The notes beneath the pieces were generated by a model, which did not search any database, had not been told where the DNA came from, and worked only from the letters and a program-made list of their open reading frames with translations. A stretch of DNA of 64,000 nt, from positions 32,001 through 96,000 of IMG/VR virus record IMGVR_UViG_3300027763_000032, one strand, 5' to 3'. The position numbers were made by a program, and so were the translations under genes. The DNA comes from a virus. Shown piece after piece: positions 1 to 64,000 of the stretch. The first letter of the stretch is position 1; every line of letters begins with the position of its first letter.

Positions 1-2
1 AA

Positions 3-3000
3 AATATTAGTGGAACTGGTTTAAGTGCAGGCACATATGTTGTAGCACAAAGTTCAGGTACACCCGGCGGTGTCGGAGTATATCAATTAAACACTGTTGC
101 TAGTATTCTAACTCCCACATTTACCGCGGCTATTAATAACGGTAGTGGTAGTGCAGGCACTATATTAAATGTTAGCACGGTAGCTAGCGGTACAATTTTA
201 GTTGGCGCAGATATTCAGAAAACTGGTGGGACTGGTGTAACTACTGGGACTACTATTACAGGACAGTTAACTGGTGTAACTGTAGCTACAACTACTGCTA
301 CAGGTACTAGTGGTACTAATATTTTATCTGTAGCCTCAGTAGTAGGTATTATAGTGGGACAACTAGTAACTGGTACTGGCGTTCCTAGCGACACGTATGT
401 TAAAGAAATTAACATGACCGGAATACAACTAGTAGGCAGTAACGGTGCAACTAGAGTATTAACACAGGCAGCAACCGGAGGTAGCTATATATTTGCCACT
501 GCTGGGGGCCAAGGTACATACTCAGTAGATGTAAGCCAATTAGTTACATCGGGAGAGATGAAAGCATCGTTTGTAGCAATTCCAGGAATATTTGGACCTG
601 CTAGTGCTACACGTATTTTCCCAACAGAAAAACTATATAACCCTACGTTGGTGCAAGATAATACAATTACTATCCGTACTGGTTTAAGTGCAGGCGAACC
701 TGCAGACATTATTATTAATATTAGTACTTGCCGAGTTACCGGACATGACTTCAGTGATATCGGTACTGGTGGTTATAACCAAACTAACTATCCAAACAAA
801 GTTTACGGAGTTGGCAAGGCAAAGAATCAAAAGAAAGAAGTTGCTGAACGTGGAACAGGTCGTGTATTCTGGGTTGCCACTGACCAAGACGGTTTCTTCC
901 GTGTAGGTCGATTCTTTACAGTTGATCAGGGTACTGGTACAGTTACATTTGCGGCGTCATTGGCATTGAGTAACTTAGATGGTTTAGGATTTAAACGTGG
1001 TCGTGCTATTTCTGAGTTCTCAGACGATGATACTTTCCAAGATTTATCAGATACTAAAGTTCCAACAGAAAATGCCATTGACGGTTATATAAATCGTCGA
1101 CTAGGTATTGATCGTAACAACATTATTATCAGTGAGGGAACATTAGGAGCAGGATTCTTAGATCGTAATGGTATTCTAGAAATGAATGCCAACCTAAGAC
1201 TAGGTGGTCGCTATATTGAAAACTTAGGCGAAATTACATCAACTACCCCATTCAACTACGCTGTTACAAAACGATATGTCGATAATCAACAATTGTCAGA
1301 TGAATTTGTTGATGTCGATGGTCGTCTTAATAACGATCTATTAATATACAATAGTGATAGGATAACAGGGCCAGAATGGGTAAATGCTAGGAGTTCAAGT
1401 TTTAATAGTCAAATATATGTCGAACTGATTGCTGATAAAGAACTTGACATCCGTGTTAAACGTGAAACTATTAGTGATAGTCAAATTAAAGAAGATGCTA
1501 ATATATCACAGAATAAACTTGATCTTAATGTTGCTAATGAACAACGAGATCAAGGTGTATTGTTATCTAGCGTACAGTTGTCTAGTGGATATACAGTGGC
1601 CACTGCAGATGCACCTACAGGTAAATCGCCGCATTGGTTAGTTAAACTATCTGTAGGTGGGGACCCTACACTATTATCAAACAATATTTGGTATACAGTT
1701 TCTGGAAACAGTAACTTAAACTACAACGGTAAGTTCTTCTGTGTAAGCTCTAGTCTACGAGTTGGCGGCGCAAACGCCTATGTAATATTAGAGTATCCAG
1801 AGAATCCAGGAGTATTTGGTGGCACTACTACTACAGTAACTCCGTGGGAGACAACAATCACTAGTCAGCTAGACCATGGATTAGTTGCTGGTGATAATGT
1901 CTTAATAACTAATTCTGGTGTGGCGGCAGTCAGCGTAGATGCCAACGGTACTATCAATAGCCGTCAATTGACATTGACCGTACAAACTAGCGGCATTGGT
2001 ACAGGTCAATTGGTGACTGGTACTGGCGTACCGGCCAATACCTATGTAGCTTCTATTGATGGCGCTAATGTAACCTTAACTGAAAAGTTGACTACAACCG
2101 GTTCAGGTTCATACTCGTTCGCTAGTAACATTAATGGTAACTGGCTGGTAAAATCTGTTCCGACTACTAGTTCGTTTGTAATATCTCTCGATACAAGAAT
2201 ATCAGGCGTATTTACATTAACAACTGCACGGGCAACTAAGTTAGGCTTGTCAACATTTAACAACAGTCAATTTGCAGTTACAAATGGTTTTGCTTCTTTA
2301 GAAACGAGTTTAACTGACTCAGTAACAGCAACTATCAATGCTAACAGTAATATTGTAACTATTTCAAGTAGTGACATGACTAAAATTAACATTGGTTCTG
2401 TAATTACTATTAGATCAGGCGGTAGTTTAGTAACTGTACCAACAACTGCATTAGCTAACCCAACTGGCATCGACAACAGCGTTCAACCACGACCAATGAC
2501 TGTGACTGCCATTACTAGTGCTACTACATTTACTGTGTCAGTGGCATTTAGCGGAACTGGCTCGGCAGCAACTGCTATCTTAAATGTTATATTAGGCGTA
2601 CCACTATCTAGCATTCAACAAATTGAAACAGATAGCATTGTCGGTAATCTAAGCGGTACTAGAACTAGTCCTAATACAGTAACTACAGGACAGATTGTCA
2701 AAGCTGGTGATGGTATTAAGAACATACAGTTTAATGATGCGCTATTGGCCGATGTAGCTGTACGTGGTATTATGAGTGTGATGGCTATTGATACTAATAA
2801 CCCACACAAGAATACATATGGTGTTTGGAACGTAACTAAAACTGGTGCCGGCAATAGTGTTGTTCGTACAACCAATGAGGGTGCTATAGAAGCTACTCAA
2901 TATATCTTAGACGGACAACGAGCAATTGACAGTTCAAGTGGTGCTAATATTGATTTATATACTCCGGGACAAGCTAAATTCTTAACAGCATCAGGTAACA

Positions 3001-5936
3001 GTGGTGTGGCAGCACAACCAAATATTTCAATTGGTACATTTACAACTTCAGTTAATACATTTGCAACAAGAAACGATAGCGGAGCCATTCGTGTTGATTC
3101 AGTTGCTAACATGTATATAGGTCAAGAAATAGCATTAACCGGAACTCCGTTTGGTGGACTTACTGTTGGAACATACTATATTGTTTCTATAAATTCTCTT
3201 GACAGGACTTTAACGCTCAGCACTAGCGACACATTGTCTCCAGTGTTTGCAGGAACTACTGCGGCAGGATCAATGACTGTTAACGGTACTGCTATTAATC
3301 CAGGTGTACTAAATGGTCAAGTATATGTGCCAAAACTAAAAGCATACGGTACTGTAACCTTTAATCCTGTTAATGCAAATATTAGTTTACAACCTCGTTC
3401 AACAAACGGATCAGACGGTACTATTATCATTTACCCTGCTGTTAATGGTAGCATTAACAATATGGCTGTTGGTGCGTTATCAGAGTCGAGTGGTAAATTT
3501 ACCACTGTTGAAATTACCAGCGTAACTGATGCGGCAAATTCTACAACTGGTCCTTTAAAAGTTGCAGGTGGTGCGGCCATTGCCAAGAAACTATTTGTAG
3601 GAGGTAACTTTGAAGTTACGGGAGATGCGTTAGTAACTGGCAACTTAACCGTTAAGGGTGTAACTACTACTGTTAATTCAAATACAGTTAATATTGCTGA
3701 CAAGAATATTGTTCTAGCAGGCGTAACTACTTCACCAAAAATTGGCGGTGATATTGATGCTAGCGGTATTATAACAAATATGCTTGCTGAAAATGCATTG
3801 GCAATTACTGGTCTAATCCCAGGAATGATTGTTACTCAAGACGGAGCAACTGGTCCAACTAACAATGCATCAATAAGTGGCGGTGTTGCGACTATTGCTG
3901 AAGTGTTCAGCGCAACTAGTATACGAATTACACTATCAGCGGGAGCTATTGGTGCAGGTAAGATAATATTTACAGCGGCAGGCGGTAATGATACAACTGG
4001 TGACGGTGGTGGTATTACTGTCAAAGCGGCCGCTAATAAGACACTAATATGGGTTGCCGCAACTAACCGTTGGACAACTAATGTTGGATTTGAAACTCCG
4101 GACATTACTGTAACCAACGGGTTTGGTGCAGACACTGTTACTACTAAGATATTAAACGCAAACGATACAATAACATTAGGTAATAATACTTTTGAGATCA
4201 ATAATACTGATACGATTACTACCAATGCTTATTTTGTAGCAGGAAACCAATTAAAAACAGCCAAACTAAACGGTAATACACTATCAATGTCAGCGTGGGA
4301 CGTTGATGCAAATGGGTATGTAGATTTAGTTAAACTAACAGCGGCCAACTTGCCTAAGTTAACAATTACTTCAACAGATGTTGGTAACTTAGATAACATC
4401 GATGTCGGTATCAACACTAGAGGTAGTGGTAAGTTTACAACACTATTTGCTAACAATACTGCTACATTTGAAGCCGCAGTTACAATGACTGCTGTCAATA
4501 AAGATGTGACATTTAGCCCAACAGGTACTGGTCTTGTTAAATTAGAACCTGCGGCTTCATTAAGTTTAAAATCAACTGCATCAACTGTTACTATTTCTTC
4601 ATATAACACAGGTAATATGGATGGCGTTGCAATTGGTGTTAACAATGCCAAAGATGGTACATTTGTAAACTTAGTTGCTGGTACCTCAGCATCTTTTGGG
4701 TCTGGAGTAGGTACCGCAAGTACAAGCAAAATAACTGGTACTGTAAAAATTATAGGCGGACTTGGTGTAACTGGGGCTATCTGGGCAACAAGTATCAACG
4801 CGGCAATCACAGGTGACCTAGACGGTACTGCTGACAAGGCAAAGAAAGTACAAACTCGAGATTCAGCTGACTCAGCAAGTACTCATTATGTAACACTTGT
4901 TAATGCTAATAATCCTAATGGTACTCCAACAGACATGACTGTCTTTACTGATGGAGGAATGAGTTACGTTCCGAGTACTAATACCCTAACAGTTGACAAC
5001 GTTACAGGTACTGCTAGTAGGGCAACAAACTTAACAGGTGGCGTGTTAGGATCAATTCATTATCAATCAGCGGCAAACACATCAGCAATTTTAGCACCAA
5101 ATATCACTACAACTGCTAGATATTTAAAATCAGTCGGCGACGGTTCAAACGGCGTTGCTCCTTCTTGGACACAGATTGCATCAGCTGACATTTCAGATTT
5201 AAGTACTACTATTAGTAATGCTCTTGGATCCGGGCAAAATATTAGTGCTAATGCGGCAAGTGCTGACAAGTGGAAAACTGCACGTACAATTACATTTACT
5301 GGTGGTGCTACTGGCAGCGTATCGATAGATGGTAGTACTAACGTTAGTTGTGCATTGACATTAGGTGCGGCGGCGGCTGATACAGTAAAAGTTAAAGATG
5401 AGGGTGGTGCAAGCACTACAAGATATGTAACATTTACCAGTCAAGGCGCCGACGGTGCACAGGCTGCTATAGGCATTGACGGTGACTTAACATACAAGCC
5501 AAGTACAAATACATTAACGGCTAGTGTCTTTGCAGGTACTGCTACTACCGCCAACTATGGTGACTTAGCTGAAAAATATCTAGCAGATGCAGAATATGAA
5601 GAAGGAACAGTACTAGTGTTTGGTGGAGAACACGAAGTAACTCAAAGTACCATCTTTAACGATCGCAGAGTTGCTGGTGTTATATCGTTAAAAGCCGCAC
5701 ATACTATGAACAACTCGTTAGTAGGTGATCATGTAGCAGTTGTCGCTCTACAGGGGCGTGTGCCAGTTAAGGTCATTGGCCGTGTGCAAAAAGGCGACAT
5801 TCTAGTATCAAGTGGTAAACCAGGATATGCGATTGTTAACAACGATCCAAAAGTTGGTACCGTTATTGGTAAGTCATTAGCAGTAAAAACAACAGACGGC
5901 GAAGGCGTTGTCGAAGCTGTTGTAGGTAAACATTAA
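3..5936 (+). CDS. Giant tail fibre / structural protein, 5'-truncated by the window edge; C-terminal intramolecular-chaperone (Peptidase G2-like) domain
   Basis: Frame is open from base 3 to the ORF-track start at 354. G/T/S/N/V-rich beta-strand repeats (GQLVTGTGVPxxTYV twice). C-terminus YGDLAEKYLADAEYEEGTVL...VALQGRVPVKV...VEAVVG. Confidence 0.8.
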   Translation, partial: NISGTGLSAGTYVVAQSSGTPGGVGVYQLNTVASILTPTFTAAINNGSGSAGTILNVSTVASGTILVGADIQKTGGTGVTTGTTITGQLTGVTVATTTATGTSGTNILSVASVVGIIVGQLVTGTGVPSDTYVKEINMTGIQLVGSNGATRVLTQAATGGSYIFATAGGQGTYSVDVSQLVTSGEMKASFVAIPGIFGPASATRIFPTEKLYNPTLVQDNTITIRTGLSAGEPADIIINISTCRVTGHDFSDIGTGGYNQTNYPNKVYGVGKAKNQKKEVAERGTGRVFWVATDQDGFFRVGRFFTVDQGTGTVTFAASLALSNLDGLGFKRGRAISEFSDDDTFQDLSDTKVPTENAIDGYINRRLGIDRNNIIISEGTLGAGFLDRNGILEMNANLRLGGRYIENLGEITSTTPFNYAVTKRYVDNQQLSDEFVDVDGRLNNDLLIYNSDRITGPEWVNARSSSFNSQIYVELIADKELDIRVKRETISDSQIKEDANISQNKLDLNVANEQRDQGVLLSSVQLSSGYTVATADAPTGKSPHWLVKLSVGGDPTLLSNNIWYTVSGNSNLNYNGKFFCVSSSLRVGGANAYVILEYPENPGVFGGTTTTVTPWETTITSQLDHGLVAGDNVLITNSGVAAVSVDANGTINSRQLTLTVQTSGIGTGQLVTGTGVPANTYVASIDGANVTLTEKLTTTGSGSYSFASNINGNWLVKSVPTTSSFVISLDTRISGVFTLTTARATKLGLSTFNNSQFAVTNGFASLETSLTDSVTATINANSNIVTISSSDMTKINIGSVITIRSGGSLVTVPTTALANPTGIDNSVQPRPMTVTAITSATTFTVSVAFSGTGSAATAILNVILGVPLSSIQQIETDSIVGNLSGTRTSPNTVTTGQIVKAGDGIKNIQFNDALLADVAVRGIMSVMAIDTNNPHKNTYGVWNVTKTGAGNSVVRTTNEGAIEATQYILDGQRAIDSSSGANIDLYTPGQAKFLTASGNSGVAAQPNISIGTFTTSVNTFATRNDSGAIRVDSVANMYIGQEIALTGTPFGGLTVGTYYIVSINSLDRTLTLSTSDTLSPVFAGTTAAGSMTVNGTAINPGVLNGQVYVPKLKAYGTVTFNPVNANISLQPRSTNGSDGTIIIYPAVNGSINNMAVGALSESSGKFTTVEITSVTDAANSTTGPLKVAGGAAIAKKLFVGGNFEVTGDALVTGNLTVKGVTTTVNSNTVNIADKNIVLAGVTTSPKIGGDIDASGIITNMLAENALAITGLIPGMIVTQDGATGPTNNASISGGVATIAEVFSATSIRITLSAGAIGAGKIIFTAAGGNDTTGDGGGITVKAAANKTLIWVAATNRWTTNVGFETPDITVTNGFGADTVTTKILNANDTITLGNNTFEINNTDTITTNAYFVAGNQLKTAKLNGNTLSMSAWDVDANGYVDLVKLTAANLPKLTITSTDVGNLDNIDVGINTRGSGKFTTLFANNTATFEAAVTMTAVNKDVTFSPTGTGLVKLEPAASLSLKSTASTVTISSYNTGNMDGVAIGVNNAKDGTFVNLVAGTSASFGSGVGTASTSKITGTVKIIGGLGVTGAIWATSINAAITGDLDGTADKAKKVQTRDSADSASTHYVTLVNANNPNGTPTDMTVFTDGGMSYVPSTNTLTVDNVTGTASRATNLTGGVLGSIHYQSAANTSAILAPNITTTARYLKSVGDGSNGVAPSWTQIASADISDLSTTISNALGSGQNISANAASADKWKTARTITFTGGATGSVSIDGSTNVSCALTLGAAAADTVKVKDEGGASTTRYVTFTSQGADGAQAAIGIDGDLTYKPSTNTLTASVFAGTATTANYGDLAEKYLADAEYEEGTVLVFGGEHEVTQSTIFNDRRVAGVISLKAAHTMNNSLVGDHVAVVALQGRVPVKVIGRVQKGDILVSSGKPGYAIVNNDPKVGTVIGKSLAVKTTDGEGVVEAVVGKH

Positions 5937-5947
5937 AGGAAACAACT

Positions 5948-6742
5948 ATGCCAGTTCCATTTGAAATTCAAGACAATCTTGTTAACGTTGGGCAAGTTGC
6001 CAACGACGGTACAGGTGACGATCTTAGAGAAGCATTTTTAAAAATCAACGGAAACTTTCTATATCTAGGTAATAGATTGGGAACAGATCCCAGTGGTGCT
6101 AACGTAGGCACTACCGGAGAATCAGTTTTTAAAGAAGTTGTAGATTTTCAATATCGATTTAGAAAGATTGATGCTGACGGTAATCTACGTGTAAGACTTG
6201 TAGGCGATGTTGTTACCTTAGACTTTAGACCTAATGGTGCTGTTAACTTCCAGGGACAGGCTATTACTAATGCTGGCGCTGTAACTGCTACAAGTTTTAC
6301 AGGACCGTTAACTGGTAATGTTACAGGAACAGTAACCGGCAATGCTGGATCTGTTACAAACGGCGTTTACACTACGGGCGACCAAACAATAGGCGGGGTT
6401 AAGACATTTACTAGCACAATTACTGGAAGTGTTACTGGCAATGCAGGTACGGTTACTAATGGTGTTTATACCCAAGGCAATCAAACAATTGACGGATTTA
6501 AAACATTTACACAACCTATAACAGGGCTACTATCCGGTAACGTAACCGGTTTAATTAGAAGCCCTAACCAAACTGCTTACGTGGATGTAAGTAACCTAGA
6601 AAGACGAATAAATACATTCGACTACGGAGTTATCAATCCAGTGTTTGTGGATCCTATAAGCTACTATTTGTATGCAGTAGGAACAGATATGGGCACATTC
6701 AATAACCCTAGCGACTTTGGCATAGACGCTGGAACTATATAA
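5948..6742 (+). CDS. Baseplate/short-fibre protein with T4 gp9/gp10-like N-terminus
   Basis: N-terminal VNVGQVANDGTGDDLREAFLKINGNF motif typical of T4-like baseplate wedge/fibre-socket proteins; internal 33-aa tandem repeat. Confidence 0.6.
   Translation: MPVPFEIQDNLVNVGQVANDGTGDDLREAFLKINGNFLYLGNRLGTDPSGANVGTTGESVFKEVVDFQYRFRKIDADGNLRVRLVGDVVTLDFRPNGAVNFQGQAITNAGAVTATSFTGPLTGNVTGTVTGNAGSVTNGVYTTGDQTIGGVKTFTSTITGSVTGNAGTVTNGVYTQGNQTIDGFKTFTQPITGLLSGNVTGLIRSPNQTAYVDVSNLERRINTFDYGVINPVFVDPISYYLYAVGTDMGTFNNPSDFGIDAGTI
6341..6538 (+). repeat. Two degenerate 99-bp (33-aa) tandem coding repeats
   Basis: NAGSVTNGVYTTGDQTIGGVKTFT at 6341 and NAGTVTNGVYTQGNQTIDGFKTFT at 6440. Confidence 0.85.
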
Positions 6743-6753
6743 CGGAGAATAAA

Positions 6754-8457
6754 ATGGCATTACAAATTAGACGCGGACCAACAGCAGACAGAACAACTAA
6801 GAGATTTGTCGAAGGCGAGCTTGTTTACGATACACAAGAAAAAGCACTTTATGTTGGCGATAGTACCGATGGCGGTGTTACTGGAACATTAGGCGGAAAG
6901 GCTGCATCGTCTTATACTGACGAACGAGCAGTTGACGCAGTGGGTGCGGCTCTTGTTGCTGGTACTGGAAATGTTGTCTTTACCTATGGCACTACGCAAG
7001 ATAATGCAAATAGAATAGATGCAACTGTTACATTAGATGGTATTGGTTTGTTGAATGTTGTAGAAGATACAACACCACAACTAGGCGGTAACTTAGATTT
7101 AAATAGTCGCGATATTACAGGCACTGGAAATGTTAACATTACCGGAACAGTAACTGCCACAGGGTTTACAGGACCATTAACTGGTAATGCCTCAACAGTT
7201 ACTAACGGAATATATGCTGGACAGAAATTTTATGTTGGTACTACAGAAATTGATATTCAAAGATCTAGTGCAACTCAAACATTAACTGGAACTAGTATTG
7301 ACGGGAACGCTGGCGGTAATGCGGCAACAGCAACTAAACTTGCCGCTACTAAAAACATTAATGGTGTAGCATTTGATGGAAGTGCTGATGTTACAGTAAT
7401 AACACAAGGCACTGGAGTAACAGTAAGCGGAAGTACTATTAGTATTGGTCAAGCTGTTGCTACAACAAGTGATGTTACATTTAATAATCTAACAGTTAGT
7501 GGTGACTTAACGGTTAACGGAACTACTACTACACTTAATACTACTACATTAGATGTAGAAGATCTCAATATCAACATTGCTAAAAATGCTACAAGTGTTG
7601 GAGCGGCAGATGGTGCAGGTATTACTATTGGTAACTATGCAAATAGTCCAACCCTAACATATCTACAAAGCGGTGATAAAATTGTTATTAATAGACGAGT
7701 TGACGCTACAAGTTTTTATGGTGATGTAACTGGAAATGTTACTGGTAACATTACAGGAAACGTAACTGGTAACGTAACTAGTACAAGTGCTAATTCGTTT
7801 GGAACTGCAACTATTACCGGTGGTGATGGCAGCAACTCTAGTTTACGTCTTGCAGGTTATAATCAACGAGGCGGATTAGGATATCACGGATTTTTAGAAG
7901 TTACAAACACATATAGTTCTGCGGCCAACCCCAACCGATATTTCCGTTTAGACTCGGACGGTGTTTTAGAAATTGTTAATAGTGCATATGGCGCAACTTT
8001 ATTGACGTTAGACAACGATGGGAACATGACAGTTCTTGGAACATTTGAATCTACTGGTAGCATAACTGCTCCTGGATTTAGTGGGCCACTAACTGGTAAT
8101 GTTATTACTAATAGCATTACTAGTGTAACTGTCGGTGGGGCACTGATTATAGCACCAGAAACAACATTTAATGATTATGTTGACGTTGCATTAGATTTGC
8201 TAGTTCTTGGAAGTTCTATTTCAGTTGCAGGGTTTAAAGTTGTTAGTTCAGCTAGTCCTGGATTTACAACTGCGGCTGATTTGACTAATACTAGAGCAAC
8301 ATTTAATGTACCTGTACGTTTTGGCAGCTATACAACTACACAAAGAAACGCATTAACTCCAGGCAACGGTGATGTAATTTATTGTACAGACAGTGGTCCG
8401 GGCGGCATTGGTCAGTTCTTGGGCTATGCAAATGGTGCTTGGGTATCGCTAAGTTAA
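6754..8457 (+). CDS. Tail fibre-like structural protein
   Basis: MALQIRRG...EGELVYDT N-terminus, LGGNLDLN and TGNVTG repeats; shares modules with the other fibre genes. Confidence 0.7.
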   Translation: MALQIRRGPTADRTTKRFVEGELVYDTQEKALYVGDSTDGGVTGTLGGKAASSYTDERAVDAVGAALVAGTGNVVFTYGTTQDNANRIDATVTLDGIGLLNVVEDTTPQLGGNLDLNSRDITGTGNVNITGTVTATGFTGPLTGNASTVTNGIYAGQKFYVGTTEIDIQRSSATQTLTGTSIDGNAGGNAATATKLAATKNINGVAFDGSADVTVITQGTGVTVSGSTISIGQAVATTSDVTFNNLTVSGDLTVNGTTTTLNTTTLDVEDLNINIAKNATSVGAADGAGITIGNYANSPTLTYLQSGDKIVINRRVDATSFYGDVTGNVTGNITGNVTGNVTSTSANSFGTATITGGDGSNSSLRLAGYNQRGGLGYHGFLEVTNTYSSAANPNRYFRLDSDGVLEIVNSAYGATLLTLDNDGNMTVLGTFESTGSITAPGFSGPLTGNVITNSITSVTVGGALIIAPETTFNDYVDVALDLLVLGSSISVAGFKVVSSASPGFTTAADLTNTRATFNVPVRFGSYTTTQRNALTPGNGDVIYCTDSGPGGIGQFLGYANGAWVSLS

Positions 8458-8460
8458 CAA

Positions 8461-8466
8461 TAAATA
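8461..8466 (+). promoter_or_regulatory. T4-like late promoter core (TAAATA)
   Basis: aaTAAATA in the intergenic gap 20 nt before the ATG at 8486; the same motif recurs before other structural genes. Confidence 0.6.
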
Positions 8467-8485
8467 CAGCATATAGGATAATAAT

Positions 8486-11400
8486 ATGCTGAATATATGG
8501 AGCGTAAAGTCTGGGCACTCACTTGGATCCCTACAAGAAGGTAGGGTATTTAAGGATATCCACGGGACGGACAATCGCATACCTCTACCGCTGATTAACG
8601 GCGCCGACTTATCTAATGTGACTTTTAGTTTGATCTCGGGTAAATTACCCCAAGGTCTTAGATTAATAGATCATTATATTTCAGGATCACCCTACGAAGT
8701 TGTTAGGTCAACTGTGTCAACATTTGTTATCCGAGCGCAAAACTTAGTTACTAAAGAAATATCAGATCGTACCTTGTCAATTACAGTTGAAGGTGCAGAT
8801 GCTCCAAGATGGGTTACTACAGAAGGCACATTGCCTGTTGGGGCATTGCCTTATAGAATAGCACGTATTATTAGTGCATCAAGATACAATAACATTGTTA
8901 CCCTTACAACTGATAAGGCGCATGATTTTGTTTTTGATAACATAATCTCAGTAACTAGTTCTTTGAATGATATCAACAATGATAAAATAAAAGTTTTACG
9001 TCCAGGATTTTCTGGAGTTGAAACTCCCGATGAATACATTTATAGAATATCACATACTATAACCTATAGAGACGTAGGTATTAATTTTGGCACTAGATCT
9101 GTAACAGGTACTGTGCAGTTATTAAAAGCGCCTCTGACATTTGTATTAGACGGATCCTACATTGATTTTCAATTACTAGCGACTGATACTGATCTACGAG
9201 CAGGGGATGAGTTAGAGTTTTTTATTGAAGACAAAAGCGGACAACTTCCACCTGGCCTAACATTAAGTAGAAGCGGACGCATTACTGGATTTATTGATCC
9301 TATTCTTGCACTAGACATCACAGCTCGAGACGGAACATTCGACGTTAACACCTTTGATGATTATCCGTATGATTTTGCTCCGTTGCCTAACATTGGTATT
9401 GCAGGATACGAACAAGTACTTACTCCTAAAAAATTAAATAGATTCTATGAATTTATTGTTAGTGTAAGTGACGGCGAAACTATTACCAAACGTACATTTA
9501 AAATATATGTAGTTGGAGATGACTTCTTACGCACAGATAATACCATAATGAAAATTGGTGGCGGTGCTTATATTTCCTATACTTCCGACAGCACCTATCT
9601 ACGTAGCCCAATTTGGTTAAGCGCGGCTAACCTAGGAACTAAACGTGCTAATAATTATGTTACTGTTATACTAGATACATTTGATCCTAATCCAGCAATT
9701 GGGCCAGTTGATTATCGTTTAGAAAAATTTAACCCCGATGGTACTCCAAGCGAGTTGCCGGCAGGTCTAGCACTTGATCCTAGCAACAGCGAAATTTTTG
9801 GTTTTGTTCCTTACCAACCAGCTGTTACAATAAATTATAAATTTACAGTTAGTGCAACAAAGTACGATAAAGAAAATCTTGAACAAATTGAAGTTGAAAT
9901 TGTCAATGCAGAATTAGCGCCAATTGGTCAAAATTATTTAAAAATTAACAAATTACCAACAAGTGATCAACAATTGATCACTAATGACAACATACGAATT
10001 GGTGCTTATACTTACAAGATTAACTCTTACGAAGTGCTGTCTAATCAAGCATATGACACTATTAAATTAGATAAGCCCCTAAAGAATGTAGTTATTAAAA
10101 GTTTTGTTATTGCCAATTCTTATTACAGAGTACTAAGTCAGCTGTATACAACACGTACAAGTTCAAAAACTTTTACCATGCAGGTGCTTGGAGAGATTGA
10201 CAGCGTTATTAGATTCTTAACTCCTGCTAACTTGGGGTCAGTTAGAGCAAACTTATCAAGTCAACTAGAAATACAAGCAGAAACTACAGTAGTTGGTGCG
10301 GTGCTTACTTATAGACAAGTTGGGGGTACATTGCCTCCAGGTGTTGAACTACGTGCCAACGGTGAACTAATTGGCAGGGTTACGCAGTTTGGAAATATTG
10401 TTTATAGGAGTTTTTGGAAGAGTGGAAAACAATATAAAATTAATGATGTTGTAAAATATCAAGATCAATTATATAAGGCCAACTTTGCACATACAAGTAG
10501 TAGTCCTTTTAATATATCTTATTGGGACAAGTATACCTTTAGAAATAATATTACAGGTCTTACAACATATGATAGTAGAACTACTACGTTTGACGGTCGT
10601 ATGGGAACCCAAGACCGATCATATTCATTTACTGTATTAGCACAAGATCAATTTAAGTACAGTGCAATATCCGGAACCTTTACAGTATTTGTAGAAGATC
10701 CCGATGTAAAATTGTTCAGTAATGTTTATGTCAAGCCGTTTCCAACATTGGCAAAAAGAGCAAAATTTTATACGTTTATCAACGACCTAGATATTTTTAC
10801 TGAAAGCAAAATATATCGATCAAGCGATCCAAATTATGGTGTGCAGAAAGAATTGAAAATGTTAATATATGCAGGTATTGAAACACTAGAAATTAAAAAC
10901 TATGTGCCTGCGCTAATTATGAACACCAAACGTAAACGCTTCCGCATTGGCAGTCCAAAGAAGGCCATTGCAAGGAACCAGGGTTCAAACGATACAATAT
11001 ATGAAGTAATATATCTTGAAATTTTTGACGAGTACGAAATTGGAAAACTTAGTCCTGCTCAGGCAATAAAGTTATCATACGGCTCCCGTTCTAAAGTTCA
11101 AGTTAATCAAACTGACATAAATCCAGTTAACGGACGTCTAGATCTTTCTAATAGCAAAATACGCGATAAGTTAAACGACGATACTGTAGATCGATTTCAG
11201 AAAACAGGAGATAGTCTAGGAGCAGACAATACTGTGGTCAAGGCCAGCGGTACAGACGTTGAATATATCTATCCGTCAAGCGTTAGTAACATTAGACGAA
11301 ATATAAAAACATTAGTTGTGGGTAACGGCAGTCCTAGACAAATTGACACAGAAAATAGCTTTTTGCCTCCCTGGATGGTAACTCCGCAAGATTCGAGAAC

Positions 11401-11602
11401 GCCCGCAACAGGCTATATAAAAGCAGTGCCCCTGTGCTACTGTAAGCCGGGTGAAGCAGACTATATTTTAGAAAATATAGCATATAGTGGATTTGATTTT
11501 ACTAGCTTAGACTTTGAAATTGATCGATTTATTATCGATGCAGTTTCGGGCAATAACGAAGATCAGTATTTGAAAATTCCTAATTACAAGTTTAACGTAT
11601 GA
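8486..11602 (+). CDS. Large baseplate wedge-like protein with Ig-like repeats and a CBM5/12-like motif
   Basis: Repeated G.LP.GL.L Ig-like motifs (LPQGLRL, LPPGLTL, LPAGLAL, LPPGVEL); WKSGKQYKINDVVKYQDQLYKA; position among tail genes. Confidence 0.55.
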   Translation: MLNIWSVKSGHSLGSLQEGRVFKDIHGTDNRIPLPLINGADLSNVTFSLISGKLPQGLRLIDHYISGSPYEVVRSTVSTFVIRAQNLVTKEISDRTLSITVEGADAPRWVTTEGTLPVGALPYRIARIISASRYNNIVTLTTDKAHDFVFDNIISVTSSLNDINNDKIKVLRPGFSGVETPDEYIYRISHTITYRDVGINFGTRSVTGTVQLLKAPLTFVLDGSYIDFQLLATDTDLRAGDELEFFIEDKSGQLPPGLTLSRSGRITGFIDPILALDITARDGTFDVNTFDDYPYDFAPLPNIGIAGYEQVLTPKKLNRFYEFIVSVSDGETITKRTFKIYVVGDDFLRTDNTIMKIGGGAYISYTSDSTYLRSPIWLSAANLGTKRANNYVTVILDTFDPNPAIGPVDYRLEKFNPDGTPSELPAGLALDPSNSEIFGFVPYQPAVTINYKFTVSATKYDKENLEQIEVEIVNAELAPIGQNYLKINKLPTSDQQLITNDNIRIGAYTYKINSYEVLSNQAYDTIKLDKPLKNVVIKSFVIANSYYRVLSQLYTTRTSSKTFTMQVLGEIDSVIRFLTPANLGSVRANLSSQLEIQAETTVVGAVLTYRQVGGTLPPGVELRANGELIGRVTQFGNIVYRSFWKSGKQYKINDVVKYQDQLYKANFAHTSSSPFNISYWDKYTFRNNITGLTTYDSRTTTFDGRMGTQDRSYSFTVLAQDQFKYSAISGTFTVFVEDPDVKLFSNVYVKPFPTLAKRAKFYTFINDLDIFTESKIYRSSDPNYGVQKELKMLIYAGIETLEIKNYVPALIMNTKRKRFRIGSPKKAIARNQGSNDTIYEVIYLEIFDEYEIGKLSPAQAIKLSYGSRSKVQVNQTDINPVNGRLDLSNSKIRDKLNDDTVDRFQKTGDSLGADNTVVKASGTDVEYIYPSSVSNIRRNIKTLVVGNGSPRQIDTENSFLPPWMVTPQDSRTPATGYIKAVPLCYCKPGEADYILENIAYSGFDFTSLDFEIDRFIIDAVSGNNEDQYLKIPNYKFNV

Positions 11603-11608
11603 TAAATA
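11603..11608 (+). promoter_or_regulatory. Late promoter core (TAAATA)
   Basis: gaTAAATAc upstream of the SD and ATG at 11630. Confidence 0.6.
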
Positions 11609-11629
11609 CATAATCAAGGATACTATAAC

Positions 11630-12640
11630 ATGGCTACAATGAGAAATTTAGATATTGACCAGGATTTTCCAGTTGCTGGGCAAGATAACGAAAGTCAAGG
11701 CTTTAGAGATAATTTTAGTGCAATTAAAGATTCACTAACCTATCTTGACGAAGAACTTTTTAAAACTGGTGGACTAGCAGAAACTACTGTAAAGCTGGGC
11801 GAAAGAAACGAATTTGACATTAATGCCAGTTTAGAAACTGTTAAATTGCTAGGAACTTCGGAAGCTACTGTTAAAAGCGGACAAGCAATTGTATTGCCAA
11901 GCGGACAAGAATTAAATTATTCAGCAGGTTCCTATCATTCTATTTTATTATCATCTAGCACTAGTTTGGATGTTATTGGTTTTCCTCAGCCAGACGGCAC
12001 TGAAGATGGACGTTTTGCTAAACTGCGCCTTGATGCTACATTAAGCACATACAATGTAACTACAGCAGGAGCATTTGTTGTAGGCAATGTCTATACTATT
12101 TTTGCATTAGGCAATACTAATTTTACAGCTATTGGTGCTACTGCAAATACTGTAGGGGTTACATTTAAAGCTACCGGAGTTGGCAGTGGAACAGGAACTG
12201 CCAAGGAAGCTAGAACACTGAGTTTTACAAATTCAGTAGCTGGCGGTACTATTAAGTACGAAGGCAACTGGCCGGCACCATTATATGTTACTAGCGAAAC
12301 AAATCCAGTAGTTGTTGAATTTTGGTCCTATGATGGTGGCGAGACTGTTTACGCACAATATCTAGGACAGTTTGGACAAACTGTTAGAGATACCGCAGTG
12401 GTAAATTTAACAGTAACTGGTACTGCTACATTAGGTGATGCTGTTACTGATAGAATCATTTTTAATGGTATACCAAAACTACCATTAGTAGATGGAGTTA
12501 CCCTTTCTGGATTAACTCCGGAAGTAGGTATGATGATTTTTAATACTACTACTAAGCGTGTTCAATCCTATGTTCCAGACACAGGACTAGCACAGGGTAG
12601 CCCTGCATCCAATACTGCTGGTTGGATTAATATAAGCTAA
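11630..12640 (+). CDS. Virion structural protein (tail/baseplate-associated)
   Basis: IDQDFPVAGQDNESQGFRDNF N-terminus, G/T-rich beta module, late promoter, context. Confidence 0.5.
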   Translation: MATMRNLDIDQDFPVAGQDNESQGFRDNFSAIKDSLTYLDEELFKTGGLAETTVKLGERNEFDINASLETVKLLGTSEATVKSGQAIVLPSGQELNYSAGSYHSILLSSSTSLDVIGFPQPDGTEDGRFAKLRLDATLSTYNVTTAGAFVVGNVYTIFALGNTNFTAIGATANTVGVTFKATGVGSGTGTAKEARTLSFTNSVAGGTIKYEGNWPAPLYVTSETNPVVVEFWSYDGGETVYAQYLGQFGQTVRDTAVVNLTVTGTATLGDAVTDRIIFNGIPKLPLVDGVTLSGLTPEVGMMIFNTTTKRVQSYVPDTGLAQGSPASNTAGWINIS

Positions 12641-12873
12641 TGTTACATCCGCTATCTCCCGACTTGTCAAAGTTAAAAGATAACGAGCTCGAGAATAAAC
12701 TTCAAGAGCTCAGTAAGCGTTATTTTCAAACTAGCAATGCTAGTATTCAGCATCAGCTAATAATACTAATTGAAGGCTACAAAGAAGAATTGGCAAACCG
12801 CAGAGCCAAGATGTGGCAAGAACAATATCAAAAACGCGATACAGATCTTGACAGTTTAATAAAAGTCAGTTAA
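12640..12873 (+). CDS. Hypothetical coiled-coil protein
   Basis: Overlapping start/stop with the upstream gene; helical composition. Confidence 0.6.
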   Translation: MLHPLSPDLSKLKDNELENKLQELSKRYFQTSNASIQHQLIILIEGYKEELANRRAKMWQEQYQKRDTDLDSLIKVS

Positions 12874-12876
12874 AAT
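12848..12876 (+). promoter_or_regulatory. Sigma70-like promoter
   Basis: TTGACA(12848)-17 bp-TAAAAT(12871). Confidence 0.55.
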
Positions 12877-12882
12877 AGCTGA

Positions 12883-13401
12883 ATGCATATTGACCTTTTA
12901 GGAATACCCGTCTACTCCAAATCTGACATACTTGATATTATCTATCAAGGAAAATTGGATATCTTAAAAACTACCCTAGTTGATATTGACGATGCAGAAT
13001 TTGATAAATTTAATTCTGCGGCAAAAGAAGCGGGTGTTGCAGAATTACAAAAATATTATCCACTAGACATTAGCGTAGAAGAATTTGATCAGTCGCTTCA
13101 AGAAAATTGGTTAATGCCCGATAGCTATAAAGAAATGGACATTGCCAAATGGGTATTAGATCAATGCACTACACAAGATCAATTACAGCGAGTTGGTGCA
13201 GAATTATTAGAATTTCAAAGACGAGATATGATGCCTTTATTAAAATGGATGAAATATTTTGTTGATACTTGTAGAACTAATAGAGTAGTTTGGGGTGTAG
13301 GAAGAGGTAGCTCTGTTGCTAGTTACGTGTTATACTTAATAGGCGTACATCGCATAGACAGTATGAAATATAATTTAGACTGGCAGGAATTTCTGAGATA
13401 A
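12883..13401 (+). CDS. Short DNA polymerase III alpha (DnaE)-like fragment
   Basis: WGVGRGSSVASYVLYLIGVHRID matches the DnaE GRGSAAGSLVAY.LGIT.ID motif; only 172 aa, and it ends before the catalytic PDIDxD. Confidence 0.7.
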   Translation: MHIDLLGIPVYSKSDILDIIYQGKLDILKTTLVDIDDAEFDKFNSAAKEAGVAELQKYYPLDISVEEFDQSLQENWLMPDSYKEMDIAKWVLDQCTTQDQLQRVGAELLEFQRRDMMPLLKWMKYFVDTCRTNRVVWGVGRGSSVASYVLYLIGVHRIDSMKYNLDWQEFLR

Positions 13402-13428
13402 GTAATACTATAATAGGAGGCTAGTAAA

Positions 13429-13659
13429 ATGGCACAAAAACCGCAACCAAAAAAAGTGTACCGTACTTCAAACGGTAGAATAGTAGATATGGATCTATTA
13501 CGTCAAAAGAACGAATTAACGCCAGCAGTGGGCAATGTTCGAGTAAATGCTAGAGGCGATGAACTAGGACCAGGTGGACAAATTGTCCGCAGTCGTGAAG
13601 AAATTCTAAAAGACTTTTATGCTTCAGCTGAAGCGGCCGCTAAAGAAGCAAAGGAATAA
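13429..13659 (+). CDS. Hypothetical protein
   Basis: Strong SD (aggagg); ATAAGTA late-promoter variant upstream. Confidence 0.7.
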   Translation: MAQKPQPKKVYRTSNGRIVDMDLLRQKNELTPAVGNVRVNARGDELGPGGQIVRSREEILKDFYASAEAAAKEAKE

Positions 13660-13661
13660 CT

Positions 13662-14063
13662 GTGAACGTTAATGCAGTAAAAGGTAAGATTATACCATTA
13701 GGTGATAAGGTATTTGTTAACAATATGAACTTTGGTGAGCAAACAACTGCCGGTGGTATTGTATTGATGAGCGATGATGCCAAGGATCACGGCATCCATC
13801 CTAGATGGGCACAGGTTTGGGCAGTAGGTAAAGACCATGCTGAAGAGTTTAATATTGGCGATTGGATCTTAATTGAACACGGTCGCTGGACTCGAGGTAT
13901 TCCGTATGAATACGAAGATGGTACAGAAACTACTATCCGTATGGTAGAGAACAAGTCTATTATCATGTGGGACACTGAACAGCCCAAAGATGCTATCATT
14001 GGTCACTTAGACGGTGGTGGTCCTCCCCCAACAGTTAGCCCAGATGAGTTTTTAAGAACATGA
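13662..14063 (+). CDS. groES: GroES-like co-chaperonin
   Basis: IIPLGDKVFV...TTAGGIVL...VWAVG...IGDWIL, the GroES fold signature. Confidence 0.75.
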   Translation: MNVNAVKGKIIPLGDKVFVNNMNFGEQTTAGGIVLMSDDAKDHGIHPRWAQVWAVGKDHAEEFNIGDWILIEHGRWTRGIPYEYEDGTETTIRMVENKSIIMWDTEQPKDAIIGHLDGGGPPPTVSPDEFLRT

Positions 14064-14422
14064 CAAATCCATTCCGCGATCAAGAAAAATTTATGAAGGC
14101 CTGCGATCAAAGCGTTGACAGCTTTAATCAAGATCAGTTTAATCTATATCTTAACCTAATGGAAGAGGAATGGAAAGAACTTAAAGTTGCTATCGATAAT
14201 AGCGATAATGTAGAAACATTAGATGCACTATTGGATTTTATTGTTGTTACAGTTGGTGCTATTCATAGTGCAGGCTACGACGGCGAAGGTGGCTGGAAAG
14301 AAGTCATGCGTACAAATTTTGCCAAGATTGATAGTGAAACCGGCAAAGTGCGTAAGCGTGAAGATGGCAAAGTATTAAAACCCGTGGGATGGACTCCTCC
14401 AGATTTGAAACCGTTTGTTTAA
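14060..14422 (+). CDS. MazG-like / PRA-PH-like NTP pyrophosphohydrolase
   Basis: LMEEEWKEL...DALLDFIVV...EVMRTNFAK...REDGKVLKP. Confidence 0.75.
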   Translation: MTNPFRDQEKFMKACDQSVDSFNQDQFNLYLNLMEEEWKELKVAIDNSDNVETLDALLDFIVVTVGAIHSAGYDGEGGWKEVMRTNFAKIDSETGKVRKREDGKVLKPVGWTPPDLKPFV

Positions 14423-14430
14423 GGAGCAGG

Positions 14431-14562
14431 ATGTACAGAGTTAAGTATTATACATATGAAGATCTACACACCAAATACTTTGAAACACTACACGATGCGA
14501 TAACGTTTGCGGTGTATCAAGTAAAGACTGGTAATGTTTATGCAGTCGATCTAATCAAATAG
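14431..14562 (+). CDS. Small hypothetical protein (43 aa, not in ORF track)
   Basis: aaggag SD at 14421, ATG 14431, MYRVKYYTYEDLHTKYF...IK stop TAG. Confidence 0.55.
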   Translation: MYRVKYYTYEDLHTKYFETLHDAITFAVYQVKTGNVYAVDLIK

Positions 14563-14570
14563 ATAACACC

Positions 14571-14595
14571 AAAGGGTCTTGACAGACCCTTTTTT
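14571..14595 (+). terminator. Intrinsic terminator
   Basis: aaagggtct-tgac-agaccct followed by a T run. Confidence 0.8.
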
Positions 14596-14607
14596 AATTG
14601 CTATACT
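14579..14607 (+). promoter_or_regulatory. Sigma70-like promoter overlapping the terminator
   Basis: TTGACA(14579)-17 bp-TATACT(14602). Confidence 0.65.
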
Positions 14608-14632
14608 AACAGTATATGCCAAGAGGTCAACT

Positions 14633-14788
14633 ATGAAATGTAATACGTGTAATCAACAATACAGCATTACCTGCGATTGGAATCAGGGTCGATGCCCTCA
14701 TCACCCACCGATGATCAATCCATATAGCATGAGATTCTATAATCTTGTGCAGTTTATCAGAAACATCTTTAAAGGAAAAATATCATGA
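14633..14788 (+). CDS. Small Cys/His-rich protein
   Basis: Likely start ATG 14633 after agagg; CNTC...C...CPHH. Confidence 0.55.
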   Translation: MKCNTCNQQYSITCDWNQGRCPHHPPMINPYSMRFYNLVQFIRNIFKGKIS

Positions 14789-15036
14789 CAGACAACGAAC
14801 AAAATATAGAAATAATGAAAGACCTTAGAAATAGATTAGATAAGGTACTTGATAATACACCAACAGAAACATCAACAGTTAAACATCCGGATGCAACAAA
14901 ACACTTTTATGTTAGTGTTGTTAAGAGTGCAGTACGGATAGGAGCCGCATCTGCTCTTATTATGGGATCGTTTATGCTAGCAGGCGCATTGTTTATTCTA
15001 GCAGAGATTCTAGGCATTGTTGAGGAAATAGTATGA
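14785..15036 (+). CDS. Small membrane protein
   Basis: C-terminal hydrophobic segment; ATGA overlaps with neighbours. Confidence 0.6.
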   Translation: MTDNEQNIEIMKDLRNRLDKVLDNTPTETSTVKHPDATKHFYVSVVKSAVRIGAASALIMGSFMLAGALFILAEILGIVEEIV

Positions 15037-15953
15037 AAGAGTTGTGGGTAGAAAAATATCGTCCTAAAACTGTAGAAGGTTATGTTTTTAAAGACGACGC
15101 CCTAAAAGAGCAAATTGCCAAGTGGATTAAAGACGGATCAATTCCTCATATCTTGTTAAGTGGCAATGCAGGTACTGGTAAGACTACATTAGCAAAGGTG
15201 TTGTTAAACGAAATTGGCGTCCAGGACACTGACATCCTGTTTGCTAACGGAAGTAAAGAAGGTCGCAAGATCGAATGGGTCGACAAGCTAATTGGCTTTT
15301 GTCAGACTATGCCGTTTGGTGACTTTAAGGTTGTTCTAATCGACGAAGCAGATTATATGAACAAAGATTCAGTACAACCAGCACTACGTAACCTAATGGA
15401 AGACTATTCAAATAGTGTTCGCTTTATTTTTACCTGTAACTACCCACACAGAATTATTACACCAGTAAAGAGTCGCTGTCAAGAGGTTAAAATTGAACGC
15501 ACTGACTTGACTGAGTTTACTGCTCGTGTTGCTACAATACTTGTTACAGAGGACATTGAATTTGACTTAGATACCCTGGATACCTTTGTACAAGGCACTT
15601 ATCCTGATCTGCGTAAATGTATTAACAATGTACAAATGCACAGTACCGGCGGTACATTAAAAGTTCCGGAAGTAGTTGACGGAGCAGGAGACTATCGTGT
15701 AGAGATGGTAGACTTGTTTAAGAAGGGCAAGATTAGCGAAGCACGTAAACTCTTATGTAGCCAAGCTCGTCCAGAAGAGATGGAAGAAATTTATCGCTGG
15801 ATGTATGACAATGTTGCTGTGTTTGGTGACAGTGAAGAGAAACAAGATAGTGCAATACTTATTATTAAACAGGGTCTTGTGGATAATGCATCAGTTGCAG
15901 ATCAAGAGATTAATCTAGCGGCAACGTTGATTAGACTTTCGAGACTGCAATGA
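15033..15953 (+). CDS. Clamp loader AAA+ subunit (T4 gp44 / RFC small subunit-like)
   Basis: LWVEKYRP, Walker [10 protein letters not shown], Walker B LIDEAD, SRC motif. Confidence 0.9.
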
Positions 15954-16273
15954 CATATCTAGTAACAGAAAATTGTATCAAATGCAAGCACACTGATTGT
16001 GTAAGTGTTTGTCCCGTTGACTGTTTTTATGAAGGACCAAATTTTCTAGTAATTAATCCAGACGAATGTATCGATTGCGGAGTTTGTGTTACAGAATGTC
16101 CAGTAGATGCTATTGTAGCAGATAGTGATGCCACTGTTAATGTGCCATTTTGGTTAGAAATTAATACTAGACTAAGTAAAAAGTGGCCGGTTATTACAAA
16201 ACAAAAACATGCATTACCTGATGCGGACAATTGGAAAGATGTTCCGGACAAAATAAAACTATTAGAGGAATAA
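15950..16273 (+). CDS. fdxA: 7Fe (3Fe-4S/4Fe-4S) ferredoxin
   Basis: [51 protein letters not shown], the Azotobacter FdI pattern. Confidence 0.92.
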
Positions 16274-16274
16274 C

Positions 16275-17069
16275 ATGGCGCAACGAATTTTAGTTATGGG
16301 ATTACCAGGTTCTGGTAAAACTTATCTAGCACAGCATATTGTAGATCATCTGCAGGCAGAAAAGAAAAAAGTCGGTTGGCTTAATGCAGACGATGTACGT
16401 AAAAAGTACAATGACTGGGATTTTAGTGAAGCTGGACGTATTCGTCAAAGTAAACGTATGCGTGATCTAGCAGATGCTATGACTGAATGTGATTATGTCA
16501 TCTGTGACTTTGTTGCACCATTACTCGAAATGCGTCATAACTTTAAAGCAGACTGGACCATTTGGGTTGACACTATACGTGAAGGTCGCTATGCAGATAC
16601 AAATGCGATGTTTGTTGAACCTGAAGTATATGATTTTAGAATCACAGAACAAAATGCAGGAAAGTGGGGTGAGTTTATTGCCGCACACATTATAGATAAT
16701 CGTAGGCGCCCCGTATTTGATTGGAAAAAAGAAACAGTGCAGATGTTAGGACGTTGGCAACCATGGCATGACGGTCACCGTGCCCTATTTGAAAGACTAC
16801 TTGCTAAAACAGGACAAGTCATTATTCAAGTACGTGATGTACAAGGTTGGCAAGGTAGTAATCCGTTCGAAGTGGCTAAAGTTAAAAGTTTTATCAAGCG
16901 TGATTTAGATCCATTGTATCAAGGTCAATATGAAATACAAGTAGTTCCTAACATTGTACATATTGGCTGGGGTAGAGGTGTAGGTTACACGTCAGGTGAA
17001 GAAACATTTGACGAAGCAGTCACTGACATCAGTGCTACAAAAATACGCAAAGAATTAGGACTAAAATGA
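16275..17069 (+). CDS. Adenylylsulfate-kinase-like domain fused to a HIGH-family nucleotidyltransferase domain
   Basis: GLPGSGKT, LNADDVR, VICDFVAP (CysC-like); GRWQPWHDGH and ISATKIR (HxGH nucleotidyltransferase). Confidence 0.75.
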   Translation: MAQRILVMGLPGSGKTYLAQHIVDHLQAEKKKVGWLNADDVRKKYNDWDFSEAGRIRQSKRMRDLADAMTECDYVICDFVAPLLEMRHNFKADWTIWVDTIREGRYADTNAMFVEPEVYDFRITEQNAGKWGEFIAAHIIDNRRRPVFDWKKETVQMLGRWQPWHDGHRALFERLLAKTGQVIIQVRDVQGWQGSNPFEVAKVKSFIKRDLDPLYQGQYEIQVVPNIVHIGWGRGVGYTSGEETFDEAVTDISATKIRKELGLK

Positions 17070-17251
17070 GAACAATATTAAAAACGTTATCCTGGAGAGT
17101 TATTGGCTCTAGTTCAACGTTTTTAATCAGCTATCTAATAACAGGGCAGGCATTTATTGCCACTAGCATCGCAATTACGCAAATGATAGTTAACACCGTG
17201 TTATATTACATACATGAATTACTTTGGAATAAAGTGAAAAAGGGCCAATAA
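17066..17251 (+). CDS. Small membrane protein (DUF2061-like)
   Basis: RTILKTLSWRVI...YYIHELLWNK pattern; this family often sits beside sulfate-activation genes. Confidence 0.6.
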   Translation: MRTILKTLSWRVIGSSSTFLISYLITGQAFIATSIAITQMIVNTVLYYIHELLWNKVKKGQ

Positions 17252-17263
17252 GGCCCTTTTTTA
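17237..17263. terminator. Bidirectional intrinsic terminator between convergent genes
   Basis: aaaaagggcc-aataa-ggccctttttt. Confidence 0.85.
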
Positions 17264-18016
17264 TTCGTCACCGTATAACGATAGTACCTCCTTAACAGCT
17301 TCGTGACGTTCGATATCTTTCATACCAAACTGGCACACGCTCAATAGATCTAACTGTTTACCGTGTAATCGCTCGCAGAAATCGATCAAGCCATTATCGT
17401 TCAAACGATCAGCTTGACGCAAATCTCCAGTTACGACCATTTTAGAACCTTCACCCAATCTCGTTAGCAACATCTTCATTTGGTTTGGCGTAGCATTTTG
17501 CATTTCGTCTGCAATAATGTATGCTTTCTTGAAGGTGCGACCTCTCATATAAGCTAACGGGCTAATTTCAATTACTCCCTCGCGGATCATGCTCTCGATA
17601 TCCTTAGCGTAATAGTACTCTGCTAACACATCCATAATAGGGCGTGTCCATGGAGCCATTTTTTGCTCAAGGGTTCCGGGAAGGAATCCGTGATCTTCAT
17701 CAACAGAAACAGCAGGGCGTGTAACCACGATTTTATCTACCAACCCTTCTTTGAAGAGTTTGATACCGACTTGGCAGGCGATTAATGTTTTGCCCGTGCC
17801 AGCGGGACCCAGTGCGAAAACTATGTTTTTCGATGGATCTAATAGTTGTAATAGATATTCTTCTTGATTTCGATTGCGTGGAACTACGTGTACGCTACGT
17901 TTTTTCTGTGGAAGATTTTGTGAAAGTGTGTGTTGAAAGGGTTGAAACTCAATCACGTTTGCACGTGGATCGTTAAATCCGTCGTTAAAACGCTTTTTGG
18001 CTCTTTTTGTCGTCAT
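17261..18016 (-). CDS. phoH: PhoH-family ATPase
   Basis: GPAGTGKT, RPAV, GFLPG, LAYMRGRTF, IADEMQN, GDLRQAD. Confidence 0.95.
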   Translation of the reverse strand: MTTKRAKKRFNDGFNDPRANVIEFQPFQHTLSQNLPQKKRSVHVVPRNRNQEEYLLQLLDPSKNIVFALGPAGTGKTLIACQVGIKLFKEGLVDKIVVTRPAVSVDEDHGFLPGTLEQKMAPWTRPIMDVLAEYYYAKDIESMIREGVIEISPLAYMRGRTFKKAYIIADEMQNATPNQMKMLLTRLGEGSKMVVTGDLRQADRLNDNGLIDFCERLHGKQLDLLSVCQFGMKDIERHEAVKEVLSLYGDE

Positions 18017-18094
18017 TAACTGCTCTCCTTTTGAGGCTGTAGGACGTCATTGTCACACTACTCTTTGTAGGACAACTGAGAGGTCCTACACTCA

Positions 18095-18100
18095 TATTTA
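18095..18100 (-). promoter_or_regulatory. Late promoter core for phoH (TAAATA on the minus strand)
   Basis: tattta on the + strand, upstream of the phoH leader hairpin. Confidence 0.5.
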
Positions 18101-18147
18101 AGACATAGATAAAAAACAGAAGTGATACTATATCAAAACAGTCAAGA

Positions 18148-18153
18148 TAAATA
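18148..18153 (+). promoter_or_regulatory. Late promoter core (TAAATA)
   Basis: gaTAAATAc before aagg SD and ATG 18177. Confidence 0.55.
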
Positions 18154-18176
18154 CATTGACAAAGGATCATTCGAAC

Positions 18177-18737
18177 ATGGCAGACATTTTAGACATTATC
18201 GAGAATATTAGCACAATCTACGAAAGTAATAGTAGCTTGGCTATTCTCAAAGACTACGAACGTGTATTTGACGAGTTAGATCTCTACGTGTTTGAAAACT
18301 GGCAAGACGGCGAACTTATATCAGGTCCGCAAGTAGAACGTCATTGGGTCACTTGCAGTTTCATGTGGCCAAAAGATAAGATGCCTAATCCCGAAGCAGG
18401 CAAGCGACTAACAGAATATGGCTGTAATGTTAAATATAAGAAAGACACACTAATTAAAACTAGAAAAATTCAAAAGCCAGACGACATTCGTCCTGGAACT
18501 AAAAAAGGCAAACTTGACGAGCACCCAATATGGGTTGTTGAGGTTACTATGCCAAAGAAGTTGATGTTAGATATATTCCGTGGATACCACAATCAACTAA
18601 TGGACGATTTGGGTATTGATAAAAACATTACTGCTCCTGAGCTACAGCCGCCGCCTGCAGGAGAAGCGGTACAGGCACAAGAAACACCAGTGGCTCCGGG
18701 AACTGCCGCACCAGAAGGAGCACCAAATGTTGCTTAA
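18177..18737 (+). CDS. Hypothetical protein
   Basis: Likely start ATG 18177 (MADILDII); P/A/E-rich tail. Confidence 0.7.
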   Translation: MADILDIIENISTIYESNSSLAILKDYERVFDELDLYVFENWQDGELISGPQVERHWVTCSFMWPKDKMPNPEAGKRLTEYGCNVKYKKDTLIKTRKIQKPDDIRPGTKKGKLDEHPIWVVEVTMPKKLMLDIFRGYHNQLMDDLGIDKNITAPELQPPPAGEAVQAQETPVAPGTAAPEGAPNVA

Positions 18738-19455
18738 TGAAGATAGTTTACAAGCAGGTGACCTACGAGATCTAGTAGATCATGTATTTGAAGTTGATAG
18801 TTATCGTTCAAAGATGGGCGATGACAAAGACGTAGTGGTATTAAGTTTTACAGTAGAAAGTAAAGATCCGGCAGATGATCTAGTTAACTTTATCGAAAAA
18901 GGTTATCAGTTTGTTTTAGACGCTGATGTAACGCCCGGAGAACTTGCTAACGGCAAATACAAAGTATTTGTTGAACTACAGCGTGATAGGCATGTTGCTG
19001 AACACATTAGCGATTTATTATATGGTGTTAAGAAACTTACTGGTGTAGAAGATTTTAAATTTCGTTACTACAAGAGTTTTGACAGCAAAGATGCTGTCAG
19101 AGAAATGTTAGAAGAAGTTATTCCTAACGATCCAACTACATACGAAGAAAGTATTAAAGAACATAAGATGGAAAGCTATGAGCACTTCTTTGCTAAAGGC
19201 CGTTTAGAAAAAGTTGTAATGGAAGGCAATCTATTGCGAGTCAAAAAGATCTATGCTGATCCTTTACAGTTTAAAGTTATTAGAGCAGGAACACCAGAAA
19301 GCATATTAGAATCTATAGAAGAAAAGATTAATGTCAACGAATGGGCAGAAGTTATCTTTTTGACTAAGTACTTTGGTGACTTTAATATTACCAAATTTGG
19401 TAACAAACTCATGTTCGAAGATAAAGGACATGCAGTATTAATGGAGAGACTATAA
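18727..19455 (+). CDS. Hypothetical protein, possibly head-associated (MLLNE N-terminus)
   Basis: SD aaggag then ATG 18727; the longer ORF-track start overlaps the upstream gene. Confidence 0.65.
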   Translation: MLLNEDSLQAGDLRDLVDHVFEVDSYRSKMGDDKDVVVLSFTVESKDPADDLVNFIEKGYQFVLDADVTPGELANGKYKVFVELQRDRHVAEHISDLLYGVKKLTGVEDFKFRYYKSFDSKDAVREMLEEVIPNDPTTYEESIKEHKMESYEHFFAKGRLEKVVMEGNLLRVKKIYADPLQFKVIRAGTPESILESIEEKINVNEWAEVIFLTKYFGDFNITKFGNKLMFEDKGHAVLMERL

Positions 19456-20093
19456 TGAGCGGATTCGATTTTGATTTTACACAAGCTAAGTTTACAGAAA
19501 TTATTGGTAAGAACCCTTACGCAGACCACTGGTTTGGCGCACTGGCTCAAATATTACCAGACTACGATATTAATACAGTACCGCGTGTTGCGGCTTTCCT
19601 AGCGCAGACAGCACACGAGTCAGGCGGCTATCGTGCTATTAAAGAAAACTTAAACTATAAGGCAGCTACCTTACGTAAGATTTTTCCTAAGTATTTTCCA
19701 GACGATGCAACAGCTAACCACTATGCTAGTCTACCTAACAAACAAGAAGCAATTGCTAATAAAGTATATGGCGGACGTATGGGCAATGGTCCAGAAGAGT
19801 CAGGCGATGGCTATCGCTATTGTGGTCGTGGTCTTATCCAGTTAACTGGTAAGGACAACTACACACGTTACGCACAGAGTTTAGAGATTAGTGTAGAAGA
19901 AGCACAAGAACATTTAACAACTTTTGAAGGTTGTGTACAAAGTGCGGCTTGGTTCTGGGAAGCTAATAATTTAAACCAGTGGGCAGACAAAGGCGACATC
20001 CTAACATTAACAAAACGTATCAACGGCGGTACAATTGGATTAGAAGATCGTATCAAGCATTATAATCATGCTTGTCACGTTCTAGGACATTAA
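19455..20093 (+). CDS. Glycoside hydrolase family 19 endolysin
   Basis: FLAQTAHESGG, ENLNY, YCGRGLIQLTGKDNY, TKRINGG. Confidence 0.9.
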   Translation: MSGFDFDFTQAKFTEIIGKNPYADHWFGALAQILPDYDINTVPRVAAFLAQTAHESGGYRAIKENLNYKAATLRKIFPKYFPDDATANHYASLPNKQEAIANKVYGGRMGNGPEESGDGYRYCGRGLIQLTGKDNYTRYAQSLEISVEEAQEHLTTFEGCVQSAAWFWEANNLNQWADKGDILTLTKRINGGTIGLEDRIKHYNHACHVLGH

Positions 20094-20094
20094 T

Positions 20095-20559
20095 ATGTGG
20101 ATGATGAGCTTCGTACCTGATAGTGTTTTACTATATGTTATAAACACAGTATTACTAGTAGGTGCTGTTGGCTCATTCCTCACTTTCTTTGCATTGAATA
20201 GAATCCTTCGTTGGTTCCCTGCTATTTCTCCTTACTATCTTGTTTTACAAATAGTCAGTGCTGTGTTACTAGTAGGTGGCATTTATCTTAAGGGCGGCTA
20301 TGGTGTTGAGATGTCATGGCGTGAGAAAGTAAAAGAAGCAGAAGCCAAAGTGGCTGCTGTTGAAGAACAAAGTAAAGAGATTAATAAGCAGTTAGAGGCC
20401 GAGCGTAAGAAAAAGCAACAGGTAAAAGTTGAATATTACAATACTGTAAAAACTGAAATTAAAGAAGTTGAAAAACTTATCGATGGTAAGTGCGAACTTG
20501 ATCCCAAGGTAAACGAACTACATAACAAGGCAGCAACTAATCCGGAGAAGGCAAAATGA
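20095..20559 (+). CDS. Probable inner-membrane spanin (Rz-like)
   Basis: N-terminal TM segments plus coiled coil, directly after the endolysin. Confidence 0.65.
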   Translation: MWMMSFVPDSVLLYVINTVLLVGAVGSFLTFFALNRILRWFPAISPYYLVLQIVSAVLLVGGIYLKGGYGVEMSWREKVKEAEAKVAAVEEQSKEINKQLEAERKKKQQVKVEYYNTVKTEIKEVEKLIDGKCELDPKVNELHNKAATNPEKAK

Positions 20560-20825
20560 AAAGACTAGTATTGCTACTTCCAGTGATTTTATTAACAGGA
20601 TGTCTAGCAACTGTGCCAGTGGTACCAACTTGGCCTGATGTGCCTAAAGAATTATTAGAAGCATGTCCAGATTTAAAAACAGTAGATCCCACAAACAATA
20701 AACTAACCGCAGTGTTAGATGTTGTTGCAGATAACTACAGCGAGTATTATGGGTGTAAATCTAAAGTAGAAGACTGGATTACTTGGTATAACAGTCAACA
20801 AAAACTTTGGAAAACGCTTAAATAA
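20556..20825 (+). CDS. Probable outer-membrane lipoprotein spanin (Rz1-like)
   Basis: Lipobox LLTGC, Pro-rich segment, Cys residues; follows the i-spanin. Confidence 0.7.
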   Translation: MKRLVLLLPVILLTGCLATVPVVPTWPDVPKELLEACPDLKTVDPTNNKLTAVLDVVADNYSEYYGCKSKVEDWITWYNSQQKLWKTLK

Positions 20826-20846
20826 AGTTAGTACATTAAGGAGCGA

Positions 20847-21146
20847 ATGATGGAAGATAAGAAGTTAGTAAAATGGTTAGCACTACTATTACTACTGCCC
20901 TTGTGTCTGGCAGTTTTTAGCGGTGACAGATATCGCTACCCTTGCCAAGACCCAAACAACTGGGATAAGGATTTTTGTAAAATGCCGGTTTGTGATGTAA
21001 ATAGAACATGCCCGGAACATATTTTTAAAGGGCAACGCGACCCAAGATTAGGACCCCCAAAAGATGGACAAACTCAAGCAACTACTACTCCAGCTCCGCA
21101 AGCGAGTTTTGGACCTACTACACAAGGAGCAAACTGTGGAAAATAA
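20847..21146 (+). CDS. Membrane-anchored Cys-rich periplasmic protein (antiholin-like?)
   Basis: N-terminal TM followed by CQDP...FCKMPVC...TCP. Confidence 0.5.
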   Translation: MMEDKKLVKWLALLLLLPLCLAVFSGDRYRYPCQDPNNWDKDFCKMPVCDVNRTCPEHIFKGQRDPRLGPPKDGQTQATTTPAPQASFGPTTQGANCGK

Positions 21147-21666
21147 TAATGTACCTTTAATATATACTGAAGAGCAGTTAATGGCTCGACTAAAATTCTT
21201 TATCGGCATTTGTCTATCATTGACATTGTTTGGTATTGTATTTGTTGTGTTGTACTCATTGATATTTGTAACGCAACCGTTAAACGCTATCAGTCCAATT
21301 GACCAAAAGTTCTTTGAGTTAATTATTCCTATTGCTACATTCTTAACAGGTACACTAAGTGGTATCATGTTAGCAAGTCCAGGCGATAAAGAAGCACAGA
21401 AGCAGGCATTGACCGCGGCAAATGCAGGTTGGTCTAAGCCGCCGACACCAATTGCACCTACCCCAAGTACGCCAATGAGCGGTGGATTTGGTAGCGCACC
21501 GCTAGGCGGAAATAGTGCAAGTACATTTGGCGGCAACACAAATCAATTTACAGCACCCCCAGCAAGCACAAGTTTTGCGGCACCAGCAAGTTGGGGAACA
21601 ACCCCAATAGCAACAACAGCAAGTGGTAAAGCTATTGTTCCAGACTTACCACAACCAGAACTATAA
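21136..21666 (+). CDS. Two-TM membrane protein with low-complexity tail (holin candidate)
   Basis: SD aaggag then GTG 21136; two hydrophobic helices; P/S/T/G-rich C-terminus. Confidence 0.55.
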   Translation: MENNNVPLIYTEEQLMARLKFFIGICLSLTLFGIVFVVLYSLIFVTQPLNAISPIDQKFFELIIPIATFLTGTLSGIMLASPGDKEAQKQALTAANAGWSKPPTPIAPTPSTPMSGGFGSAPLGGNSASTFGGNTNQFTAPPASTSFAAPASWGTTPIATTASGKAIVPDLPQPEL

Positions 21667-21678
21667 TAGGAGCGAGAC

Positions 21679-21822
21679 ATGTTAGAAACATTATTTTATA
21701 TTTTAATCGGAGCATTCATTGGTTGGAACTTTCCTCAACCACAATATGCAAAAGATATCCAGGCCAAATATTTACAAAAATATATTGATGGCTTAAAATC
21801 AATACTGTTCTTTTGGAAATAA
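21679..21822 (+). CDS. Small membrane protein (47 aa, not in ORF track)
   Basis: aggag SD, MLETLFYILIGAFIGWNFPQP...FFWK stop. Confidence 0.6.
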   Translation: MLETLFYILIGAFIGWNFPQPQYAKDIQAKYLQKYIDGLKSILFFWK

Positions 21823-21824
21823 TT

Positions 21825-22052
21825 ATGAACTGGCTATCGAGTATGTTATCAGACGGCGACAACGGAAGCGTTAGTAGCAAACGAGTAGTTACTCTATTGG
21901 CGTTCATCATGTGCGGCATTGCTTTTATAGTGGACTTGTTCACTGTATACAAAGCAGATCCACATTTATTTGATGCTATGATGTACATAGCTATCGCAGG
22001 GTTAGGATTTACAGCAAGCGAAAAGTTTGCTTCAAAAACACAAGGAAAATAA
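21825..22052 (+). CDS. Two-TM holin-like protein
   Basis: SSKRVVTLLAF... two TM helices, basic C-terminus. Confidence 0.5.
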   Translation: MNWLSSMLSDGDNGSVSSKRVVTLLAFIMCGIAFIVDLFTVYKADPHLFDAMMYIAIAGLGFTASEKFASKTQGK

Positions 22053-22053
22053 A

Positions 22054-22257
22054 ATGAAAAAATTATTAGCATTATTAGCATTATGCGTGGCTAGTACAGC
22101 ATTTGCAGGCGGAGAAATGAAAGAAGTCTGTACAGATAAGAAAGACAAAGCCGGAAAAGTAGTAAACGGCAAGGATGGTAAACCTGTACAAGAGTGTAAA
22201 AAAATCAAAGTTCACAAGAAAGTGGAAGGTGAAAAAGTTCCAGACGGCAAGAAATAA
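22054..22257 (+). CDS. Small secreted Lys-rich protein
   Basis: Signal peptide MKKLLALLALCVASTAFA; two Cys. Confidence 0.65.
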   Translation: MKKLLALLALCVASTAFAGGEMKEVCTDKKDKAGKVVNGKDGKPVQECKKIKVHKKVEGEKVPDGKK

Positions 22258-22265
22258 TATTTCTC

Positions 22266-22294
22266 TTGACATAAGTAAAAAGGTATAGTATAAT
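22266..22294 (+). promoter_or_regulatory. Sigma70-like promoter for dnaJ
   Basis: TTGACA(22266)-17 bp-TATAAT(22289). Confidence 0.8.
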
Positions 22295-22312
22295 GACTAC
22301 TATGCCTTTTTT
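22278..22312 (+). terminator. Imperfect intrinsic terminator overlapping the dnaJ promoter
   Basis: aaaaggtatagt...actatgcctttttt. Confidence 0.55.
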
Positions 22313-22329
22313 CACCAATAAAATAAAAT

Positions 22330-23160
22330 ATGGACTATTATAATGTATTAGGCGTTCCTAGAGGTGCTAGCCCCGAGGACATTAAAAAAGCCTATAGAAA
22401 ACTAGCCGCCGTACATCATCCAGATAGAGGTGGTGATACACAACAGTTTCAACAACTGCAAGAAGCATACGCAACACTCAGTGACGATCAAAAACGTGCA
22501 GAGTACGACAACCCACAACCACAATTTGGCGGGCCTGGTGGATTCCACTTTAATACCGGAAATATGAATGATATTTTTGGAGGTATGTTTGGGGGACCGT
22601 TTGGAGGATTCCAGCAACAGAGAATGATGCGTAAAAATAAATCTATTAACATTACTGTGCAAATGACTCTTAAAGATATTTTACATGGTAAGGATGTTAT
22701 TGGCAGTATTCGATTGCCTTCCGGTAGAGAACAAGCACTTCAACTTAAAATCCCTCGCGGTGTTGCAATGGGAGATAGTATTAGATTCCACGAAATGGGA
22801 GATGATACTCATCCGCAATTACAGCGTGGAGACCTAATTGCTGTTATTCAAGAAATACCGCATCCACAATTTGAACGCAGGGGAGCAGACCTTTACACTA
22901 CTGCTCCAATATCTGTATTTGATACAATGCTAGGAACATCAATTAAGATTCAAACTATAGAAGATTCAACATTAGATATTACTATACCAGTAGGTATCAA
23001 TCCAGGTACTACTATGTCATGCCATCAATATGGATTGCCTATTGGTATGCACGAACATCGACGTGGTAATTTATATGTTAAAATTGATGTTGTTGTCCCA
23101 AAATCAATAGACTATGAAGATACCGAAACATTGAGGCAATTAAAAGCCAAGTACGGTTGA
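22330..23160 (+). CDS. dnaJ: DnaJ/CbpA-type co-chaperone (no Zn finger)
   Basis: J domain with HPD (HHPDRGG), G/F-rich linker, C-terminal substrate-binding domain. Confidence 0.9.
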   Translation: MDYYNVLGVPRGASPEDIKKAYRKLAAVHHPDRGGDTQQFQQLQEAYATLSDDQKRAEYDNPQPQFGGPGGFHFNTGNMNDIFGGMFGGPFGGFQQQRMMRKNKSINITVQMTLKDILHGKDVIGSIRLPSGREQALQLKIPRGVAMGDSIRFHEMGDDTHPQLQRGDLIAVIQEIPHPQFERRGADLYTTAPISVFDTMLGTSIKIQTIEDSTLDITIPVGINPGTTMSCHQYGLPIGMHEHRRGNLYVKIDVVVPKSIDYEDTETLRQLKAKYG

Positions 23161-23184
23161 CAAGTATTTTAATTCGTGTATAAT
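23157..23184 (+). promoter_or_regulatory. Sigma70-like promoter for clpA
   Basis: TTGACA(23157)-16 bp-TATAAT(23179). Confidence 0.7.
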
Positions 23185-23211
23185 TAACTCATCATAACCC
23201 AAGGAAACGTA

Positions 23212-25464
23212 ATGGTAGAACCAAGTGATCAATTACAACAAGTATTTGAAAAAGCAGTTGAAGACTGTAAAAAACTTTCGCATGAATATGTAACACTAGA
23301 ACATTTAGTCTATGCTATGCTATGCGAAGAAAAGTTCTTTGAGCTATTGACAAACTTTGGTGCTGATACATCATATATCAAAACCAATTTAGAACACTAT
23401 TTGAAAAATAATCTTGACGAGATTAAAATTGAAAATGCTTCAAAGGGATTTAAACCCAAGAAAACGCAGACAGTTGAGCGTGTACTTAATCGTGCATTTA
23501 CACAGGTCCTGTTTAGCGGCCGTCAAAGCATAGAGCTAGTTGATGTATTCTTAAGCATCCTTAGTGAGAAGCGTAGCTATGCAGTCTACTATATTAATAA
23601 AGGCGGTATTGAGCGCGATAAGTTTGCTGACTTTGTCAACAACGAACTCAACGAAGAGGAAGAAGATACAGTAGTAGATGCACAAAGCGAAAAAGCTCTG
23701 CGAGCATTTACAACCAATCTTAACGATCAAGTTAAGAAAGCTAAAATTGATCCAGTTATCGGTCGAGTTGAAGAGCTTGAACAGATTGCTCTTGGCTTAG
23801 GTCGTCGTACTAAAAACAATGTATTGCTAGTTGGTGATCCTGGTGTTGGTAAGACTGCCATTGCCGAAGGACTGGCATTTAATATTATTCACGGTCAAGT
23901 TCCAGAATTCTTAAAAGAATATACAGTCTATAACTTAGACATCAGTGCTATGCTTGCTGGTAGCAAGTATCGCGGTGACTTTGAAGAACGTTTTAAACTA
24001 GTTCTCAAAGCATTGGGTACTAAAGGTAAAACTGTTTTGTTCATTGACGAAGCACACATGATCAGTGGTGCCGGTGCTGGCGGTAGTAATAGTAGCAATG
24101 ACCTTGCTAACATGATGAAGCCTGCACTAAGCAAAGGCAACATTAAAGTTGTAGCATCAACTACTTGGGAAGAATATCGCAAGTACTTTGAAAAGGATCG
24201 TGCATTGATGCGTCGATTCCAACGCATTACTATTGACGAGCCTACTCCAGAAATGGCTATTGAGATTCTCAAAGGTATTAAGAAGTACTATGAAAAGCAC
24301 CACAATGCTACTATTACCGATGCCGCAGTTGAGACCGCAGTTAAGTTAAGTGTTAAGTATCTAACTGATCGTAAGTTACCTGATAAAGCTATTGACTTGA
24401 TTGATGTTGCTTGCTCACGCTTTAACATTAAACAAGTCGACAACAGAAATGTTGACGTAGCTGAAATTCAGTTTGAGCTTGCTAAGATGGCCAACCTTCC
24501 TGAAGAAACTGTTAAGGAAAAAGAAAGCGAAAATCTTGCTAGCCTTGAAAAGAATCTTAAAGGCGAAGTATATGGTCAAGACGAAGCTATTACTGAAGTT
24601 GTTGACAAGATCCTTGTTGCACAGGCGGGCCTAAAAGCAGAAAACAAACCTATTGGATCATTTGTGTTTATGGGACCAACTGGTGTTGGTAAGACTGAAG
24701 CCGCAAAACAGTTAGCTAGACAGCTAGGTGTGCCGATGATCCGCTTTGATATGAGTGAGTATCAAGAGAAACATTCAGTAAGCAAGTTGATTGGTAGTCC
24801 TCCTGGCTATGTTGGCTTTGAAGAAAATGCAGGTCAATTGATTACCAAGCTACAAGAACAACCACATTGTGTTCTATTACTTGATGAGATTGAAAAGTCA
24901 CACCCAGATGTGTCAACTATCTTGTTACAGTTAATGGACAATGGTAAAGTTACAGGATCAAATGGTAAAGAAGCCGACTGCCGTAACGTAGTGCTTATCA
25001 TGACTACTAACTTAGGTGCGGCTGATGCTGATCGCAACATTATCGGTTTTGGTAGTCAAGAGAATGATTACGAAGATAAAGAACTTAAGAAGTTCTTTGC
25101 TCCAGAGTTCCGTAATCGTTTAGATGGTATTATTACATTCAGTAAGTTAAGCAAAGAAACAATGATCAAGATTGTTGGCAAGTTCCTAGTAGAACTTAAA
25201 GCACAGGTCAACGATAAGGGCATTACTGTTACTATTAGCAACGAAGCTATTGACTACTTGGTAGAAAAAGGCTTTGATAGCAAAATGGGTGCTAGACCTT
25301 TACAACGTGTTATTGACAAAGACGTTAAGCGTCCATTGTCACGTGAGATGTTGTTTGGTAATCTAAAAGACGGTGGTGCTGTTGAAATTGACGTTAATGA
25401 CTCTGGTATTATATTAAAAGTTAAACAGCATGTATCAGAAGAAAACTACCAAACTGTTCTTTAA
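23212..25464 (+). CDS. clpA: ClpA-like Hsp100 AAA+ unfoldase
   Basis: N domain HEYVTLEHL; AAA1 GDPGVGKT, GSKYRGDFEER, LPDKAIDLID; AAA2 GPTGVGKT, RFDMSEY, GARPL. Confidence 0.9.
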   Translation: MVEPSDQLQQVFEKAVEDCKKLSHEYVTLEHLVYAMLCEEKFFELLTNFGADTSYIKTNLEHYLKNNLDEIKIENASKGFKPKKTQTVERVLNRAFTQVLFSGRQSIELVDVFLSILSEKRSYAVYYINKGGIERDKFADFVNNELNEEEEDTVVDAQSEKALRAFTTNLNDQVKKAKIDPVIGRVEELEQIALGLGRRTKNNVLLVGDPGVGKTAIAEGLAFNIIHGQVPEFLKEYTVYNLDISAMLAGSKYRGDFEERFKLVLKALGTKGKTVLFIDEAHMISGAGAGGSNSSNDLANMMKPALSKGNIKVVASTTWEEYRKYFEKDRALMRRFQRITIDEPTPEMAIEILKGIKKYYEKHHNATITDAAVETAVKLSVKYLTDRKLPDKAIDLIDVACSRFNIKQVDNRNVDVAEIQFELAKMANLPEETVKEKESENLASLEKNLKGEVYGQDEAITEVVDKILVAQAGLKAENKPIGSFVFMGPTGVGKTEAAKQLARQLGVPMIRFDMSEYQEKHSVSKLIGSPPGYVGFEENAGQLITKLQEQPHCVLLLDEIEKSHPDVSTILLQLMDNGKVTGSNGKEADCRNVVLIMTTNLGAADADRNIIGFGSQENDYEDKELKKFFAPEFRNRLDGIITFSKLSKETMIKIVGKFLVELKAQVNDKGITVTISNEAIDYLVEKGFDSKMGARPLQRVIDKDVKRPLSREMLFGNLKDGGAVEIDVNDSGIILKVKQHVSEENYQTVL

Positions 25465-26083
25465 CAAGTACATCTATAAGGTAGCAGTTCGTACCCCGTT
25501 GTCTACACTGTTTAGAGGTAAAAATCTACCAGTCACTAGACAACAGATCGAAGCATTATCTGAACGCTTTAGTAATGCAAGAGTAGCATCGACTAATATA
25601 ACCAACGGCTGGCGTACTAGGCAACAGGCTACATCAGCAGATGTCTTTATTGGTCTGATGCTATTAGATCAACTAGAGTCATTAAGTGATTTTACACTTA
25701 GAGTTGAAAATAGTACGTTAGGATTGTACTGCAATGATCAAGATTTTATTTCAAAAATCACTAATATTAACGATATTGATGTAGAAGAAATTGCAGAGCC
25801 AGAAACTGACGAGATTCGAGAGTATTTGTTATTGAATCCCAAGTCTATTATTCGCGGGGAATATACCCACAAGTATAAAGTAACTATTAATGCATTGTGG
25901 GAGTCTGCTGATAACTTTAAAGAATGGGCTATTAAACTACCTAAAATCAAGACTACTAACAACAGATACCGCTTTGGCGGGCACTTTTATGTAGCAGATG
26001 AGAAGACTTTAAGCCTTTGCCACATCTTTTTAGCTGATAAAATACGCAAAGTAGAACAGCTAGTCACTACAACGGAAATTTAA
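25430..26083 (+). CDS. Hypothetical protein
   Basis: 217-aa ORF filling the gap after clpA. Confidence 0.65.
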   Translation: MYQKKTTKLFFNKYIYKVAVRTPLSTLFRGKNLPVTRQQIEALSERFSNARVASTNITNGWRTRQQATSADVFIGLMLLDQLESLSDFTLRVENSTLGLYCNDQDFISKITNINDIDVEEIAEPETDEIREYLLLNPKSIIRGEYTHKYKVTINALWESADNFKEWAIKLPKIKTTNNRYRFGGHFYVADEKTLSLCHIFLADKIRKVEQLVTTTEI

Positions 26084-26101
26084 CCTAACTTCAAAATAGC
26101 A

Positions 26102-26107
26102 TAAATA
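26102..26107 (+). promoter_or_regulatory. Late promoter core heading the putative head-internal protein cluster
   Basis: caTAAATAc before ATG 26131. Confidence 0.6.
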
Positions 26108-26130
26108 CTCTATAATAAGGTATTTGTGCT

Positions 26131-26475
26131 ATGAGAATGGATGAAGTTACAAACTCAGCGATCAATCTTGAAGAAGTAGACCTACACGACGATCTACACT
26201 TCTTCATGCATAACGATCCTAATTTTTACCGCAAGGTGTTTTTTCCTATGATCAGTAAGGTCAAAGCACACATCAAAGCAGGTAATCGTTGTCACGACGG
26301 AGTTTTTCGTCCCTGTGTAGATAGAGCCGCAGAAGCTTACTGTAAAAAGTTTAATATTCCCGATAATGAAAAGTCAGTGTTTACTGATGTTGACCGCGAC
26401 GAACTAGCCCGTAAGATTTTTGGGCAAGAGAAAGATCGCATTGAACAGGGTGACTATGATGGAGATGACAAATGA
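26131..26475 (+). CDS. Hypothetical protein (MRMDE N-terminus)
   Basis: First gene after the late promoter. Confidence 0.7.
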   Translation: MRMDEVTNSAINLEEVDLHDDLHFFMHNDPNFYRKVFFPMISKVKAHIKAGNRCHDGVFRPCVDRAAEAYCKKFNIPDNEKSVFTDVDRDELARKIFGQEKDRIEQGDYDGDDK

Positions 26476-27233
26476 TTTTATTAGAAGGCGGAAATGTATT
26501 TGCCAACGCAACTCCATTTGACCACAAAGATGTTCCTGCAATACTTAAAACTGTCAACGGAGCACTAGCCGGTACAGGTATTACTGCTATCCCCGTTGGT
26601 TCTGCGGCAACTCCCAAGCCAGGTAAAACTAGCGGAGACATGGACGTTATTGTTGACGAACAGGCAGTACTAAACTACTTCAAAGCCAAAGATGCTAAGG
26701 CAGGCCGTAAGGCACTAAACGATTATATCAGCAGTAAAGGATTAGAAACTGCACAAAGCGGTATTAATGTACACGTAAATGTTCCAGTCGGTGGAGAGTT
26801 TCATCAAGTAGATGTTATGGTATCAGCTAATGCTGAGAAAGTATCTAAGTTTCACACACATGCTATTCCTGATAACAGTCCGTACAAGGGTGTTAACAAA
26901 CAACTGATGATGGCTATACTAGCCAAACAGAAAAACTACATGTGGTCTGCATGGCAAGGATTGTTTAGTCGTACACCAGAAGGTAAGAAAGGCGACCTAG
27001 TTGCCGACAATTTAGATGATGTTGCTAAACACCTATTTGGACCAAATGGTAGTGCTAAAGATTTAGGTAGTGTAGAAAGTATACTTGCGGCTTTGCCAAA
27101 GCAAGAAGCAGATGCATTGTTAGCAAGAGCTAAAGAAGATGCCAACTGGAAAGAAGTGCCAGTCCGTCAAGAAAGTTATCGCATTGGAACTAACGAATGG
27201 TTCCGTCATATGTTGGATAAGGTACAGCTATGA
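26472..27233 (+). CDS. Pol-beta-superfamily nucleotidyltransferase
   Basis: VGS...SGDMDVIVD and a later QVD third acidic residue; MILLE-GG N-terminus. Confidence 0.65.
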   Translation: MILLEGGNVFANATPFDHKDVPAILKTVNGALAGTGITAIPVGSAATPKPGKTSGDMDVIVDEQAVLNYFKAKDAKAGRKALNDYISSKGLETAQSGINVHVNVPVGGEFHQVDVMVSANAEKVSKFHTHAIPDNSPYKGVNKQLMMAILAKQKNYMWSAWQGLFSRTPEGKKGDLVADNLDDVAKHLFGPNGSAKDLGSVESILAALPKQEADALLARAKEDANWKEVPVRQESYRIGTNEWFRHMLDKVQL

Positions 27234-28372
27234 GATTAAGACAACTGTTTAAAGAAGCAGAAGCACCTAAACAGTTAGGTCGCGCATTTAACCACCTAGA
27301 AGATCTAGTTTTCTTTCATGGTACTAAAGGCACACTTGAAGCACTAAGTCATATTAAAGACTTTGCTAGTCAAGAAGGAGCCAATAGTATTCGCATGAAG
27401 TGGGACGGCAATCCACAAATATATTGGGGTCGTGCAGAAGCCAACGGTCCTTTAATACTTGCAGGACATAATGGCTGGAGCAAAGGTGCTGTAACAGATA
27501 GTCCAGAAGCGGTACAAGATTTTATTGCCAACAAGTCGGGAAGTCCCAAGACTCCTGAAGAGAAAGAAGCAAGAGATAAATTTGCCAGCGAGTTTGCTAG
27601 TCTGTATCCCCTGTTTGACAAAGCTACTCCACGAGACTTTGTAGGCTTTGTGTATGCAGATGGTTTGTTCTTACAACAACCTCCAGCAGATAAAGAAGGC
27701 GTATATAACTTTTGTCCCAATAATAAAAGTCAAACGTGTTATCATGTAAGATCCAATAGCGGATTGGGTAAGCGTATTGCTAATGCACAAGTAATGGTAG
27801 TGGGACATGCGTTCTTTCCAGAGTTTGGTATGCCAGATGCTAGTCAAAAGCCTATCAGTGACTTCAGTCAGTTCAATAGTAATCCACAGTTAATTGTTCT
27901 TGGCCCAATATACAACAGCAAGCCTGTTAAAATTGATACTACAGCAGTCGATGCCATTGAGCAGTTTGCACAGGCGCACGGTGGTCAAATGGATGGATTC
28001 CTACAAGGGCTTCCGGGACTAAGCGACCTAAAAAATATTATCTACACTTATGTAAATCAAACTGCCAAAGCAAAACAGTTAGACAGTCTAAGCCCAAAAC
28101 ATTTTACAGATTGGTTAGCTGTATCAAAGACTAGTCCAGGAAAACAACAAAAGATTAATGATCTAGTTGCGGCAAATCCTACTGCACTGGCAACTATCTT
28201 TACATTGGTAAAAAGAATACAGGCAATGAAAGACGACATCATTGATCAAATTGAAGGCGAACAGGGTGAGATATGGGACACAAATGGCGAAGGTCGTGTT
28301 CGATATGCAGATCAAAATAAACAGCTAGGTCACGTTAAACTTGTACCTCGCAAGCGTTGGACGCCGACCTAA
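27230..28372 (+). CDS. ATP-dependent ligase-like adenylyltransferase-fold protein (DUF6267-like)
   Basis: HLEDL, motif I KWDG, motif IV-like GEG, motif V-like VKLV; MRLRQLFKE N-terminus. Confidence 0.55.
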   Translation: MRLRQLFKEAEAPKQLGRAFNHLEDLVFFHGTKGTLEALSHIKDFASQEGANSIRMKWDGNPQIYWGRAEANGPLILAGHNGWSKGAVTDSPEAVQDFIANKSGSPKTPEEKEARDKFASEFASLYPLFDKATPRDFVGFVYADGLFLQQPPADKEGVYNFCPNNKSQTCYHVRSNSGLGKRIANAQVMVVGHAFFPEFGMPDASQKPISDFSQFNSNPQLIVLGPIYNSKPVKIDTTAVDAIEQFAQAHGGQMDGFLQGLPGLSDLKNIIYTYVNQTAKAKQLDSLSPKHFTDWLAVSKTSPGKQQKINDLVAANPTALATIFTLVKRIQAMKDDIIDQIEGEQGEIWDTNGEGRVRYADQNKQLGHVKLVPRKRWTPT

Positions 28373-28381
28373 GGACTTATT

Positions 28382-29653
28382 ATGAAACTAAGACAGCTAT
28401 TTGAAGGACTAGGACAAGAAGTTGCCATTATATTTGGTCGCTTTAATCCCCCGCACAAGGGACATAGAGCCGCATGGGAACTTGCCGCTAAGAGTCCCGT
28501 TTGGTATGTAGGCACAAACGAAAGCACAGTAGGTCCAAAGGATCCATTACCATATGGTATTAAAGTAGAAGCAATGACTGCCATATGGCCAGAAGTTGAA
28601 GGACATATTATTGCAGAAACAAGTTGGCTAACACTAGCTAGTCTAGTATACGAAAAGCACGGTGATGTTACACTACTATGCCTAACTGATGAAGATTGGG
28701 TTACTAAAACTATTGTACAGTACAATGGTAAAGAAGGTGCCCACGGTTTCTATAATTTTAAAACTATTAAACAAAAACCAACACCACGTTTAAGTTCAGC
28801 TACTGCCCTACGTGATGCAGTTTCTAAAGGTGATCGTGAAGCCTTTGCCACTGCCGCAGGTGTAGATGCTGATACGCCTGTTGCTGGTAAACCGTTCTTT
28901 GATCTAGTAGCAGAATACCTGCTACCATACTCTAATGCACCTGTAAAGAAAACTGCAAAGAAAAAAGTTGCGGCTCCTGTGGAAGGCATAGATGAAGGCT
29001 GGAAGGATTTGGCAATAGGTGGAGCAATGGCTTTGGGCGCTCTAGGTGCAGGACACTCTCAGGCAGCAGACTTGAGTCATTTTAACACACAATATCTACA
29101 ACAAGTGGTCAAAGGAGAACATCCTCGTCCAATGGTTAGCATTGATGATGCTAAACAAGAATTACAGGATAGAGCAAACGGTAAGAAACAAGCTACAGCT
29201 CCTGCTAGAATTGATTTACCGAGCGGATCGAATGGTTTTAGTAAAGAATATCTACAAAAGGCGGCGGACCCAGATCGATTTGGTAGATACATGATTAGCG
29301 TAGAAAAGGCGCAAGAACTATTGAATAAAATAAACAAAGGTACGACAGAAGGTATTATGAGTTTTTTAAAAAGCGAGCCTCCTAAAAAGAAATGGAATCC
29401 TGCTAAAGATTCAATAGTAGTTAGTAACAAAAAAGACGACGAAGCATGGATCAAACTTTTATTAGATAAACATCGTAGAGGTATCGAACTTACAGATCGT
29501 GAATGGAATTCAATCCAGCAATGGAAACTAAAACGTAATATGAAAGGTGAGGATGCGGCAGGTGTAGGTATTATTACTAAACAGAATTCAACTGTGGATG
29601 TAAACAAAGGTACGCCCCGTAAAAATCTCAAAGCATTTAGACTAGTAAAATGA
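28382..29653 (+). CDS. HIGH-family (cytidylyl/NMN adenylyl)transferase with modular C-terminal extension
   Basis: FGRFNPPHKGH, SSATALR; MKLRQLFE N-terminus. Confidence 0.75.
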   Translation: MKLRQLFEGLGQEVAIIFGRFNPPHKGHRAAWELAAKSPVWYVGTNESTVGPKDPLPYGIKVEAMTAIWPEVEGHIIAETSWLTLASLVYEKHGDVTLLCLTDEDWVTKTIVQYNGKEGAHGFYNFKTIKQKPTPRLSSATALRDAVSKGDREAFATAAGVDADTPVAGKPFFDLVAEYLLPYSNAPVKKTAKKKVAAPVEGIDEGWKDLAIGGAMALGALGAGHSQAADLSHFNTQYLQQVVKGEHPRPMVSIDDAKQELQDRANGKKQATAPARIDLPSGSNGFSKEYLQKAADPDRFGRYMISVEKAQELLNKINKGTTEGIMSFLKSEPPKKKWNPAKDSIVVSNKKDDEAWIKLLLDKHRRGIELTDREWNSIQQWKLKRNMKGEDAAGVGIITKQNSTVDVNKGTPRKNLKAFRLVK

Positions 29654-29937
29654 AACAATATAAGATAACAAGTCAAGACTTAAATCAGGATAGCCCTGAT
29701 GATTGTTATCTTGCGCCTGATGATCCTGTACACGAACTAAAAATATTATCAGGCATGGGCGGACTAGGTGCCGAAGCTAGACTACATGAGTATCGTGCTA
29801 ATCAAGGCAGTAACATTAGTGTTACCGGCAACAGTAAGGGCGAGCTAATGAAGAAGCATAACATACAGCCAGGAACTCAAGAATGGTTTAAGCTATGGTT
29901 TAGTCTGCCTTATCTCACAGGGGAGCCACCTGTATGA
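29650..29937 (+). CDS. Hypothetical protein
   Basis: ATGA-coupled; C-terminal NIQPGTQEWFKLWFSLPYLTGE. Confidence 0.7.
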   Translation: MKQYKITSQDLNQDSPDDCYLAPDDPVHELKILSGMGGLGAEARLHEYRANQGSNISVTGNSKGELMKKHNIQPGTQEWFKLWFSLPYLTGEPPV

Positions 29938-30068
29938 GATTACGCGAACTGTTTGAACATAAAAAAGGCATTCGTGCCAAAAAATATAACAAAAAACCTA
30001 AGAAGTTTATTGAACCTATTAAACCTAAAAAAGCGGAGTCGCCGCAAACTACTAAGGAACCATCATGA
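29934..30068 (+). CDS. 44-aa Lys-rich peptide with capsid-targeting-like N-terminus (not in ORF track)
   Basis: MRLRELFE-HKKGIRAKKYNKKPKKFIEPIKPKK...; ATGA overlaps at both ends. Confidence 0.7.
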   Translation: MRLRELFEHKKGIRAKKYNKKPKKFIEPIKPKKAESPQTTKEPS

Positions 30069-30397
30069 AAATACGTGAACTATTAGAAGCAAAAACTAAA
30101 AAAGCCGAAGCACCTAAGCCTCGTAACTTTGTAGCTAAAAATGCTATTAATACAGGCGCTGGCGCACACAAAGACAAAAAGAAAGCCGCAAAGCAAGGTG
30201 ATGCTAAACACAAGAATAAAGACTATGAAATGGCTGAATCTGCTAGTGCAGGTGCAACTAGTGCGGCTAACGTAGGAGTTGGTCCAGTATACCCTAACAA
30301 AACAGGTAAAACTAATAAGAATAAAGACGGTACAACAAAAAATGCGCTGGATGTTAAGGGCACTAACTTACTCACCGGTGGCAGCTTAAAACGCTAA
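30065..30397 (+). CDS. Basic putative head-internal protein
   Basis: MKIRELLE N-terminus; internal MAE-SASAGATS. Confidence 0.7.
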   Translation: MKIRELLEAKTKKAEAPKPRNFVAKNAINTGAGAHKDKKKAAKQGDAKHKNKDYEMAESASAGATSAANVGVGPVYPNKTGKTNKNKDGTTKNALDVKGTNLLTGGSLKR

Positions 30398-30400
30398 ATA
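30395..30400 (+). promoter_or_regulatory. Late promoter core (TAAATA)
   Basis: cTAAATAt before ATG 30424. Confidence 0.55.
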
Positions 30401-30423
30401 TATAAAGATAACGGAGTTACCTC

Positions 30424-31482
30424 ATGCAACCACAAGTACAAATGCAAGGACCAGATGACGAAGGCGGAATGGCCCGTGCTGACCTATATAGAGCTGCCAA
30501 GCACTCTATGAAACTGTTTCAAATGATTCAGAATAACCAACAGTTAGAAGGTTGGGTACAAGCAAAGATTACTAAAGCGGCAGATTACTTAGACAGTATC
30601 TACCACTATATGGAATATCAAGTAAAGTTTGGACAAGGCGCTGTTGCGTCAAGTGTTGATGACATTACTGGAGATATGGAAACTGCCGCTCGTGCCGCAG
30701 AAGAAGCCGATGACGAAAAAACTGATATGGAAGAATCTATGAACTACGAACAAAAACTACAGGCACTATTAGAAAGTGCCGTTAAGAAAGCCAAGAAAGA
30801 TTATGATGGCGATGGCAAAGTTGAAACAAACAAAGATGAAGTTTGGGGATCACGTGCCAAGGCTGCGGCAAAAGCAGGCAAGCCATTCAAAGAAGGTTTC
30901 CCAACTGTCGATGATGCAAAGAAAAATGCACAGGGTACAGCAGGCATGAAGCCAGGCGAAAAGAAAAAGTCTAGCACTGGTGGTACTATTGAAAAGACAG
31001 CAACAGGTATCAAACATACTGCTGGTAAGAACTACAGCGGCAAAGGTGCTGAAGCTGATAAGAAAGTCAAAGAAGAAAAGTTTGATCCATTAAAGCACGT
31101 TAAGAATCCTACTCCAGGTGAGAAGAAAGCCGCTAAAGATGTCAAGCGCGGTAGCTATGCAGATCGTGCGGCAATGTTAAAGTCAGCTGAAAGAGACGGA
31201 CGTTTAAAAGAAGCTGATGCTAAATGTAATCACACTGAAAAGGGCGAGAAGTGTCCAGTACACGGTCTAAAAGAATGTGGTAGTACAATGGCATACGAAG
31301 CGGCAAAACCAAGTGCAGGCATGAGTAAAGGTGCTAAGTCAGCATTAGTTAAAAAAGCTAAAGCTGGCGGTGACGTTGGCAAGCCAGGCAAGAGTTTTGA
31401 CAAAGTAGCCAAGTCAGCAGGTGGTGGTGAGAAAGGCAAACGTATTGCCGCTGCCGCTATGTGGAAGAACGCTGCCAAATAA
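30424..31482 (+). CDS. Modular K/A/E-rich putative head-internal protein
   Basis: Short modules separated by xxE sites; DYDGDGK Ca-binding-like loop; CNH..C.VH...C. Confidence 0.65.
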   Translation: MQPQVQMQGPDDEGGMARADLYRAAKHSMKLFQMIQNNQQLEGWVQAKITKAADYLDSIYHYMEYQVKFGQGAVASSVDDITGDMETAARAAEEADDEKTDMEESMNYEQKLQALLESAVKKAKKDYDGDGKVETNKDEVWGSRAKAAAKAGKPFKEGFPTVDDAKKNAQGTAGMKPGEKKKSSTGGTIEKTATGIKHTAGKNYSGKGAEADKKVKEEKFDPLKHVKNPTPGEKKAAKDVKRGSYADRAAMLKSAERDGRLKEADAKCNHTEKGEKCPVHGLKECGSTMAYEAAKPSAGMSKGAKSALVKKAKAGGDVGKPGKSFDKVAKSAGGGEKGKRIAAAAMWKNAAK

Positions 31483-31495
31483 GGAATAGACAAAA

Positions 31496-32584
31496 ATGGA
31501 TATGAAGAAAATATTACAAGCCTTTGACGGGGCAACTACAAAGAAGCCTGTTCAAGGTGCTAATGATATGAAGAAGTTTGTATCTATTGTTCGAGAAAGT
31601 ACGAATCCTTACACACCTGCACAAGAATCTGTTATTACAAGTTTTGAAGAAGGTTCAGTAGGCGGTGATGCTAATGCATTTTTATTGGCTGCGGATACTA
31701 TTCAAGACGAAGTAATGGCACAGGTCAACAAGATTAAAATCAACGCAGACGAAGCTAGTCTACGTGACATGATGGAAAAGTTTAATGCTTTCATGACTGC
31801 TTACCACAACGTCGGTAAAGGCATTCTACAACCAGACATGTTTAATGACAGCATGGGAGAAAGCGCAGAAGAACAAGTTGATGAAGCAGGTTCATATCGT
31901 CGTCCAGGTAGCTCATCTGCATACGATAGAGATTATGCATCAAGTGTAAGCGGCATGGGCAAGAAGGATTCATTAGCCTATCAACAAGACGGCGGAGCCA
32001 ACGACGAAGGTTGGGGTAAAGAGCCGTATCAAGCACCACAAGACAAACCTAAAATGACCGGCATGTTCTTTTATAATGTGCAACCTGGACAAGAACAAGA
32101 GGCGGCCAGCTTGGGCGTTAAGAAAACCAAGAGCGGTAAATGGGCAAAGACCAAGTATAATACAAGTGGTCGATCATTTAATATGCAAAAAGATCTAGCT
32201 GACAAAGCATTTGGTGTTGGCAAGTGGTGGGCTCCTAAAAACGAAAGCATTGAAGAAGGTACAGAAAATCGTTGTATGCAATGCGGTATGACAAGTTGCA
32301 AGTGTCCAGGTGATAGTTGCAAGTGTAAACCTATTGCAGGATGGGTACCAGGCAAGGGTTTTAAGAAAGCCATGGAAGAAGCTAAAGAAAAAACAATGAG
32401 TCGTGCGGCTAAAGGCAACGAAAAGTATGGCAAGGACGGAATGAAAGAGCTTGCTAAAGCAGGTCGTGAAGGTGCTAGCGAAGAACAGTTAGATAAAATC
32501 CGTGACAAGCATGACAAATATAGCGAAGGCCTAAGTTTTAAAGATTATGTAAACTTAGCAGAAGCTAAGAAAGGTCTAGAATAA
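31496..32584 (+). CDS. Modular putative head-internal protein
   Basis: Multiple xxE-delimited modules; Cys cluster CMQCGMTSCKCPGDSCKC. Confidence 0.65.
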   Translation: MDMKKILQAFDGATTKKPVQGANDMKKFVSIVRESTNPYTPAQESVITSFEEGSVGGDANAFLLAADTIQDEVMAQVNKIKINADEASLRDMMEKFNAFMTAYHNVGKGILQPDMFNDSMGESAEEQVDEAGSYRRPGSSSAYDRDYASSVSGMGKKDSLAYQQDGGANDEGWGKEPYQAPQDKPKMTGMFFYNVQPGQEQEAASLGVKKTKSGKWAKTKYNTSGRSFNMQKDLADKAFGVGKWWAPKNESIEEGTENRCMQCGMTSCKCPGDSCKCKPIAGWVPGKGFKKAMEEAKEKTMSRAAKGNEKYGKDGMKELAKAGREGASEEQLDKIRDKHDKYSEGLSFKDYVNLAEAKKGLE

Positions 32585-32973
32585 TGAGACTATTAGCATT
32601 AGTATTAGCAGTTGCTTTAACTGGCTGTGCAAGTGTTAAAGATATGATTCCTAGTTTTCAGGATCCTAATCAGTCAGCTAAAATTATTGATGTGCGTCAA
32701 AGTGTAGCACAGTTAGATTGCAAACAACCACACGCACCGCAAGTTAAACAGATTAAAGATAACCTACAATGGTTTGAACTATATAGTACTAGCAAAGGTT
32801 CTAGACAAAACGATGTATTACGTTTAATCAAGCCAATGCAAGAGACTGTAGATGATTTTTACAAGCGCAGTACAAGCGAAAAGCAAGGCAGTGATGCATA
32901 TTGCGAGATTAAGAAAAAGTTAATGTCTACACAAGCTGAACGTGCGGCTAGTGCAGTACTAGGGAGATTCTAA
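32584..32973 (+). CDS. Lipoprotein
   Basis: Lipobox ALTGC after a hydrophobic leader. Confidence 0.75.
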   Translation: MRLLALVLAVALTGCASVKDMIPSFQDPNQSAKIIDVRQSVAQLDCKQPHAPQVKQIKDNLQWFELYSTSKGSRQNDVLRLIKPMQETVDDFYKRSTSEKQGSDAYCEIKKKLMSTQAERAASAVLGRF

Positions 32974-33206
32974 TGAACGAACTTATTCAATGTATTAACT
33001 CAGGTAAAGGTTGGGCCGCTGAACGTGCTAACACAGCATATCAGATTGGTCAAGCACTACAAGCTGGACAGATTAATCCAAGCGAAGCAAAAGAATTATT
33101 AGAGGACCTAGTTAGAACAGATAGATTAGATGCTGAAGCAGACGATATGGCTCTTAAGGCCATGTTAGTAACAGGCATCTATGCAGTAATACAAATATGT
33201 GGATAA
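32973..33206 (+). CDS. Hypothetical protein coupled to the lipoprotein gene
   Basis: Overlapping stop/start. Confidence 0.65.
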   Translation: MNELIQCINSGKGWAAERANTAYQIGQALQAGQINPSEAKELLEDLVRTDRLDAEADDMALKAMLVTGIYAVIQICG

Positions 33207-33642
33207 TATGGAACAGTTAATCAACGCATTAAAAATAGCATTTGCTAGCGAATATGCATTTGCACTAAAGGCACAAAACTTTCATTGGAATACAGAGGGT
33301 GCAGACTTCTACGAATTTCACTTGTTGTTTGAAACAATATATGACGAAGTATACGGAAGCATAGATGCATTCGCAGAAAATATTCGTAAGAGCGGAGGTT
33401 ATACTCCGGCAAGTCTAGCTAAGTTTAGTATGCTAACTGTAGTTGAAGATGAAAATGCTGTTCCAGATGCTAGAGCCATGACTGCTGAACTATTAGCAGA
33501 CAGCGATAAATTAGCACAGATGATGGCAATGGTTTACAAGATGGCTGATGCGGCCGGAGAATACGGGCTAAGTAATTTTCTTGCAGAGCGTCAAGATGCA
33601 CATCGCAAGCACAGTTGGTTTTTACGTTCTACACTAAAATGA
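33199..33642 (+). CDS. dps: Dps / DNA-binding ferritin-like protein
   Basis: NFHWNTEGADFYEFHLLFETIYDE...DAFAENIR...RKHSWFL ferroxidase signature. Confidence 0.9.
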   Translation: MDNMEQLINALKIAFASEYAFALKAQNFHWNTEGADFYEFHLLFETIYDEVYGSIDAFAENIRKSGGYTPASLAKFSMLTVVEDENAVPDARAMTAELLADSDKLAQMMAMVYKMADAAGEYGLSNFLAERQDAHRKHSWFLRSTLK

Positions 33643-33716
33643 ACCCAGATCAATATCCAGTATACCCAGAAGATGATGGCTATGACCGTTTCCGCAATCC
33701 TTACAGCCCTGTTTGA
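33639..33716 (+). CDS. Micro-ORF (25 aa)
   Basis: MNPDQYPVYPEDDGYDRFRNPYSPV; ATGA overlap with the dps stop. Confidence 0.45.
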   Translation: MNPDQYPVYPEDDGYDRFRNPYSPV

Positions 33717-33720
33717 CAAT

Positions 33721-33804
33721 ATGATTGAAGGACTTGCTCGCTTTGGTTGGGGCATGGTCGGAGTAGCGTATCCTATTATAGAAAATGATTATGAGAGCAA
33801 ATGA
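33721..33804 (+). CDS. Micro-ORF (27 aa)
   Basis: MIEGLARFGWGMVGVAYPIIENDYESK fills the gap. Confidence 0.35.
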   Translation: MIEGLARFGWGMVGVAYPIIENDYESK

Positions 33805-34513
33805 ATTTATAACTGAATCGTGGAGTCAAAAATACAAAAAGAGTATTAACTGCTCACACCCTAAAGGCTTTAGTCAAAAGGCACACTGTGCCGGCAAGAA
33901 GAAACACAACGAAAGTGTTGAAATGGAAATGGTCTTCCCTGATTGCAATATGTGTGAATCCCATGGCAATGTTATGGAAATTAAGAAAGGTGCTAAAGAC
34001 AGCAACGGCTTTACTAAATGTTGGTCTGGATATCATGCCGCAGGTACAAAACAAGGTAAGAACGGTTCAGTACGTAACTGTGTAAAGAATGAAAGCACAG
34101 AGCTAGAAGAAGAGTTCGATCTTATTGAATCAATTATATCCGACCTAGCTTTACGCAATGGTGTTAACGAAGATGCTGTCTGGGAAGATTTAGAAACACT
34201 CACAGACGATGAGCTATATGTGTTTGCTGTTACACAACCAGTTAATGAAGATTGGCAAAAAGTCAACAAACATGATAAGACTTCAGGTATGAGTCAAAAG
34301 GCTGTTAATGCCTATCGCAGAGAAAACCCAGGTAGTAAATTAAAAACTGCTGTAACGACTAAACCTAGTAAACTAAAAAGAGGTAGCAAAAGTGCCAAAC
34401 GTCGATCAAGCTATTGTTCTAGATCAGCTGGTCAAAAACGTATGCATCATATAGATTGTTCAAAGACTCCAGATAAAGCAATCTGTGCGGCACGTCGTCG
34501 TTGGAACTGTTAA
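33791..34513 (+). CDS. Modular basic/Cys-containing putative head-internal protein
   Basis: MRANEFITE N-terminus; modules WSQKYKKSINCSHPKGFSQKAHC, CWSGY and KRRSSYCSRS...RRRWNC. Confidence 0.7.
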   Translation: MRANEFITESWSQKYKKSINCSHPKGFSQKAHCAGKKKHNESVEMEMVFPDCNMCESHGNVMEIKKGAKDSNGFTKCWSGYHAAGTKQGKNGSVRNCVKNESTELEEEFDLIESIISDLALRNGVNEDAVWEDLETLTDDELYVFAVTQPVNEDWQKVNKHDKTSGMSQKAVNAYRRENPGSKLKTAVTTKPSKLKRGSKSAKRRSSYCSRSAGQKRMHHIDCSKTPDKAICAARRRWNC

Positions 34514-35274
34514 TGCGAGCAAAAGAGTTCCAGCCAAAAAAACTAGTTATCTTTGATATAGATGACACGCTGGTTCATACACAAACTAAAGTCCACGTGG
34601 TCAAAGACGGACAGGTAACTAAAGAACTTAACAGTCATGAGTTTACACACTATAAACTACAACCGGGAGAACAGTTTGATTTTGAGAACTTTCGTAACGC
34701 ACATGACTTTTTCCACAAAAGTAAACCGATCATTCCAATGATGAATCAACTCAAGCAAGACATCGCTACTGGTAACAAAGTAGTAATGGTAACTGCTCGT
34801 GCTGACTTTGATGATAAAGAGCTATTCTTAGATACATTCCGCAAGTATGGTGTAGACATGGCAAAAGTTCATGTTTATCGTGCAGGCAATATGACTGGCA
34901 AGATTCAAACAGAAGAAAAGAAAAAAATTATTATACGTAACTTGTTAGACAAGGACATTTATACTAAAGCCATAATGTATGATGATGCTGTTCCTAACTT
35001 AGAATCATTTGTAGAACTTAAGAAAGAATATCCAAAGACCAAGTTCTATGCCTGGCATGTTAGCTTAGAGGGCAAAGCAAGCGAATATCAACGTACCGAT
35101 GAAAATTTTGCTGATGGAAAGCACCCAGAAGATAAAGGTGATGCTAAACGTCACGGCATTAACACTAAAGCATCAGTAAGCAGTTTACGTAAAACTGCTA
35201 AACAAGGTGGCCGTAAAGGTCAACTAGCACACTGGTTAGCTAACATGAAAGCAGGGCGAGCAAAGAAACATTAA
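34513..35274 (+). CDS. HAD-family phosphatase (T4 Pnkp 3'-phosphatase-like) with a basic C-terminal module
   Basis: IFDIDDTL, VTAR, MYDD motifs; MRAKEF N-terminus; tail after TDE-NFADGK. Confidence 0.75.
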   Translation: MRAKEFQPKKLVIFDIDDTLVHTQTKVHVVKDGQVTKELNSHEFTHYKLQPGEQFDFENFRNAHDFFHKSKPIIPMMNQLKQDIATGNKVVMVTARADFDDKELFLDTFRKYGVDMAKVHVYRAGNMTGKIQTEEKKKIIIRNLLDKDIYTKAIMYDDAVPNLESFVELKKEYPKTKFYAWHVSLEGKASEYQRTDENFADGKHPEDKGDAKRHGINTKASVSSLRKTAKQGGRKGQLAHWLANMKAGRAKKH

Positions 35275-35278
35275 AGAA

Positions 35279-35385
35279 CACACTACCTTAGGACCAGTAC
35301 TCGTTACTGACTCAAGTGTGCGCAGGCTGCTGGCGCAGGACGGCCCGATTCGCTACCGGGAATCCTGGAAGTGAGCATTTTTTTA
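35279..35385 (+). ncRNA. Candidate structured RNA element (unassigned family)
   Basis: GC-rich non-coding island: cacact/agtgtg, cagta/tactg, tgcgc/gcgca, cagga/tcctg and cccg/cggg stems, ending in a T7-8 run. Confidence 0.5.
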
Positions 35386-35389
35386 CGGA

Positions 35390-35395
35390 TAAATA
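35390..35395 (+). promoter_or_regulatory. Late promoter core (TAAATA)
   Basis: gaTAAATA 4 nt before the desaturase ATG. Confidence 0.5.
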
Positions 35396-35399
35396 TTAG

Positions 35400-36104
35400 A
35401 TGATTATATTATATACGCTAATAGTAACACATATTACAATTGTCTGCGTTACCCTGTTCCTACATAGGGGACAAGCACATAGAGGATTTGTGTTTAATCC
35501 CCTGCTAGAACACTTTATGAGATTCTGGCTATGGCTAACAACTGGCATGGTTACTAAACAATGGGTGGCTATACACCGCAAGCATCACAGATTTAGTGAT
35601 GAGTCTGGTGATCCGCATAGTCCTCATGTATATGGTATATGGCGAGTACTATTTAAAGGTGCAGGATTATATCATTCTGCAAGCAAAGACGCTGAAATGA
35701 TCCAACAGTACGGTGTAGGTACACCTGATGATTGGGTCGAACGCAACGTGTACACCCAACACAGTCGCCTGGGCATTCTCCTAATGTTAGTCATAGACTT
35801 ATTGTTATTTGGGCCGTTAGGCATTGTAGTGTGGGGTGTACAAATGATATGGATTCCATTCTGGGCCGCTGGTGTTATTAACGGTGTCGCTCATTGGATA
35901 GGATATCGCAATGGCACTACTAAAGATCAAAGCCGCAATATCAGTCCTTGGGGTATTATAATAGGCGGTGAAGAACTGCATAACAACCATCATCTCGAGC
36001 CGGCAAACCCTAAACTAAGCAGACGTTGGTTTGAGTTTGACTTGGGCTGGATGTGGTTTACTGTATTTAAAACACTTAGACTAGCTAAACTTAGATCAGT
36101 TTAA
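35400..36104 (+). CDS. desA: Delta-9-type membrane fatty acid desaturase
   Basis: His boxes HRGQAH, HRKHH and ELHNNHH; TM segments. Confidence 0.9.
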   Translation: MIILYTLIVTHITIVCVTLFLHRGQAHRGFVFNPLLEHFMRFWLWLTTGMVTKQWVAIHRKHHRFSDESGDPHSPHVYGIWRVLFKGAGLYHSASKDAEMIQQYGVGTPDDWVERNVYTQHSRLGILLMLVIDLLLFGPLGIVVWGVQMIWIPFWAAGVINGVAHWIGYRNGTTKDQSRNISPWGIIIGGEELHNNHHLEPANPKLSRRWFEFDLGWMWFTVFKTLRLAKLRSV

Positions 36105-36772
36105 AATTTATAGTTAAAACGATCAATTAATGGTTTTGAAGAGTCAGCAACTACAATTCTTAAATGATCTGTGTATAATGTTTGATAGCTAACTAAACGA
36201 TTTTCAACATTTTTATGTTGGGCTGTATTTAATAACAGATCAATCTCACTATTTAAATCACCCGACTCTACTAACATCTGTCGAAGGTCAGCGGCAATAT
36301 TCTCAGTAGTTCCTATCTTAGTTGCGGTAGCAATAAAATTACTGCTAACTACATCATACAAACTTCCGCTAGTAGATAACCACATTTCCCAAAACGGTGA
36401 TTGTGAAGTATTCCTTACTAAATCCGAGGACTTAGATAATATTGACACTTTCTTTTTATACATGTCTGTAGGACAGCATAAAGTTTCTGTAAATTCAGCA
36501 AACGACGGAGTATTGCCAAATGCACGGATTAGGGGGTCGATAAAATTGTCTGCTGGATTATAAATTTCCGACCCATAAATTAAATAATGATACAGACTGT
36601 TATACCATTGCCATGGGTTCCTAACAAACAAATATACGTTAGGACGATGAAAATCATTGGATGGTAGCCTATGTCCAAAATCCTCAATTGTTATTGATTT
36701 CAAAACTTCTCTAACCCAGTTCCCACCAGTCTTAGGCATGTGCAGATATAGCGCATTATTAGTAACTATCAT
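36101..36772 (-). CDS. Sulfotransferase-family protein
   Basis: 5'-PSB-like HMPKTGG and 3'-PB-like FVRNPWQWYNSLY; likely start at 36772. Confidence 0.7.
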   Translation of the reverse strand: MIVTNNALYLHMPKTGGNWVREVLKSITIEDFGHRLPSNDFHRPNVYLFVRNPWQWYNSLYHYLIYGSEIYNPADNFIDPLIRAFGNTPSFAEFTETLCCPTDMYKKKVSILSKSSDLVRNTSQSPFWEMWLSTSGSLYDVVSSNFIATATKIGTTENIAADLRQMLVESGDLNSEIDLLLNTAQHKNVENRLVSYQTLYTDHLRIVVADSSKPLIDRFNYKF

Positions 36773-36779
36773 ATAGAAA

Positions 36780-36796
36780 TATTTATATGATAAATA
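36780..36796. promoter_or_regulatory. Back-to-back divergent late promoter cores
   Basis: TATTTA(36780-85)-tatga-TAAATA(36791-96). Confidence 0.6.
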
Positions 36797-36801
36797 ATAG
36801 C

Positions 36802-37185
36802 ATGAGAGCAAAAGAATTTATTGTTGAGCAGGGCAAGGGCGGAATGAAGAAAATTGATCCCGCCTTTAAAGCCGCGATGAAAAATGCCATGACCATTCCT
36901 TCAATGAATCAAAGTACAGGTTCAGCGTACTTAGGGTGGAGAATGAACATTGCTCTTGCAGGTGCTCCTGATTATCCAACCAAGATGGAAGCAGATAACT
37001 GGATTGGTGGAGATCCTTTAATTAGTACATATACAGAAGAAGAATATGAAATGGTCAAGGCCGCATCATTAGCAGTAGGCGGAGGCTCTATTCAAAATTG
37101 GTCTGGCAAACGCAGTGAAGAACTGCCAGATACTAATAAAACAAGCACAGTGGCTAAACCAAAACGTAACAAATACGGCGTATGA
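36802..37185 (+). CDS. Putative head-internal protein
   Basis: MRAKEFIVE N-terminus. Confidence 0.7.
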   Translation: MRAKEFIVEQGKGGMKKIDPAFKAAMKNAMTIPSMNQSTGSAYLGWRMNIALAGAPDYPTKMEADNWIGGDPLISTYTEEEYEMVKAASLAVGGGSIQNWSGKRSEELPDTNKTSTVAKPKRNKYGV

Positions 37186-37496
37186 AAATAAACGAACTAT
37201 TAACAGAAGCACCCATTGACTTTGATCCTAGTGAACCAATGAATCCCTTAGTACATAGTCATCAGGGAGCCAATCCAGGCAAGCTACAATATCGTATGCT
37301 ACGTGCGGCAGGACAGTTAAAGGATCTTGCCAAAAGAGCAGAACACGCTAGTCCTTTAGAATGGGAAATGATTTCCAAAAACTTTTCAGAGCTAGCAATG
37401 AACGTTGAACAGATTAGACATGGTCTAGAAGAACTTGCCGCACAACGTAAAAAGGGTGGCGTCCGTTCAAGAGGCATTGATCCAAACATTGGATAA
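37182..37496 (+). CDS. Putative head-internal protein
   Basis: MKINELLTE N-terminus. Confidence 0.7.
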   Translation: MKINELLTEAPIDFDPSEPMNPLVHSHQGANPGKLQYRMLRAAGQLKDLAKRAEHASPLEWEMISKNFSELAMNVEQIRHGLEELAAQRKKGGVRSRGIDPNIG

Positions 37497-37503
37497 AATA
37501 TAG

Positions 37504-37532
37504 TTGACACAGTCAACACAAGGCTATATAAT
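37504..37532 (+). promoter_or_regulatory. Sigma70-like promoter for the replication genes
   Basis: TTGACA(37504)-17 bp-TATAAT(37527); the -35 lies within the palindrome GTTGAC-aca-GTCAAC. Confidence 0.85.
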
Positions 37533-37554
37533 AAGGCGATACTAAGGAGAAGTT

Positions 37555-37815
37555 ATGGGCGCACGTACCTATGGGCCAGAAGAAAAGGCCAAACTAGAAA
37601 GACTCATCAACGAAGGCGTACAAATCAAATATGAAATGGAAAGCCTGTCAGAAGGACTCAAAGAAACTGTTAAAGCAGTTGCCGAAGAGTTAGAAATTAA
37701 ACCCTCACTAATTAACAAAGCCATCAGCATTGCCCATAAGGGTAATTGGAATGACGTATTCAGCGACTTTGACGATCTTGAAACATTGATCGTAACTGTA
37801 GGCAAGGATAAATGA
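37555..37815 (+). CDS. GapR / T4 DsbA-like dsDNA-binding protein
   Basis: KLERLINEG...LKETVKAVAEELEIKPSLINKAISIAHK helical pattern. Confidence 0.6.
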   Translation: MGARTYGPEEKAKLERLINEGVQIKYEMESLSEGLKETVKAVAEELEIKPSLINKAISIAHKGNWNDVFSDFDDLETLIVTVGKDK

Positions 37816-38105
37816 TCGACACAATATTTGCACCAACTATACAATGGATTAAAGATGACTTTAAGTCTAATAGAGTTCGCTTTGCTGTTGAGTTGCTTGC
37901 TTGGACTATCAGTATTGGTTGCAGTATTACTATGGCGCTCACAGTCCCTACTCCACCGCTTATTATTCTTTATCCTATTTGGATTGCTGGCTGTGCCATG
38001 TATGCTTGGGCTAGTTGGACTAGGAAATCTTTTGGTATGCTGGCTAACTATATACTGTTGACCACTATTGATAGCATTGGCCTAATTAGGATGCTAAGTA
38101 ATTAA
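37812..38105 (+). CDS. Three-TM membrane protein
   Basis: Hydrophobic helices; VELLAW...LYP...WAS..RK. Confidence 0.65.
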   Translation: MIDTIFAPTIQWIKDDFKSNRVRFAVELLAWTISIGCSITMALTVPTPPLIILYPIWIAGCAMYAWASWTRKSFGMLANYILLTTIDSIGLIRMLSN

Positions 38106-38115
38106 GAGAAAGGTT

Positions 38116-38170
38116 TAGTCAGCCATAAATGACTACATTGGTATTTGTGAGCCCTAAATCACATAAGGAG
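38116..38170 (+). promoter_or_regulatory. Tandem-hairpin translational operator candidate for the DNA polymerase
   Basis: tagtca-GCCATAAA-tgacta and tgtga-GCCCTAAA-tcaca, adjacent to SD aaggag. Confidence 0.6.
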
Positions 38171-38174
38171 AAAT

Positions 38175-40844
38175 ATGAGCTATGTAGATGCTCTCTTTGA
38201 CAGAGAGAACGACACTATTAAAGTTGTCGAACGAAACAACAAAGGCGAACGGGTCTATAAAGAACACCCTGTACGCTACACATTTTACTATCCGGACCAA
38301 CGAGGTAAGTTCACAAGTATTTACGGTGAACCTCTTACTAAGGTAGTATGCAAGAACACTAAAGACTTCCGTAAAGAAGTTTCTATTGCTTCAAATAAAG
38401 AACTGTACGAAAGCGATATTAATCCAATCTTTGTACACCTATCCGAAAACTATTTAAATCAAGATGCACCTAAGCTAAACATCTGCTTCTTCGACATTGA
38501 GGTAGACTTTGATCCAGAACGTGGCTATAGCACTCCAGAAGATGCTTTCATGCCAATCACTGCTATCACTGTTTACCTAAAGTGGATGAAGAAGTTAATC
38601 ACATTAGCAATGCCTCCTAAGGGCATGAAGATGGAAGATGCTGTTAAACTAGTTGCTGATATTCCTGATACACATTTGTTCGACAACGAAGGTGACATGT
38701 TGGAAACATTCCTGGATCTAATCCAAGATGCTGATATTATCAGTGGTTGGAACAGTGAAGGCTATGACGTTCCCTATACTGTTAATCGTGTTACTCGTGT
38801 ATTAAGCAAAGAAGATACTAAACGTTTCTGCCTTTGGGGACAGTTGCCTAAGAAACGTGAATATGAAAAATATGGGAAGCAGGCTGTTACATATGACTTC
38901 CACGGTCGTGTACACTTAGACAGTCTTGAACTATATCGCAAATACACTTATGAAGAACGTCACACATATCGATTAGACGCCATCGGTGAAATGGAAGTAG
39001 GCGAAAACAAAACTGTCTACGAAGGTACACTGGATCAACTGTACAACAATGACTTCCATAAGTTTATTGTCTATAACAGACAAGATACCTTACTGCTAAA
39101 CAAACTAGATGACAAATTAAAGTTTATTGACCTTGCTAATACACTGGCACACGAATGTACTGTATTGTTACAGACTACAATGGGTGCGGTTGCTGTAACT
39201 GAGCAGGCTATTATTAATGAATGCCATCGTAGAGGATTCCAAGTTCCTAATAGACAAAAACGTGACGAGGATGCTGATAATTCAGCCGCAGGTGCGTATG
39301 TTGCCTATCCCAAAGAAGGTATTCATGAATGGATTGGTTCCTTAGACATTAACAGTCTTTATCCCTCAGCTATTCGTGCGCTCAACATGGGTCCAGAGAC
39401 TATTGTTGGACAGTTACGCCAGACTGAAACAGATAACTTTATCCACGAACAAATGACGCTCAAGAAGAAGTCATTTGCCGCAAGTTGGGAAGGTATGTTT
39501 GGATCACTAGAATATCAGTATGTTATGGAACAACGTATCGATAAAACTATTATTATTGATTGGGAAGATGGTAATAGTACAGAACATTCAGCCGCAGAAG
39601 TATACAAGTTAATATTTGACAGCAATCAATCCTGGATGATTTCAGCCAACGGCACACTCTTTACCTACGAGAAAGAAGGTATCATTCCTGGACTACTAAA
39701 ACGTTGGTATGCTGAACGTAAGGAAATGCAGGCCAAACTTAAAGACTGTATCAAAGCAGAGAATAAAGTAGAAGAAGAATATTGGGATAAAAGACAGCTA
39801 GTTAAGAAGATTAACCTAAATAGTCTATATGGTGCTATCCTTAATGCTGGTTGTAGATTCTTTGACAAGCGTATTGGACAGTCAACTACCCTAACAGGAC
39901 GACAGATTGTTAAACATATGGCTGGTAAAGTAAACGAGATTATTACAGGTGATTTTGATTATCGTGGTAAGGCAATTATCTACGGTGATACTGACAGTTG
40001 TTATTTTTCCGGCTACACTACATTAAAGAAAGATATCGACTCTGGTGCTATTCCGTGGACTAAAGAAAACGTCATTGCTCTCTACGATCAAGTAGGTGAT
40101 GAGGTTAATAAAACATTCCCAGGCTTTATGGAAAATGCATTTCATTGTCCTCACAGCCGGGGAGAAGTTATCAAAGCAGGTCGTGAAATTGTTGCAATTA
40201 AAGGCTTGTTCATTACTAAGAAACGATATGCTGTTCTTTACTTTGATAAAGAAGGCAAGCGCACTGACGTAGATGGCAAGCCCGGCAAGATCAAGGCCAT
40301 GGGGTTAGATCTGAAACGCAGTGACACACCCGAATTTATTCAAAACTTCTTGAGTGATATTCTAGAACGAGTACTAACTGTAGGGTCAGAAGAAGCAGTA
40401 CTAGAACACATTACTAGGTTCCGTAGTGAGTTTAAGGCTCGACCCGGTTGGGAGAAAGGTAGTCCAAAACGTGCAAACAACATTACCGAGTATCAGGCCA
40501 AGGAAGCCAAAGCAGGTAAAGCCAACATGCCTGGACATGTTCGAGCAAGTATTAATTGGAATACTCTACGCCGTATGAACGGTGACAAGTATTCAATGCA
40601 AATTACAGATGGACAGAAGGTCATTGTCTGTAAACTAAAGCCTAATCCAATTGGCTTTACCTCAGTTGCCTATCCGGTAGACGAACTACGTTTGCCTAAA
40701 TGGTTTATGGAATTACCATTTGACGACGCAGAAATGGAACAGACTATTATTGATAACAAACTAGAAAACCTTATTGGTGTTTTAGGATGGGACATTAAGA
40801 GTACGGAAGAAAAGAACACTTTTAATCAACTCTTTGAGTTTTAA
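38175..40844 (+). CDS. Family B DNA polymerase (T4 gp43-like)
   Basis: ExoI DIEVD, ExoII GWNSEGYD, DINSLYPS, KKINLNSLYG, YGDTDS, KKRYA. Confidence 0.97.
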   Translation: MSYVDALFDRENDTIKVVERNNKGERVYKEHPVRYTFYYPDQRGKFTSIYGEPLTKVVCKNTKDFRKEVSIASNKELYESDINPIFVHLSENYLNQDAPKLNICFFDIEVDFDPERGYSTPEDAFMPITAITVYLKWMKKLITLAMPPKGMKMEDAVKLVADIPDTHLFDNEGDMLETFLDLIQDADIISGWNSEGYDVPYTVNRVTRVLSKEDTKRFCLWGQLPKKREYEKYGKQAVTYDFHGRVHLDSLELYRKYTYEERHTYRLDAIGEMEVGENKTVYEGTLDQLYNNDFHKFIVYNRQDTLLLNKLDDKLKFIDLANTLAHECTVLLQTTMGAVAVTEQAIINECHRRGFQVPNRQKRDEDADNSAAGAYVAYPKEGIHEWIGSLDINSLYPSAIRALNMGPETIVGQLRQTETDNFIHEQMTLKKKSFAASWEGMFGSLEYQYVMEQRIDKTIIIDWEDGNSTEHSAAEVYKLIFDSNQSWMISANGTLFTYEKEGIIPGLLKRWYAERKEMQAKLKDCIKAENKVEEEYWDKRQLVKKINLNSLYGAILNAGCRFFDKRIGQSTTLTGRQIVKHMAGKVNEIITGDFDYRGKAIIYGDTDSCYFSGYTTLKKDIDSGAIPWTKENVIALYDQVGDEVNKTFPGFMENAFHCPHSRGEVIKAGREIVAIKGLFITKKRYAVLYFDKEGKRTDVDGKPGKIKAMGLDLKRSDTPEFIQNFLSDILERVLTVGSEEAVLEHITRFRSEFKARPGWEKGSPKRANNITEYQAKEAKAGKANMPGHVRASINWNTLRRMNGDKYSMQITDGQKVIVCKLKPNPIGFTSVAYPVDELRLPKWFMELPFDDAEMEQTIIDNKLENLIGVLGWDIKSTEEKNTFNQLFEF

Positions 40845-40848
40845 AAGG

Positions 40849-40877
40849 TTGACAACAGATATTAATCACTATACAAT
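40849..40877 (+). promoter_or_regulatory. Sigma70-like promoter
   Basis: TTGACA(40849)-17 bp-TACAAT(40872). Confidence 0.75.
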
Positions 40878-40895
40878 ACACATAAGGAGAATCAT

Positions 40896-41630
40896 ATGAT
40901 TAAGGACATTTTAACAGACATCGTAGCACATACACACAGCTTAGGGTTTTTACCTTTAGTAAAAATTACAGGCGATAAGACTACAACAACCATCGAGTCA
41001 ATGGCTGAAGATCGTTCAGTTATCGTAACTGCTAGTGCTCACAAGGCAGTTGACGTATTTGAAGGCACATTTGGTATGCCAAACTTAGACAAGTTAAATC
41101 TTCACTTGAAGAATCCAGAATATAAAGAGAACGCAAAAATTGATGTTACTAAGGCGCAACGTAATGGTGAAGAAATTCCTGTAGGATTACACTTTGAAAA
41201 TCAAGCAGGCGATTTTCAAAACGACTATCGCTTTATGAATGCCGACATCATTAACGAAAAGTTAAAGACTGTTAAATTTAAAGGCGCAAGCTGGGACGTA
41301 AGTTTTGAACCGAGCGTTACTGCTATTCAACGTTTGAAGTTGCAATCAGCAGTTCATACAGAAGAGACAGTTTTTCAAGTTCGCACAGAAGATGGTAACT
41401 TGGTATTTTTCTTCGGTGACGCAAGCACTCACGCAGGTTCGTTTGTATTTCAACCAAATGTTACTGGTAAACTAAAGCACACATGGGCATGGCCTGTGCA
41501 ACAAGTTATTAGCATACTAAATCTTTCTGGTAATGTTACTATGAAGATTAGCGATGCAGGTGCTATGCAAATTACTGTTGATTCCGGTGTTACAGAATAT
41601 AACTATATTTTACCAGCACAATCTAAATAA
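40896..41630 (+). CDS. Probable sliding clamp (gp45/PCNA-like)
   Basis: 244 aa, beta-rich, directly after polB, C-terminal YNYILPA; clamp loader present in the window. Confidence 0.5.
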   Translation: MIKDILTDIVAHTHSLGFLPLVKITGDKTTTTIESMAEDRSVIVTASAHKAVDVFEGTFGMPNLDKLNLHLKNPEYKENAKIDVTKAQRNGEEIPVGLHFENQAGDFQNDYRFMNADIINEKLKTVKFKGASWDVSFEPSVTAIQRLKLQSAVHTEETVFQVRTEDGNLVFFFGDASTHAGSFVFQPNVTGKLKHTWAWPVQQVISILNLSGNVTMKISDAGAMQITVDSGVTEYNYILPAQSK

Positions 41631-41980
41631 TGAATAGTGTACAAGTATTTTCCGGATGTCTAGCGTTCTTAGTTCTATGTGGTGTTGTATATCGCCACAT
41701 AGGATTTGCAAAAATGAAAGAATGTTATGGCATGTGGTTTACAAAGGAATACTGGACCGACTACAACACTGTGGAGTTTGCCAGTTGGGCGGCGAAGGCC
41801 TGTATTATTGTTCCTGGCTTAATATTTGGTATACAAATTTGGTGGTTATATTTCTTTACATTGGCAACAAGTCTAACACTTATTTGGGCTAGTGAGAAAA
41901 AGCTACTTCCAACTCTAGTAGGATTTAACACTATATGGGTATGGATTAGTTGCATGGTATTGGCAAAACATTTAATATGA
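41630..41980 (+). CDS. Membrane protein (3-4 TM)
   Basis: VEFASW...LYF...WASEKK, resembling 37812..38105. Confidence 0.65.
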   Translation: MNSVQVFSGCLAFLVLCGVVYRHIGFAKMKECYGMWFTKEYWTDYNTVEFASWAAKACIIVPGLIFGIQIWWLYFFTLATSLTLIWASEKKLLPTLVGFNTIWVWISCMVLAKHLI

Positions 41981-43509
41981 ATAAAAACTTAACAGCAACG
42001 CAAAACGATTATGCATATTTCTTGCCAGCTACGTCGGGCTTCTACTCAACGTTTATAGGCAAGCAAAGATATGGTAATTATGTAGACCCTGCACGTATTC
42101 CACCGAGTCTTACTAACGGAGTAGAAAGTCTTAACTATCTTAATCCAGACAAGGGTCAGTTTTACTTTGATCATTGTTTGTATTCAGCAGGTCATGCTAA
42201 CTTAGACCTTAACAAGCCAGACGAAACTGAGGACATGTTCCGCAACAGAGATCGTAATACCAGTTGGGTATTAGGTGACTCAGGCGGATTCCAGATTGGT
42301 AAAGGTGTTTGGCCTGCTGACTGGAAAGATCCCAACTGTCCTAAAGCCGCATTAAAACGCAAACAAGTTTTAACGTGGATGGATAGTCTTATGGACTATG
42401 GCATGGGCCTTGATATTCCAGCGTGGGTCGCTCGTAGCCCTGCAGGACGTGCGGCAACTGGTATTAGCACATATAACGAAGCAGTCCAAGGCACGTTTAT
42501 CAATAATGAATACTTTATTAACAATCGTAACGGCAACTGTAAGTTCTTAAATGTTCTTCAAGGTGAAAACCATACTGATGCTGAAGGTTGGTATCAGCAT
42601 ATGAAGAAATATAGTGATCCAACAATCTATGGCGACCGTGCATTTAATGGTTGGGGCATGGGCGGACAAAACATGTGTGATATTCACCTTGTACTCAAAC
42701 GTCTAGTAGCATTACGCTTTGATGGCCTGCTAGAAAAAGGTCAACAAGATTGGATGCACTTTTTAGGTACTAGTAAGTTAGAATGGGCCGTACTATTAAC
42801 TGACATTCAACGTGCTGTACGCAAGCATCACAATAGTCAGTTCACTATTAGTTTTGATTGTGCAAGTCCATTCCTAGCAACTGCTAATGGACAGATCTAT
42901 ATCAACACAGAAACAGACGATCGTACCAAATGGGTCTATCGTATGCAATCGTCGGCTGATGATAAAAAATATTCTACTGATACTAGACTATTTAAAGATG
43001 CAGTATTACAAGATAAAATATTTGAACGATTTGAGTCAAGTCCTATTATTGATCAAATGCAAATGAAAGATATTTGCATCTATAAGCCAGGCGACCTAAA
43101 TAAGAATGGTAAAGAAGGTAAGACGTCTTGGGATAGTTTTAGCTATGCTTTAATGATGGGGCATAATGTTTGGATGCATATTAATGCCGTTCAAGAAGCC
43201 AATCGCCAATATGATTTGGGCAAATTGCCGTCCATGTTAGTTGACGAACGCTTTGATAGAGTGTATTATAAGGACATAGTAGAAGCAATATTTTCAACTA
43301 GTGATAGAGGTATAGCTGATGCTGTTGTAGAAGAATACAGCAGATATTGGATGAGTATTATTGGTACTAGAGGTGCAACAGGTAAAAAGACAGTAAACGC
43401 ACAAACACATGCGGACATACACTTTGAAATCGAAGCTAACTTAGAGCCGGAAAAGAAAGCCAAAGTTGAACCTAAAGAAATTATCCTTAACCCGAGTTTA
43501 TTTGAATGA
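41977..43509 (+). CDS. dpdA: TGT-fold transglycosylase, DpdA(2)-like DNA 7-deazaguanine insertase
   Basis: DSGGFQ, LDIP, NVLQG, GWGMGG, HFLG, SFDCASP and HN motifs; lacks the tRNA-TGT CxCxxC; start at ATGA overlap 41977. Confidence 0.75.
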   Translation: MNKNLTATQNDYAYFLPATSGFYSTFIGKQRYGNYVDPARIPPSLTNGVESLNYLNPDKGQFYFDHCLYSAGHANLDLNKPDETEDMFRNRDRNTSWVLGDSGGFQIGKGVWPADWKDPNCPKAALKRKQVLTWMDSLMDYGMGLDIPAWVARSPAGRAATGISTYNEAVQGTFINNEYFINNRNGNCKFLNVLQGENHTDAEGWYQHMKKYSDPTIYGDRAFNGWGMGGQNMCDIHLVLKRLVALRFDGLLEKGQQDWMHFLGTSKLEWAVLLTDIQRAVRKHHNSQFTISFDCASPFLATANGQIYINTETDDRTKWVYRMQSSADDKKYSTDTRLFKDAVLQDKIFERFESSPIIDQMQMKDICIYKPGDLNKNGKEGKTSWDSFSYALMMGHNVWMHINAVQEANRQYDLGKLPSMLVDERFDRVYYKDIVEAIFSTSDRGIADAVVEEYSRYWMSIIGTRGATGKKTVNAQTHADIHFEIEANLEPEKKAKVEPKEIILNPSLFE

Positions 43510-44054
43510 AACGTGATTACACAGACGGTATTAGTGAAGCAGTAAATTTCTTCATTGGTAATGAGGTTGAACACACTCCTGCATTTGGCATGCGTACTTT
43601 GTTTGTTACAGGCATTCATAACGAACAAGTCATTGAACACTTACTAGGTGATCAAAACTGTTTGCTTGACACTAGTAAACATATTAAGCATATCTTCTTT
43701 GGTGCTAATCACAGTTTCAATCCGCAATGGAATGATTACGAAGGTTGGAAGGCATGGGAAGAAATGATCACATATTTCCTAGATCGAGACTATCTATGTA
43801 GTTTAGATATTCCGTTAAGTGCTGTAGAAGAATTTAATGATGGCGGATTAAACGACTACAATAATTTTATTCCTCAAATTAGAATTCCAATTCCCTATAT
43901 TAAATTATGGAATTATAATACAATGCTTAAAATTGATGACAAAGATTTTAAAGCAACTAATCCCGGCGTGTGGACTCATAGTCTACACAATCTTAAAGAC
44001 CGTAGCAAGTTCACTCCGTGGGCAGACTACAAAAACGACACAATCTTAAAATGA
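43506..44054 (+). CDS. Hypothetical protein in the deazaguanine cluster
   Basis: Coupled between dpdA and the queD-like gene; FFIGNEVEHTP, HIFFGANHSF. Confidence 0.7.
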   Translation: MKRDYTDGISEAVNFFIGNEVEHTPAFGMRTLFVTGIHNEQVIEHLLGDQNCLLDTSKHIKHIFFGANHSFNPQWNDYEGWKAWEEMITYFLDRDYLCSLDIPLSAVEEFNDGGLNDYNNFIPQIRIPIPYIKLWNYNTMLKIDDKDFKATNPGVWTHSLHNLKDRSKFTPWADYKNDTILK

Positions 44055-44446
44055 TTATTAAACAAGACATTCGACCAAATAAAATGATCTGGGTTACATT
44101 CCGTAAGGAAGGTATTCACTGCTATCCGGCGGCGGCTACAGATCCAAAACTAGCAACAGGAGATGAATATGATGTATCGTTTCTCGGTACTCCTCATCGC
44201 CATATCTTTCATTTCAGGGTGTGGCTCAGTGTGCAACACAATGATAGGGACGTCGAGTTCATCCAGTTCAAACGATGGCTCGAGTCGCTGTATAATGGTC
44301 AAGGTTCCGTTTTGAGCCTTGATTACAAGAGTTGTGAAATGATGTCAGATGATTTACATGGCATTATTTCCAATAGGTATCCAGATCGTGAGGTTTGGAT
44401 TGAGGTCTCCGAAGACGGAGAAAATGGTTCATTTATTAAATATTAA
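44051..44446 (+). CDS. queD: QueD-like 6-carboxytetrahydropterin synthase (T-fold)
   Basis: GIHCYP...PHRHIFHF...DRDVEF...SCEMM...EDGENG; start at ATGA overlap 44051. Confidence 0.65.
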   Translation: MIIKQDIRPNKMIWVTFRKEGIHCYPAAATDPKLATGDEYDVSFLGTPHRHIFHFRVWLSVQHNDRDVEFIQFKRWLESLYNGQGSVLSLDYKSCEMMSDDLHGIISNRYPDREVWIEVSEDGENGSFIKY

Positions 44447-44464
44447 TCTTTAGGAAATACTAAG

Positions 44465-44695
44465 ATGAAAAGAGAAGTCGTTCAGATTTTTGACGATCTA
44501 GAGGCCCTGCTGAATTTTTGCAGGTTAAATATGGCACCTTTTAACGAGGCAGACCTTTATAATAAGGGTTCAAAAGTTTGGAGAGATTACGAATACAGTA
44601 AGCGTCCCCGCAACTATGAGCGTAAAGAGTATCAAGGCAATAAGCCACGCAACAACGGTGGTTACAATAATAACTATCGCAACGGTCGTCAGTAA
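44465..44695 (+). CDS. Hypothetical protein
   Basis: SD-led ORF; N/R/Y-rich tail. Confidence 0.65.
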   Translation: MKREVVQIFDDLEALLNFCRLNMAPFNEADLYNKGSKVWRDYEYSKRPRNYERKEYQGNKPRNNGGYNNNYRNGRQ

Positions 44696-45799
44696 ATGGC
44701 AACTGTCTATCTAGTAGACCTTGAGCCTGTAGAAACTCGCTACACGGCTCAATGGAAGACTCATCTTCCTGCTATCTTACGAAAGAGAGGACATGATGTT
44801 CAAATTTTATCTGGGCCTGAAGATATTCCTACAGCCACTACTCCTGGTGCTTTTCTTAATTTTGGTGGCACCAATATATACAAGTCTGCTCAAGTTGAGC
44901 AAATGGGCAGGCTATTTTGTAACGGAGCCGTTCATCCCGGCGATCACTTTATCTTTACTGATGCTTGGCATCCTGGTATCATAAACTTAAAGTATATGAG
45001 CGAACTACTAGGTATTCCTGTAGTTACACATGGCCTATGGCATGCTGGTAGTTATGATCCTCAGGATTTCCTAGGACGCTTAGTTGGTAAAAAGGGGTGG
45101 GTTAGACACGCAGAACAAAGTTTTTTCTATGCGTTTGATCACAACTACTTTGCTACTAAATTCCATATTGAGTTATTCCATAGAGAATTGCTCAACGGAG
45201 GATTCCAAACAGAGAATCCCTGGTATGAAGATGAACTAAGTGAGATCCTAGCAGGTGAGTACACTAAGATTGTACGCACAGGTTGGCCTATGGAGTATAT
45301 GGACTCAACGCTAACTATGTATAAAAACATGCCCAAGCGTGATCTTATCTTGTTCCCGCATCGCATTGCTCCAGAAAAACAAGTAGATATCTTCCGTGAT
45401 TTAGCACAACACCTACCACAATATGAATTTGTTGTTTGTCAAGATCAACAACTAACTAAAAATGAATATCATAATCTATTAGGTGAAGCTAAACTAGTGT
45501 TTAGCGCCAATCTACAAGAAACGTTAGGCATCAGTTGGTACGAAGGTGCAGTAGTAGATGCTATACCCATGGTGCCAGATAGATTAAGCTACAGTGAAAT
45601 GGCTTTTGATACCTTTAAGTATCCGAGTGAATGGACTGAAAGTTACGAGGCTTACGATTCTGCAAGACCTGCTGTTTGCAATAAGATCATGCAGTACATG
45701 AATCATTACGATCAGTTCTTACCGCAACTAAAAAAACAAACGGAGGCTCTACGTGAGCAATACTTCACAGCTAACGGACTGTATAACAATATCAAGTGA
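44696..45799 (+). CDS. GT-B glycosyltransferase (GT4/GT1-like)
   Basis: FTDAWHPG, LWHAGSYD, FPHRIAPEKQ, QETLGISWYEG (E-x7-E motif). Confidence 0.75.
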   Translation: MATVYLVDLEPVETRYTAQWKTHLPAILRKRGHDVQILSGPEDIPTATTPGAFLNFGGTNIYKSAQVEQMGRLFCNGAVHPGDHFIFTDAWHPGIINLKYMSELLGIPVVTHGLWHAGSYDPQDFLGRLVGKKGWVRHAEQSFFYAFDHNYFATKFHIELFHRELLNGGFQTENPWYEDELSEILAGEYTKIVRTGWPMEYMDSTLTMYKNMPKRDLILFPHRIAPEKQVDIFRDLAQHLPQYEFVVCQDQQLTKNEYHNLLGEAKLVFSANLQETLGISWYEGAVVDAIPMVPDRLSYSEMAFDTFKYPSEWTESYEAYDSARPAVCNKIMQYMNHYDQFLPQLKKQTEALREQYFTANGLYNNIK

Positions 45800-46160
45800 C
45801 GTTGGCGTTATTGCACAAGAAGTAGGATCTGTATGTTCCGATACTATTACTCTTGATACCAGTATTTGGAATATGAGTTCGGGCACTGGCACTAGCTATT
45901 ACTATACAGGTGCTGGTGTTACAGGGTCTTCTGGAACTATAACTATAAGTGGTGCCGGTAGCGGCGCTAGTGGGTACACTATTGGTAACATCAATACGTC
46001 TACATTCAATTGGAAGACTGAGGAGTTTGTAGATTGCCTACCAGATTTTGATAGAATTCAAAAGATGTGCGACCAATATCCTGGATTGAAAATAGCATAC
46101 GAAAAATTTGTAACAACGTATAAGTTAGTGAAAGATGATTATGATAGTCCAAAAGATTAA
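45753..46160 (+). CDS. Protein with T/S/G-rich low-complexity N-terminus and YPGLK helical C-terminus
   Basis: Composition; paralogous to 46583..47002. Confidence 0.6.
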   Translation: MSNTSQLTDCITISSDVGVIAQEVGSVCSDTITLDTSIWNMSSGTGTSYYYTGAGVTGSSGTITISGAGSGASGYTIGNINTSTFNWKTEEFVDCLPDFDRIQKMCDQYPGLKIAYEKFVTTYKLVKDDYDSPKD

Positions 46161-46614
46161 AAACCAATTCTTTTCCTTTTTAGAAAACCGAGATCGCAAG
46201 CGTATCATTATGGATAGGCAATGTAACGAGCCTTTGCTAACTCGTTACTATTTGTTCTTAAAGGATCGTAAGCGTTTTCCATTTAATGTATTCCTACATA
46301 AATTTCACAAAGGTGACCCAGGCGATGTACACGATCATCCATGGCCGTACTTTACTTTAATTTTAGCAGGCGGCTATTACGAATGGGTGCCTAAATTTGC
46401 TAACGAGATTATGATTGGCGAAATTCGTATGTGGCGAGGTCCCGGCCATTTTAGATTTTGTAGTTCTACTAGCTATCATCGAATTGAATTAAAAGAAGGC
46501 ATTACGCCTTGGACCTTGTTTATGCCAGGTCCGCAAAGACGAGAATGGGGATTTCTTGTCAATAATAAATGGATACACACTGATGAGTACCTTGAAACAA
46601 ACAAGCAACATTAA
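46135..46614 (+). CDS. Cupin-fold protein
   Basis: LHKF...VHDHPW...GGYYE...YHRI...WTLF...WGF. Confidence 0.7.
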   Translation: MIMIVQKIKNQFFSFLENRDRKRIIMDRQCNEPLLTRYYLFLKDRKRFPFNVFLHKFHKGDPGDVHDHPWPYFTLILAGGYYEWVPKFANEIMIGEIRMWRGPGHFRFCSSTSYHRIELKEGITPWTLFMPGPQRREWGFLVNNKWIHTDEYLETNKQH

Positions 46615-47002
46615 AAACGGATTGGTTGGAAGTACGGTGTCTTTTACTGAGACTACTACCGCTACATCAAATCCTTATATAACTACTACTTCAGGAACAT
46701 CCGGGCAGTTTTTAACATCAACCGGAAGTAATGGCACGACATGGACTACTGGTACTACTCCATACGATGCTGTAATGTCTATTAATCAATCCAAACCGGC
46801 TACTATAGAAGTTAAAGGTAATATGGTTATTAACGGGCGAGACTTAGAAGAACGGTTAGATACAATTGAAAAAGTCTTGCAAATTCCAGAAAGAGATGTT
46901 AAACTAGAAAAGAAGCATCCAAAGCTAAAGAAGCTGTATGATGAATACATTAATGCATTGGGTAAGTACAGAACATTCGACGCAATAAAAGGAGATGAAT
47001 GA
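46583..47002 (+). CDS. Protein with T-rich low-complexity N-terminus and HPKLK helical C-terminus
   Basis: Composition; C-terminus resembles 45753..46160. Confidence 0.6.
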   Translation: MSTLKQTSNIKNGLVGSTVSFTETTTATSNPYITTTSGTSGQFLTSTGSNGTTWTTGTTPYDAVMSINQSKPATIEVKGNMVINGRDLEERLDTIEKVLQIPERDVKLEKKHPKLKKLYDEYINALGKYRTFDAIKGDE

Positions 47003-47232
47003 TGGAACTACATGAATCAGTTAGAGATACCTACAAAGAAATGGTTATTAAAGAACACGAAGGCTTTCGCCTAACATTAAAGAAACACGAAGTACTAATG
47101 CCTAAAGGATTGTTTAGTATTGATATGGTTCAAGAAAGTCTGAAAGACGGCAAAGTAGTTGAGTCACAAGTTTATAATTTCTTTATGACTAAAGAAGAAT
47201 TGCAAAATCTTGCACAGGGCTTAACTGCATGA
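46999..47232 (+). CDS. Hypothetical protein
   Basis: ATGA-coupled. Confidence 0.65.
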   Translation: MMELHESVRDTYKEMVIKEHEGFRLTLKKHEVLMPKGLFSIDMVQESLKDGKVVESQVYNFFMTKEELQNLAQGLTA

Positions 47233-47738
47233 AAAAAATATACTACAGTTGGAAAGACGTCGAAGGTGCTTGTTTAGATATTGCTAGACAAGTAATTTCT
47301 AGCCAATGGCGGCCTGACTATATTGTAGGCATTACTCGCGGTGGTGCAATCCCCGCAGTAATGTTAAGTCAGTTTTTTAATATTCCCATGCGTCCACTTC
47401 AAGTGTCTTTAAGAGACGGTGGCGATTGTGTTAGCGATCTAGGCATGGCTGAAGATGCGTTTGGTCATGAAGAAGATCCTAAAAATATCCTTATTGTAGA
47501 TGACATCAATGATCAAGGATCAACTATTGCTTGGATCAAACAAGATTGGCCAAGCGGATGTTTTCCAGATCACAATCAATGGACAAAGACATGGGGGCAT
47601 AACGTTCGGTTTGCTACATTAACAAATAATATGGCCAGTAAAGAAACTGTTGACTATTCAGTATGGGAAGTCAACAAAGCAGAGGAAGATTGCTGGCTAG
47701 TTTATCCGTGGGAAGAGTTTTGGCGCAATGACAACTGA
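47229..47738 (+). CDS. Purine (xanthine/guanine) phosphoribosyltransferase-like protein
   Basis: VGITRGG, PRPP-binding LIVDDINDQGST, VYPWE. Confidence 0.8.
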   Translation: MKKIYYSWKDVEGACLDIARQVISSQWRPDYIVGITRGGAIPAVMLSQFFNIPMRPLQVSLRDGGDCVSDLGMAEDAFGHEEDPKNILIVDDINDQGSTIAWIKQDWPSGCFPDHNQWTKTWGHNVRFATLTNNMASKETVDYSVWEVNKAEEDCWLVYPWEEFWRNDN

Positions 47739-48099
47739 TATTGAAAGGGCACTTGATGAAAAACGAGCACCGTGGACAGGTATTGAATACCGAACCAAAG
47801 ACTATTGGGTCTTCCGAGATGCATACCCAGTTACGGAAGGACATCTGTTATTTGTGCCTACCAAAGAAGACTGGGACCATCTCTGGGACTGCTACAAAGC
47901 CGCATATAAATTCGGTTACATGGGAGTCGAATCGGGTAGGTGGGACGCTTTTAATGTCGGACAAAACTGTGGCGAGGCTGCTGGGCAAACAGTAATGTAT
48001 CCGCATGTACATATGATTCCTCGACGTGCAGGAGATATGGAAGATCCTCGTGGCGGAGTTCGTCATGTTATTCCAGAAAAAGGAAACTACAAAAAATGA
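47728..48099 (+). CDS. HIT-family nucleotide hydrolase
   Basis: DAYPVTEGHLLFVP, AGQTVMYPHVHMIPR. Confidence 0.9.
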   Translation: MTTDIERALDEKRAPWTGIEYRTKDYWVFRDAYPVTEGHLLFVPTKEDWDHLWDCYKAAYKFGYMGVESGRWDAFNVGQNCGEAAGQTVMYPHVHMIPRRAGDMEDPRGGVRHVIPEKGNYKK

Positions 48100-48275
48100 G
48101 TAAATGTACCTGCGGTCGAACTACTAACGAACCATGGTGTGATGGTAGTCACACATTAACCGAAGCACAATATCAAGAACGTTGCAGAGAAGTTGAACTT
48201 GAGGAATACAAACGTCAAGCTCAAGAATTATGGAATGACTCCTGCACTAGCATTAGGTCTAATGATGTCAAGTGA
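48096..48275 (+). CDS. CDGSH (NEET-type) [2Fe-2S] protein, 59 aa (not in ORF track)
   Basis: C-T-C-G-R-T-T-N-E-P-W-C-D-G-S-H fits C-x-C-x2-(S/T)-x3-P-x-C-D-G-S-H exactly; ATGA overlap with the HIT gene. Confidence 0.8.
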   Translation: MSKCTCGRTTNEPWCDGSHTLTEAQYQERCREVELEEYKRQAQELWNDSCTSIRSNDVK

Positions 48276-48468
48276 GTGCGATGTTCGTATTGACTGGGAT
48301 AACCAAAATGGATTTTGGTGGAATGAAACTTGTGCATTAGTATTGGAAGTTTTTGGATTGCCCGGAAATAGATACGAGTCTCATCCAGACTCAGACTATA
48401 TGCTGTTTAAATTTAAATCAAAAAAGGATGCAGACCTATGCCGCATACTGTTAAGCGAACGATTCTAA
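48262..48468 (+). CDS. Hypothetical protein
   Basis: Likely start ATG 48262 or 48265 within the ORF-track frame. Confidence 0.55.
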   Translation: MMSSECDVRIDWDNQNGFWWNETCALVLEVFGLPGNRYESHPDSDYMLFKFKSKKDADLCRILLSERF

Positions 48469-48641
48469 TAACTATAGCAATTGCTGTATATGTTGCTGTA
48501 ATGTTTTTAATATTTCCAATGATGATGCCAAAAAAAGGTGATGTTATTAGAATTGACTGCACATGGAGTGAGATAAGTCCAGACTTTAGTCCAGAAATGA
48601 AACAAGCGTGTCGTAAGGCTCGTATATCAAATCCCACATGA
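48438..48641 (+). CDS. Small membrane-anchored protein
   Basis: N-terminal TM, two Cys. Confidence 0.55.
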   Translation: MPHTVKRTILITIAIAVYVAVMFLIFPMMMPKKGDVIRIDCTWSEISPDFSPEMKQACRKARISNPT

Positions 48642-48940
48642 TAAAATTTAACTTCAGCTTACTAAATCCTTTTAAGCACGAAAACTTCATCGACTTGTAT
48701 AATTGGCACGGTAGAATTACTAAAAATAAATCTTGGGAAGTAGAGTTAAACTACTATGCTTACGAATGGTTTGTTGTTAACATAGATCTATCTTGGAAGG
48801 GCAGTGATCATGCAGGACCTAGTTTTGAAATTGGTTTATTTGGTTATAATCTAGGTGGCAATATATACGACAATAGACATTGGGATTATGAAAATAAATG
48901 TTGGGAATCTCTTGACAACGACCTAAATAAAGTAGTATAA
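48638..48940 (+). CDS. Hypothetical protein
   Basis: ATGA-coupled; aromatic-rich. Confidence 0.6.
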   Translation: MIKFNFSLLNPFKHENFIDLYNWHGRITKNKSWEVELNYYAYEWFVVNIDLSWKGSDHAGPSFEIGLFGYNLGGNIYDNRHWDYENKCWESLDNDLNKVV

Positions 48941-48941
48941 T
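48912..48941 (+). promoter_or_regulatory. Sigma70-like promoter for folE (also contains TAAATA at 48924)
   Basis: TTGACA(48912)-18 bp-TATAAT(48936). Confidence 0.65.
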
Positions 48942-48981
48942 AACACAAAGACATCCACGTCATTAACTCGGAGAATTATAA

Positions 48982-49812
48982 TTGACAAACAAATTTACAC
49001 CAGATCCTGTTCTTAAAGAACCGCCAGAATTTAAAACAGATGAATATGTACCTTTAAAGAAAGAAGTGTATGTTAAAAAAGAAACTGGCTTAGATGCTAT
49101 GGCAGGTGATGGCGGATACCAGGAAGCATACTTTGCAGATGTTATCCGCACTAAAATGAAACGTGATAATAAACGTTTTTGGGCTGGCGACAACATTAGC
49201 GATTATCTACACGAAGGCGATGTAGAAAAATTAATTGACGAAACAACAGAAGCATTTGAACTAGTGCTAGATCGTTTGCTAATTGACCGTGAAAACGATC
49301 CCAACAGTCAAGGCACAGCAAGGCGCCTTGCTAAGATGTATTTTAATGAAATAATGGCAGGAAGATATGAACCAGGCCCAGACGCAACAGCTTTTCCAAA
49401 TGACTCTGCAGACCGCTACGAAGGTATGCTTGTGGTTCGCAGTGAGTTACGTTCCATGTGTTCTCATCATCACCAGCCTGTTAGTGGGGTTGCCTACATC
49501 GGTATCATTGCCGCTAATAAACTTATTGGTTTATCTAAGTATACTAGAATAGCACAGTGGTGTGCCCGAAGAGGAACACTACAAGAAGAATTGTGTAACG
49601 ATATTGCCCGAGAAGTTAGCAAGGCAACTGACTCAGAAAACGTAGCAGTCTATGTCCAAGCAGTACACGGATGCTGTGAGAATCGCGGTATTATGGCACA
49701 CTCTAGTCTAACACAGACTACAGTATTGCGTGGAACATTTAAAGATGATCCTCACACAAAGAAAGAGTTTTTTGACAACATTAAACTTCAACAAGAGTTT
49801 GCACCACGATGA
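48982..49812 (+). CDS. folE: GTP cyclohydrolase I
   Basis: SMCSHHHQP, GLSKYTR, TLQEEL, HGCCENRG. Confidence 0.93.
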   Translation: MTNKFTPDPVLKEPPEFKTDEYVPLKKEVYVKKETGLDAMAGDGGYQEAYFADVIRTKMKRDNKRFWAGDNISDYLHEGDVEKLIDETTEAFELVLDRLLIDRENDPNSQGTARRLAKMYFNEIMAGRYEPGPDATAFPNDSADRYEGMLVVRSELRSMCSHHHQPVSGVAYIGIIAANKLIGLSKYTRIAQWCARRGTLQEELCNDIAREVSKATDSENVAVYVQAVHGCCENRGIMAHSSLTQTTVLRGTFKDDPHTKKEFFDNIKLQQEFAPR

Positions 49813-50480
49813 CCTACTGTTTAATACCAATGACTGTTCCTGAGATTAATAATCTTTTAGGGGCTAATTTTGTAAATACATTTCAAACTGAGATGGATTT
49901 AATTATTGCTCCTTTAAGAAAATATATTGCAAAAGGATATCCGTTAGCACTAGGTAAAGAGCAGTGGGAGTACGTGGTTTCTGAATCTATTCCTAATGCA
50001 GAATGGTGTGGTGCAGGAAAAAGCATTATCGATGTTAAGATTGGTAGCATAGGTATAGATGTCAAGGGCGTTAGTAAAGAAGAAACATCAACGTCGACTA
50101 CCGAAGCTAGTATGTTCCAATCATTTAAAGAAGAAACAAAATTATATTTCAATAAAAAAGATACTGAAAGTATTTGGAATCTATTTGTCGATGGGTGGCT
50201 TTCTAAAGTTAAATCTGTAGATGAATATTATCTTATTGGTATTGTTAGAGAAAAAGAAACGCTTAACTGCTCACTGTGTGCATTTAAGGTTGCTGACACT
50301 AATCTATTATACGAGGACGATCTTTGTAAGTTCACAAAAAAGTCTATGAAAGTATCAGGATTAGCAGATTCTGCATTTATTGAAACAAGAGTTTACAGTA
50401 GCAAAACTAGATTAGAAATTAAATTTAAAAGCAAGGTTTGGCAAGACCCTAACTATGCTTTACCAATTTACAAATTTTAA
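49809..50480 (+). CDS. AT-rich hypothetical protein, possible PD-(D/E)xK nuclease
   Basis: IIDVKIGSIGIDVKG resembles a D-x(6-10)-D-x-K active site. Confidence 0.4.
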   Translation: MTYCLIPMTVPEINNLLGANFVNTFQTEMDLIIAPLRKYIAKGYPLALGKEQWEYVVSESIPNAEWCGAGKSIIDVKIGSIGIDVKGVSKEETSTSTTEASMFQSFKEETKLYFNKKDTESIWNLFVDGWLSKVKSVDEYYLIGIVREKETLNCSLCAFKVADTNLLYEDDLCKFTKKSMKVSGLADSAFIETRVYSSKTRLEIKFKSKVWQDPNYALPIYKF

Positions 50481-50490
50481 GGAGACCCAA

Positions 50491-50682
50491 ATGTCACAAC
50501 TAAGCAAACTAGCAAAAGTAAATGAAAATATTAGCATAAATCGTTACGACAACGGTTGGATGGTTGAAATCGGTGGACGAGATAAAAAAGAAGAATGGAA
50601 AACAACCAAGACACTTTGCAACTCAGAAGAAGAAGTTATTACTCTTATCAAAGAGTGGAACACATTACCTTTAGACGTTTAA
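50491..50682 (+). CDS. Hypothetical protein
   Basis: aaggag SD, MSQLSKLAKV. Confidence 0.7.
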   Translation: MSQLSKLAKVNENISINRYDNGWMVEIGGRDKKEEWKTTKTLCNSEEEVITLIKEWNTLPLDV

Positions 50683-50692
50683 GGAGAATATT

Positions 50693-51388
50693 ATGTTTGG
50701 AACAAACTTTACAGGCGGTGATGTACTAAGTTACCGTAGTGCTAGCGAAATTAACTCAGCGATGGGGCGTGTCTATGGACACATGAGCCTTGCTGTTATT
50801 GTATCAATGATTGTCAGTTACTTTGTGGGTACTAGTCCAGAGTTACTACAATTCTTTTTTACAGGTGTAATGAAGTGGATTGTAATCTTTGCACCGCTTG
50901 CGGCAATCTTTGGTGTTGCTATGGTGCTAGGTAATAATCCTAGCAAAGGCGTAGCACAGTTATGCCTACATGGATTTGCGGCACTAATGGGATTGAGCTT
51001 TGCTACAATCTTTGCCGTGTTCAATATGGGATCAATTGTTAGTGCCTTTATGGGTGCGGCAATCTTGTTTGGTGTAATGAGTGGTTACGGCTACTTTACC
51101 AAACGTAGTTTAGAAAGCATGGGGCAATTTATGTTTATAGGTTTGATTGCCATTGTTATTGCCAGCATTGTCAATATCTTTATTGGATCAAGTGTAATGG
51201 CCATGGTCATTAGTGCCTTGGCAATTATTATCTTCCTAGGACTGACTGCCTATGATACACAACGTATTCGTGAAGAACTAAGTGTAGACACTACTCCGGC
51301 CGCCGAAGTCAGCGGTGCTTTAAGCCTATACATGAACTTTATTAACTTGTTTTTAAACTTGTTACAACTATTTGGAGAAAGAAAATAA
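50693..51388 (+). CDS. Bax inhibitor-1 / YccA family membrane protein
   Basis: Seven TMs; LTAYDTQRI...GALSLYMNFINLF. Confidence 0.9.
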   Translation: MFGTNFTGGDVLSYRSASEINSAMGRVYGHMSLAVIVSMIVSYFVGTSPELLQFFFTGVMKWIVIFAPLAAIFGVAMVLGNNPSKGVAQLCLHGFAALMGLSFATIFAVFNMGSIVSAFMGAAILFGVMSGYGYFTKRSLESMGQFMFIGLIAIVIASIVNIFIGSSVMAMVISALAIIIFLGLTAYDTQRIREELSVDTTPAAEVSGALSLYMNFINLFLNLLQLFGERK

Positions 51389-51603
51389 TGAACTCAATAG
51401 ATATGGCCAATGACCTAATATTTAGGGCAAAAAACTTACAAGAGTTTGTAGTTGAAACTGATGTGCCGGAAGATTTTAGATTTAATGGTGTAATACCATT
51501 TGACATGCAGATTAAAGATAGTATAATAAGTGCTAAGGTAATGGCACTCGACTTTGACGAAGCTGTTACACAACTCGATAACTTTTTAGAAAGCTGTAAA
51601 TGA
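51388..51603 (+). CDS. Hypothetical protein
   Basis: Coupled ORF. Confidence 0.6.
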   Translation: MNSIDMANDLIFRAKNLQEFVVETDVPEDFRFNGVIPFDMQIKDSIISAKVMALDFDEAVTQLDNFLESCK

Positions 51604-51773
51604 ATCCGCAACACTTATATACTATCCGCTGGACACAACCATATGCCACTTACCAAATGCGCCCATATCTTCGCCAACTTCGTAACGACTACGAAGTTCA
51701 AATTGAAGATAAACTGGCTCGTGGTCAGTTTGATGATGCGAAAGCAGTCTTAGAAAGAATTATGAAATTATGA
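51600..51773 (+). CDS. Small hypothetical protein (57 aa, not in ORF track)
   Basis: ATGA overlaps at both ends; MNPQHLYTIRW... Confidence 0.6.
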   Translation: MNPQHLYTIRWTQPYATYQMRPYLRQLRNDYEVQIEDKLARGQFDDAKAVLERIMKL

Positions 51774-52060
51774 ACTGGTTAAAACTTAAATTTCGAGATT
51801 GGATAAACAGCGCACAAGACATATACGAGACGTCTGGTCGACAAAATCGATTAGTTAGTAGTGCTGAAGAAAAGTCTATCGGTGATGATCCTGTATTAAA
51901 TTTCAAAGTTTATTCAGCGGTAGGTGGTAAGGTTGTAGAGTTTAGACGTTATGATCGCAAGAGTGATCGTAACGATAGTACTACATACATTATTACAAAT
52001 GATCAAGACTTTGGTGAACGTATTGCAAAAATTGCTACAATGGAAAATTTAAAAGCATGA
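51770..52060 (+). CDS. Hypothetical protein
   Basis: Coupled ORF. Confidence 0.65.
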   Translation: MNWLKLKFRDWINSAQDIYETSGRQNRLVSSAEEKSIGDDPVLNFKVYSAVGGKVVEFRRYDRKSDRNDSTTYIITNDQDFGERIAKIATMENLKA

Positions 52061-52398
52061 ACGCACAGGTACCTGCAGAAGGCATTTTAAAACATAACGA
52101 GTGGGGCGACTCAAAAGTTTATCGAGTTTTATGCGAATGTGGAGATAGCAGTCACGAACACAACGTATGGGTAGAAGCTGACGACCACGACATTTCAGTT
52201 ACTATCTATACTACAACTAAGACTAACTTTTGGTCTAAAACACGTTGGTATCATATTTGGACTTTACTATCTAAAGGCTACATCGATACAGAATCAACTG
52301 TTTGTTTAAAAAGACAAAGTGCTTTGAACTATGCAGAAACATTAAAAAGTGCTATAATAGATGTAGAAGAATTTAGGAAGAACAATGTCAAAAATTAA
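52057..52398 (+). CDS. Hypothetical protein with CEC...H motif
   Basis: Coupled ORF. Confidence 0.65.
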   Translation: MNAQVPAEGILKHNEWGDSKVYRVLCECGDSSHEHNVWVEADDHDISVTIYTTTKTNFWSKTRWYHIWTLLSKGYIDTESTVCLKRQSALNYAETLKSAIIDVEEFRKNNVKN

Positions 52399-53242
52399 AA
52401 TTGCAGAATTATTTTATAGTGTGCAGGGCGAAGGACGCTACATGGGCGTCCCGTCTGTATTTCTACGCACATTTGGTTGTAACTTTAAGTGTGCCGGCTT
52501 TGGCATGCCACGTGGCGAACTAAGTCACGAAGCAACGGATATTGCGGCTACGCATACTATGATCAAGTCTTTTCAAAATTATAAAGACTTGCCACTAGTT
52601 AGCACAGGTTGTGATAGCTATGCTAGTTGGATGCCCGAGTTTAAAGATCTAAGCCCATTGCTCTCAAGCGATGCTATTGCCGATGGTATTATGGATATGC
52701 TACCCTACGAAGAATGGCGAGATGAACATCTTGTTATTACAGGTGGCGAACCTTTGTTAGGTTGGCAACGTGCCTATCCAGACTTGTTAGATAATCCTAA
52801 GATGGCAAGTCTTAAGGAAATTACCTTTGAGACAAACGGTACTCAATCTTTAACAGACGAATTTAGATCTTATTTGCACAACTGGAAGAAAGCTAGTCCA
52901 GATCGAGAAATTACATTTAGTGTAAGTGCTAAACTGCCATGTAGCGGTGAAGCATGGGATGAAGCAATTAAACCACAAACAGTGTGCGAGTATGAATGGT
53001 TTGGTACAGCATATTTGAAATTTGTTATTGCCACAGAACAAGACTTTGCCGATGCAGAGTGTGCTATTGCCGCTTATCGCACAGCAGGGTTTAAAGGACA
53101 CGTTTACCTAATGCCTGTGGGTGGTGTAGAAAGTGTCTATGCGATGAATAATAAGAATGTAGCTATATTGGCTATGAAACACGGCTTACGTTATAGTGAC
53201 CGTTTGCAAGTGCCGTTATTTAAAAATGAGTGGGGAACCTAA
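52385..53242 (+). CDS. queE: 7-carboxy-7-deazaguanine synthase (radical SAM)
   Basis: ELFYSVQGEG, FLRTFGCNFKC...CDS, VITGGEP, FETNGT, RLQVPLF. Confidence 0.9.
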   Translation: MSKIKIAELFYSVQGEGRYMGVPSVFLRTFGCNFKCAGFGMPRGELSHEATDIAATHTMIKSFQNYKDLPLVSTGCDSYASWMPEFKDLSPLLSSDAIADGIMDMLPYEEWRDEHLVITGGEPLLGWQRAYPDLLDNPKMASLKEITFETNGTQSLTDEFRSYLHNWKKASPDREITFSVSAKLPCSGEAWDEAIKPQTVCEYEWFGTAYLKFVIATEQDFADAECAIAAYRTAGFKGHVYLMPVGGVESVYAMNNKNVAILAMKHGLRYSDRLQVPLFKNEWGT

Positions 53243-53694
53243 TGAATAAATGGATTGAAAAGTTGTTTGGCATTGATAAGATCAAAGCTAGAACTGAAGA
53301 GGCATTAAAGCAAGCAGAAGAATCTATCCAAGTTGCTAATAAGGCCGCAACTGCCGCAGAAGCCGCAGTTAAAGCAGAAGAAATGGCAAAGTTAGGTCCA
53401 AAAGAAAGAGCTACTGCCAAAGGCGAACCTTATGTAGCAGTGTTGGATACTAAAGTAAACCCGGACAATGTACGTAATGGCTTTTTTGAGCTTGACTGGA
53501 ACGACCTTTTTGTGTTACAATTGAAACAAGCTGGTTACGGATTTGATGGTGATGCTGACGAAGAAATTGTAGATCGTTGGTTTAGAGGCCTGTGCAAAGA
53601 CGTAGCTAACGAAGAAGGTATTGATATGACTGACCGAGGTGCTGGTTATATTAATGTTCGTAAGTTAACCGAAGACAAAAGCGAAGTTTCATGA
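53241..53694 (+). CDS. Hypothetical protein (start uncertain: ATG near 53242 or ORF-track 53230)
   Basis: MNKWIEKLFG...NGFFELDWND. Confidence 0.65.
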
Positions 53695-54656
53695 CATATA
53701 TTTTAGTAGATACTGCTAACACATTCTTCCGTGCCCGTCACGTCATTAAAGGTGACGCTGACACTAAGTTAGGCATGGCATTTCATATTACACTTAACAG
53801 TATCCGCAAGGCTTGGCAAGACTTTGGAGGCACACATGTTGTCTTCTGTCTCGAAGGTCGCTCATGGCGCAAAGACTATTACACTCCATATAAAGCACAG
53901 AGAGCGGCGGCTCGTGCGGCTAAGACTGTAAAAGAACAAGAAGAAGAAACCCTGTTTTGGGAATCGTTTGACGCATTTAAAGATTTTATTACAGAAAAAA
54001 CTAACTGTACAGTATTACAGCATCAGCAACTAGAAGCTGACGATTTAATTGCCGGTTGGATACAGAGTCATCCAAATGACGATCATGTGATTATTAGTAC
54101 CGATACAGATTTTGTACAATTAATTGCTCCTAACGTAAAACAGTACAACGGAGTTATGGAAACTACAATTACACACGAAGGTATCTTTGATAAAAAAGGC
54201 AAGCGTGTGATTGACAATAAGACTAAAGCTGAAAAAGTTATTCCAGATCCACAATGGTTATTGTTTGAAAAATGTATTCGAGGCGATACTAGCGATAATG
54301 TATTCAGTGCATATCCTAAAGTGCGTAAGAATAAATTAGAAGAAGCCTTTACTGATAGGGCAAACAAGGGATTCGCGTGGAACAATCTCATGCTTCAGCG
54401 TTGGGTTGATCATAACGGGGTCGAACATCGTGTGTTAGAAGACTACGAACGTAATCGTCGACTTATTGATCTTACTCAACAACCCGAAGATATTAAAAAT
54501 ATTATTAAAGAAACAATCTCTACTAATGCGGTTGCTAAAGAAGTTACACAAGTTGGCATTAGACTTTTAAAATTTGCTCAATTATATGATCTACAGAAAG
54601 TGTCTGATCAGGCAGATAGCTATGCCAAACCATTAAATGCAAGGTACGTAAAATGA
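53691..54656 (+). CDS. rnh: T4 RNase H-like 5'-3' exonuclease / flap endonuclease
   Basis: LVDTAN, EGRSWRK, LEADDLI, STDTDFVQL, GDTSDNV. Confidence 0.88.
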   Translation: MTYILVDTANTFFRARHVIKGDADTKLGMAFHITLNSIRKAWQDFGGTHVVFCLEGRSWRKDYYTPYKAQRAAARAAKTVKEQEEETLFWESFDAFKDFITEKTNCTVLQHQQLEADDLIAGWIQSHPNDDHVIISTDTDFVQLIAPNVKQYNGVMETTITHEGIFDKKGKRVIDNKTKAEKVIPDPQWLLFEKCIRGDTSDNVFSAYPKVRKNKLEEAFTDRANKGFAWNNLMLQRWVDHNGVEHRVLEDYERNRRLIDLTQQPEDIKNIIKETISTNAVAKEVTQVGIRLLKFAQLYDLQKVSDQADSYAKPLNARYVK

Positions 54657-55129
54657 CAGAAATACATGCAAAGCCCGTTGTTGACGGTAAATTTTGGATT
54701 GTGGAACAAGATGAGAATAAAGTCGGTGTTCTAAAATTAACTGAGCAAAAGAAATTTGTCTTTAGTTCAAAAGATACTATTACGGTATTTGACACTAAGA
54801 AAAAATTGTTTGAGGCATTTGGATCAAATTTCTTTGTAGCTAAAAAGAAAAATGAAGAAGTTGAGGATCTAGACAGAGAAGTACACGGGTATCCAACAAG
54901 TAGTGCTCCTTACAATCCCATGTATGATGTAAAGAAACATTTACCACTCTTTACTAAAAGTAACAAATCAAAATCAGTTTATTGTGCAGGCTACTACATT
55001 ATCAAATTTGATAAAGGTTGGGTTAAGAGTTTTTGTCCTAAACTTATAACTGTTGAGCGTTATCAGTATGAAGGTCCATTTAAAACTGAAATGGAAATGA
55101 AACATAGGTTAAACAATGCAAACAGATAA
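54653..55129 (+). CDS. Hypothetical protein
   Basis: Coupled ORF. Confidence 0.7.
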   Translation: MTEIHAKPVVDGKFWIVEQDENKVGVLKLTEQKKFVFSSKDTITVFDTKKKLFEAFGSNFFVAKKKNEEVEDLDREVHGYPTSSAPYNPMYDVKKHLPLFTKSNKSKSVYCAGYYIIKFDKGWVKSFCPKLITVERYQYEGPFKTEMEMKHRLNNANR

Positions 55130-55358
55130 GATTAATACAACTGTATTGACACAGTTTATGAATCAGGTCAAGGCCGCAGATACTGCTAATCAAAGAGAAA
55201 TTAGATTAGACATTGCCACTGCTAAAAACATTACACATACATTAGCAGTGGTAATGACTAGACTAGCAGGCAACTATGAAGGGCTAATGCAAGCACAGAC
55301 TAAGGAAGAACCAGTAATTACTGTTCAAATGGACGGTGGAATGTGGGCCGAAAAGTGA
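55116..55358 (+). CDS. Hypothetical protein
   Basis: Overlapping ORF. Confidence 0.65.
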   Translation: MQTDKINTTVLTQFMNQVKAADTANQREIRLDIATAKNITHTLAVVMTRLAGNYEGLMQAQTKEEPVITVQMDGGMWAEK

Positions 55359-55369
55359 TGTAAGTGCGA

Positions 55370-55375
55370 TAAATA
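55370..55375 (+). promoter_or_regulatory. Late promoter core (TAAATA)
   Basis: gaTAAATAt before 55397. Confidence 0.5.
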
Positions 55376-55396
55376 TATACGTAGTTATTCGGAGAT

Positions 55397-55690
55397 ATGT
55401 ATATTATGAGTCGACCTAAACCAACAGTAGTACTTGAAAGCGTTAATAAAAAAACGTATAAGAGTGATCAAATCCTGGAAGCGGAAGCTATTTGGGCCGT
55501 TTTCCATTTAGGAAAACCGTTTAACTTAAAAAGTCAAAACAGTCTAAGTGGTTATCCGGGTAGCAAGTATAAGAAAGTCAGTTTTTCAAATCCTGGCCAT
55601 GCACATAATCTTGCTAAAAAATTAAACACTTTATTCAATAGCAAAGACTTTGCTGTTTATAAACTAACAACTGGTGAAGAAATAAAGTGA
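55397..55690 (+). CDS. Hypothetical protein
   Basis: ggag SD; MSRPKPTVVLE. Confidence 0.7.
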   Translation: MYIMSRPKPTVVLESVNKKTYKSDQILEAEAIWAVFHLGKPFNLKSQNSLSGYPGSKYKKVSFSNPGHAHNLAKKLNTLFNSKDFAVYKLTTGEEIK

Positions 55691-56082
55691 ACAGAAAAAC
55701 CTACACTAAAATATTCTTAAAACAAGCCGATGTGGCTTTGACTGAAGAAAACATTAGTGCTAGTATGCGAGTGTGGTGGCAAAACAACAGAACCAAAAGT
55801 GAAGGCGGTCTACGTCTAACCGAAAAAGGTTTGGACTTTGTAAGAACCACTTTGGATTTGGCTGTTTACGAAGTTCCCTTTCCAACCGGATTCGATTTGA
55901 AACCACAAGTAATTATATTTTTGGACAGATTTATTGACTGTCCATATTTCTTAACAGACCGCTCAATAACAGTACTTTCGGAAAGAAAGTGTTTTGAGTT
56001 GTACCTATTTAATGGTGATGTCCAAAAATACGGAATCACCAAAGCCATGCGTAGCAAAAAAGCCACAGACGAAAATAGTTAA
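55687..56082 (+). CDS. Hypothetical protein
   Basis: GGLRLTEKG (winged-helix-like wing motif). Confidence 0.65.
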   Translation: MNRKTYTKIFLKQADVALTEENISASMRVWWQNNRTKSEGGLRLTEKGLDFVRTTLDLAVYEVPFPTGFDLKPQVIIFLDRFIDCPYFLTDRSITVLSERKCFELYLFNGDVQKYGITKAMRSKKATDENS

Positions 56083-56090
56083 AAAAGTTC

Positions 56091-56119
56091 TTGACTTTTC
56101 TAGCGTTTTGCGTTATAAT
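56091..56119 (+). promoter_or_regulatory. Sigma70-like promoter
   Basis: TTGACT(56091)-17 bp-TATAAT(56114). Confidence 0.8.
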
Positions 56120-56171
56120 ACTAATACTGCGAAACAAAAGCAGACTAATTTTTTAACACACAGGAGCTAGT

Positions 56172-57266
56172 ATGGCAAAAGCAGAAGTTATCAATCGTCA
56201 AGTGAGCCCGAACGGTGCGAAGAACGCTATTCGTAAGGCATTTAAGAAACAGCGTCCATTGTTCCTCTGGGGTCCCCCAGGCATTGGTAAGTCTGATGTC
56301 ATTCATCAGTTAGGCGCAGAAATGGATGCTCATGTTATTGACATTCGTTTGAGTCTTTGGGAACCTACCGACATTAAGGGTATTCCTTACTTTGATAGCA
56401 ACTCAGGTACTATGGTTTGGGGTAGCCCAAGCGAACTGCCTACAAAAGAGTTTGCTTCTAAATTCCCCCACGTTATTTTGTTCTTAGACGAAATGAACTC
56501 TGCGGCTCCTAGCGTACAAGCGGCGGCTTATCAGTTGATTTTGAATCGTCGTGTTGGACAATATCATTTGCCAGATAACGTTCTTATTGTTGCGGCTGGT
56601 AACCGTGAAGCAGATAAGGGTGTTACTTACCGTATGCCTGCTCCGTTGGCTAACCGTTTTGTTCACTTGGAAATGCGTGTAGATTTTGATGACTGGTCAC
56701 AATGGGCTACTGTAAACAAAGTACATCCAGATGTGGTCGGTTACTGCACCTTTGCTAAGAAAGACCTGTACGACTTTGATCCAAAGTCTAGCTCACGTGC
56801 CTTTGCTACTCCACGTAGCTGGTCCTTTGTTAGCGAACTGTTGGAAGATGACGACACTAGCAACGACACATTGACCGATTTGATTGCGGGTGCGGTAGGA
56901 GAAGGTTTGGCTATTAAATTTATGGCTCATCGTAAGATTAGCTCTAAACTGCCTAAGCCAGAAGACATCCTTGCAGGCAAAGTTAAGAAAATGGAAACTA
57001 AGGAAATTAGTGCCATGTATTCTTTGACTGTGTCATTGTGCTATGAGCTCAAAGATGCGGCTGACAAGAATGACAAGAAGTTTAACGACAAAGTCAACTA
57101 CTTCTTCCAATTTATGATGGACAATTTTGAAACTGAATTGGTTGTGATGGGTACTAAACTTGCTCTTACCCAATACCAGTTGCCGTTGGATCCAGATGAG
57201 ATTGCATGTTTTGATGACTTCCATACTAAGTTTGGCAAGTACATTGCGGCGGCTCAAACTAAGTAA
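56172..57266 (+). CDS. MoxR-like AAA+ ATPase
   Basis: GPPGIGKS, DIRLS, LFLDEMN, AAGN, LANRF. Confidence 0.88.
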   Translation: MAKAEVINRQVSPNGAKNAIRKAFKKQRPLFLWGPPGIGKSDVIHQLGAEMDAHVIDIRLSLWEPTDIKGIPYFDSNSGTMVWGSPSELPTKEFASKFPHVILFLDEMNSAAPSVQAAAYQLILNRRVGQYHLPDNVLIVAAGNREADKGVTYRMPAPLANRFVHLEMRVDFDDWSQWATVNKVHPDVVGYCTFAKKDLYDFDPKSSSRAFATPRSWSFVSELLEDDDTSNDTLTDLIAGAVGEGLAIKFMAHRKISSKLPKPEDILAGKVKKMETKEISAMYSLTVSLCYELKDAADKNDKKFNDKVNYFFQFMMDNFETELVVMGTKLALTQYQLPLDPDEIACFDDFHTKFGKYIAAAQTK

Positions 57267-57272
57267 CCAAAA

Positions 57273-57300
57273 ATAAAAGGTGTAGAAATGCACCTTTTAT
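57273..57300 (+). terminator. Intrinsic terminator-like hairpin
   Basis: ataaaaggtg-tagaaatg-caccttttat. Confidence 0.7.
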
Positions 57301-57301
57301 C

Positions 57302-57330
57302 TTGACTTTTATATAGAATGACTGTATAAT
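57302..57330 (+). promoter_or_regulatory. Sigma70-like promoter
   Basis: TTGACT(57302)-17 bp-TATAAT(57325). Confidence 0.8.
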
Positions 57331-57361
57331 ACATATATACAGTAAAACACTAGGAGCAAAA

Positions 57362-58540
57362 ATGGCACATAGTACCGATCCAATTATTGATAAAATTGTA
57401 GTAGCCCGAGTAGGTCTATTACTCCGCCACCCATTCTTTGGTAATATGGCAACTCGCATGAAGCTTATTGACGCTAGCGATTGGTTGCCTACTGCCGCTA
57501 CTGACTTCCGTAACTTCTACTTTAACCGCGAGTTTTTTGACAAGATGACTCCGCGTCAAGTTGAGTTTGTTGTTGCACACGAAATCTTGCATTGCGTATT
57601 TGACCATATGATGCGTAACGAAGGTCGTGAAAAACAAATTTGGAACATTGCCGCTGACTATTGTGTTAACGGTATTTTGAAACGTGACCGTATTGGTGAT
57701 GATCCTCCTGTCAAGTTCTTTTATGATCGCAAGTACGACAACTGGTCAGCTGAACAAGTATATGACGAAATCTTTAATAAGTATGATGAAGAACAACTTA
57801 ACCAATTAGGTCAGATGTTAGATCATCATATGGATCCAGAAGGCGGCAAAGATGGACAGCCTCAGTATTCTAAAGACGAGTTAAAAAAGATCCGCGACGA
57901 GATCAAAGAAGCAATGATTCAAAGTGCCAATGCCGCAGGTGCAGGTAATGTGCCAGGTGAAATTGCACGTATGATCAAAGACATGACTGAGCCTAAAATG
58001 GATTGGCGCGAGATGTTGCGTATGAATATCCAAAGTCTTGTTAAGAATGACTTTAGTTTTAGCCGTCCTAACCGTAAAGGTCAAATGACTGGTGCTGTAT
58101 TGCCCGGTTGTAATTTTGACACTAGCATTGACGTATGCGTAGCACTTGACATGTCAGGTTCTATTAGCGATGAAATGGGTGCGGATTTCTTAGGTGAAGT
58201 CAAAGGCATTATGCAAGAGTTTAAAGATTTTAATATTAAGATTTGGTGTTTTGATACCAAAGTCTATAATGAGCAAGACTATGACTCTTACAACGGCGAT
58301 GAGATTGACGAATACGAAATCATGGGCGGTGGCGGTACAGAATTTGACTGTAACTGGGACTACATGAAGGAACATGATATTCGTCCTAAGAAGTTTATTA
58401 TGTTTACAGACGGTTATCCTTGGAGTTCATGGGGTGACGAAGACTACTGTGATACAATCTTTGTTATCCACGGTAACGACACTATTGTTCCCCCATTTGG
58501 TAGCTATGCCTACTACGATATGGAAACGTCAACTGCCTAA
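57362..58540 (+). CDS. Metallopeptidase-like (HExxH) plus vWA domain protein, MoxR partner
   Basis: VAHEILH...WNIAADY; vWA MIDAS LDMSGS, GGGGT, FTDG. Confidence 0.85.
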   Translation: MAHSTDPIIDKIVVARVGLLLRHPFFGNMATRMKLIDASDWLPTAATDFRNFYFNREFFDKMTPRQVEFVVAHEILHCVFDHMMRNEGREKQIWNIAADYCVNGILKRDRIGDDPPVKFFYDRKYDNWSAEQVYDEIFNKYDEEQLNQLGQMLDHHMDPEGGKDGQPQYSKDELKKIRDEIKEAMIQSANAAGAGNVPGEIARMIKDMTEPKMDWREMLRMNIQSLVKNDFSFSRPNRKGQMTGAVLPGCNFDTSIDVCVALDMSGSISDEMGADFLGEVKGIMQEFKDFNIKIWCFDTKVYNEQDYDSYNGDEIDEYEIMGGGGTEFDCNWDYMKEHDIRPKKFIMFTDGYPWSSWGDEDYCDTIFVIHGNDTIVPPFGSYAYYDMETSTA

Positions 58541-58824
58541 TGTTATCGCTAGATAAGATTAATCCCCTTAATGTATTAGGGTGCAGGGAGGTCGGTGATC
58601 CTCCTCCCCATTTCCATTATCTCCAATTAAATCTCAAGTATAATATAGTAGAATCTGTTAGACAATGGATTTACGAAAATCTGCATAGTAGATTCTATCT
58701 AGGAGAGAGTTTACAACTTGATGAGAATCAATTTACAATAAAAATCAAAATTGGATTTGAAGAGCCAAAAGAAGCCAGTTTCTTTTTGCTTGCTTGTCCA
58801 CTTTTAAAGTATACAAATCATTAA
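58540..58824 (+). CDS. Hypothetical protein
   Basis: Coupled ORF. Confidence 0.65.
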   Translation: MLSLDKINPLNVLGCREVGDPPPHFHYLQLNLKYNIVESVRQWIYENLHSRFYLGESLQLDENQFTIKIKIGFEEPKEASFFLLACPLLKYTNH

Positions 58825-58863
58825 AGTGATATATAATAGTACTTACAACCAAAGGAGTAAAAC

Positions 58864-59094
58864 ATGACTGAAACAACTACACAACCAGAAGCACAAACTA
58901 CACCAGAAGCACCAGCATCTGTAGATTTAACTGTACAAGACCTTGCAGGCCTACGTTCAGTAATCGATGTAGCAAGTTCACGTGGCGCATTTAAAGCCGC
59001 TGAGATGGAAGCTGTTGGAAAATTATTCAATAAGCTAAATGCATTCTTGGACCAAGTAGCTAAACAACAGCCTGCCCCAGCAGAAGGACAATAA
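58864..59094 (+). CDS. Hypothetical protein
   Basis: aaggag SD. Confidence 0.7.
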   Translation: MTETTTQPEAQTTPEAPASVDLTVQDLAGLRSVIDVASSRGAFKAAEMEAVGKLFNKLNAFLDQVAKQQPAPAEGQ

Positions 59095-59098
59095 TCTA

Positions 59099-59713
59099 AT
59101 GGCCGATATCAAACACATTGGAAGGTTCAAATCAAACGGACGTAAATGTCTGATTGCATATAGAACACTGCCCGGTGAAAGTGATTCTGCATTAGTTATC
59201 CAAACTGAAAATTTGACTGACGAAAATCACGACTCACTAATGAAGTTAGTTGAGTCGCAAGGTGCTCAATCAAGTTATGAATTTGCAGAGGTCCTGGCAC
59301 GAACAAGATTCCAAGACGGTAGCATTATGCTATCTAACTTGCATAGTAATAAAAAATTACTTAAAGTAAAAACCAGCGAGATCGAAGTAGTTCCAAATAT
59401 GAAGGCTGTTATTAGTTTAGATCAACTAAATCAACTAATTGCTGAACAAAAAGGAATTAGTGTTAACGATCTAGCATTAGGTAATCAAACATCTGTGCAA
59501 GACGTTGCTAAAGTAAATGATCTAACAGTTGAAGAAGAAACTGTTCCACAAAAAGCATTTGAAACTAAACAATTAGATCAGCCACTTACTGATACTGACC
59601 TTGCAAAGAAATATCGTTCCGATGCAGATCGTCTGAGCAAGGAAGCCGCTCAACTTCGTAGGATGGCTGAAGAGCTAGTTCCAACAAAGAAGAAAGCTGC
59701 CGTTGACGAGTGA
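59099..59713 (+). CDS. Hypothetical protein
   Basis: 204-aa ORF with a coiled-coil C-terminus. Confidence 0.7.
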   Translation: MADIKHIGRFKSNGRKCLIAYRTLPGESDSALVIQTENLTDENHDSLMKLVESQGAQSSYEFAEVLARTRFQDGSIMLSNLHSNKKLLKVKTSEIEVVPNMKAVISLDQLNQLIAEQKGISVNDLALGNQTSVQDVAKVNDLTVEEETVPQKAFETKQLDQPLTDTDLAKKYRSDADRLSKEAAQLRRMAEELVPTKKKAAVDE

Positions 59714-60030
59714 CAAAAAAGTCTTTGCCAAAAGACGTAGTTGAGTCGTGGCCAGAGATTTTTAGTGATATAGATGTTCGTGCAATACCGTTAGAGTATC
59801 TTGATTCCATACGGATCATTTTTGAAAACGGTAAAGTATGGGATATAGACATTGCCAAATATGCTAAACACTCTGGTGAAGATGACTTAGAAGGCCATCT
59901 TAAAGAACTACTCAGCAACTACGAAGAGTCTATACAACATATAGACTTTCGCTTAGATGTCGCTAAAGTTAAAAAAGATGTGATAAAACAAACTAAGAGT
60001 TTTCTTAAAAAACCGAAAAGAGAAAAATGA
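59710..60030 (+). CDS. Hypothetical protein
   Basis: GTGA-coupled. Confidence 0.65.
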   Translation: MTKKSLPKDVVESWPEIFSDIDVRAIPLEYLDSIRIIFENGKVWDIDIAKYAKHSGEDDLEGHLKELLSNYEESIQHIDFRLDVAKVKKDVIKQTKSFLKKPKREK

Positions 60031-60563
60031 TAGCAGGAATGTTTGCAGTAGATAGTGTTGGGGGAATGGGATGGAAAGGTTCAATGCCTTGGCCTAATAA
60101 CCCCGACGATATGAAATGGTTTAAAGCCACTACACAAAATCAAATTGTTGTCATGGGTAGAAAGACTTGGGATAGTCCCGATATGCCAAGTCCGCTACCA
60201 GGAAGACATAATGTAGTGTTTACTAACAACTTTTTTGATCAAGACGATATTGAACAAATACGTGGCGATGTATGCGAAGCATTAGTCAGTTTAAAAAGCC
60301 ACAATAAAAGAAAAAATATTTTTGTTATAGGTGGTCCAAATTTGCTTATGCAAAGTAGACCTGTACTTGAAAGAGTGTATCTTACTCGAATTTCAGGTGG
60401 ATACTTAAATGACACAACTATTGACCTAGTGGATTTTCTAGACGGAATGGTATTACACCAAACTGTTAATCTTGGATCTTGTATAGTAGAAGAATATCAT
60501 AATGAAGCAATATCATCAAGCGTTAAAGCATATACTAATAAACGGAAAAAACAAGACCGATAG
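60027..60563 (+). CDS. folA: Dihydrofolate reductase
   Basis: GGMGWKGSMPW...DDMKWFK...VVMGRKTWDS..LPGRHNVV...VIGG. Confidence 0.92.
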   Translation: MIAGMFAVDSVGGMGWKGSMPWPNNPDDMKWFKATTQNQIVVMGRKTWDSPDMPSPLPGRHNVVFTNNFFDQDDIEQIRGDVCEALVSLKSHNKRKNIFVIGGPNLLMQSRPVLERVYLTRISGGYLNDTTIDLVDFLDGMVLHQTVNLGSCIVEEYHNEAISSSVKAYTNKRKKQDR

Positions 60564-61329
60564 AACGGGGGTAGGAACCCGTAGCGTATTTGGTTATCAA
60601 ATGCGTTTTAATCTGCAAGAAGGTTTTCCAGCTACAACTACTAAGAAGCTCGCCTGGCGAGCGGTTGTAAGCGAACTCCTTTGGTTCTTAGAGGGCAGTG
60701 GTGACGAACGCCGGCTTGCGGAGATCCTACACGGTACTAGAGATTTATCTAAAACAACAATATGGACTGCCAATGCTAAAGCAGACTATTGGTTACCTAG
60801 AGCACACTTTGAAGGTGACCTAGGTCGCGTCTACGGAGTACAGTGGAGAGACTTTCTAGGTGTTGACCAAGTACAACGACTAATCGACGGTATTAAGAAC
60901 GACCCTAGCGGACGTAGACATATCCTTTCAGCATGGAATCCTGCCGAACTTACAGATATGGCGCTACCGCCATGTCATGTATTAAGTCAATTTGATGTGA
61001 CTGACGGTTATCTAAGCTGTCAAATGTATCAGCGTAGTTGCGATATGTTCTTAGGTGTACCTTTTAACATTGCCAGCTATAGTTTGCTAACACACATTAT
61101 CGCTCGCGAGTGCGGTCTTAAGGTGGGGGACTTTGTTTGGACTGGTGGTGACTGCCATATCTACAACAATCACTTTGAAGCTGTGGAAGTTCAGCTAGGC
61201 AGAGAACCTAAGCCATTACCTACACTAGTTTTTACAACAGGCAAAAAAATCGCCGACTATACTGTCGACGATTTTGTATTGGATAACTATAATCCAGATC
61301 CAGCTATTAAAGCTGAAATGGCTGTTTAA
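60502..61329 (+). CDS. thyA: Thymidylate synthase
   Basis: DRTGVGT, ELLWFL, LPPCH, YQRSCDMFLGVPFN, HIYNNH. Confidence 0.96.
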   Translation: MKQYHQALKHILINGKNKTDRTGVGTRSVFGYQMRFNLQEGFPATTTKKLAWRAVVSELLWFLEGSGDERRLAEILHGTRDLSKTTIWTANAKADYWLPRAHFEGDLGRVYGVQWRDFLGVDQVQRLIDGIKNDPSGRRHILSAWNPAELTDMALPPCHVLSQFDVTDGYLSCQMYQRSCDMFLGVPFNIASYSLLTHIIARECGLKVGDFVWTGGDCHIYNNHFEAVEVQLGREPKPLPTLVFTTGKKIADYTVDDFVLDNYNPDPAIKAEMAV

Positions 61330-64000
61330 CGTATAAACGCTTCTATCACTTTAACTCCAGTATCATCACTAGATTCTAACGCAATAGCAAATACATCATT
61401 AGCATGTGGTACAGCGGCTACTGCACATCCGTCATTGGCAGCTACTAGTCGTTGACCTTTACGTACTGCGCCAATAACCTTAACAGGAACTCTTCCTTTT
61501 AGTGCAACTGCTACGCCACCTTCTAGATCTTTGTTCATTAGATAAGCAGGTTTATCACTAACGACACCAATTGCTAGATCACCGTAGCTACTAGCAGTAA
61601 CTTCTTTTTCACCACCAATAGTTAATACTGTTCCAACTTCATAGTCAGCATCTGGTAGATATTTTTCTGCCAAGTCAGCAAAATATGCTTCGTTAGCAAT
61701 ACCTATAAATCTATCAGCAGTAATTTCATTTGCACTAAAATTACCACTACTATTCCTAGCTACAATACTGCTTCCGACATTGCTTGAACTAGCATTAACG
61801 CCAATTGTAACATTGTCGCCGCCACCCGGTACATAAGGAAGAACACCTTCATTTAATGTTACATAATTGCCAGCAGTTAATTGTCCCACGTAGTTACCTG
61901 ATAGACTACCAGTTGAAATAGTAAAATTGTCAGCAAACTCAGCAGTAATAGTAATACCGCCTGAACCGTCAAATGATTGACTGCCTTTTAAGATGCCGCC
62001 TAATGTTATAGTTCTAGCTTGATGTAATTTGTCAGCTGTTGCGGCTTTACCGGTAAAGTAAGCACTAGTACCTGAGCCCGTTCCTTGACTTAAAACTACT
62101 GTTCCGTTTGGAGATAATACATCGCCGTTTACTCGAGCAATTACCGTTCCGTATCCGTTAACGCCATCGCCAAGTGTAAGTTTATTTTGGTTAGTATCAT
62201 ATGAGAATGTTGTTTGGTCAGCGTATATGCTTCTTGGCTGGCTTCCTGTGCCAGGCAATCCACCTGTAACAAATACAGGATAAAATGTTCCTACATCAGT
62301 TGGTTTGTCAGCAACTAAAATTTGAGAAGAATTACCTACACTAATCTGTGATAAATTTTTCCATTCAGGCACAGTTCCTGTGCTAGATAGTACATATCCA
62401 GCGGCGCCTATTGAAAGATAGTTGGTAGTATTAGCGGCTGTTTGATATGGTATGTCGCCAAGTGTACCGTCGGATAAGTTTTTAGCCTTAGTAGCTGTTG
62501 CCGCGTTACCGCCAATTCCGTTGCCGTTGTCTGTTGCTACAATAGTTAATGATCCTGCGCCCGCAACTGTTTGACTTGAAAAGGCAACAGTTAAAGTCTG
62601 TTGACCTAATGCAGGAGAATCAGCAACTATAGCAGTAATTGTTACTGTACCAGTGATTGCTGTACCTGTTACTTTGGCGCCTACTCTCCAATCAGCAAGA
62701 CCTTGGAAAGTCCACGGTGCCAAAGAAGTACCCGAACCAGTAAATGTATCAACAAGCACAGTTATTGTTAATGCAATATAGTCAATAGCTGTGACTTTTC
62801 CGGACATTGTTATAGTATCGCCGCTTTGTGCTTTAGTTATTTTAATCCTATCATTAACCTGCCAACCTGGTACTTTTTGTACTGTCCAAGTTTTAGAACC
62901 AGTACCTACAGTATTAGTAGTTACTGAAACAAGATCATCGTAGCCGTTACCTGTAGGCACACTACCCGTATTGGCAACTGTATTAACATTAGATACAACA
63001 ATAGTAGTAGACGTTGCCGCACCGCTTGTCCCTACTAGAGTAGCATTGGTATTAGTAAGAGAAATTGGAACAGCAGTTGGAGCAATATTGATATTCCAAG
63101 TAGAGTTAGCTGTTGCTCCCACACCGTCTGTACGCGGTACTTTAAGGTTAGATCTTGCCTGTGTATCAGTTGATGCGTTTGTTCCGCCTGCGGCAATACC
63201 TAAAATACCGCCAACACCAAATTTAGCATCAACATAAGACTTAGGCACAGCCTGTTGATCACTGGCAACTGCTCCAGTTAATGTAACTGTTGCAAATGTT
63301 GGATCAGTTGGTTTGCCAACTAGGTCAGTGTATTCAATGCTGATATTTGCACTGCCGTCAAACGGTTTGCCGTTAATATTTCTTGGGGTTTTTAATACTG
63401 TAGCAGTACTAGCATTACCTTCAAATGTTGTTGCAGAGATTGTGCTAGATCCGTCAAGATTTCTTTTACGTGCAACTAGTGTATCTCCACTATTTGTAGC
63501 CATAAAGCTAGCTTGTAGATACGATGTTCCGACTCTTAATGTATTAGCCTGTGTTGCGGTGCCATCAAAGTTTGTAGCATATACAGTAGCCCATTTAGCA
63601 TTAATACTGCCTAGGTTAAACCCAGAACTTGTTAGGTCTGGTCTAATACCAGCCTGATCAATTATTAATGGAAATACCGGTGTTGTATTTTGTTTAACTG
63701 AAAACGTAATACGCTGGCCGCCCAATCTAGCAGATATTTGTGGCTGATTGGCAATGACTTCAATTTTTAGATCGTCGTTTGCGCCTAAAGTGAGACCTTC
63801 ATCAACACTGACTTTAACTTGATATGGTAATGTTAATAAATTGTTTACTGGGCTTAGGTATTGATCTGGAGTTTTTCCGCCAAGACGTAGTGCATTTGAA
63901 ACTGTACCCCAAAGTCTATATGTTCCGCCGCCGTTAGATCCGCTTACGCCAACTGCATCAACGTTAGGGAATGTAATACCACGCTTAATTTGTTTAGAAG
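61326..64000 (-). CDS. Tail fibre-like protein, 5'-truncated by the window edge; C-terminal Peptidase G2-like chaperone domain
   Basis: Frame stays open from the TTG at 63725 to the window end (...LWGTVSNALRLGG...); C-terminus YFADLAEKYLPDADYEVGTV...VALKGRVPVKV. Confidence 0.8.
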   Translation of the reverse strand, partial: SKQIKRGITFPNVDAVGVSGSNGGGTYRLWGTVSNALRLGGKTPDQYLSPVNNLLTLPYQVKVSVDEGLTLGANDDLKIEVIANQPQISARLGGQRITFSVKQNTTPVFPLIIDQAGIRPDLTSSGFNLGSINAKWATVYATNFDGTATQANTLRVGTSYLQASFMATNSGDTLVARKRNLDGSSTISATTFEGNASTATVLKTPRNINGKPFDGSANISIEYTDLVGKPTDPTFATVTLTGAVASDQQAVPKSYVDAKFGVGGILGIAAGGTNASTDTQARSNLKVPRTDGVGATANSTWNINIAPTAVPISLTNTNATLVGTSGAATSTTIVVSNVNTVANTGSVPTGNGYDDLVSVTTNTVGTGSKTWTVQKVPGWQVNDRIKITKAQSGDTITMSGKVTAIDYIALTITVLVDTFTGSGTSLAPWTFQGLADWRVGAKVTGTAITGTVTITAIVADSPALGQQTLTVAFSSQTVAGAGSLTIVATDNGNGIGGNAATATKAKNLSDGTLGDIPYQTAANTTNYLSIGAAGYVLSSTGTVPEWKNLSQISVGNSSQILVADKPTDVGTFYPVFVTGGLPGTGSQPRSIYADQTTFSYDTNQNKLTLGDGVNGYGTVIARVNGDVLSPNGTVVLSQGTGSGTSAYFTGKAATADKLHQARTITLGGILKGSQSFDGSGGITITAEFADNFTISTGSLSGNYVGQLTAGNYVTLNEGVLPYVPGGGDNVTIGVNASSSNVGSSIVARNSSGNFSANEITADRFIGIANEAYFADLAEKYLPDADYEVGTVLTIGGEKEVTASSYGDLAIGVVSDKPAYLMNKDLEGGVAVALKGRVPVKVIGAVRKGQRLVAANDGCAVAAVPHANDVFAIALESSDDTGVKVIEAFIR

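Follow-up and report, generated by a model that had tools for sequence, protein, structure and literature searches.

The Alt protein of phage T4, an ADP-ribosyltransferase, is a large enzyme with an N-terminal propeptide that is cleaved by gp21, and it is both packaged into the virion and injected. In the T4 genome record (NC_000866), such propeptides read MKTYQEFIAE in internal proteins (IPs) II and III, MAKINELLRE in gp24, MELITELFDE in Alt, and MLKEQLIAE in gp22. A review of T4 assigns residues 4 and 7 of the capsid targeting sequence (CTS) to targeting and residues 8 and 10 to processing, and the IPs, as well as fusions to the CTS, are ejected into the host with the DNA. The CTS of IPI, IPII, and IPIII is treated by Mullaney and Black (1996) and Repoila et al. 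(1994), as relayed in PMC9026906 and PMC3012670. In the phiKZ-like giant phages (SPN3US, phiKZ, and 201phi2-1), many head-internal proteins are cut after Glu by a prohead protease related to that of T4, and their propeptides are thought to target proteins to the prohead. The T4 tag has hitherto been studied mainly in T-even coliphages.

Here, we analyze a gene cluster in an uncultured freshwater jumbo phage related to T4. The window is a stretch of 64,000 nucleotides (positions 32,001 to 96,000 of IMG/VR record IMGVR_UViG_3300027763_000032), which lies on a contig of 121 kb. We consider it probable, at roughly three chances in four, that the short peptides with which these genes begin are T4-type CTSs on head-bound cargo that includes several enzymes.

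Occurrence of the tag

An earlier note on this DNA listed ten N-termini as sharing a capsid-targeting-like tag. Each of them was found at its given coordinate, and the claim holds for eight of the ten genes, but fails for the gene at 26472, which is untagged, and is doubtful for the one at 26131, which is weakly tag-like. The motif scan of the whole proteome proposed in that note was run with the strict pattern M[KR]x[RNKDQ][EQ][LFIM][LIFVQ]x0-2E on the 121-kb contig, each of its six frames being covered; the motif can also be written more narrowly as M-[KR]-x-[RNK]-[EQ]-[LF]-[LIF]-(x)-E. Seven matches were obtained (27230, 28382, 29934, 30065, 33791, 36802, and 37182), all at the starts of ORFs and all confined to the cluster, where they span about 10 kb (27230-37182), with no match elsewhere in the six frames. 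The chance expectation is about 0.07 over 4035 ATGs, or 0.002 over the 121 predicted N-termini of the contig, the remainder of which do not fit the tag motif.

The eighth copy, MRAKEFQPKK at 34513, is degenerate, with the first six residues in place and the closing Glu lacking; peptides such as MKITDLLE and MKIIDLFE begin its orthologues. In the MRMDEV start at 26131, a cleavage Glu is not clearly discernible around position 8-9, and the corresponding N-termini of orthologues are MLLRELDE or MKIVEFFDQ. MILLEGGNVF, at 26472, was rejected as a tag, as ILLE begins a conserved enzyme core; many orthologues are without ILLE yet retain GGxVF.

Anatomy and conservation of the tag

Across about 1.3 Mb of related contigs, a broad tag pattern occurs 203 times at N-termini versus 42 times internally, and is distributed over 36 protein clusters. 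Position 3 is Leu, Ala, or Ile and position 6 is Leu, Phe, or Ile in a set of 144 unique tags, and these two positions align with positions 4 and 7 of the T4 CTS in a register that is one residue shorter. Among the unique tags from relatives, P3 is Leu or Ile in 120 of 133 (90%), P1 is Glu at residue 8 or 9, and P1' is mostly Ala, Ser, or Asn. Six of the eight tags in the window possess the closing [L/I]-x-Glu, the exceptions being 27230, with Phe at P3, and 34513, with no Glu.

In 120 orthologues of the 27230 protein, the N-terminus is a variable peptide of 9-13 residues, and, where shown, its [LI]xE end abuts the conserved core KQLGRAFNHLEDLVFF. The ratio of internal [LI]xE sites is 0.86 (CI 0.52-1.22) in the mature parts of tagged proteins versus 1.19 (1.06-1.34) in untagged proteins, which should be read as a trend only, toward depletion in the mature parts. 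Tags in the T4 register are present in marine cyanophages and a Methylophilales phage, and the shortened form is found in this phage and in hundreds of related contigs.

Gene content and putative cargo

The tagged genes of the cluster and the untagged ones at 26472 and 30424..33642 lie on the + strand. Directly upstream are genes for ClpA (23212-25464) and DnaJ (22330-23160), and a ClpP-like gene was seen by eye earlier on the contig. The first gene (26131..26475) encodes a 114-aa protein and is followed by the untagged gene at 26472..27233 (253 aa); neither product matches a family in Pfam or PHROG.

The 380-aa protein encoded at 27230..28372 bears the tag MRLRQLFKE and belongs to Pfam DUF6267 (E 8.5e-16). 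Residues K57-W-D59-G60, which would correspond to K-x-D-G with the motif I lysine, are invariant in 40 orthologues. Its AF2 model (pLDDT 84, with residues 1-17 disordered) aligns with many ligase adenylyltransferase domains over 160-190 residues at Z ~4-5, a weak score below the level that separates true from chance matches; no sequence match was found in the PDB, and an Atlas lead points to RNA_ligase (score 0.75). We refer to it as a ligase-like nucleotidyltransferase. The next gene (28382..29653) combines the tag MKLRQLFE with a domain that matches phrog_3041 cytidyltransferase (E 7e-13) and a 250-aa C-terminal extension. The H-x-G-H motif is present as GRFNPPHKGH at residues 19-28, while the match to PF01467 CTP_transf_like, at 17.7 bits, falls under the Pfam cut-off of 21, as does that to TIGR00125 under its own. 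We refer to the protein as cytidylyltransferase/NMNAT-like.

Two small basic products follow: a 44-aa lysine-rich peptide with the tag MRLRELFE (29934..30068; mature pI 10.3), the same tag being found in relatives at the start of ORFs of 135 and 279 aa, and a 110-aa Ala/Gly/Lys-rich protein with the tag MKIRELLE (30065..30397; phrog_1359; pI 10.2). The tag MRANEFITE at 33791..34513 opens a 240-aa protein with a Cys-rich region and a basic C-terminal DUF6321 domain (Pfam, E 3e-9), and the degenerate tag at 34513..35274 precedes a HAD/PNK-phosphatase-like protein that matches phrog_415 polynucleotide kinase (E 4.5e-11), with HAD-IA under the cut-off. The last two tagged genes encode proteins of 127 aa (MRAKEFIVE, 36802..37185) and 104 aa (MKINELLTE, 37182..37496) with no known family in Pfam or PHROG. 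Untagged genes are interspersed among these; the stretch at 30424..33642 encodes two low-complexity proteins (352 and 362 aa), a lipoprotein, a 77-aa protein, and a Dps/ferritin-like protein, and a desaturase and a Pol-beta-type enzyme are also among the untagged products.

That the tags sit on otherwise unrelated proteins, as had been proposed, was borne out by the Pfam and PHROG searches, in which the mature parts fall to DUF6267, a cytidylyltransferase-like family, DUF6321, a HAD-like family, and three with no family. The ligase-like protein, the NMNAT-like protein, and the basic DUF6321 protein are very probably new cargo under such tags.

Promoters and gene order

The earlier note placed the tagged genes downstream of TAAATA late promoters. 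This is correct for two of them, since ATAAATA directly precedes 26131 (26101..26107, 30 nt upstream, likely the head of a transcription unit) and 36802 (36790..36796, 12 nt upstream), but the remaining tagged genes lack an individual motif and are closely packed behind the one at 26101, with stop codons that overlap the next start codon. A third copy is found ahead of the desaturase gene at 35400, which is untagged. In all, ATAAATA occurs 11 times on the + strand of the contig; 10 of these copies fall between genes or at the edge of a gene, in most cases 11-30 nt ahead of a start. These late-promoter-like signals flanking the cluster appear to be of late type, which supports the T4-type reading. 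No strong sigma-70 site was found inside the cluster. Directly after the last tagged gene lies a sigma-70 consensus promoter (37504..37532, +, 12/12); by its sequence, this is an early-type promoter, with which the DsbA-like/DNA polymerase unit begins and the tagged cluster ends.

One might suppose that the shared start is a feature of the mRNA, such as an initiation context or the site of a translational repressor, or is left over from duplication or recombination of 5' ends, and that the peptide has no role. Many starts do share an ATGA with the stop of the preceding gene, so that the second codon must begin with A, which favors Lys or Arg, and the first codons are A/T-rich. However, the conserved positions of the tag are written in varied codons (position 6 as TTT, CTA, ATT, TTA, ATA, CTG, TTC, and CTT), many of them synonymous or class-conserving, so that residue class is retained, which argues for selection on the peptide and not on the DNA. 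Moreover, the tag diverges among orthologues yet its pattern persists, and the regions around the upstream ribosome sites are unlike one another. We regard this alternative as very improbable.

Prohead protease and scaffold in a relative

The genes for the prohead protease, scaffold, and capsid are not on this 121-kb contig, a fragment estimated as 33% complete. A colinear contig with 85-93% nucleotide identity (G001) encodes a portal and a T4-type, gp21-family prohead protease (Peptidase_S77, E 2e-27; phrog_207, E 2e-57). The scaffold of this relative begins with MLDALKQLFE and contains 20 [LI]xE sites, LSE41 precedes the conserved core of its capsid protein, and a 78-aa core protein has a tag-like N-terminal peptide.

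The tag might route proteins into the prohead for assembly only, as accessories of the core or scaffold or as counter-ions of the DNA that are then degraded or retained. T4 core proteins gp22, gp67, and gp68 have such N-termini and are degraded, the scaffold and the 78-aa core protein of the relative begin with tag-like peptides, and several tagged or neighboring proteins are basic, of low complexity, and rich in Lys, Ala, and Gly. Against this, internal [LI]xE sites are few or lacking in the enzyme cargo (zero in the 27230 protein) versus the 20 of the scaffold, folded enzymes are improbable scaffolds, and T4 proteins loaded by a CTS reach cells; a role limited to assembly is, in our judgment, distinctly unlikely.

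Evidence from cyanophage virions

Cyanophage S-CREM2, which is in culture, is a distant relative whose tags are 10-mers in the T4 register, compared with 8-9 residues in the window. All five of its annotated starts that fit a T4-derived tag pattern are in the published virion proteome of 52 of 219 proteins (p ~6e-4, to be read with the pattern having been set after the virion N-termini were viewed), and virion mass spectrometry does not separate head-internal proteins from contaminants. The five are a SAM hydrolase, a kinase, a cytidylyltransferase, ORF13, and ORF136. One of them, ORF154, is homologous to the 28382 protein, and ORF137, also detected in virions, is homologous to the 33791 protein, with 75% identity to its C-terminus.

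NMNAT-like or cytidylyltransferase proteins were reported in purified virions of S-SCSM1, S-CBWM1, and S-CREM2 (PMC9602691, PMC10665884), and neither of these papers, in a term search, refers to a capsid targeting sequence or to internal proteins. In a single enzyme family, the tag is present in the aquatic phages Melnitz-2, S-SZBM1, and P-SSM2, and absent from the enterobacterial jumbo phages 121Q and CBB; CBB_73 is not in the CBB virion table. The claim that this is a portable tag of T4 type is supported by the match to T4 propeptides, the conserved [LI]xE ending, the protease and scaffold in the relative, and the S-CREM2 virion detections.

These detections also bear on the notion that the ClpA/ClpP or DnaJ system of the phage recognizes the peptide, as a degron or an unfolding handle and not as a capsid signal. 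The position of ClpA and DnaJ beside the cluster would suit it, and a survey of jumbo phages speculated that ClpA may translocate unfolded proteins or assist virion assembly. The same types of tag, however, occur in T4 and on virion proteins of S-CREM2, whose record has no annotated ClpA gene, and the closing [LI]xE suits the specificity of gp21. ClpA degrons are not known to have this tag pattern, and a chaperone or protease tag seems to us highly improbable.

Proposed mechanism and significance

If the peptides are T4-type CTSs, the tagged genes would be expressed late, most of them within a single translationally coupled unit. Each peptide, which is basic at position 2 and hydrophobic at positions 3, 6, and 7 and has Glu or Gln as residue 5, would bind the scaffolding core of the assembling prohead, so that the attached protein is enclosed. 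A prohead protease of the gp21 family would cleave behind the Glu (residue 8 or 9) with which the closing [L/I/F]-x-E ends, releasing the mature protein inside the head, and the cargo would exit with the DNA at infection, as T4 internal proteins and Alt do. Core binding, packaging, cleavage, and co-injection in this phage are inferred by analogy, and the effectors envisaged in the earlier note are putative.

A more speculative extension, which we hold to be rather unlikely, is that the tag loads an enzymatic toolkit for the first minutes of infection (the ligase-like nucleotidyltransferase, the NMNAT-like adenylyltransferase, and possibly the PNK-type phosphatase), which would be injected with the DNA and repair cleaved tRNA or RNA, or restore NAD+, before phage expression. 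Were this true, it would pre-empt abortive-infection defenses, such as anticodon nucleases and NAD+-depleting TIR/SIR2 systems, and account for the recurrent NMNAT-like proteins in cyanophage virions.

With the main reading, it becomes simple to predict from sequence which accessory proteins travel in the heads of aquatic T4-like phages. The reading suggests how NMNAT-like enzymes, a SAM hydrolase, and a kinase came to be detected in cyanophage virions, findings that were published but left unexplained. It also flags enzymes and unknown small proteins as candidate factors acting at DNA entry, and the tag could serve as a packaging handle in engineering these phages.

Comparison with known systems

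The NMNAT-like virion proteins of T4-like cyanophages belong to the same enzyme family as the 28382 protein, and the members in S-CREM2 and P-SSM2 have T4-type tags; the 28382 protein differs from them in its 8-residue tag and its long C-terminal extension. The propeptides of the phiKZ-like phages, from another lineage, are mostly >100 residues long with the cleavage motif A/S-x-E, and have no short shared N-terminal tag.

The closest counterparts are in T4. MRAKEFIVE, MKINELLTE, and MRLRELFE follow T4 propeptide patterns with one residue fewer; MRAKEFIVE pairs with MKTYQEFIAE of IPII and IPIII, the gp24 propeptide MAKINELLRE is almost MKINELLTE, and Alt MELITELFDE resembles MRLRELFE. MKINELLTE heads the 104-aa protein in the window, whereas in T4 its counterpart heads gp24, a capsid vertex protein; neither an ADP-ribosyltransferase nor a gp24 paralogue was found here. 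As with the T4 IPs, a short, portable N-terminal peptide is common to unrelated proteins, with hydrophobic targeting positions and a closing [L/I]-x-E, and the genes, several of which encode small basic cargo proteins, are clustered in a variable locus. The window tags differ in having 8-9 residues, compared with 10-19 in the T4 IPs, with one fewer before the Glu-hydrophobic core, and in carrying Arg or Lys as residues 2 and 4, in place of the Lys-Thr-Tyr of the T4 IPs. None of the mature parts is homologous to the T4 IPs, and host and habitat differ as well. Finally, unlike the T4 IPs, the locus brings together eight tagged genes in a single run of 10 kb, and large enzymes make up about half of the cargo mass.

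The shared N-terminal tag

Eight unrelated proteins, encoded by genes starting at 27230 to 37182 of the window, carry a real, strongly non-random tag: a short shared N-terminal peptide that closes with Glu in all but one of them. An earlier note had counted ten tagged genes; all ten of the N-termini it listed were found in place, and eight of them carry the tag, while the start of 26131 is weakly tag-like and has been downgraded, and 26472 is untagged. The latter was rejected because its ILLE is a conserved enzyme N-terminus, missing in many orthologues that keep GGxVF.

The note had proposed a motif scan of the proteome; here a regular expression made from these N-termini (M[KR]x[RNKDQ][EQ][LFIM][LIFVQ]x0-2E) was matched against the 121-kb contig translated in six frames. 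It gave 7 matches, all at plausible ORF heads in the cluster, between 27230 and 37182, and each 3–12 codons past an in-frame stop; from proteome residue frequencies, chance would give 0.07 matches over 4035 ATGs and 0.002 over 121 predicted N-termini. No tag-like start was seen among the remaining predicted N-termini of the contig. The 34513 protein starts MRAKEFQPKK, keeping the first six tag residues and missing the closing Glu, and has orthologues with fuller tags (e.g., MKITDLLE).

This IMG/VR viral contig, whose bases 32001–96000 form the window, has a completeness of 33% (CheckV). Its T4-type family B DNA polymerase (38175–40844) has the jumbo phages Phosso, Atu_ph07, and Vibrio 2.275.O as best cultured relatives (44–52% identity), and megablast found no match to the whole region among cultured phages. 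When the 27230 protein was used as the query against viral contigs, 80 loci were returned, one of them on the related contig G001. This 152.8-kb contig is colinear with ours (85–93% nucleotide identity) and extends 84 kb beyond it.

Tagged putative cargo and untagged neighbors

The tagged proteins differ widely in predicted function. The 27230 product is a DUF6267 protein with an invariant K-x-D-G; its structural model had no Foldseek match at E ≤ 0.001, and a wide structural search gave weak but repeated matches to ligase adenylyltransferase domains (Z ~5); the protein is putatively ligase-like. In the 28382 protein there is a GRFNPPHKGH motif, and its family matches are to phage cytidyltransferases. 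A faint match to KwaB/DUF4868 within its C-terminal extension (at residues 290–384) was set aside as probable noise, its E values of 0.003–0.004 in two libraries being far below the cut-off. The C-terminal domain of the 33791 protein is a basic DUF6321, a family often seen in cyanophages and pelagiphages, and the 34513 protein is HAD/PNK-phosphatase-like. Genes 29934 and 30065 encode small, very basic proteins, whereas the products of 36802 and 37182 had no family match. PDB sequence searches with the 27230, 28382, and 34513 proteins gave no match, PADLOC and NCBIfam scans of the cargo returned nothing above cut-offs, and no relevant paper on DUF6267 or DUF6321 was found.

Untagged genes are interspersed among the tagged ones, including accessory genes of host-like character for a Dps/ferritin-like protein (33199–33642, + strand), a membrane fatty-acid desaturase (35400–36104, + strand), and a 223-aa protein with no assignment (36101–36772, − strand), as well as a lipoprotein gene and others; the tag thus marks particular genes and is not a regional trait. 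On two related contigs (L008 and L010), ORFs of 135 and 279 aa start with the same ten residues, MRLRELFEHK, as the 44-aa tagged ORF at 29934–30068, which may be either what is left of a truncated gene or a head peptide of small size and basic character.

ATAAATA, the core sequence of T4-type late promoters, has 11 copies on the + strand of the contig, 10 of them intergenic or at gene edges, mostly 11–30 nt before a start. The earlier note had placed the cluster downstream of TAAATA late promoters, which holds for 26131 (copy at 26101, + strand) and 36802 (36790, + strand), but the third regional copy (35389, + strand) precedes the untagged desaturase gene. Genes 26131 to 35274 are tightly packed, with overlapping stops and starts, and no strong sigma-70 site was found inside the cluster. 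Eight bases past the last tagged gene there is a perfect sigma-70 consensus, TTGACA-17-TATAAT (37504–37532, + strand), ahead of the genes for a DsbA-like protein (37555) and the DNA polymerase. We infer that this order would fit a late transcription unit with an early one next to it.

Directly upstream of the tag cluster (22330–25464, + strand) lie genes for a full-length ClpA (750 aa; TIGR02639, E 1e-268) and a DnaJ of 276 aa. Earlier on the contig, before the window (positions ~6300–6900), there is a ClpP-typical N-terminus, MSNLVPMVVE.... These genes may be a phage ClpAP and co-chaperone set. The tag may be a handle for the ClpA encoded so close to the cluster, and roles of this kind for phage ClpA have been a matter of speculation in a jumbo-phage survey; the near-identity of the tag to T4 propeptides and the detection of tagged homologues in virions count against this reading.

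Conservation of the peptide

To compare codons and residues, 144 unique tag 5′ ends were pooled from the contig and its relatives. Codons vary at conserved tag positions while the residue class is kept (position 6 is encoded by TTT, CTA, ATT, TTA, ATA, CTG, TTC, or CTT), and the tag differs among orthologues of one protein while the pattern is kept (MRLRQLFKE, MRLREFFIKE, MRANEFLKE, and MRAREFLRE). Varied codons and varied tags under a constant pattern argue that selection acts on the peptide, not on a nucleotide signal. The common start may still be an mRNA-level feature, a suggestion that again fits poorly with near-identity to T4 propeptides and with tagged homologues in virions.

The consensus is M1 [R/K]2 [L/A/I]3 [R/N/K]4 [E/Q]5 [L/F/I]6 [F/I/L]7, with Glu at 8 or 9. 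Three positions ahead of this closing Glu, 120/133 unique tags have L or I, and A, S, or N most often follows it; the exceptions in the window are one tag with F at P3 (the closing Glu being P1) and one without Glu. Over the contig and its relatives (~1.3 Mb), a broad tag pattern occurs 203 times N-terminally versus 42 times internally, spread over 36 protein clusters. These were defined by a 50%-coverage rule, which replaced single-linkage clustering because the latter merged almost all tagged proteins via shared low-complexity or C-terminal modules.

Among the listed orthologues of the 27230 protein, 120/120 start with a variable peptide of the tag kind, 9–13 residues long; in those missed by the regular expression it ends in L-Q-E, I-R-E, or I-V-E, with the conserved core directly after. 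AlphaFold modeled the 27230 protein with a mean pLDDT of 84 and with residues 1–17 disordered, as expected for an appended propeptide. Within the mature window cargo, internal [LI]xE sites are clearly depleted, to half the expected number (5 versus 10.1). Averaged over the 36 tagged families, the ratio is 0.86 (CI 0.52–1.22), versus 1.19 (CI 1.06–1.34) for untagged proteins, a depletion that is non-significant and a trend only.

The DUF6267 homologue of S-WAM2 (KU686211.1, 7989–9194) has an annotated start, MQTKWDG, that lies inside the K-x-D-G motif and too far downstream, the ORF and the tblastn match both starting ~47 codons earlier. Such misplaced starts could hide N-terminal tags in public annotation.

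Head machinery in a related contig

A prohead protease and a capsid protein were searched for on our own contig, a 33% fragment, and neither was found. The 84-kb extension of G001 contains a T4-type head module comprising a portal protein, a 78-aa core protein starting MILRELF (87177–87413, reverse-complement coordinates) between portal and protease, an acidic 272-aa protein, a Peptidase_S77 prohead protease (E 2e-27; phrog_207, E 2e-57), a 363-aa protein in the scaffold position that starts MLDALKQLFE and has 20 [LI]xE sites, and a major capsid protein in which LSE, at residue 41, comes just ahead of the mature conserved core. From this module, the lineage appears to have the enzyme, core, and cleavage logic required by the tag, the protease being known solely from the relative. 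A predicted complex between that protease and residues 1–45 of the 36802 product scored 0.02, which is uninformative either way.

Near the head module (80019–81197, reverse-complement coordinates), G001 also encodes a 392-aa Ala/Gly/Lys/Thr-rich protein that starts MKLYEVLLE and has only two [LI]xE sites, both in its first nine residues. The tag-like starts of this protein and of the 78-aa protein adjoin the head module, outside the main cluster.

Tagged homologues in cyanophage virions

In the cytidylyltransferase family, the aquatic phages are tagged, namely Melnitz-2 gp18 (MKKFSEIIE), S-SZBM1_140 (MRFRQFIIE), P-SSM2_194 (MKSFSQFLTE), and S-CREM2 ORF154 (MKNFSSFLTE), whereas two enterobacterial jumbo phage proteins (121Q gp418 and CBB_73) start, untagged, a few residues ahead of the Rossmann strand. 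The untagged CBB homologue is not in the CBB virion table, which makes a weak negative control.

CsCl-purified S-CREM2 virions contain 52/219 proteins according to the paper describing them. A pattern from the T4 rule (hydrophobic at 4, F/L/I/M at 7, hydrophobic at 8, and Glu at 10) has six ORF-start matches genome-wide in S-CREM2, five of them annotated starts: ORF6 (SAM hydrolase, with the tag MKDFDSFLEE), ORF13, ORF14 (kinase), ORF136, and ORF154 (cytidylyltransferase). All five annotated proteins are in the virion list (hypergeometric p ~6e-4, indicative only, since the pattern was fixed after the virion N-termini of this phage had been seen). ORF154 is homologous to the 28382 protein (25% identity, E 2e-6), and the 33791 protein has 75% identity at its C-terminus to that of ORF137, which was likewise detected in virions. 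The virion-detected "Cas9-like nuclease" ORF12 (OR473000.1, 7704–10313, − strand) has a tag-like LRFASFMAE at residues 17–25, behind an unusual 16-residue leader; that Leu is a CTG codon, and either the propeptide of ORF12 may be longer or its start may be wrongly placed.

A second cyanophage paper reports NMNAT-like proteins in three virion proteomes and argues for virion carriage. Neither a targeting sequence nor internal proteins turned up in a term search of both papers (PMC9602691 and PMC10665884), and no relevant paper on a capsid targeting sequence in cyanophages was found. Alternatively, the tagged proteins may be packaged with a role in assembly only; this reading, the ClpA handle, and the mRNA-level feature all explain less than capsid targeting.

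Comparison with phage T4

T4 genes were taken from NC_000866. The start of IPII and IPIII, MKTYQEFIAE, is closest to the window tag MRAKEFIVE, that of gp24 (MAKINELLRE) to MKINELLTE, and that of Alt (MELITELFDE) to MRLRELFE; gp22 (MLKEQLIAE) can be compared with the scaffold start MLDALKQLFE of G001, and IPI (MKTFKEF...ITE) has no window counterpart. The patterns are the same, but the window tags have one residue fewer ahead of the Glu-hydrophobic core. In every T4 IP, [LI]xE occurs a single time, within the propeptide. A review of T4 head assembly defines the capsid targeting sequence as IPIII residues 1–10, with targeting mainly by residues 4 and 7 and processing by residues 8 and 10; Asp at residue 10 blocks cleavage and keeps targeting. 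Positions 4, 7, 8, and 10 correspond to window-tag residues 3, 6, 7, and 9 in the shorter register.

The earlier note had read the tag in this T4 manner, and near-identity to T4 propeptides together with tagged homologues in S-CREM2 virions favors it: by analogy, the best explanation of the tag is a T4-type capsid targeting sequence, which the prohead protease would remove. The principle is already known from T-even phages; what is new is the lineage, the shorter form of the tag, the size of the array, the enzyme cargo, and the link to the unexplained virion-associated enzymes of cyanophages.

Follow-up and report, generated by a model that had tools for sequence, protein, structure and literature searches.

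A candidate head-packaged set of nucleic acid end-processing enzymes in a giant T4-like phage

A virus fragment that encodes a polymerase-like protein, a ligase-like protein and a HIGH-motif nucleotidyltransferase in adjoining genes raises the question of which nucleic acid these enzymes act on, and whether they do so from within the virus particle. The window analyzed here is a whole stretch of 64,000 nucleotides (positions 32,001 to 96,000 of IMG/VR record IMGVR_UViG_3300027763_000032). An earlier note had proposed a virion-delivered module acting on RNA ends or on nucleotide pools. All four enzymes that it listed were found where it had placed them, and the motifs quoted for them were genuine and conserved across each family. 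The module end it gave (29100) was too early, as ORF C actually extends to 29653.

Layout of the operon

Positions 26472-29653 encode three enzymes whose genes are translationally coupled: ORF A, ORF B, and ORF C. The small gene p114 (26131-26475) and ORF A (26472-27233) overlap by the letters ATGA, as do ORF A and ORF B (27230-28372), and ORF C starts at 28382, 9 nt past ORF B, and ends at 29653. The features considered are as follows.

26101..26107, + strand: late-promoter-like ATAAATA motif, 30 nt 5' of p114, the first gene of the operon
26131..26475, + strand: p114, small conserved protein with the tag-like start MRMDEV; its stop overlaps the ORF A start
26472..27233, + strand: ORF A, predicted minimal family-X (Pol beta-like) polymerase of palm and thumb, 253 aa (AF2 model, Foldseek, VIA)
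27230..28372, + strand: ORF B, DUF6267, predicted OB-less ligase-type covalent nucleotidyltransferase, 380 aa (PF19782, AF2, VIA)
28382..29653, + strand: ORF C, HIGH-motif NTase domain (residues 1-186, 28382-28939) and variable C-terminal extension (phrog_3041, PF01467, PDB profile)
29934..30397, + strand: two small Lys-rich tagged proteins (MRLRELFEH... and MKIRELLEA...; tag census)
33791..34513, + strand: tagged 240-aa protein (MRANEFITE...) with a Cys-containing WSQKYKKSINC...AHCAG module and C-terminal DUF6321
34513..35274, + strand: tagged HAD phosphatase (MRAKEF..., DIDDT), 253 aa (phrog_415, HAD-IA)
36802..37496, + strand: two further small tagged proteins (MRAKEFIVE... and MKINELLTE...; tag census)

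The ATAAATA motif recurs 26-36 nt 5' of structural genes, those for the portal and the tail fibre among them, both in this contig and in a sister contig. Perfect sigma-70 promoters were located outside the cluster only, at 22266, 23157, and 37504. No match to protein families or to the Atlas was obtained for p114. The gene order ClpA-p217-p114-A-B-C was kept in contigs of 270-365 kb and in many IMG/VR loci.

Predicted activities of the four enzymes

The AF2 model of ORF A (pLDDT 91) was matched by Foldseek to Pol lambda and Pol beta (E ~1e-7, probability 1.0, ~200 columns). In VIA comparisons, Z was 11.4 for the Pol beta palm-thumb (175 aa) and 10.2 for ASFV Pol X (162/176 aa aligned); Pol X chains aligned over model residues 1-205 (160-177 aa, Z 10-11.4). 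The other NTases of the Pol beta superfamily (TUTases, CCA-adding enzymes, CD-NTases) matched the palm only, over ~100 aa. The palm triad hGS...DxD...D was present as VGS...SGDMDV and QVDVM, the palm aligned to Pol beta and Pol lambda, and a C-terminal thumb subdomain was packed on it in the model as in Pol beta and ASFV Pol X. The predicted catalytic aspartates are D56, D58, and D114; these were conserved together with S54 and G55 across 38 homologues, and G43 was conserved as well. The 253 residues comprise palm, thumb, and a short C-terminal tail, with neither the 8-kDa dRP-lyase domain nor HhH fingers. Neither ORF A nor ORF B matched the PDB at the sequence level, and ORF A matched none of the Pfam Pol X models: PF14792 (palm) and PF14791 (thumb) had no match in the contig at E<=10. 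One fused ORF A homologue matched the palm model at 0.0042. The Pol-beta NTase fold proposed in the earlier note therefore stands, in the more specific form of a family-X polymerase palm and thumb. A CCA-adding or cGAS-like identity was rejected in favor of this family-X look-alike. Because the match covers both palm and thumb, it points to DNA gap filling rather than tRNA repair or nucleotide signalling.

ASFV Pol X is likewise a minimal family-X polymerase of palm and thumb only, without the dRP-lyase domain and fingers, and has a ligase partner. ASFV packages its repair enzymes in the virion. The phage protein differs in sequence, with ~16% identity and no recognition by the Pfam Pol X models, and in its partner: the ASFV DNA ligase has an OB domain, whereas the partner of ORF A is the OB-less DUF6267 protein. 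A review of phage DNA polymerases from 2022 names ASFV alone among viruses under family X (PMC8775771).

ORF B matched PF19782 with an E value of 8.5e-16, and its AF2 model had a pLDDT of 95. The model places motif I at K57WDG, a helical insert at ~237-342, motif IV at E354-G355, and motif V at K370. K57-W58-D59-G60 were at least 90% conserved in 67 sequences, down to 25% identity with ORF B. D144, E354, G355, and K370 (motifs III, IV, and V) were conserved as well, and so was an HLED motif N-terminal to the motif I lysine. The top VIA matches were all ligases: NgrRnl (Z 7.2), REL1 (6.4), T4 Rnl2 (6.3), Trl1 (6.1), and T7 ligase (5.8). The best 20 VIA matches, at modest Z scores of 5.1-7.2 over 145-199 aa, comprised 17 ligases and one capping enzyme; a Foldseek comparison of the model with the PDB gave nothing below 1e-3. 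The model stops at residue 380, 10 residues past motif V. Since it ends straight after motifs IV and V, ORF B has no C-terminal OB domain or motif VI, and its architecture is therefore RNA-ligase-like and not that of a classical DNA ligase. The model and the ligase matches bear out the earlier description of a ligase-fold KWDG protein without an OB domain. Z scores for RNA and DNA ligases differed by only 1-2 units and so do not discriminate between them.

The best structural matches of ORF B (Z 6.3-7.2) were nick-sealing RNA ligases of the Rnl2/Rnl5 type (NgrRnl, T. brucei REL1, T4 Rnl2), which share the covalent nucleotidyltransferase fold, the KxDG, EG, and K motifs, and the lack of a C-terminal OB domain. 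They differ in having no detectable sequence similarity to ORF B, and in lacking its HLED motif and the helical insert of ~100 residues that separates its N-terminal motifs from motifs IV/V. That the nearest structures are RNA ligases, likewise without an OB domain, runs against a DNA reading.

Conservation of ORF C in relatives was restricted to residues 1-185, and its C-terminal extension contains a Gly/Ala-rich hydrophobic segment and a further domain with no assigned family. ORF C matched the cytidyltransferase family phrog_3041 at 7e-13 and PF01467 at 0.0043 (17.7 bits, under the Pfam gathering cut-off of 21); its S-SZBM1 homologue reached 35.6 bits against PF01467. NCBIfam gave the generic cyt_tran_rel domain only. 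Residues F18, G19, R20, N22, P23, H25, G27, and H28 were invariant, and the motifs GRFNPPHKGH and SSATALR were present. The HIGH-type NTase assignment, which implies a Rossmann-like fold, is supported by H25-x-G27-H28, by SSATALR as the C-terminal SxxxxR-type motif, and by phrog_3041. Profile comparison with the PDB gave NadR (1.2e-4), NadM (2e-3), and the MJ0541 NMNAT (0.03), all weak and mostly over the first ~60 residues. On this weak evidence, ORF C appears nearest to the NadR/NadM-type NMN adenylyltransferases. Its structural neighbour in the Atlas was a viral CTP_transf_like cluster (TM 0.93). Structural relatives of ORF C carry fusions to AAA_33 kinase and NTP_transf_2 domains.

These matches bear on a counter-defence reading, in which ORF C would be an NMNAT that rebuilds NAD+, and ORFs A and B, instead of repairing polynucleotides, would produce or alter nucleotide signals. 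The NMNAT domains of NadR, NadM, and archaeal NMNAT as best PDB profile matches, and the two ORF C motifs, are consistent with it. However, the NMNAT matches are weak, the cluster showed no Nampt or Nudix partner, and no match to PADLOC-type signalling families was obtained. The repeated fusion of C to ligase-fold and Pol X-like domains, moreover, argues for polynucleotide chemistry, and we consider the counter-defence reading highly improbable.

The HAD protein matched phrog_415, annotated as polynucleotide kinase, at 3.1e-11 and HAD-IA at 4.7e-5, with generic HAD matches only among PDB sequences. The earlier label of a Pnkp-type HAD phosphatase is supported by DIDDT, which fits the DxDxT nucleophile motif, and by the phrog_415 similarity; the 253 aa contain no fused P-loop 5'-kinase domain. 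No kinase domain was found within the window either, so the analogy to T4 Pnkp/Rnl1 is incomplete.

The module had been read as a packaged RNA repair kit that would heal and seal host-cleaved tRNA or other RNA like T4 Pnkp and Rnl1, with ORF A as a terminal or CCA-type adder. Several results fit such a kit: RNA ligases (NgrRnl, REL1, Rnl2, Trl1, Rnl1) as the top structural neighbours of the OB-less ORF B, the polynucleotide kinase annotation matched by the HAD protein, and the AAA_33 kinase and NTP_transf_2 fusions among ORF C relatives. Against this, family-X DNA polymerases align to ORF A over both subdomains, palm and thumb (Z 10-11, 160-175 aa), whereas the RNA-type and signalling NTases align over ~100 aa of palm; the missing kinase and the non-discriminating ligase Z scores also count against it. 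RNA repair is in our estimate unlikely, and our best reading is that it is less likely than a kit for the phage's own DNA.

N-terminal tags and head packaging

The strict tag pattern M-[KR]-x-x-[EQ]-[LF] had eight matches in the 121-kb contig, all inside one 10-kb cluster (27230-37496). The carriers were B, C, HAD, p240, p127, p104, p110, and p44, and the tag was conserved in their orthologues; ORF B begins MRLRQLFKEAE and ORF C MKLRQLFEG. Among full-length DUF6267 representatives, 46/129 carried the tag, compared to 0.7% at internal Met positions, which is far beyond chance. ORF A had been counted as a third tagged gene next to B and C. The tags of B and C were confirmed, but ORF A carries no full tag: its start, MILLEGGNVF, is part of its own conserved domain, and MILLE is at most a five-residue remnant of the L-x-E type. 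Among the small tagged proteins, the second Lys-rich one matched DUF7230 and phrog_1359. The N-terminal module of the 240-aa protein precedes DUF6267 in one relative (P0263) and also occurs inside the HAD protein of another (L042).

The tag resembles the T4 CTS MKTYQEFIAE in its length of ~10 aa and its hydrophobic-x-Glu end. In the sister contig, whose ORF B is 100% identical, the T4 head gene order is kept: after the portal come a 78-aa protein (start MILRELF), a gp21-type protease (PF03420, 2e-27), a scaffold (start MLDALKQLFE), and the major capsid protein. The tag stands on the small head-core gene beside the portal. The protease and head-core genes were also present in a relative with a 95% identical ORF B; in the window's own partial contig, neither the gp21-type protease nor the T4 head-core genes were found. 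T4 internal proteins and Alt likewise bear a ~10-residue N-terminal peptide of the same pattern with a hydrophobic-x-Glu end, and the T4-like lineage, protease, and head gene order are shared. The T4 cargo consists of small inhibitors and an ADP-ribosyltransferase, in contrast to the Pol X-like, ligase-like, HIGH NTase, and HAD proteins here.

Published virion proteomes include two tagged ORF C homologues: the S-SZBM1 cytidylyltransferase (start MRFRQFIIEA) was found by mass spectrometry (PMC9146016), and the S-CREM2 homologue (start MKNFSSFLTEA) was also found in virions (PMC10665884). DUF6267 is not in the S-SZBM1 virion proteome list (PMC9146016), and the S-SZBM1 DUF6267 protein has no tag. 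Support for the idea of head packaging comes from genes and from published proteomes: the tags are CTS-like, a head-core gene bears one too, a gp21-type protease is encoded in the sister contig, the promoter is of the late type, and tagged ORF C homologues have been found in virions by mass spectrometry.

The same data were weighed for enzymes that act late inside the infected cell and are not injected, for example in concatemer nick or gap repair before or during headful packaging, with the N-terminal motif serving assembly-site localisation, expression, or another purpose. The late-type promoter, the untagged ORF A and some untagged DUF6267 homologues, and the absence of DUF6267 from the S-SZBM1 list would fit this role. 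However, the head-core gene beside the portal bears the tag as well and the scaffold N-terminus looks similar to it, both tagged ORF C homologues were among the proteins of purified virions (PMC9146016, PMC10665884), and a HAD orthologue fused to a GH19 muralytic domain (L023) suggests a role in cell entry. We regard a purely late role as distinctly unlikely.

Catalytically dead internal head proteins, serving as DNA-binding ballast or scaffold, would be in keeping with the Lys-rich small tagged proteins of the cluster, which are typical of internal proteins. Yet catalytic residues were invariant or nearly so across cluster representatives only 25-50% identical to the proteins of the window, and the ORF C domain was 81-100% identical across hundreds of metagenomic relatives, which leaves this explanation barely credible.

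Linkage of the enzymes and the preferred reading

Among 150 DUF6267 cluster representatives, 39 carried a fused A domain and 28 a fused C domain, and the domain order varied: A-B (18), B-C (12), A-B-C (11), A-B-C-C (1), B-A (3), C-A-B (3), B-A-A (2), and C-HAD-A-B (1). A single 1118-aa protein (P0291) contains A, B, and C. Across 80 related loci, A was upstream of B in 56/75 and C downstream in 50/71. The neighbourhood check suggested earlier thus found A, B, and C linked in relatives as well as fused, and because of the fusions their functional coupling is far stronger than could be known from one sequence. From these gene arrangements, the three enzymes are predicted to work together. The inclusion of the HAD phosphatase is supported by its C-HAD-A-B fusion (P0319) and by relatives where it adjoins C, there fused to GH19 or a putative metallopeptidase. 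Not every relative has the full heal-fill-seal set, as many have A-B only or B-C only.

The DUF6267 family was present in 464 phage records. The B and C homologues are fused in S-PM2, and in S-SZBM1 the DUF6267 gene (E 3.7e-130) adjoins the cytidylyltransferase gene. The cyanophage 'cytitidyltransferase' and its neighbouring hypothetical gene (S-PM2d138, S-SZBM1 gp135/gp136) are true homologues of ORF C and ORF B; they differ in that their annotations go no further than hypothetical protein or auxiliary metabolic gene, and most have no Pol X-like partner. The literature search returned no mention of DUF6267 and no ligase or repair reading of these homologues.

Bacterial LigD (polymerase, phosphoesterase, and ligase) and mammalian single-strand-break repair by PNKP/Pol beta/Lig3 follow a similar logic, in which a phosphatase heals 3' ends, a polymerase fills gaps, and a ligase seals, in many cases within one polypeptide. 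The protein families differ, with an AEP polymerase and an OB-containing ligase in LigD; the phage set has no Ku and no kinase, and it has an extra HIGH NTase domain without counterpart.

The head-packaging tags, together with the fusion of A, B, and C in other phages, suggest that the set is probably a repair kit inside the virus particle. Our leading but tentative explanation, held at somewhat less than even confidence, is that p114-A-B-C and the tagged HAD enzyme form a kit, packaged in the head, that would heal, fill, and seal the phage's own DNA. The products of p114-A-B-C and of the HAD gene 5 kb downstream would be made late, as a multi-enzyme kit that processes nucleic acid ends, and T4-type N-terminal capsid-targeting peptides would direct them into the prohead. 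There, the gp21-type protease would presumably cut the tags after the hydrophobic-x-Glu site, and the kit would then travel with the DNA and be injected. The HAD enzyme would remove 3'-phosphates, the minimal Pol X would fill short gaps or add a nucleotide, possibly a ribonucleotide, and the DUF6267 enzyme would seal nicks through a Lys57-AMP intermediate. The NMNAT-like HIGH domain may make or recycle the adenylyl donor (NAD+/ATP). The most likely substrate would be the phage's own genome, at nicks, gaps, or ends that either exist in the virion already or arise on entry; DNA is favored because the Pol X matches include the thumb, while RNA-specific NTases match the palm only.

A further-reaching claim, possible but doubtful, is that DUF6267 and its partners are a previously unrecognised capsid-delivered DNA break-repair machine, injected with the genome. 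Before the first phage genes are expressed, such a machine would mend damage by healing, filling, and sealing, or would join ends, with the fused NMNAT-like domain supplying or recycling the adenylyl donor of the ligase. It would have a wide distribution that takes in T4-like cyanophages, jumbo phages from freshwater and marine settings, and some records of pelagiphages and methylophilales phages. If this is true, bacteriophages would have their first described family-X polymerase in ORF A, and DUF6267 would be a new OB-less ligase family.

Gene order and phage context

The three enzyme genes follow p114, the small first gene of the operon, and a phosphatase gene lies downstream of them. The features are as follows.

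26472-27233, + strand: ORF A, a minimal family-X polymerase (Pol X) look-alike; its start overlaps the p114 stop by ATGA
27230-28372, + strand: ORF B, a DUF6267 ligase-like protein; its start overlaps the ORF A stop by ATGA
28382-29653, + strand: ORF C, a HIGH-motif nucleotidyltransferase; 9-nt gap after ORF B
34513-35274, + strand: HAD phosphatase gene with a DIDDT motif

The earlier note had described three coupled enzyme genes spanning 26472-29100. This coupling was borne out by the two overlaps and the short gap, and the start of the span was correct, but its end cut ORF C, which extends to 29653.

The window belongs to a 121-kb IMG/VR viral contig with an estimated completeness of 33%, so the full genome would be about 360 kb. 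Both the DNA polymerase and the clamp loader encoded on the contig are of T4 type, and the nearest relatives of this polymerase were jumbo-phage enzymes (Phosso, 52%; Atu_ph07, 47%; Vibrio phage 2.275.O, 44%; Rak2-like, 43%). Relatives from metagenomes, 269-365 kb long, have kept the order DnaJ-ClpA-p217-p114-A-B-C. By megablast the region found no counterpart in the phage collection, and the Atlas was uninformative for p114.

Predicted folds of the three enzymes

ORF A had no sequence match in Pfam, PHROG, NCBIfam or PDB, and single-sequence and profile searches of ORFs A and B against PDB chains returned nothing meaningful. An AlphaFold2 model of ORF A, built from 38 homologues, reached a pLDDT of 91. 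Among the Foldseek matches listed for it were only Pol lambda and Pol beta chains (best match: E 1.7e-7, probability 1.0, about 200 columns). In the exhaustive VIA search, the first eight ranks were all family-X polymerases. Three entries were of the Pol beta palm-thumb domain (best Z 11.4 over 175 aa), ASFV Pol X gave Z 10.2 with 162/176 residues, and the remaining family-X matches were Pol lambda, Leishmania Pol beta, Thermus PolX and TdT. The conserved residues of ORF A were G43, S54, G55, D56, D58 and D114, with SGDMDV and QVDVM segments. Neither Pfam model for Pol X, palm or thumb, matched the contig; ORF A is therefore a Pol X member at the structural and motif level, not at the level of sequence models. 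It is comparable to ASFV Pol X, itself a minimal enzyme and the sole viral family-X example in a 2022 review of phage DNA polymerases (PMC8775771).

The earlier note had called ORF A a Pol-beta nucleotidyltransferase, a group with CCA-adding and cGAS/CD-NTase enzymes among its members. An assignment to CCA-adding, cGAS or CD-NTase enzymes was rejected, because TUTases, CD-NTases, CCA-adding enzymes and poly(A) polymerases aligned to ORF A in VIA on the palm only, over about 100 aa. S-SZBM1 gp134, encoded upstream of the DUF6267 gene in that phage, was also considered as an ORF A homologue and was not convincing.

ORF B is a member of DUF6267. This family comprised 389 clusters (50% identity) in an exhaustive HMMER search, and it is present in 464 phage records. 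In tblastn against the phage collection, the only match of ORF B was S-WAM2 (22% identity). Its structural model, built from 67 diverse members, reached a pLDDT of 95. Foldseek found no match below 1e-3 in PDB, and its BFVD matches were limited to uncharacterised homologues from phages and weak rows for RNA ligases. The ligase fold was revealed only by the exhaustive VIA search, in which 17 of the best 20 chains were polynucleotide ligases and one further chain was a capping enzyme. Nick-sealing RNA ligases led the matches (NgrRnl, Z 7.2; REL1, 6.4; T4 Rnl2, 6.3), followed by Trl1, T7 and other DNA ligases, and T4 Rnl1. These Z values are modest, in part owing to a helical insert at residues 237-342. 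The conserved residues coincided exactly with the ligase motifs K57WDG (I), D144 (III), E354-G355 (IV) and K370 (V), and an HLED motif at residues 22-25 is also conserved in DUF6267. Since the chain stops after motif V, ORF B has no OB domain. The fold and this absence had both been proposed from the sequence, and they agree with the model and the VIA matches. A DNA ligase sensu stricto and a capping enzyme were each rejected for lack of the OB domain.

Residues 1-186 of ORF C form the HIGH-motif nucleotidyltransferase. This part matched phrog_3041 (7e-13), fell under the family threshold of PF01467, and had viral CTP_transf_like clusters as its Atlas structural neighbours. The best PDB matches of a profile of 13 homologues were the NMNAT domains of NadR (1.2e-4) and NadM (2e-3) and the archaeal NMNAT MJ0541 (0.03); from these, an NMNAT-like activity is the leading assignment, and a weak one. 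The last 240 residues of the chain varied between relatives. Within them, residues 290-384 (29249-29533) resembled weakly the C-terminal part of Kiwa KwaB (DUF4868; E 0.003-0.004 in two libraries), and this was the only PADLOC result. The likeness may be due to chance or to a decoy-like fragment.

Gene linkage and a putative head-targeting tag

Domain architectures were assigned by iterated profile searches across 150 DUF6267 representatives. ORF B domains stood alone in 99, and two-domain forms were A-B (18), B-C (12) and B-A (3). The larger forms were A-B-C (11, including P0291 by hand check), A-B-C-C (1), C-A-B (3), B-A-A (2) and C-HAD-A-B (1); P0242 combines A and B. Across 80 related viral loci, A was upstream of B in 56/75 and C downstream of B in 50/71, and the HAD gene directly followed C in several relatives. 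Neighbourhood conservation, suggested earlier as a check, was thus found in both synteny and fusions. Because many lineages retain A-B alone or B-C alone, B is the hub. In cultured T4-like cyanophages, DUF6267 adjoins or is fused to a 'cytitidyltransferase', as in S-SZBM1 (E 3.7e-130) and S-PM2d138.

An N-terminal tag, M-[KR]-x-x-[EQ]-[LF], was found at eight gene starts in the contig, all within 27230-37496. It resembles the T4 capsid-targeting sequence (CTS) MKTYQEFIAE; T4 internal proteins are cut behind this sequence. The tag was present on 46/129 full-length DUF6267 representatives, compared to 0.7% at internal Met positions; in most cases hydrophobic-x-Glu came after it, with its last residue at position 8-10. 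The close ORF C orthologues all keep it in the form M-x-LRQLFE. ORF A has no tag; both free and fused A domains always have hydrophobic-x-Glu, then GGN[VI]F, in front of them, which looks like a retained cleavage site.

The prohead protease gp21 was not found in the contig of the window. Head targeting is supported by genes of relatives, by the promoter layout and by published virion data. A gp21-type protease (PF03420, ~2e-27) was present in a sister contig with a 100% identical ORF B and in a relative with a 95% identical one. The sister contig has the order portal, 78-aa protein, acidic 272-aa protein, protease, scaffold-position protein and major capsid protein. The 78-aa protein occupies the T4 gp67 position and starts MILRELF, and the scaffold-position protein starts MLDALKQLFE. 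The capsid protein carries a YLSE/SA site near the cleavage point of T4 gp23. In published proteomics, the cytidylyltransferase was found in purified virions of S-SZBM1 (PMC9146016) and S-CREM2 (PMC10665884), where it starts MRFRQFIIEA and MKNFSSFLTEA, respectively.

Three perfect 12/12 sigma-70 promoters (TTGACA-N16/17-TATAAT) at 22266-22294, 23157-23184 and 37504-37532 stand ahead of DnaJ, ClpA and the block with DsbA and DNA polymerase. The tagged cluster lies between them and contained none, a layout that suggests an early/late mosaic. The exact T4 late promoter TATAAATA was not enriched but depleted (1 match vs 6.8 expected), and the shorter late-promoter-like ATAAATA was used in place of this full consensus. 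In the contig of the window (G000) and the sister contig (G001), it lay 26-36 nt ahead of structural genes, among them those for the tail fibre, the portal and a 1035-aa protein, and also before p114 (26101).

Several other features of the cluster were observed. An untagged Dps/ferritin-like gene (33199-33642; PF00210, 1.3e-21) keeps its position in relatives. Three low-complexity proteins in a row, rich in Lys, Ala and Glu (110, 352 and 362 aa; 30065-32584), recall basic internal head proteins; of these, just the first, the 110-aa one, has the strict tag. A short basic module containing Cys, WSxKYKxSINCxxPKGFSQ[KR]AHC, is mobile between proteins: it lies after the tag in the 240-aa protein p240 (residues 10-40; 33818-33910), ahead of DUF6267 in P0263 and in the interior of the L042 HAD protein.

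The orthologues of the tagged HAD phosphatase in two related loci are long mosaics (L023:8257-9642 and L042:8035-9882). In these, HAD is followed by a Gly-rich GPGPYGLYGWD linker, a Gly/Ala-rich hydrophobic segment and a GH19 muralytic domain (L023, 5.6e-14) or a putative HExxH metallopeptidase (L042). Such modularity is typical of ejected proteins. Their EGWKD-hydrophobic segment also occurs in ORF C (residues 205-228), and the basic HAD tail (residues 197-251; 35121-35274) is also seen on other proteins at many of the related loci, where partial tblastn matches covered the tail region alone. Among relatives without ORF C, another tagged protein (L049:9232-9948, MYIREFTEG...) carries the Pol-beta-type motif GS...SDLDL, so head tags seem to be present on several unrelated nucleotidyltransferases of these phages.

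A possible packaged repair kit and its meaning

We tentatively propose, at somewhat less than even chances, that these proteins are a head-packaged kit that heals, fills and seals phage DNA. The HAD enzyme would remove 3'-phosphates, the minimal Pol X would fill gaps, DUF6267 would seal via Lys57-AMP, and the NMNAT-like domain would supply or recycle the adenylyl donor. The Pol X thumb and the location of the cargo among packaged DNA favour DNA as the substrate. RNA repair is less likely but stays the main rival, on account of the RNA-ligase-like architecture of ORF B. The same architecture suggests that ORF B may seal at a 3'-ribonucleotide, as bacterial LigD does.

The system is of a known kind, that of T4 CTS-targeted internal proteins and of viral Pol X and ligase repair sets. 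In the literature searched, where no papers on DUF6267 or on 'cytitidyltransferase' turned up, there appears to be no description of this cargo, of DUF6267 as a ligase or of a Pol X in a phage. Few genes of unknown role are as conserved in marine T4-like cyanophages as these two, and the cytidylyltransferase is usually classed among auxiliary metabolic genes, with a part in cell-wall chemistry. If the pair is read as a ligase-type enzyme and an enzyme for the adenylyl donor, this alters which assays are relevant, as do the frequent Pol X-like fusion and the T4-style head-targeting peptide. The tag is a ready-made handle to spot packaged proteins in uncultured T4-like genomes. If the proposal is true, T4-type internal-protein cargo would range from small inhibitors up to a complete set of repair enzymes, family-X polymerases would be added to those of bacteriophages, and aquatic phages exposed to sunlight, or phages under nicking defences, would have a route for genome rescue on entry.
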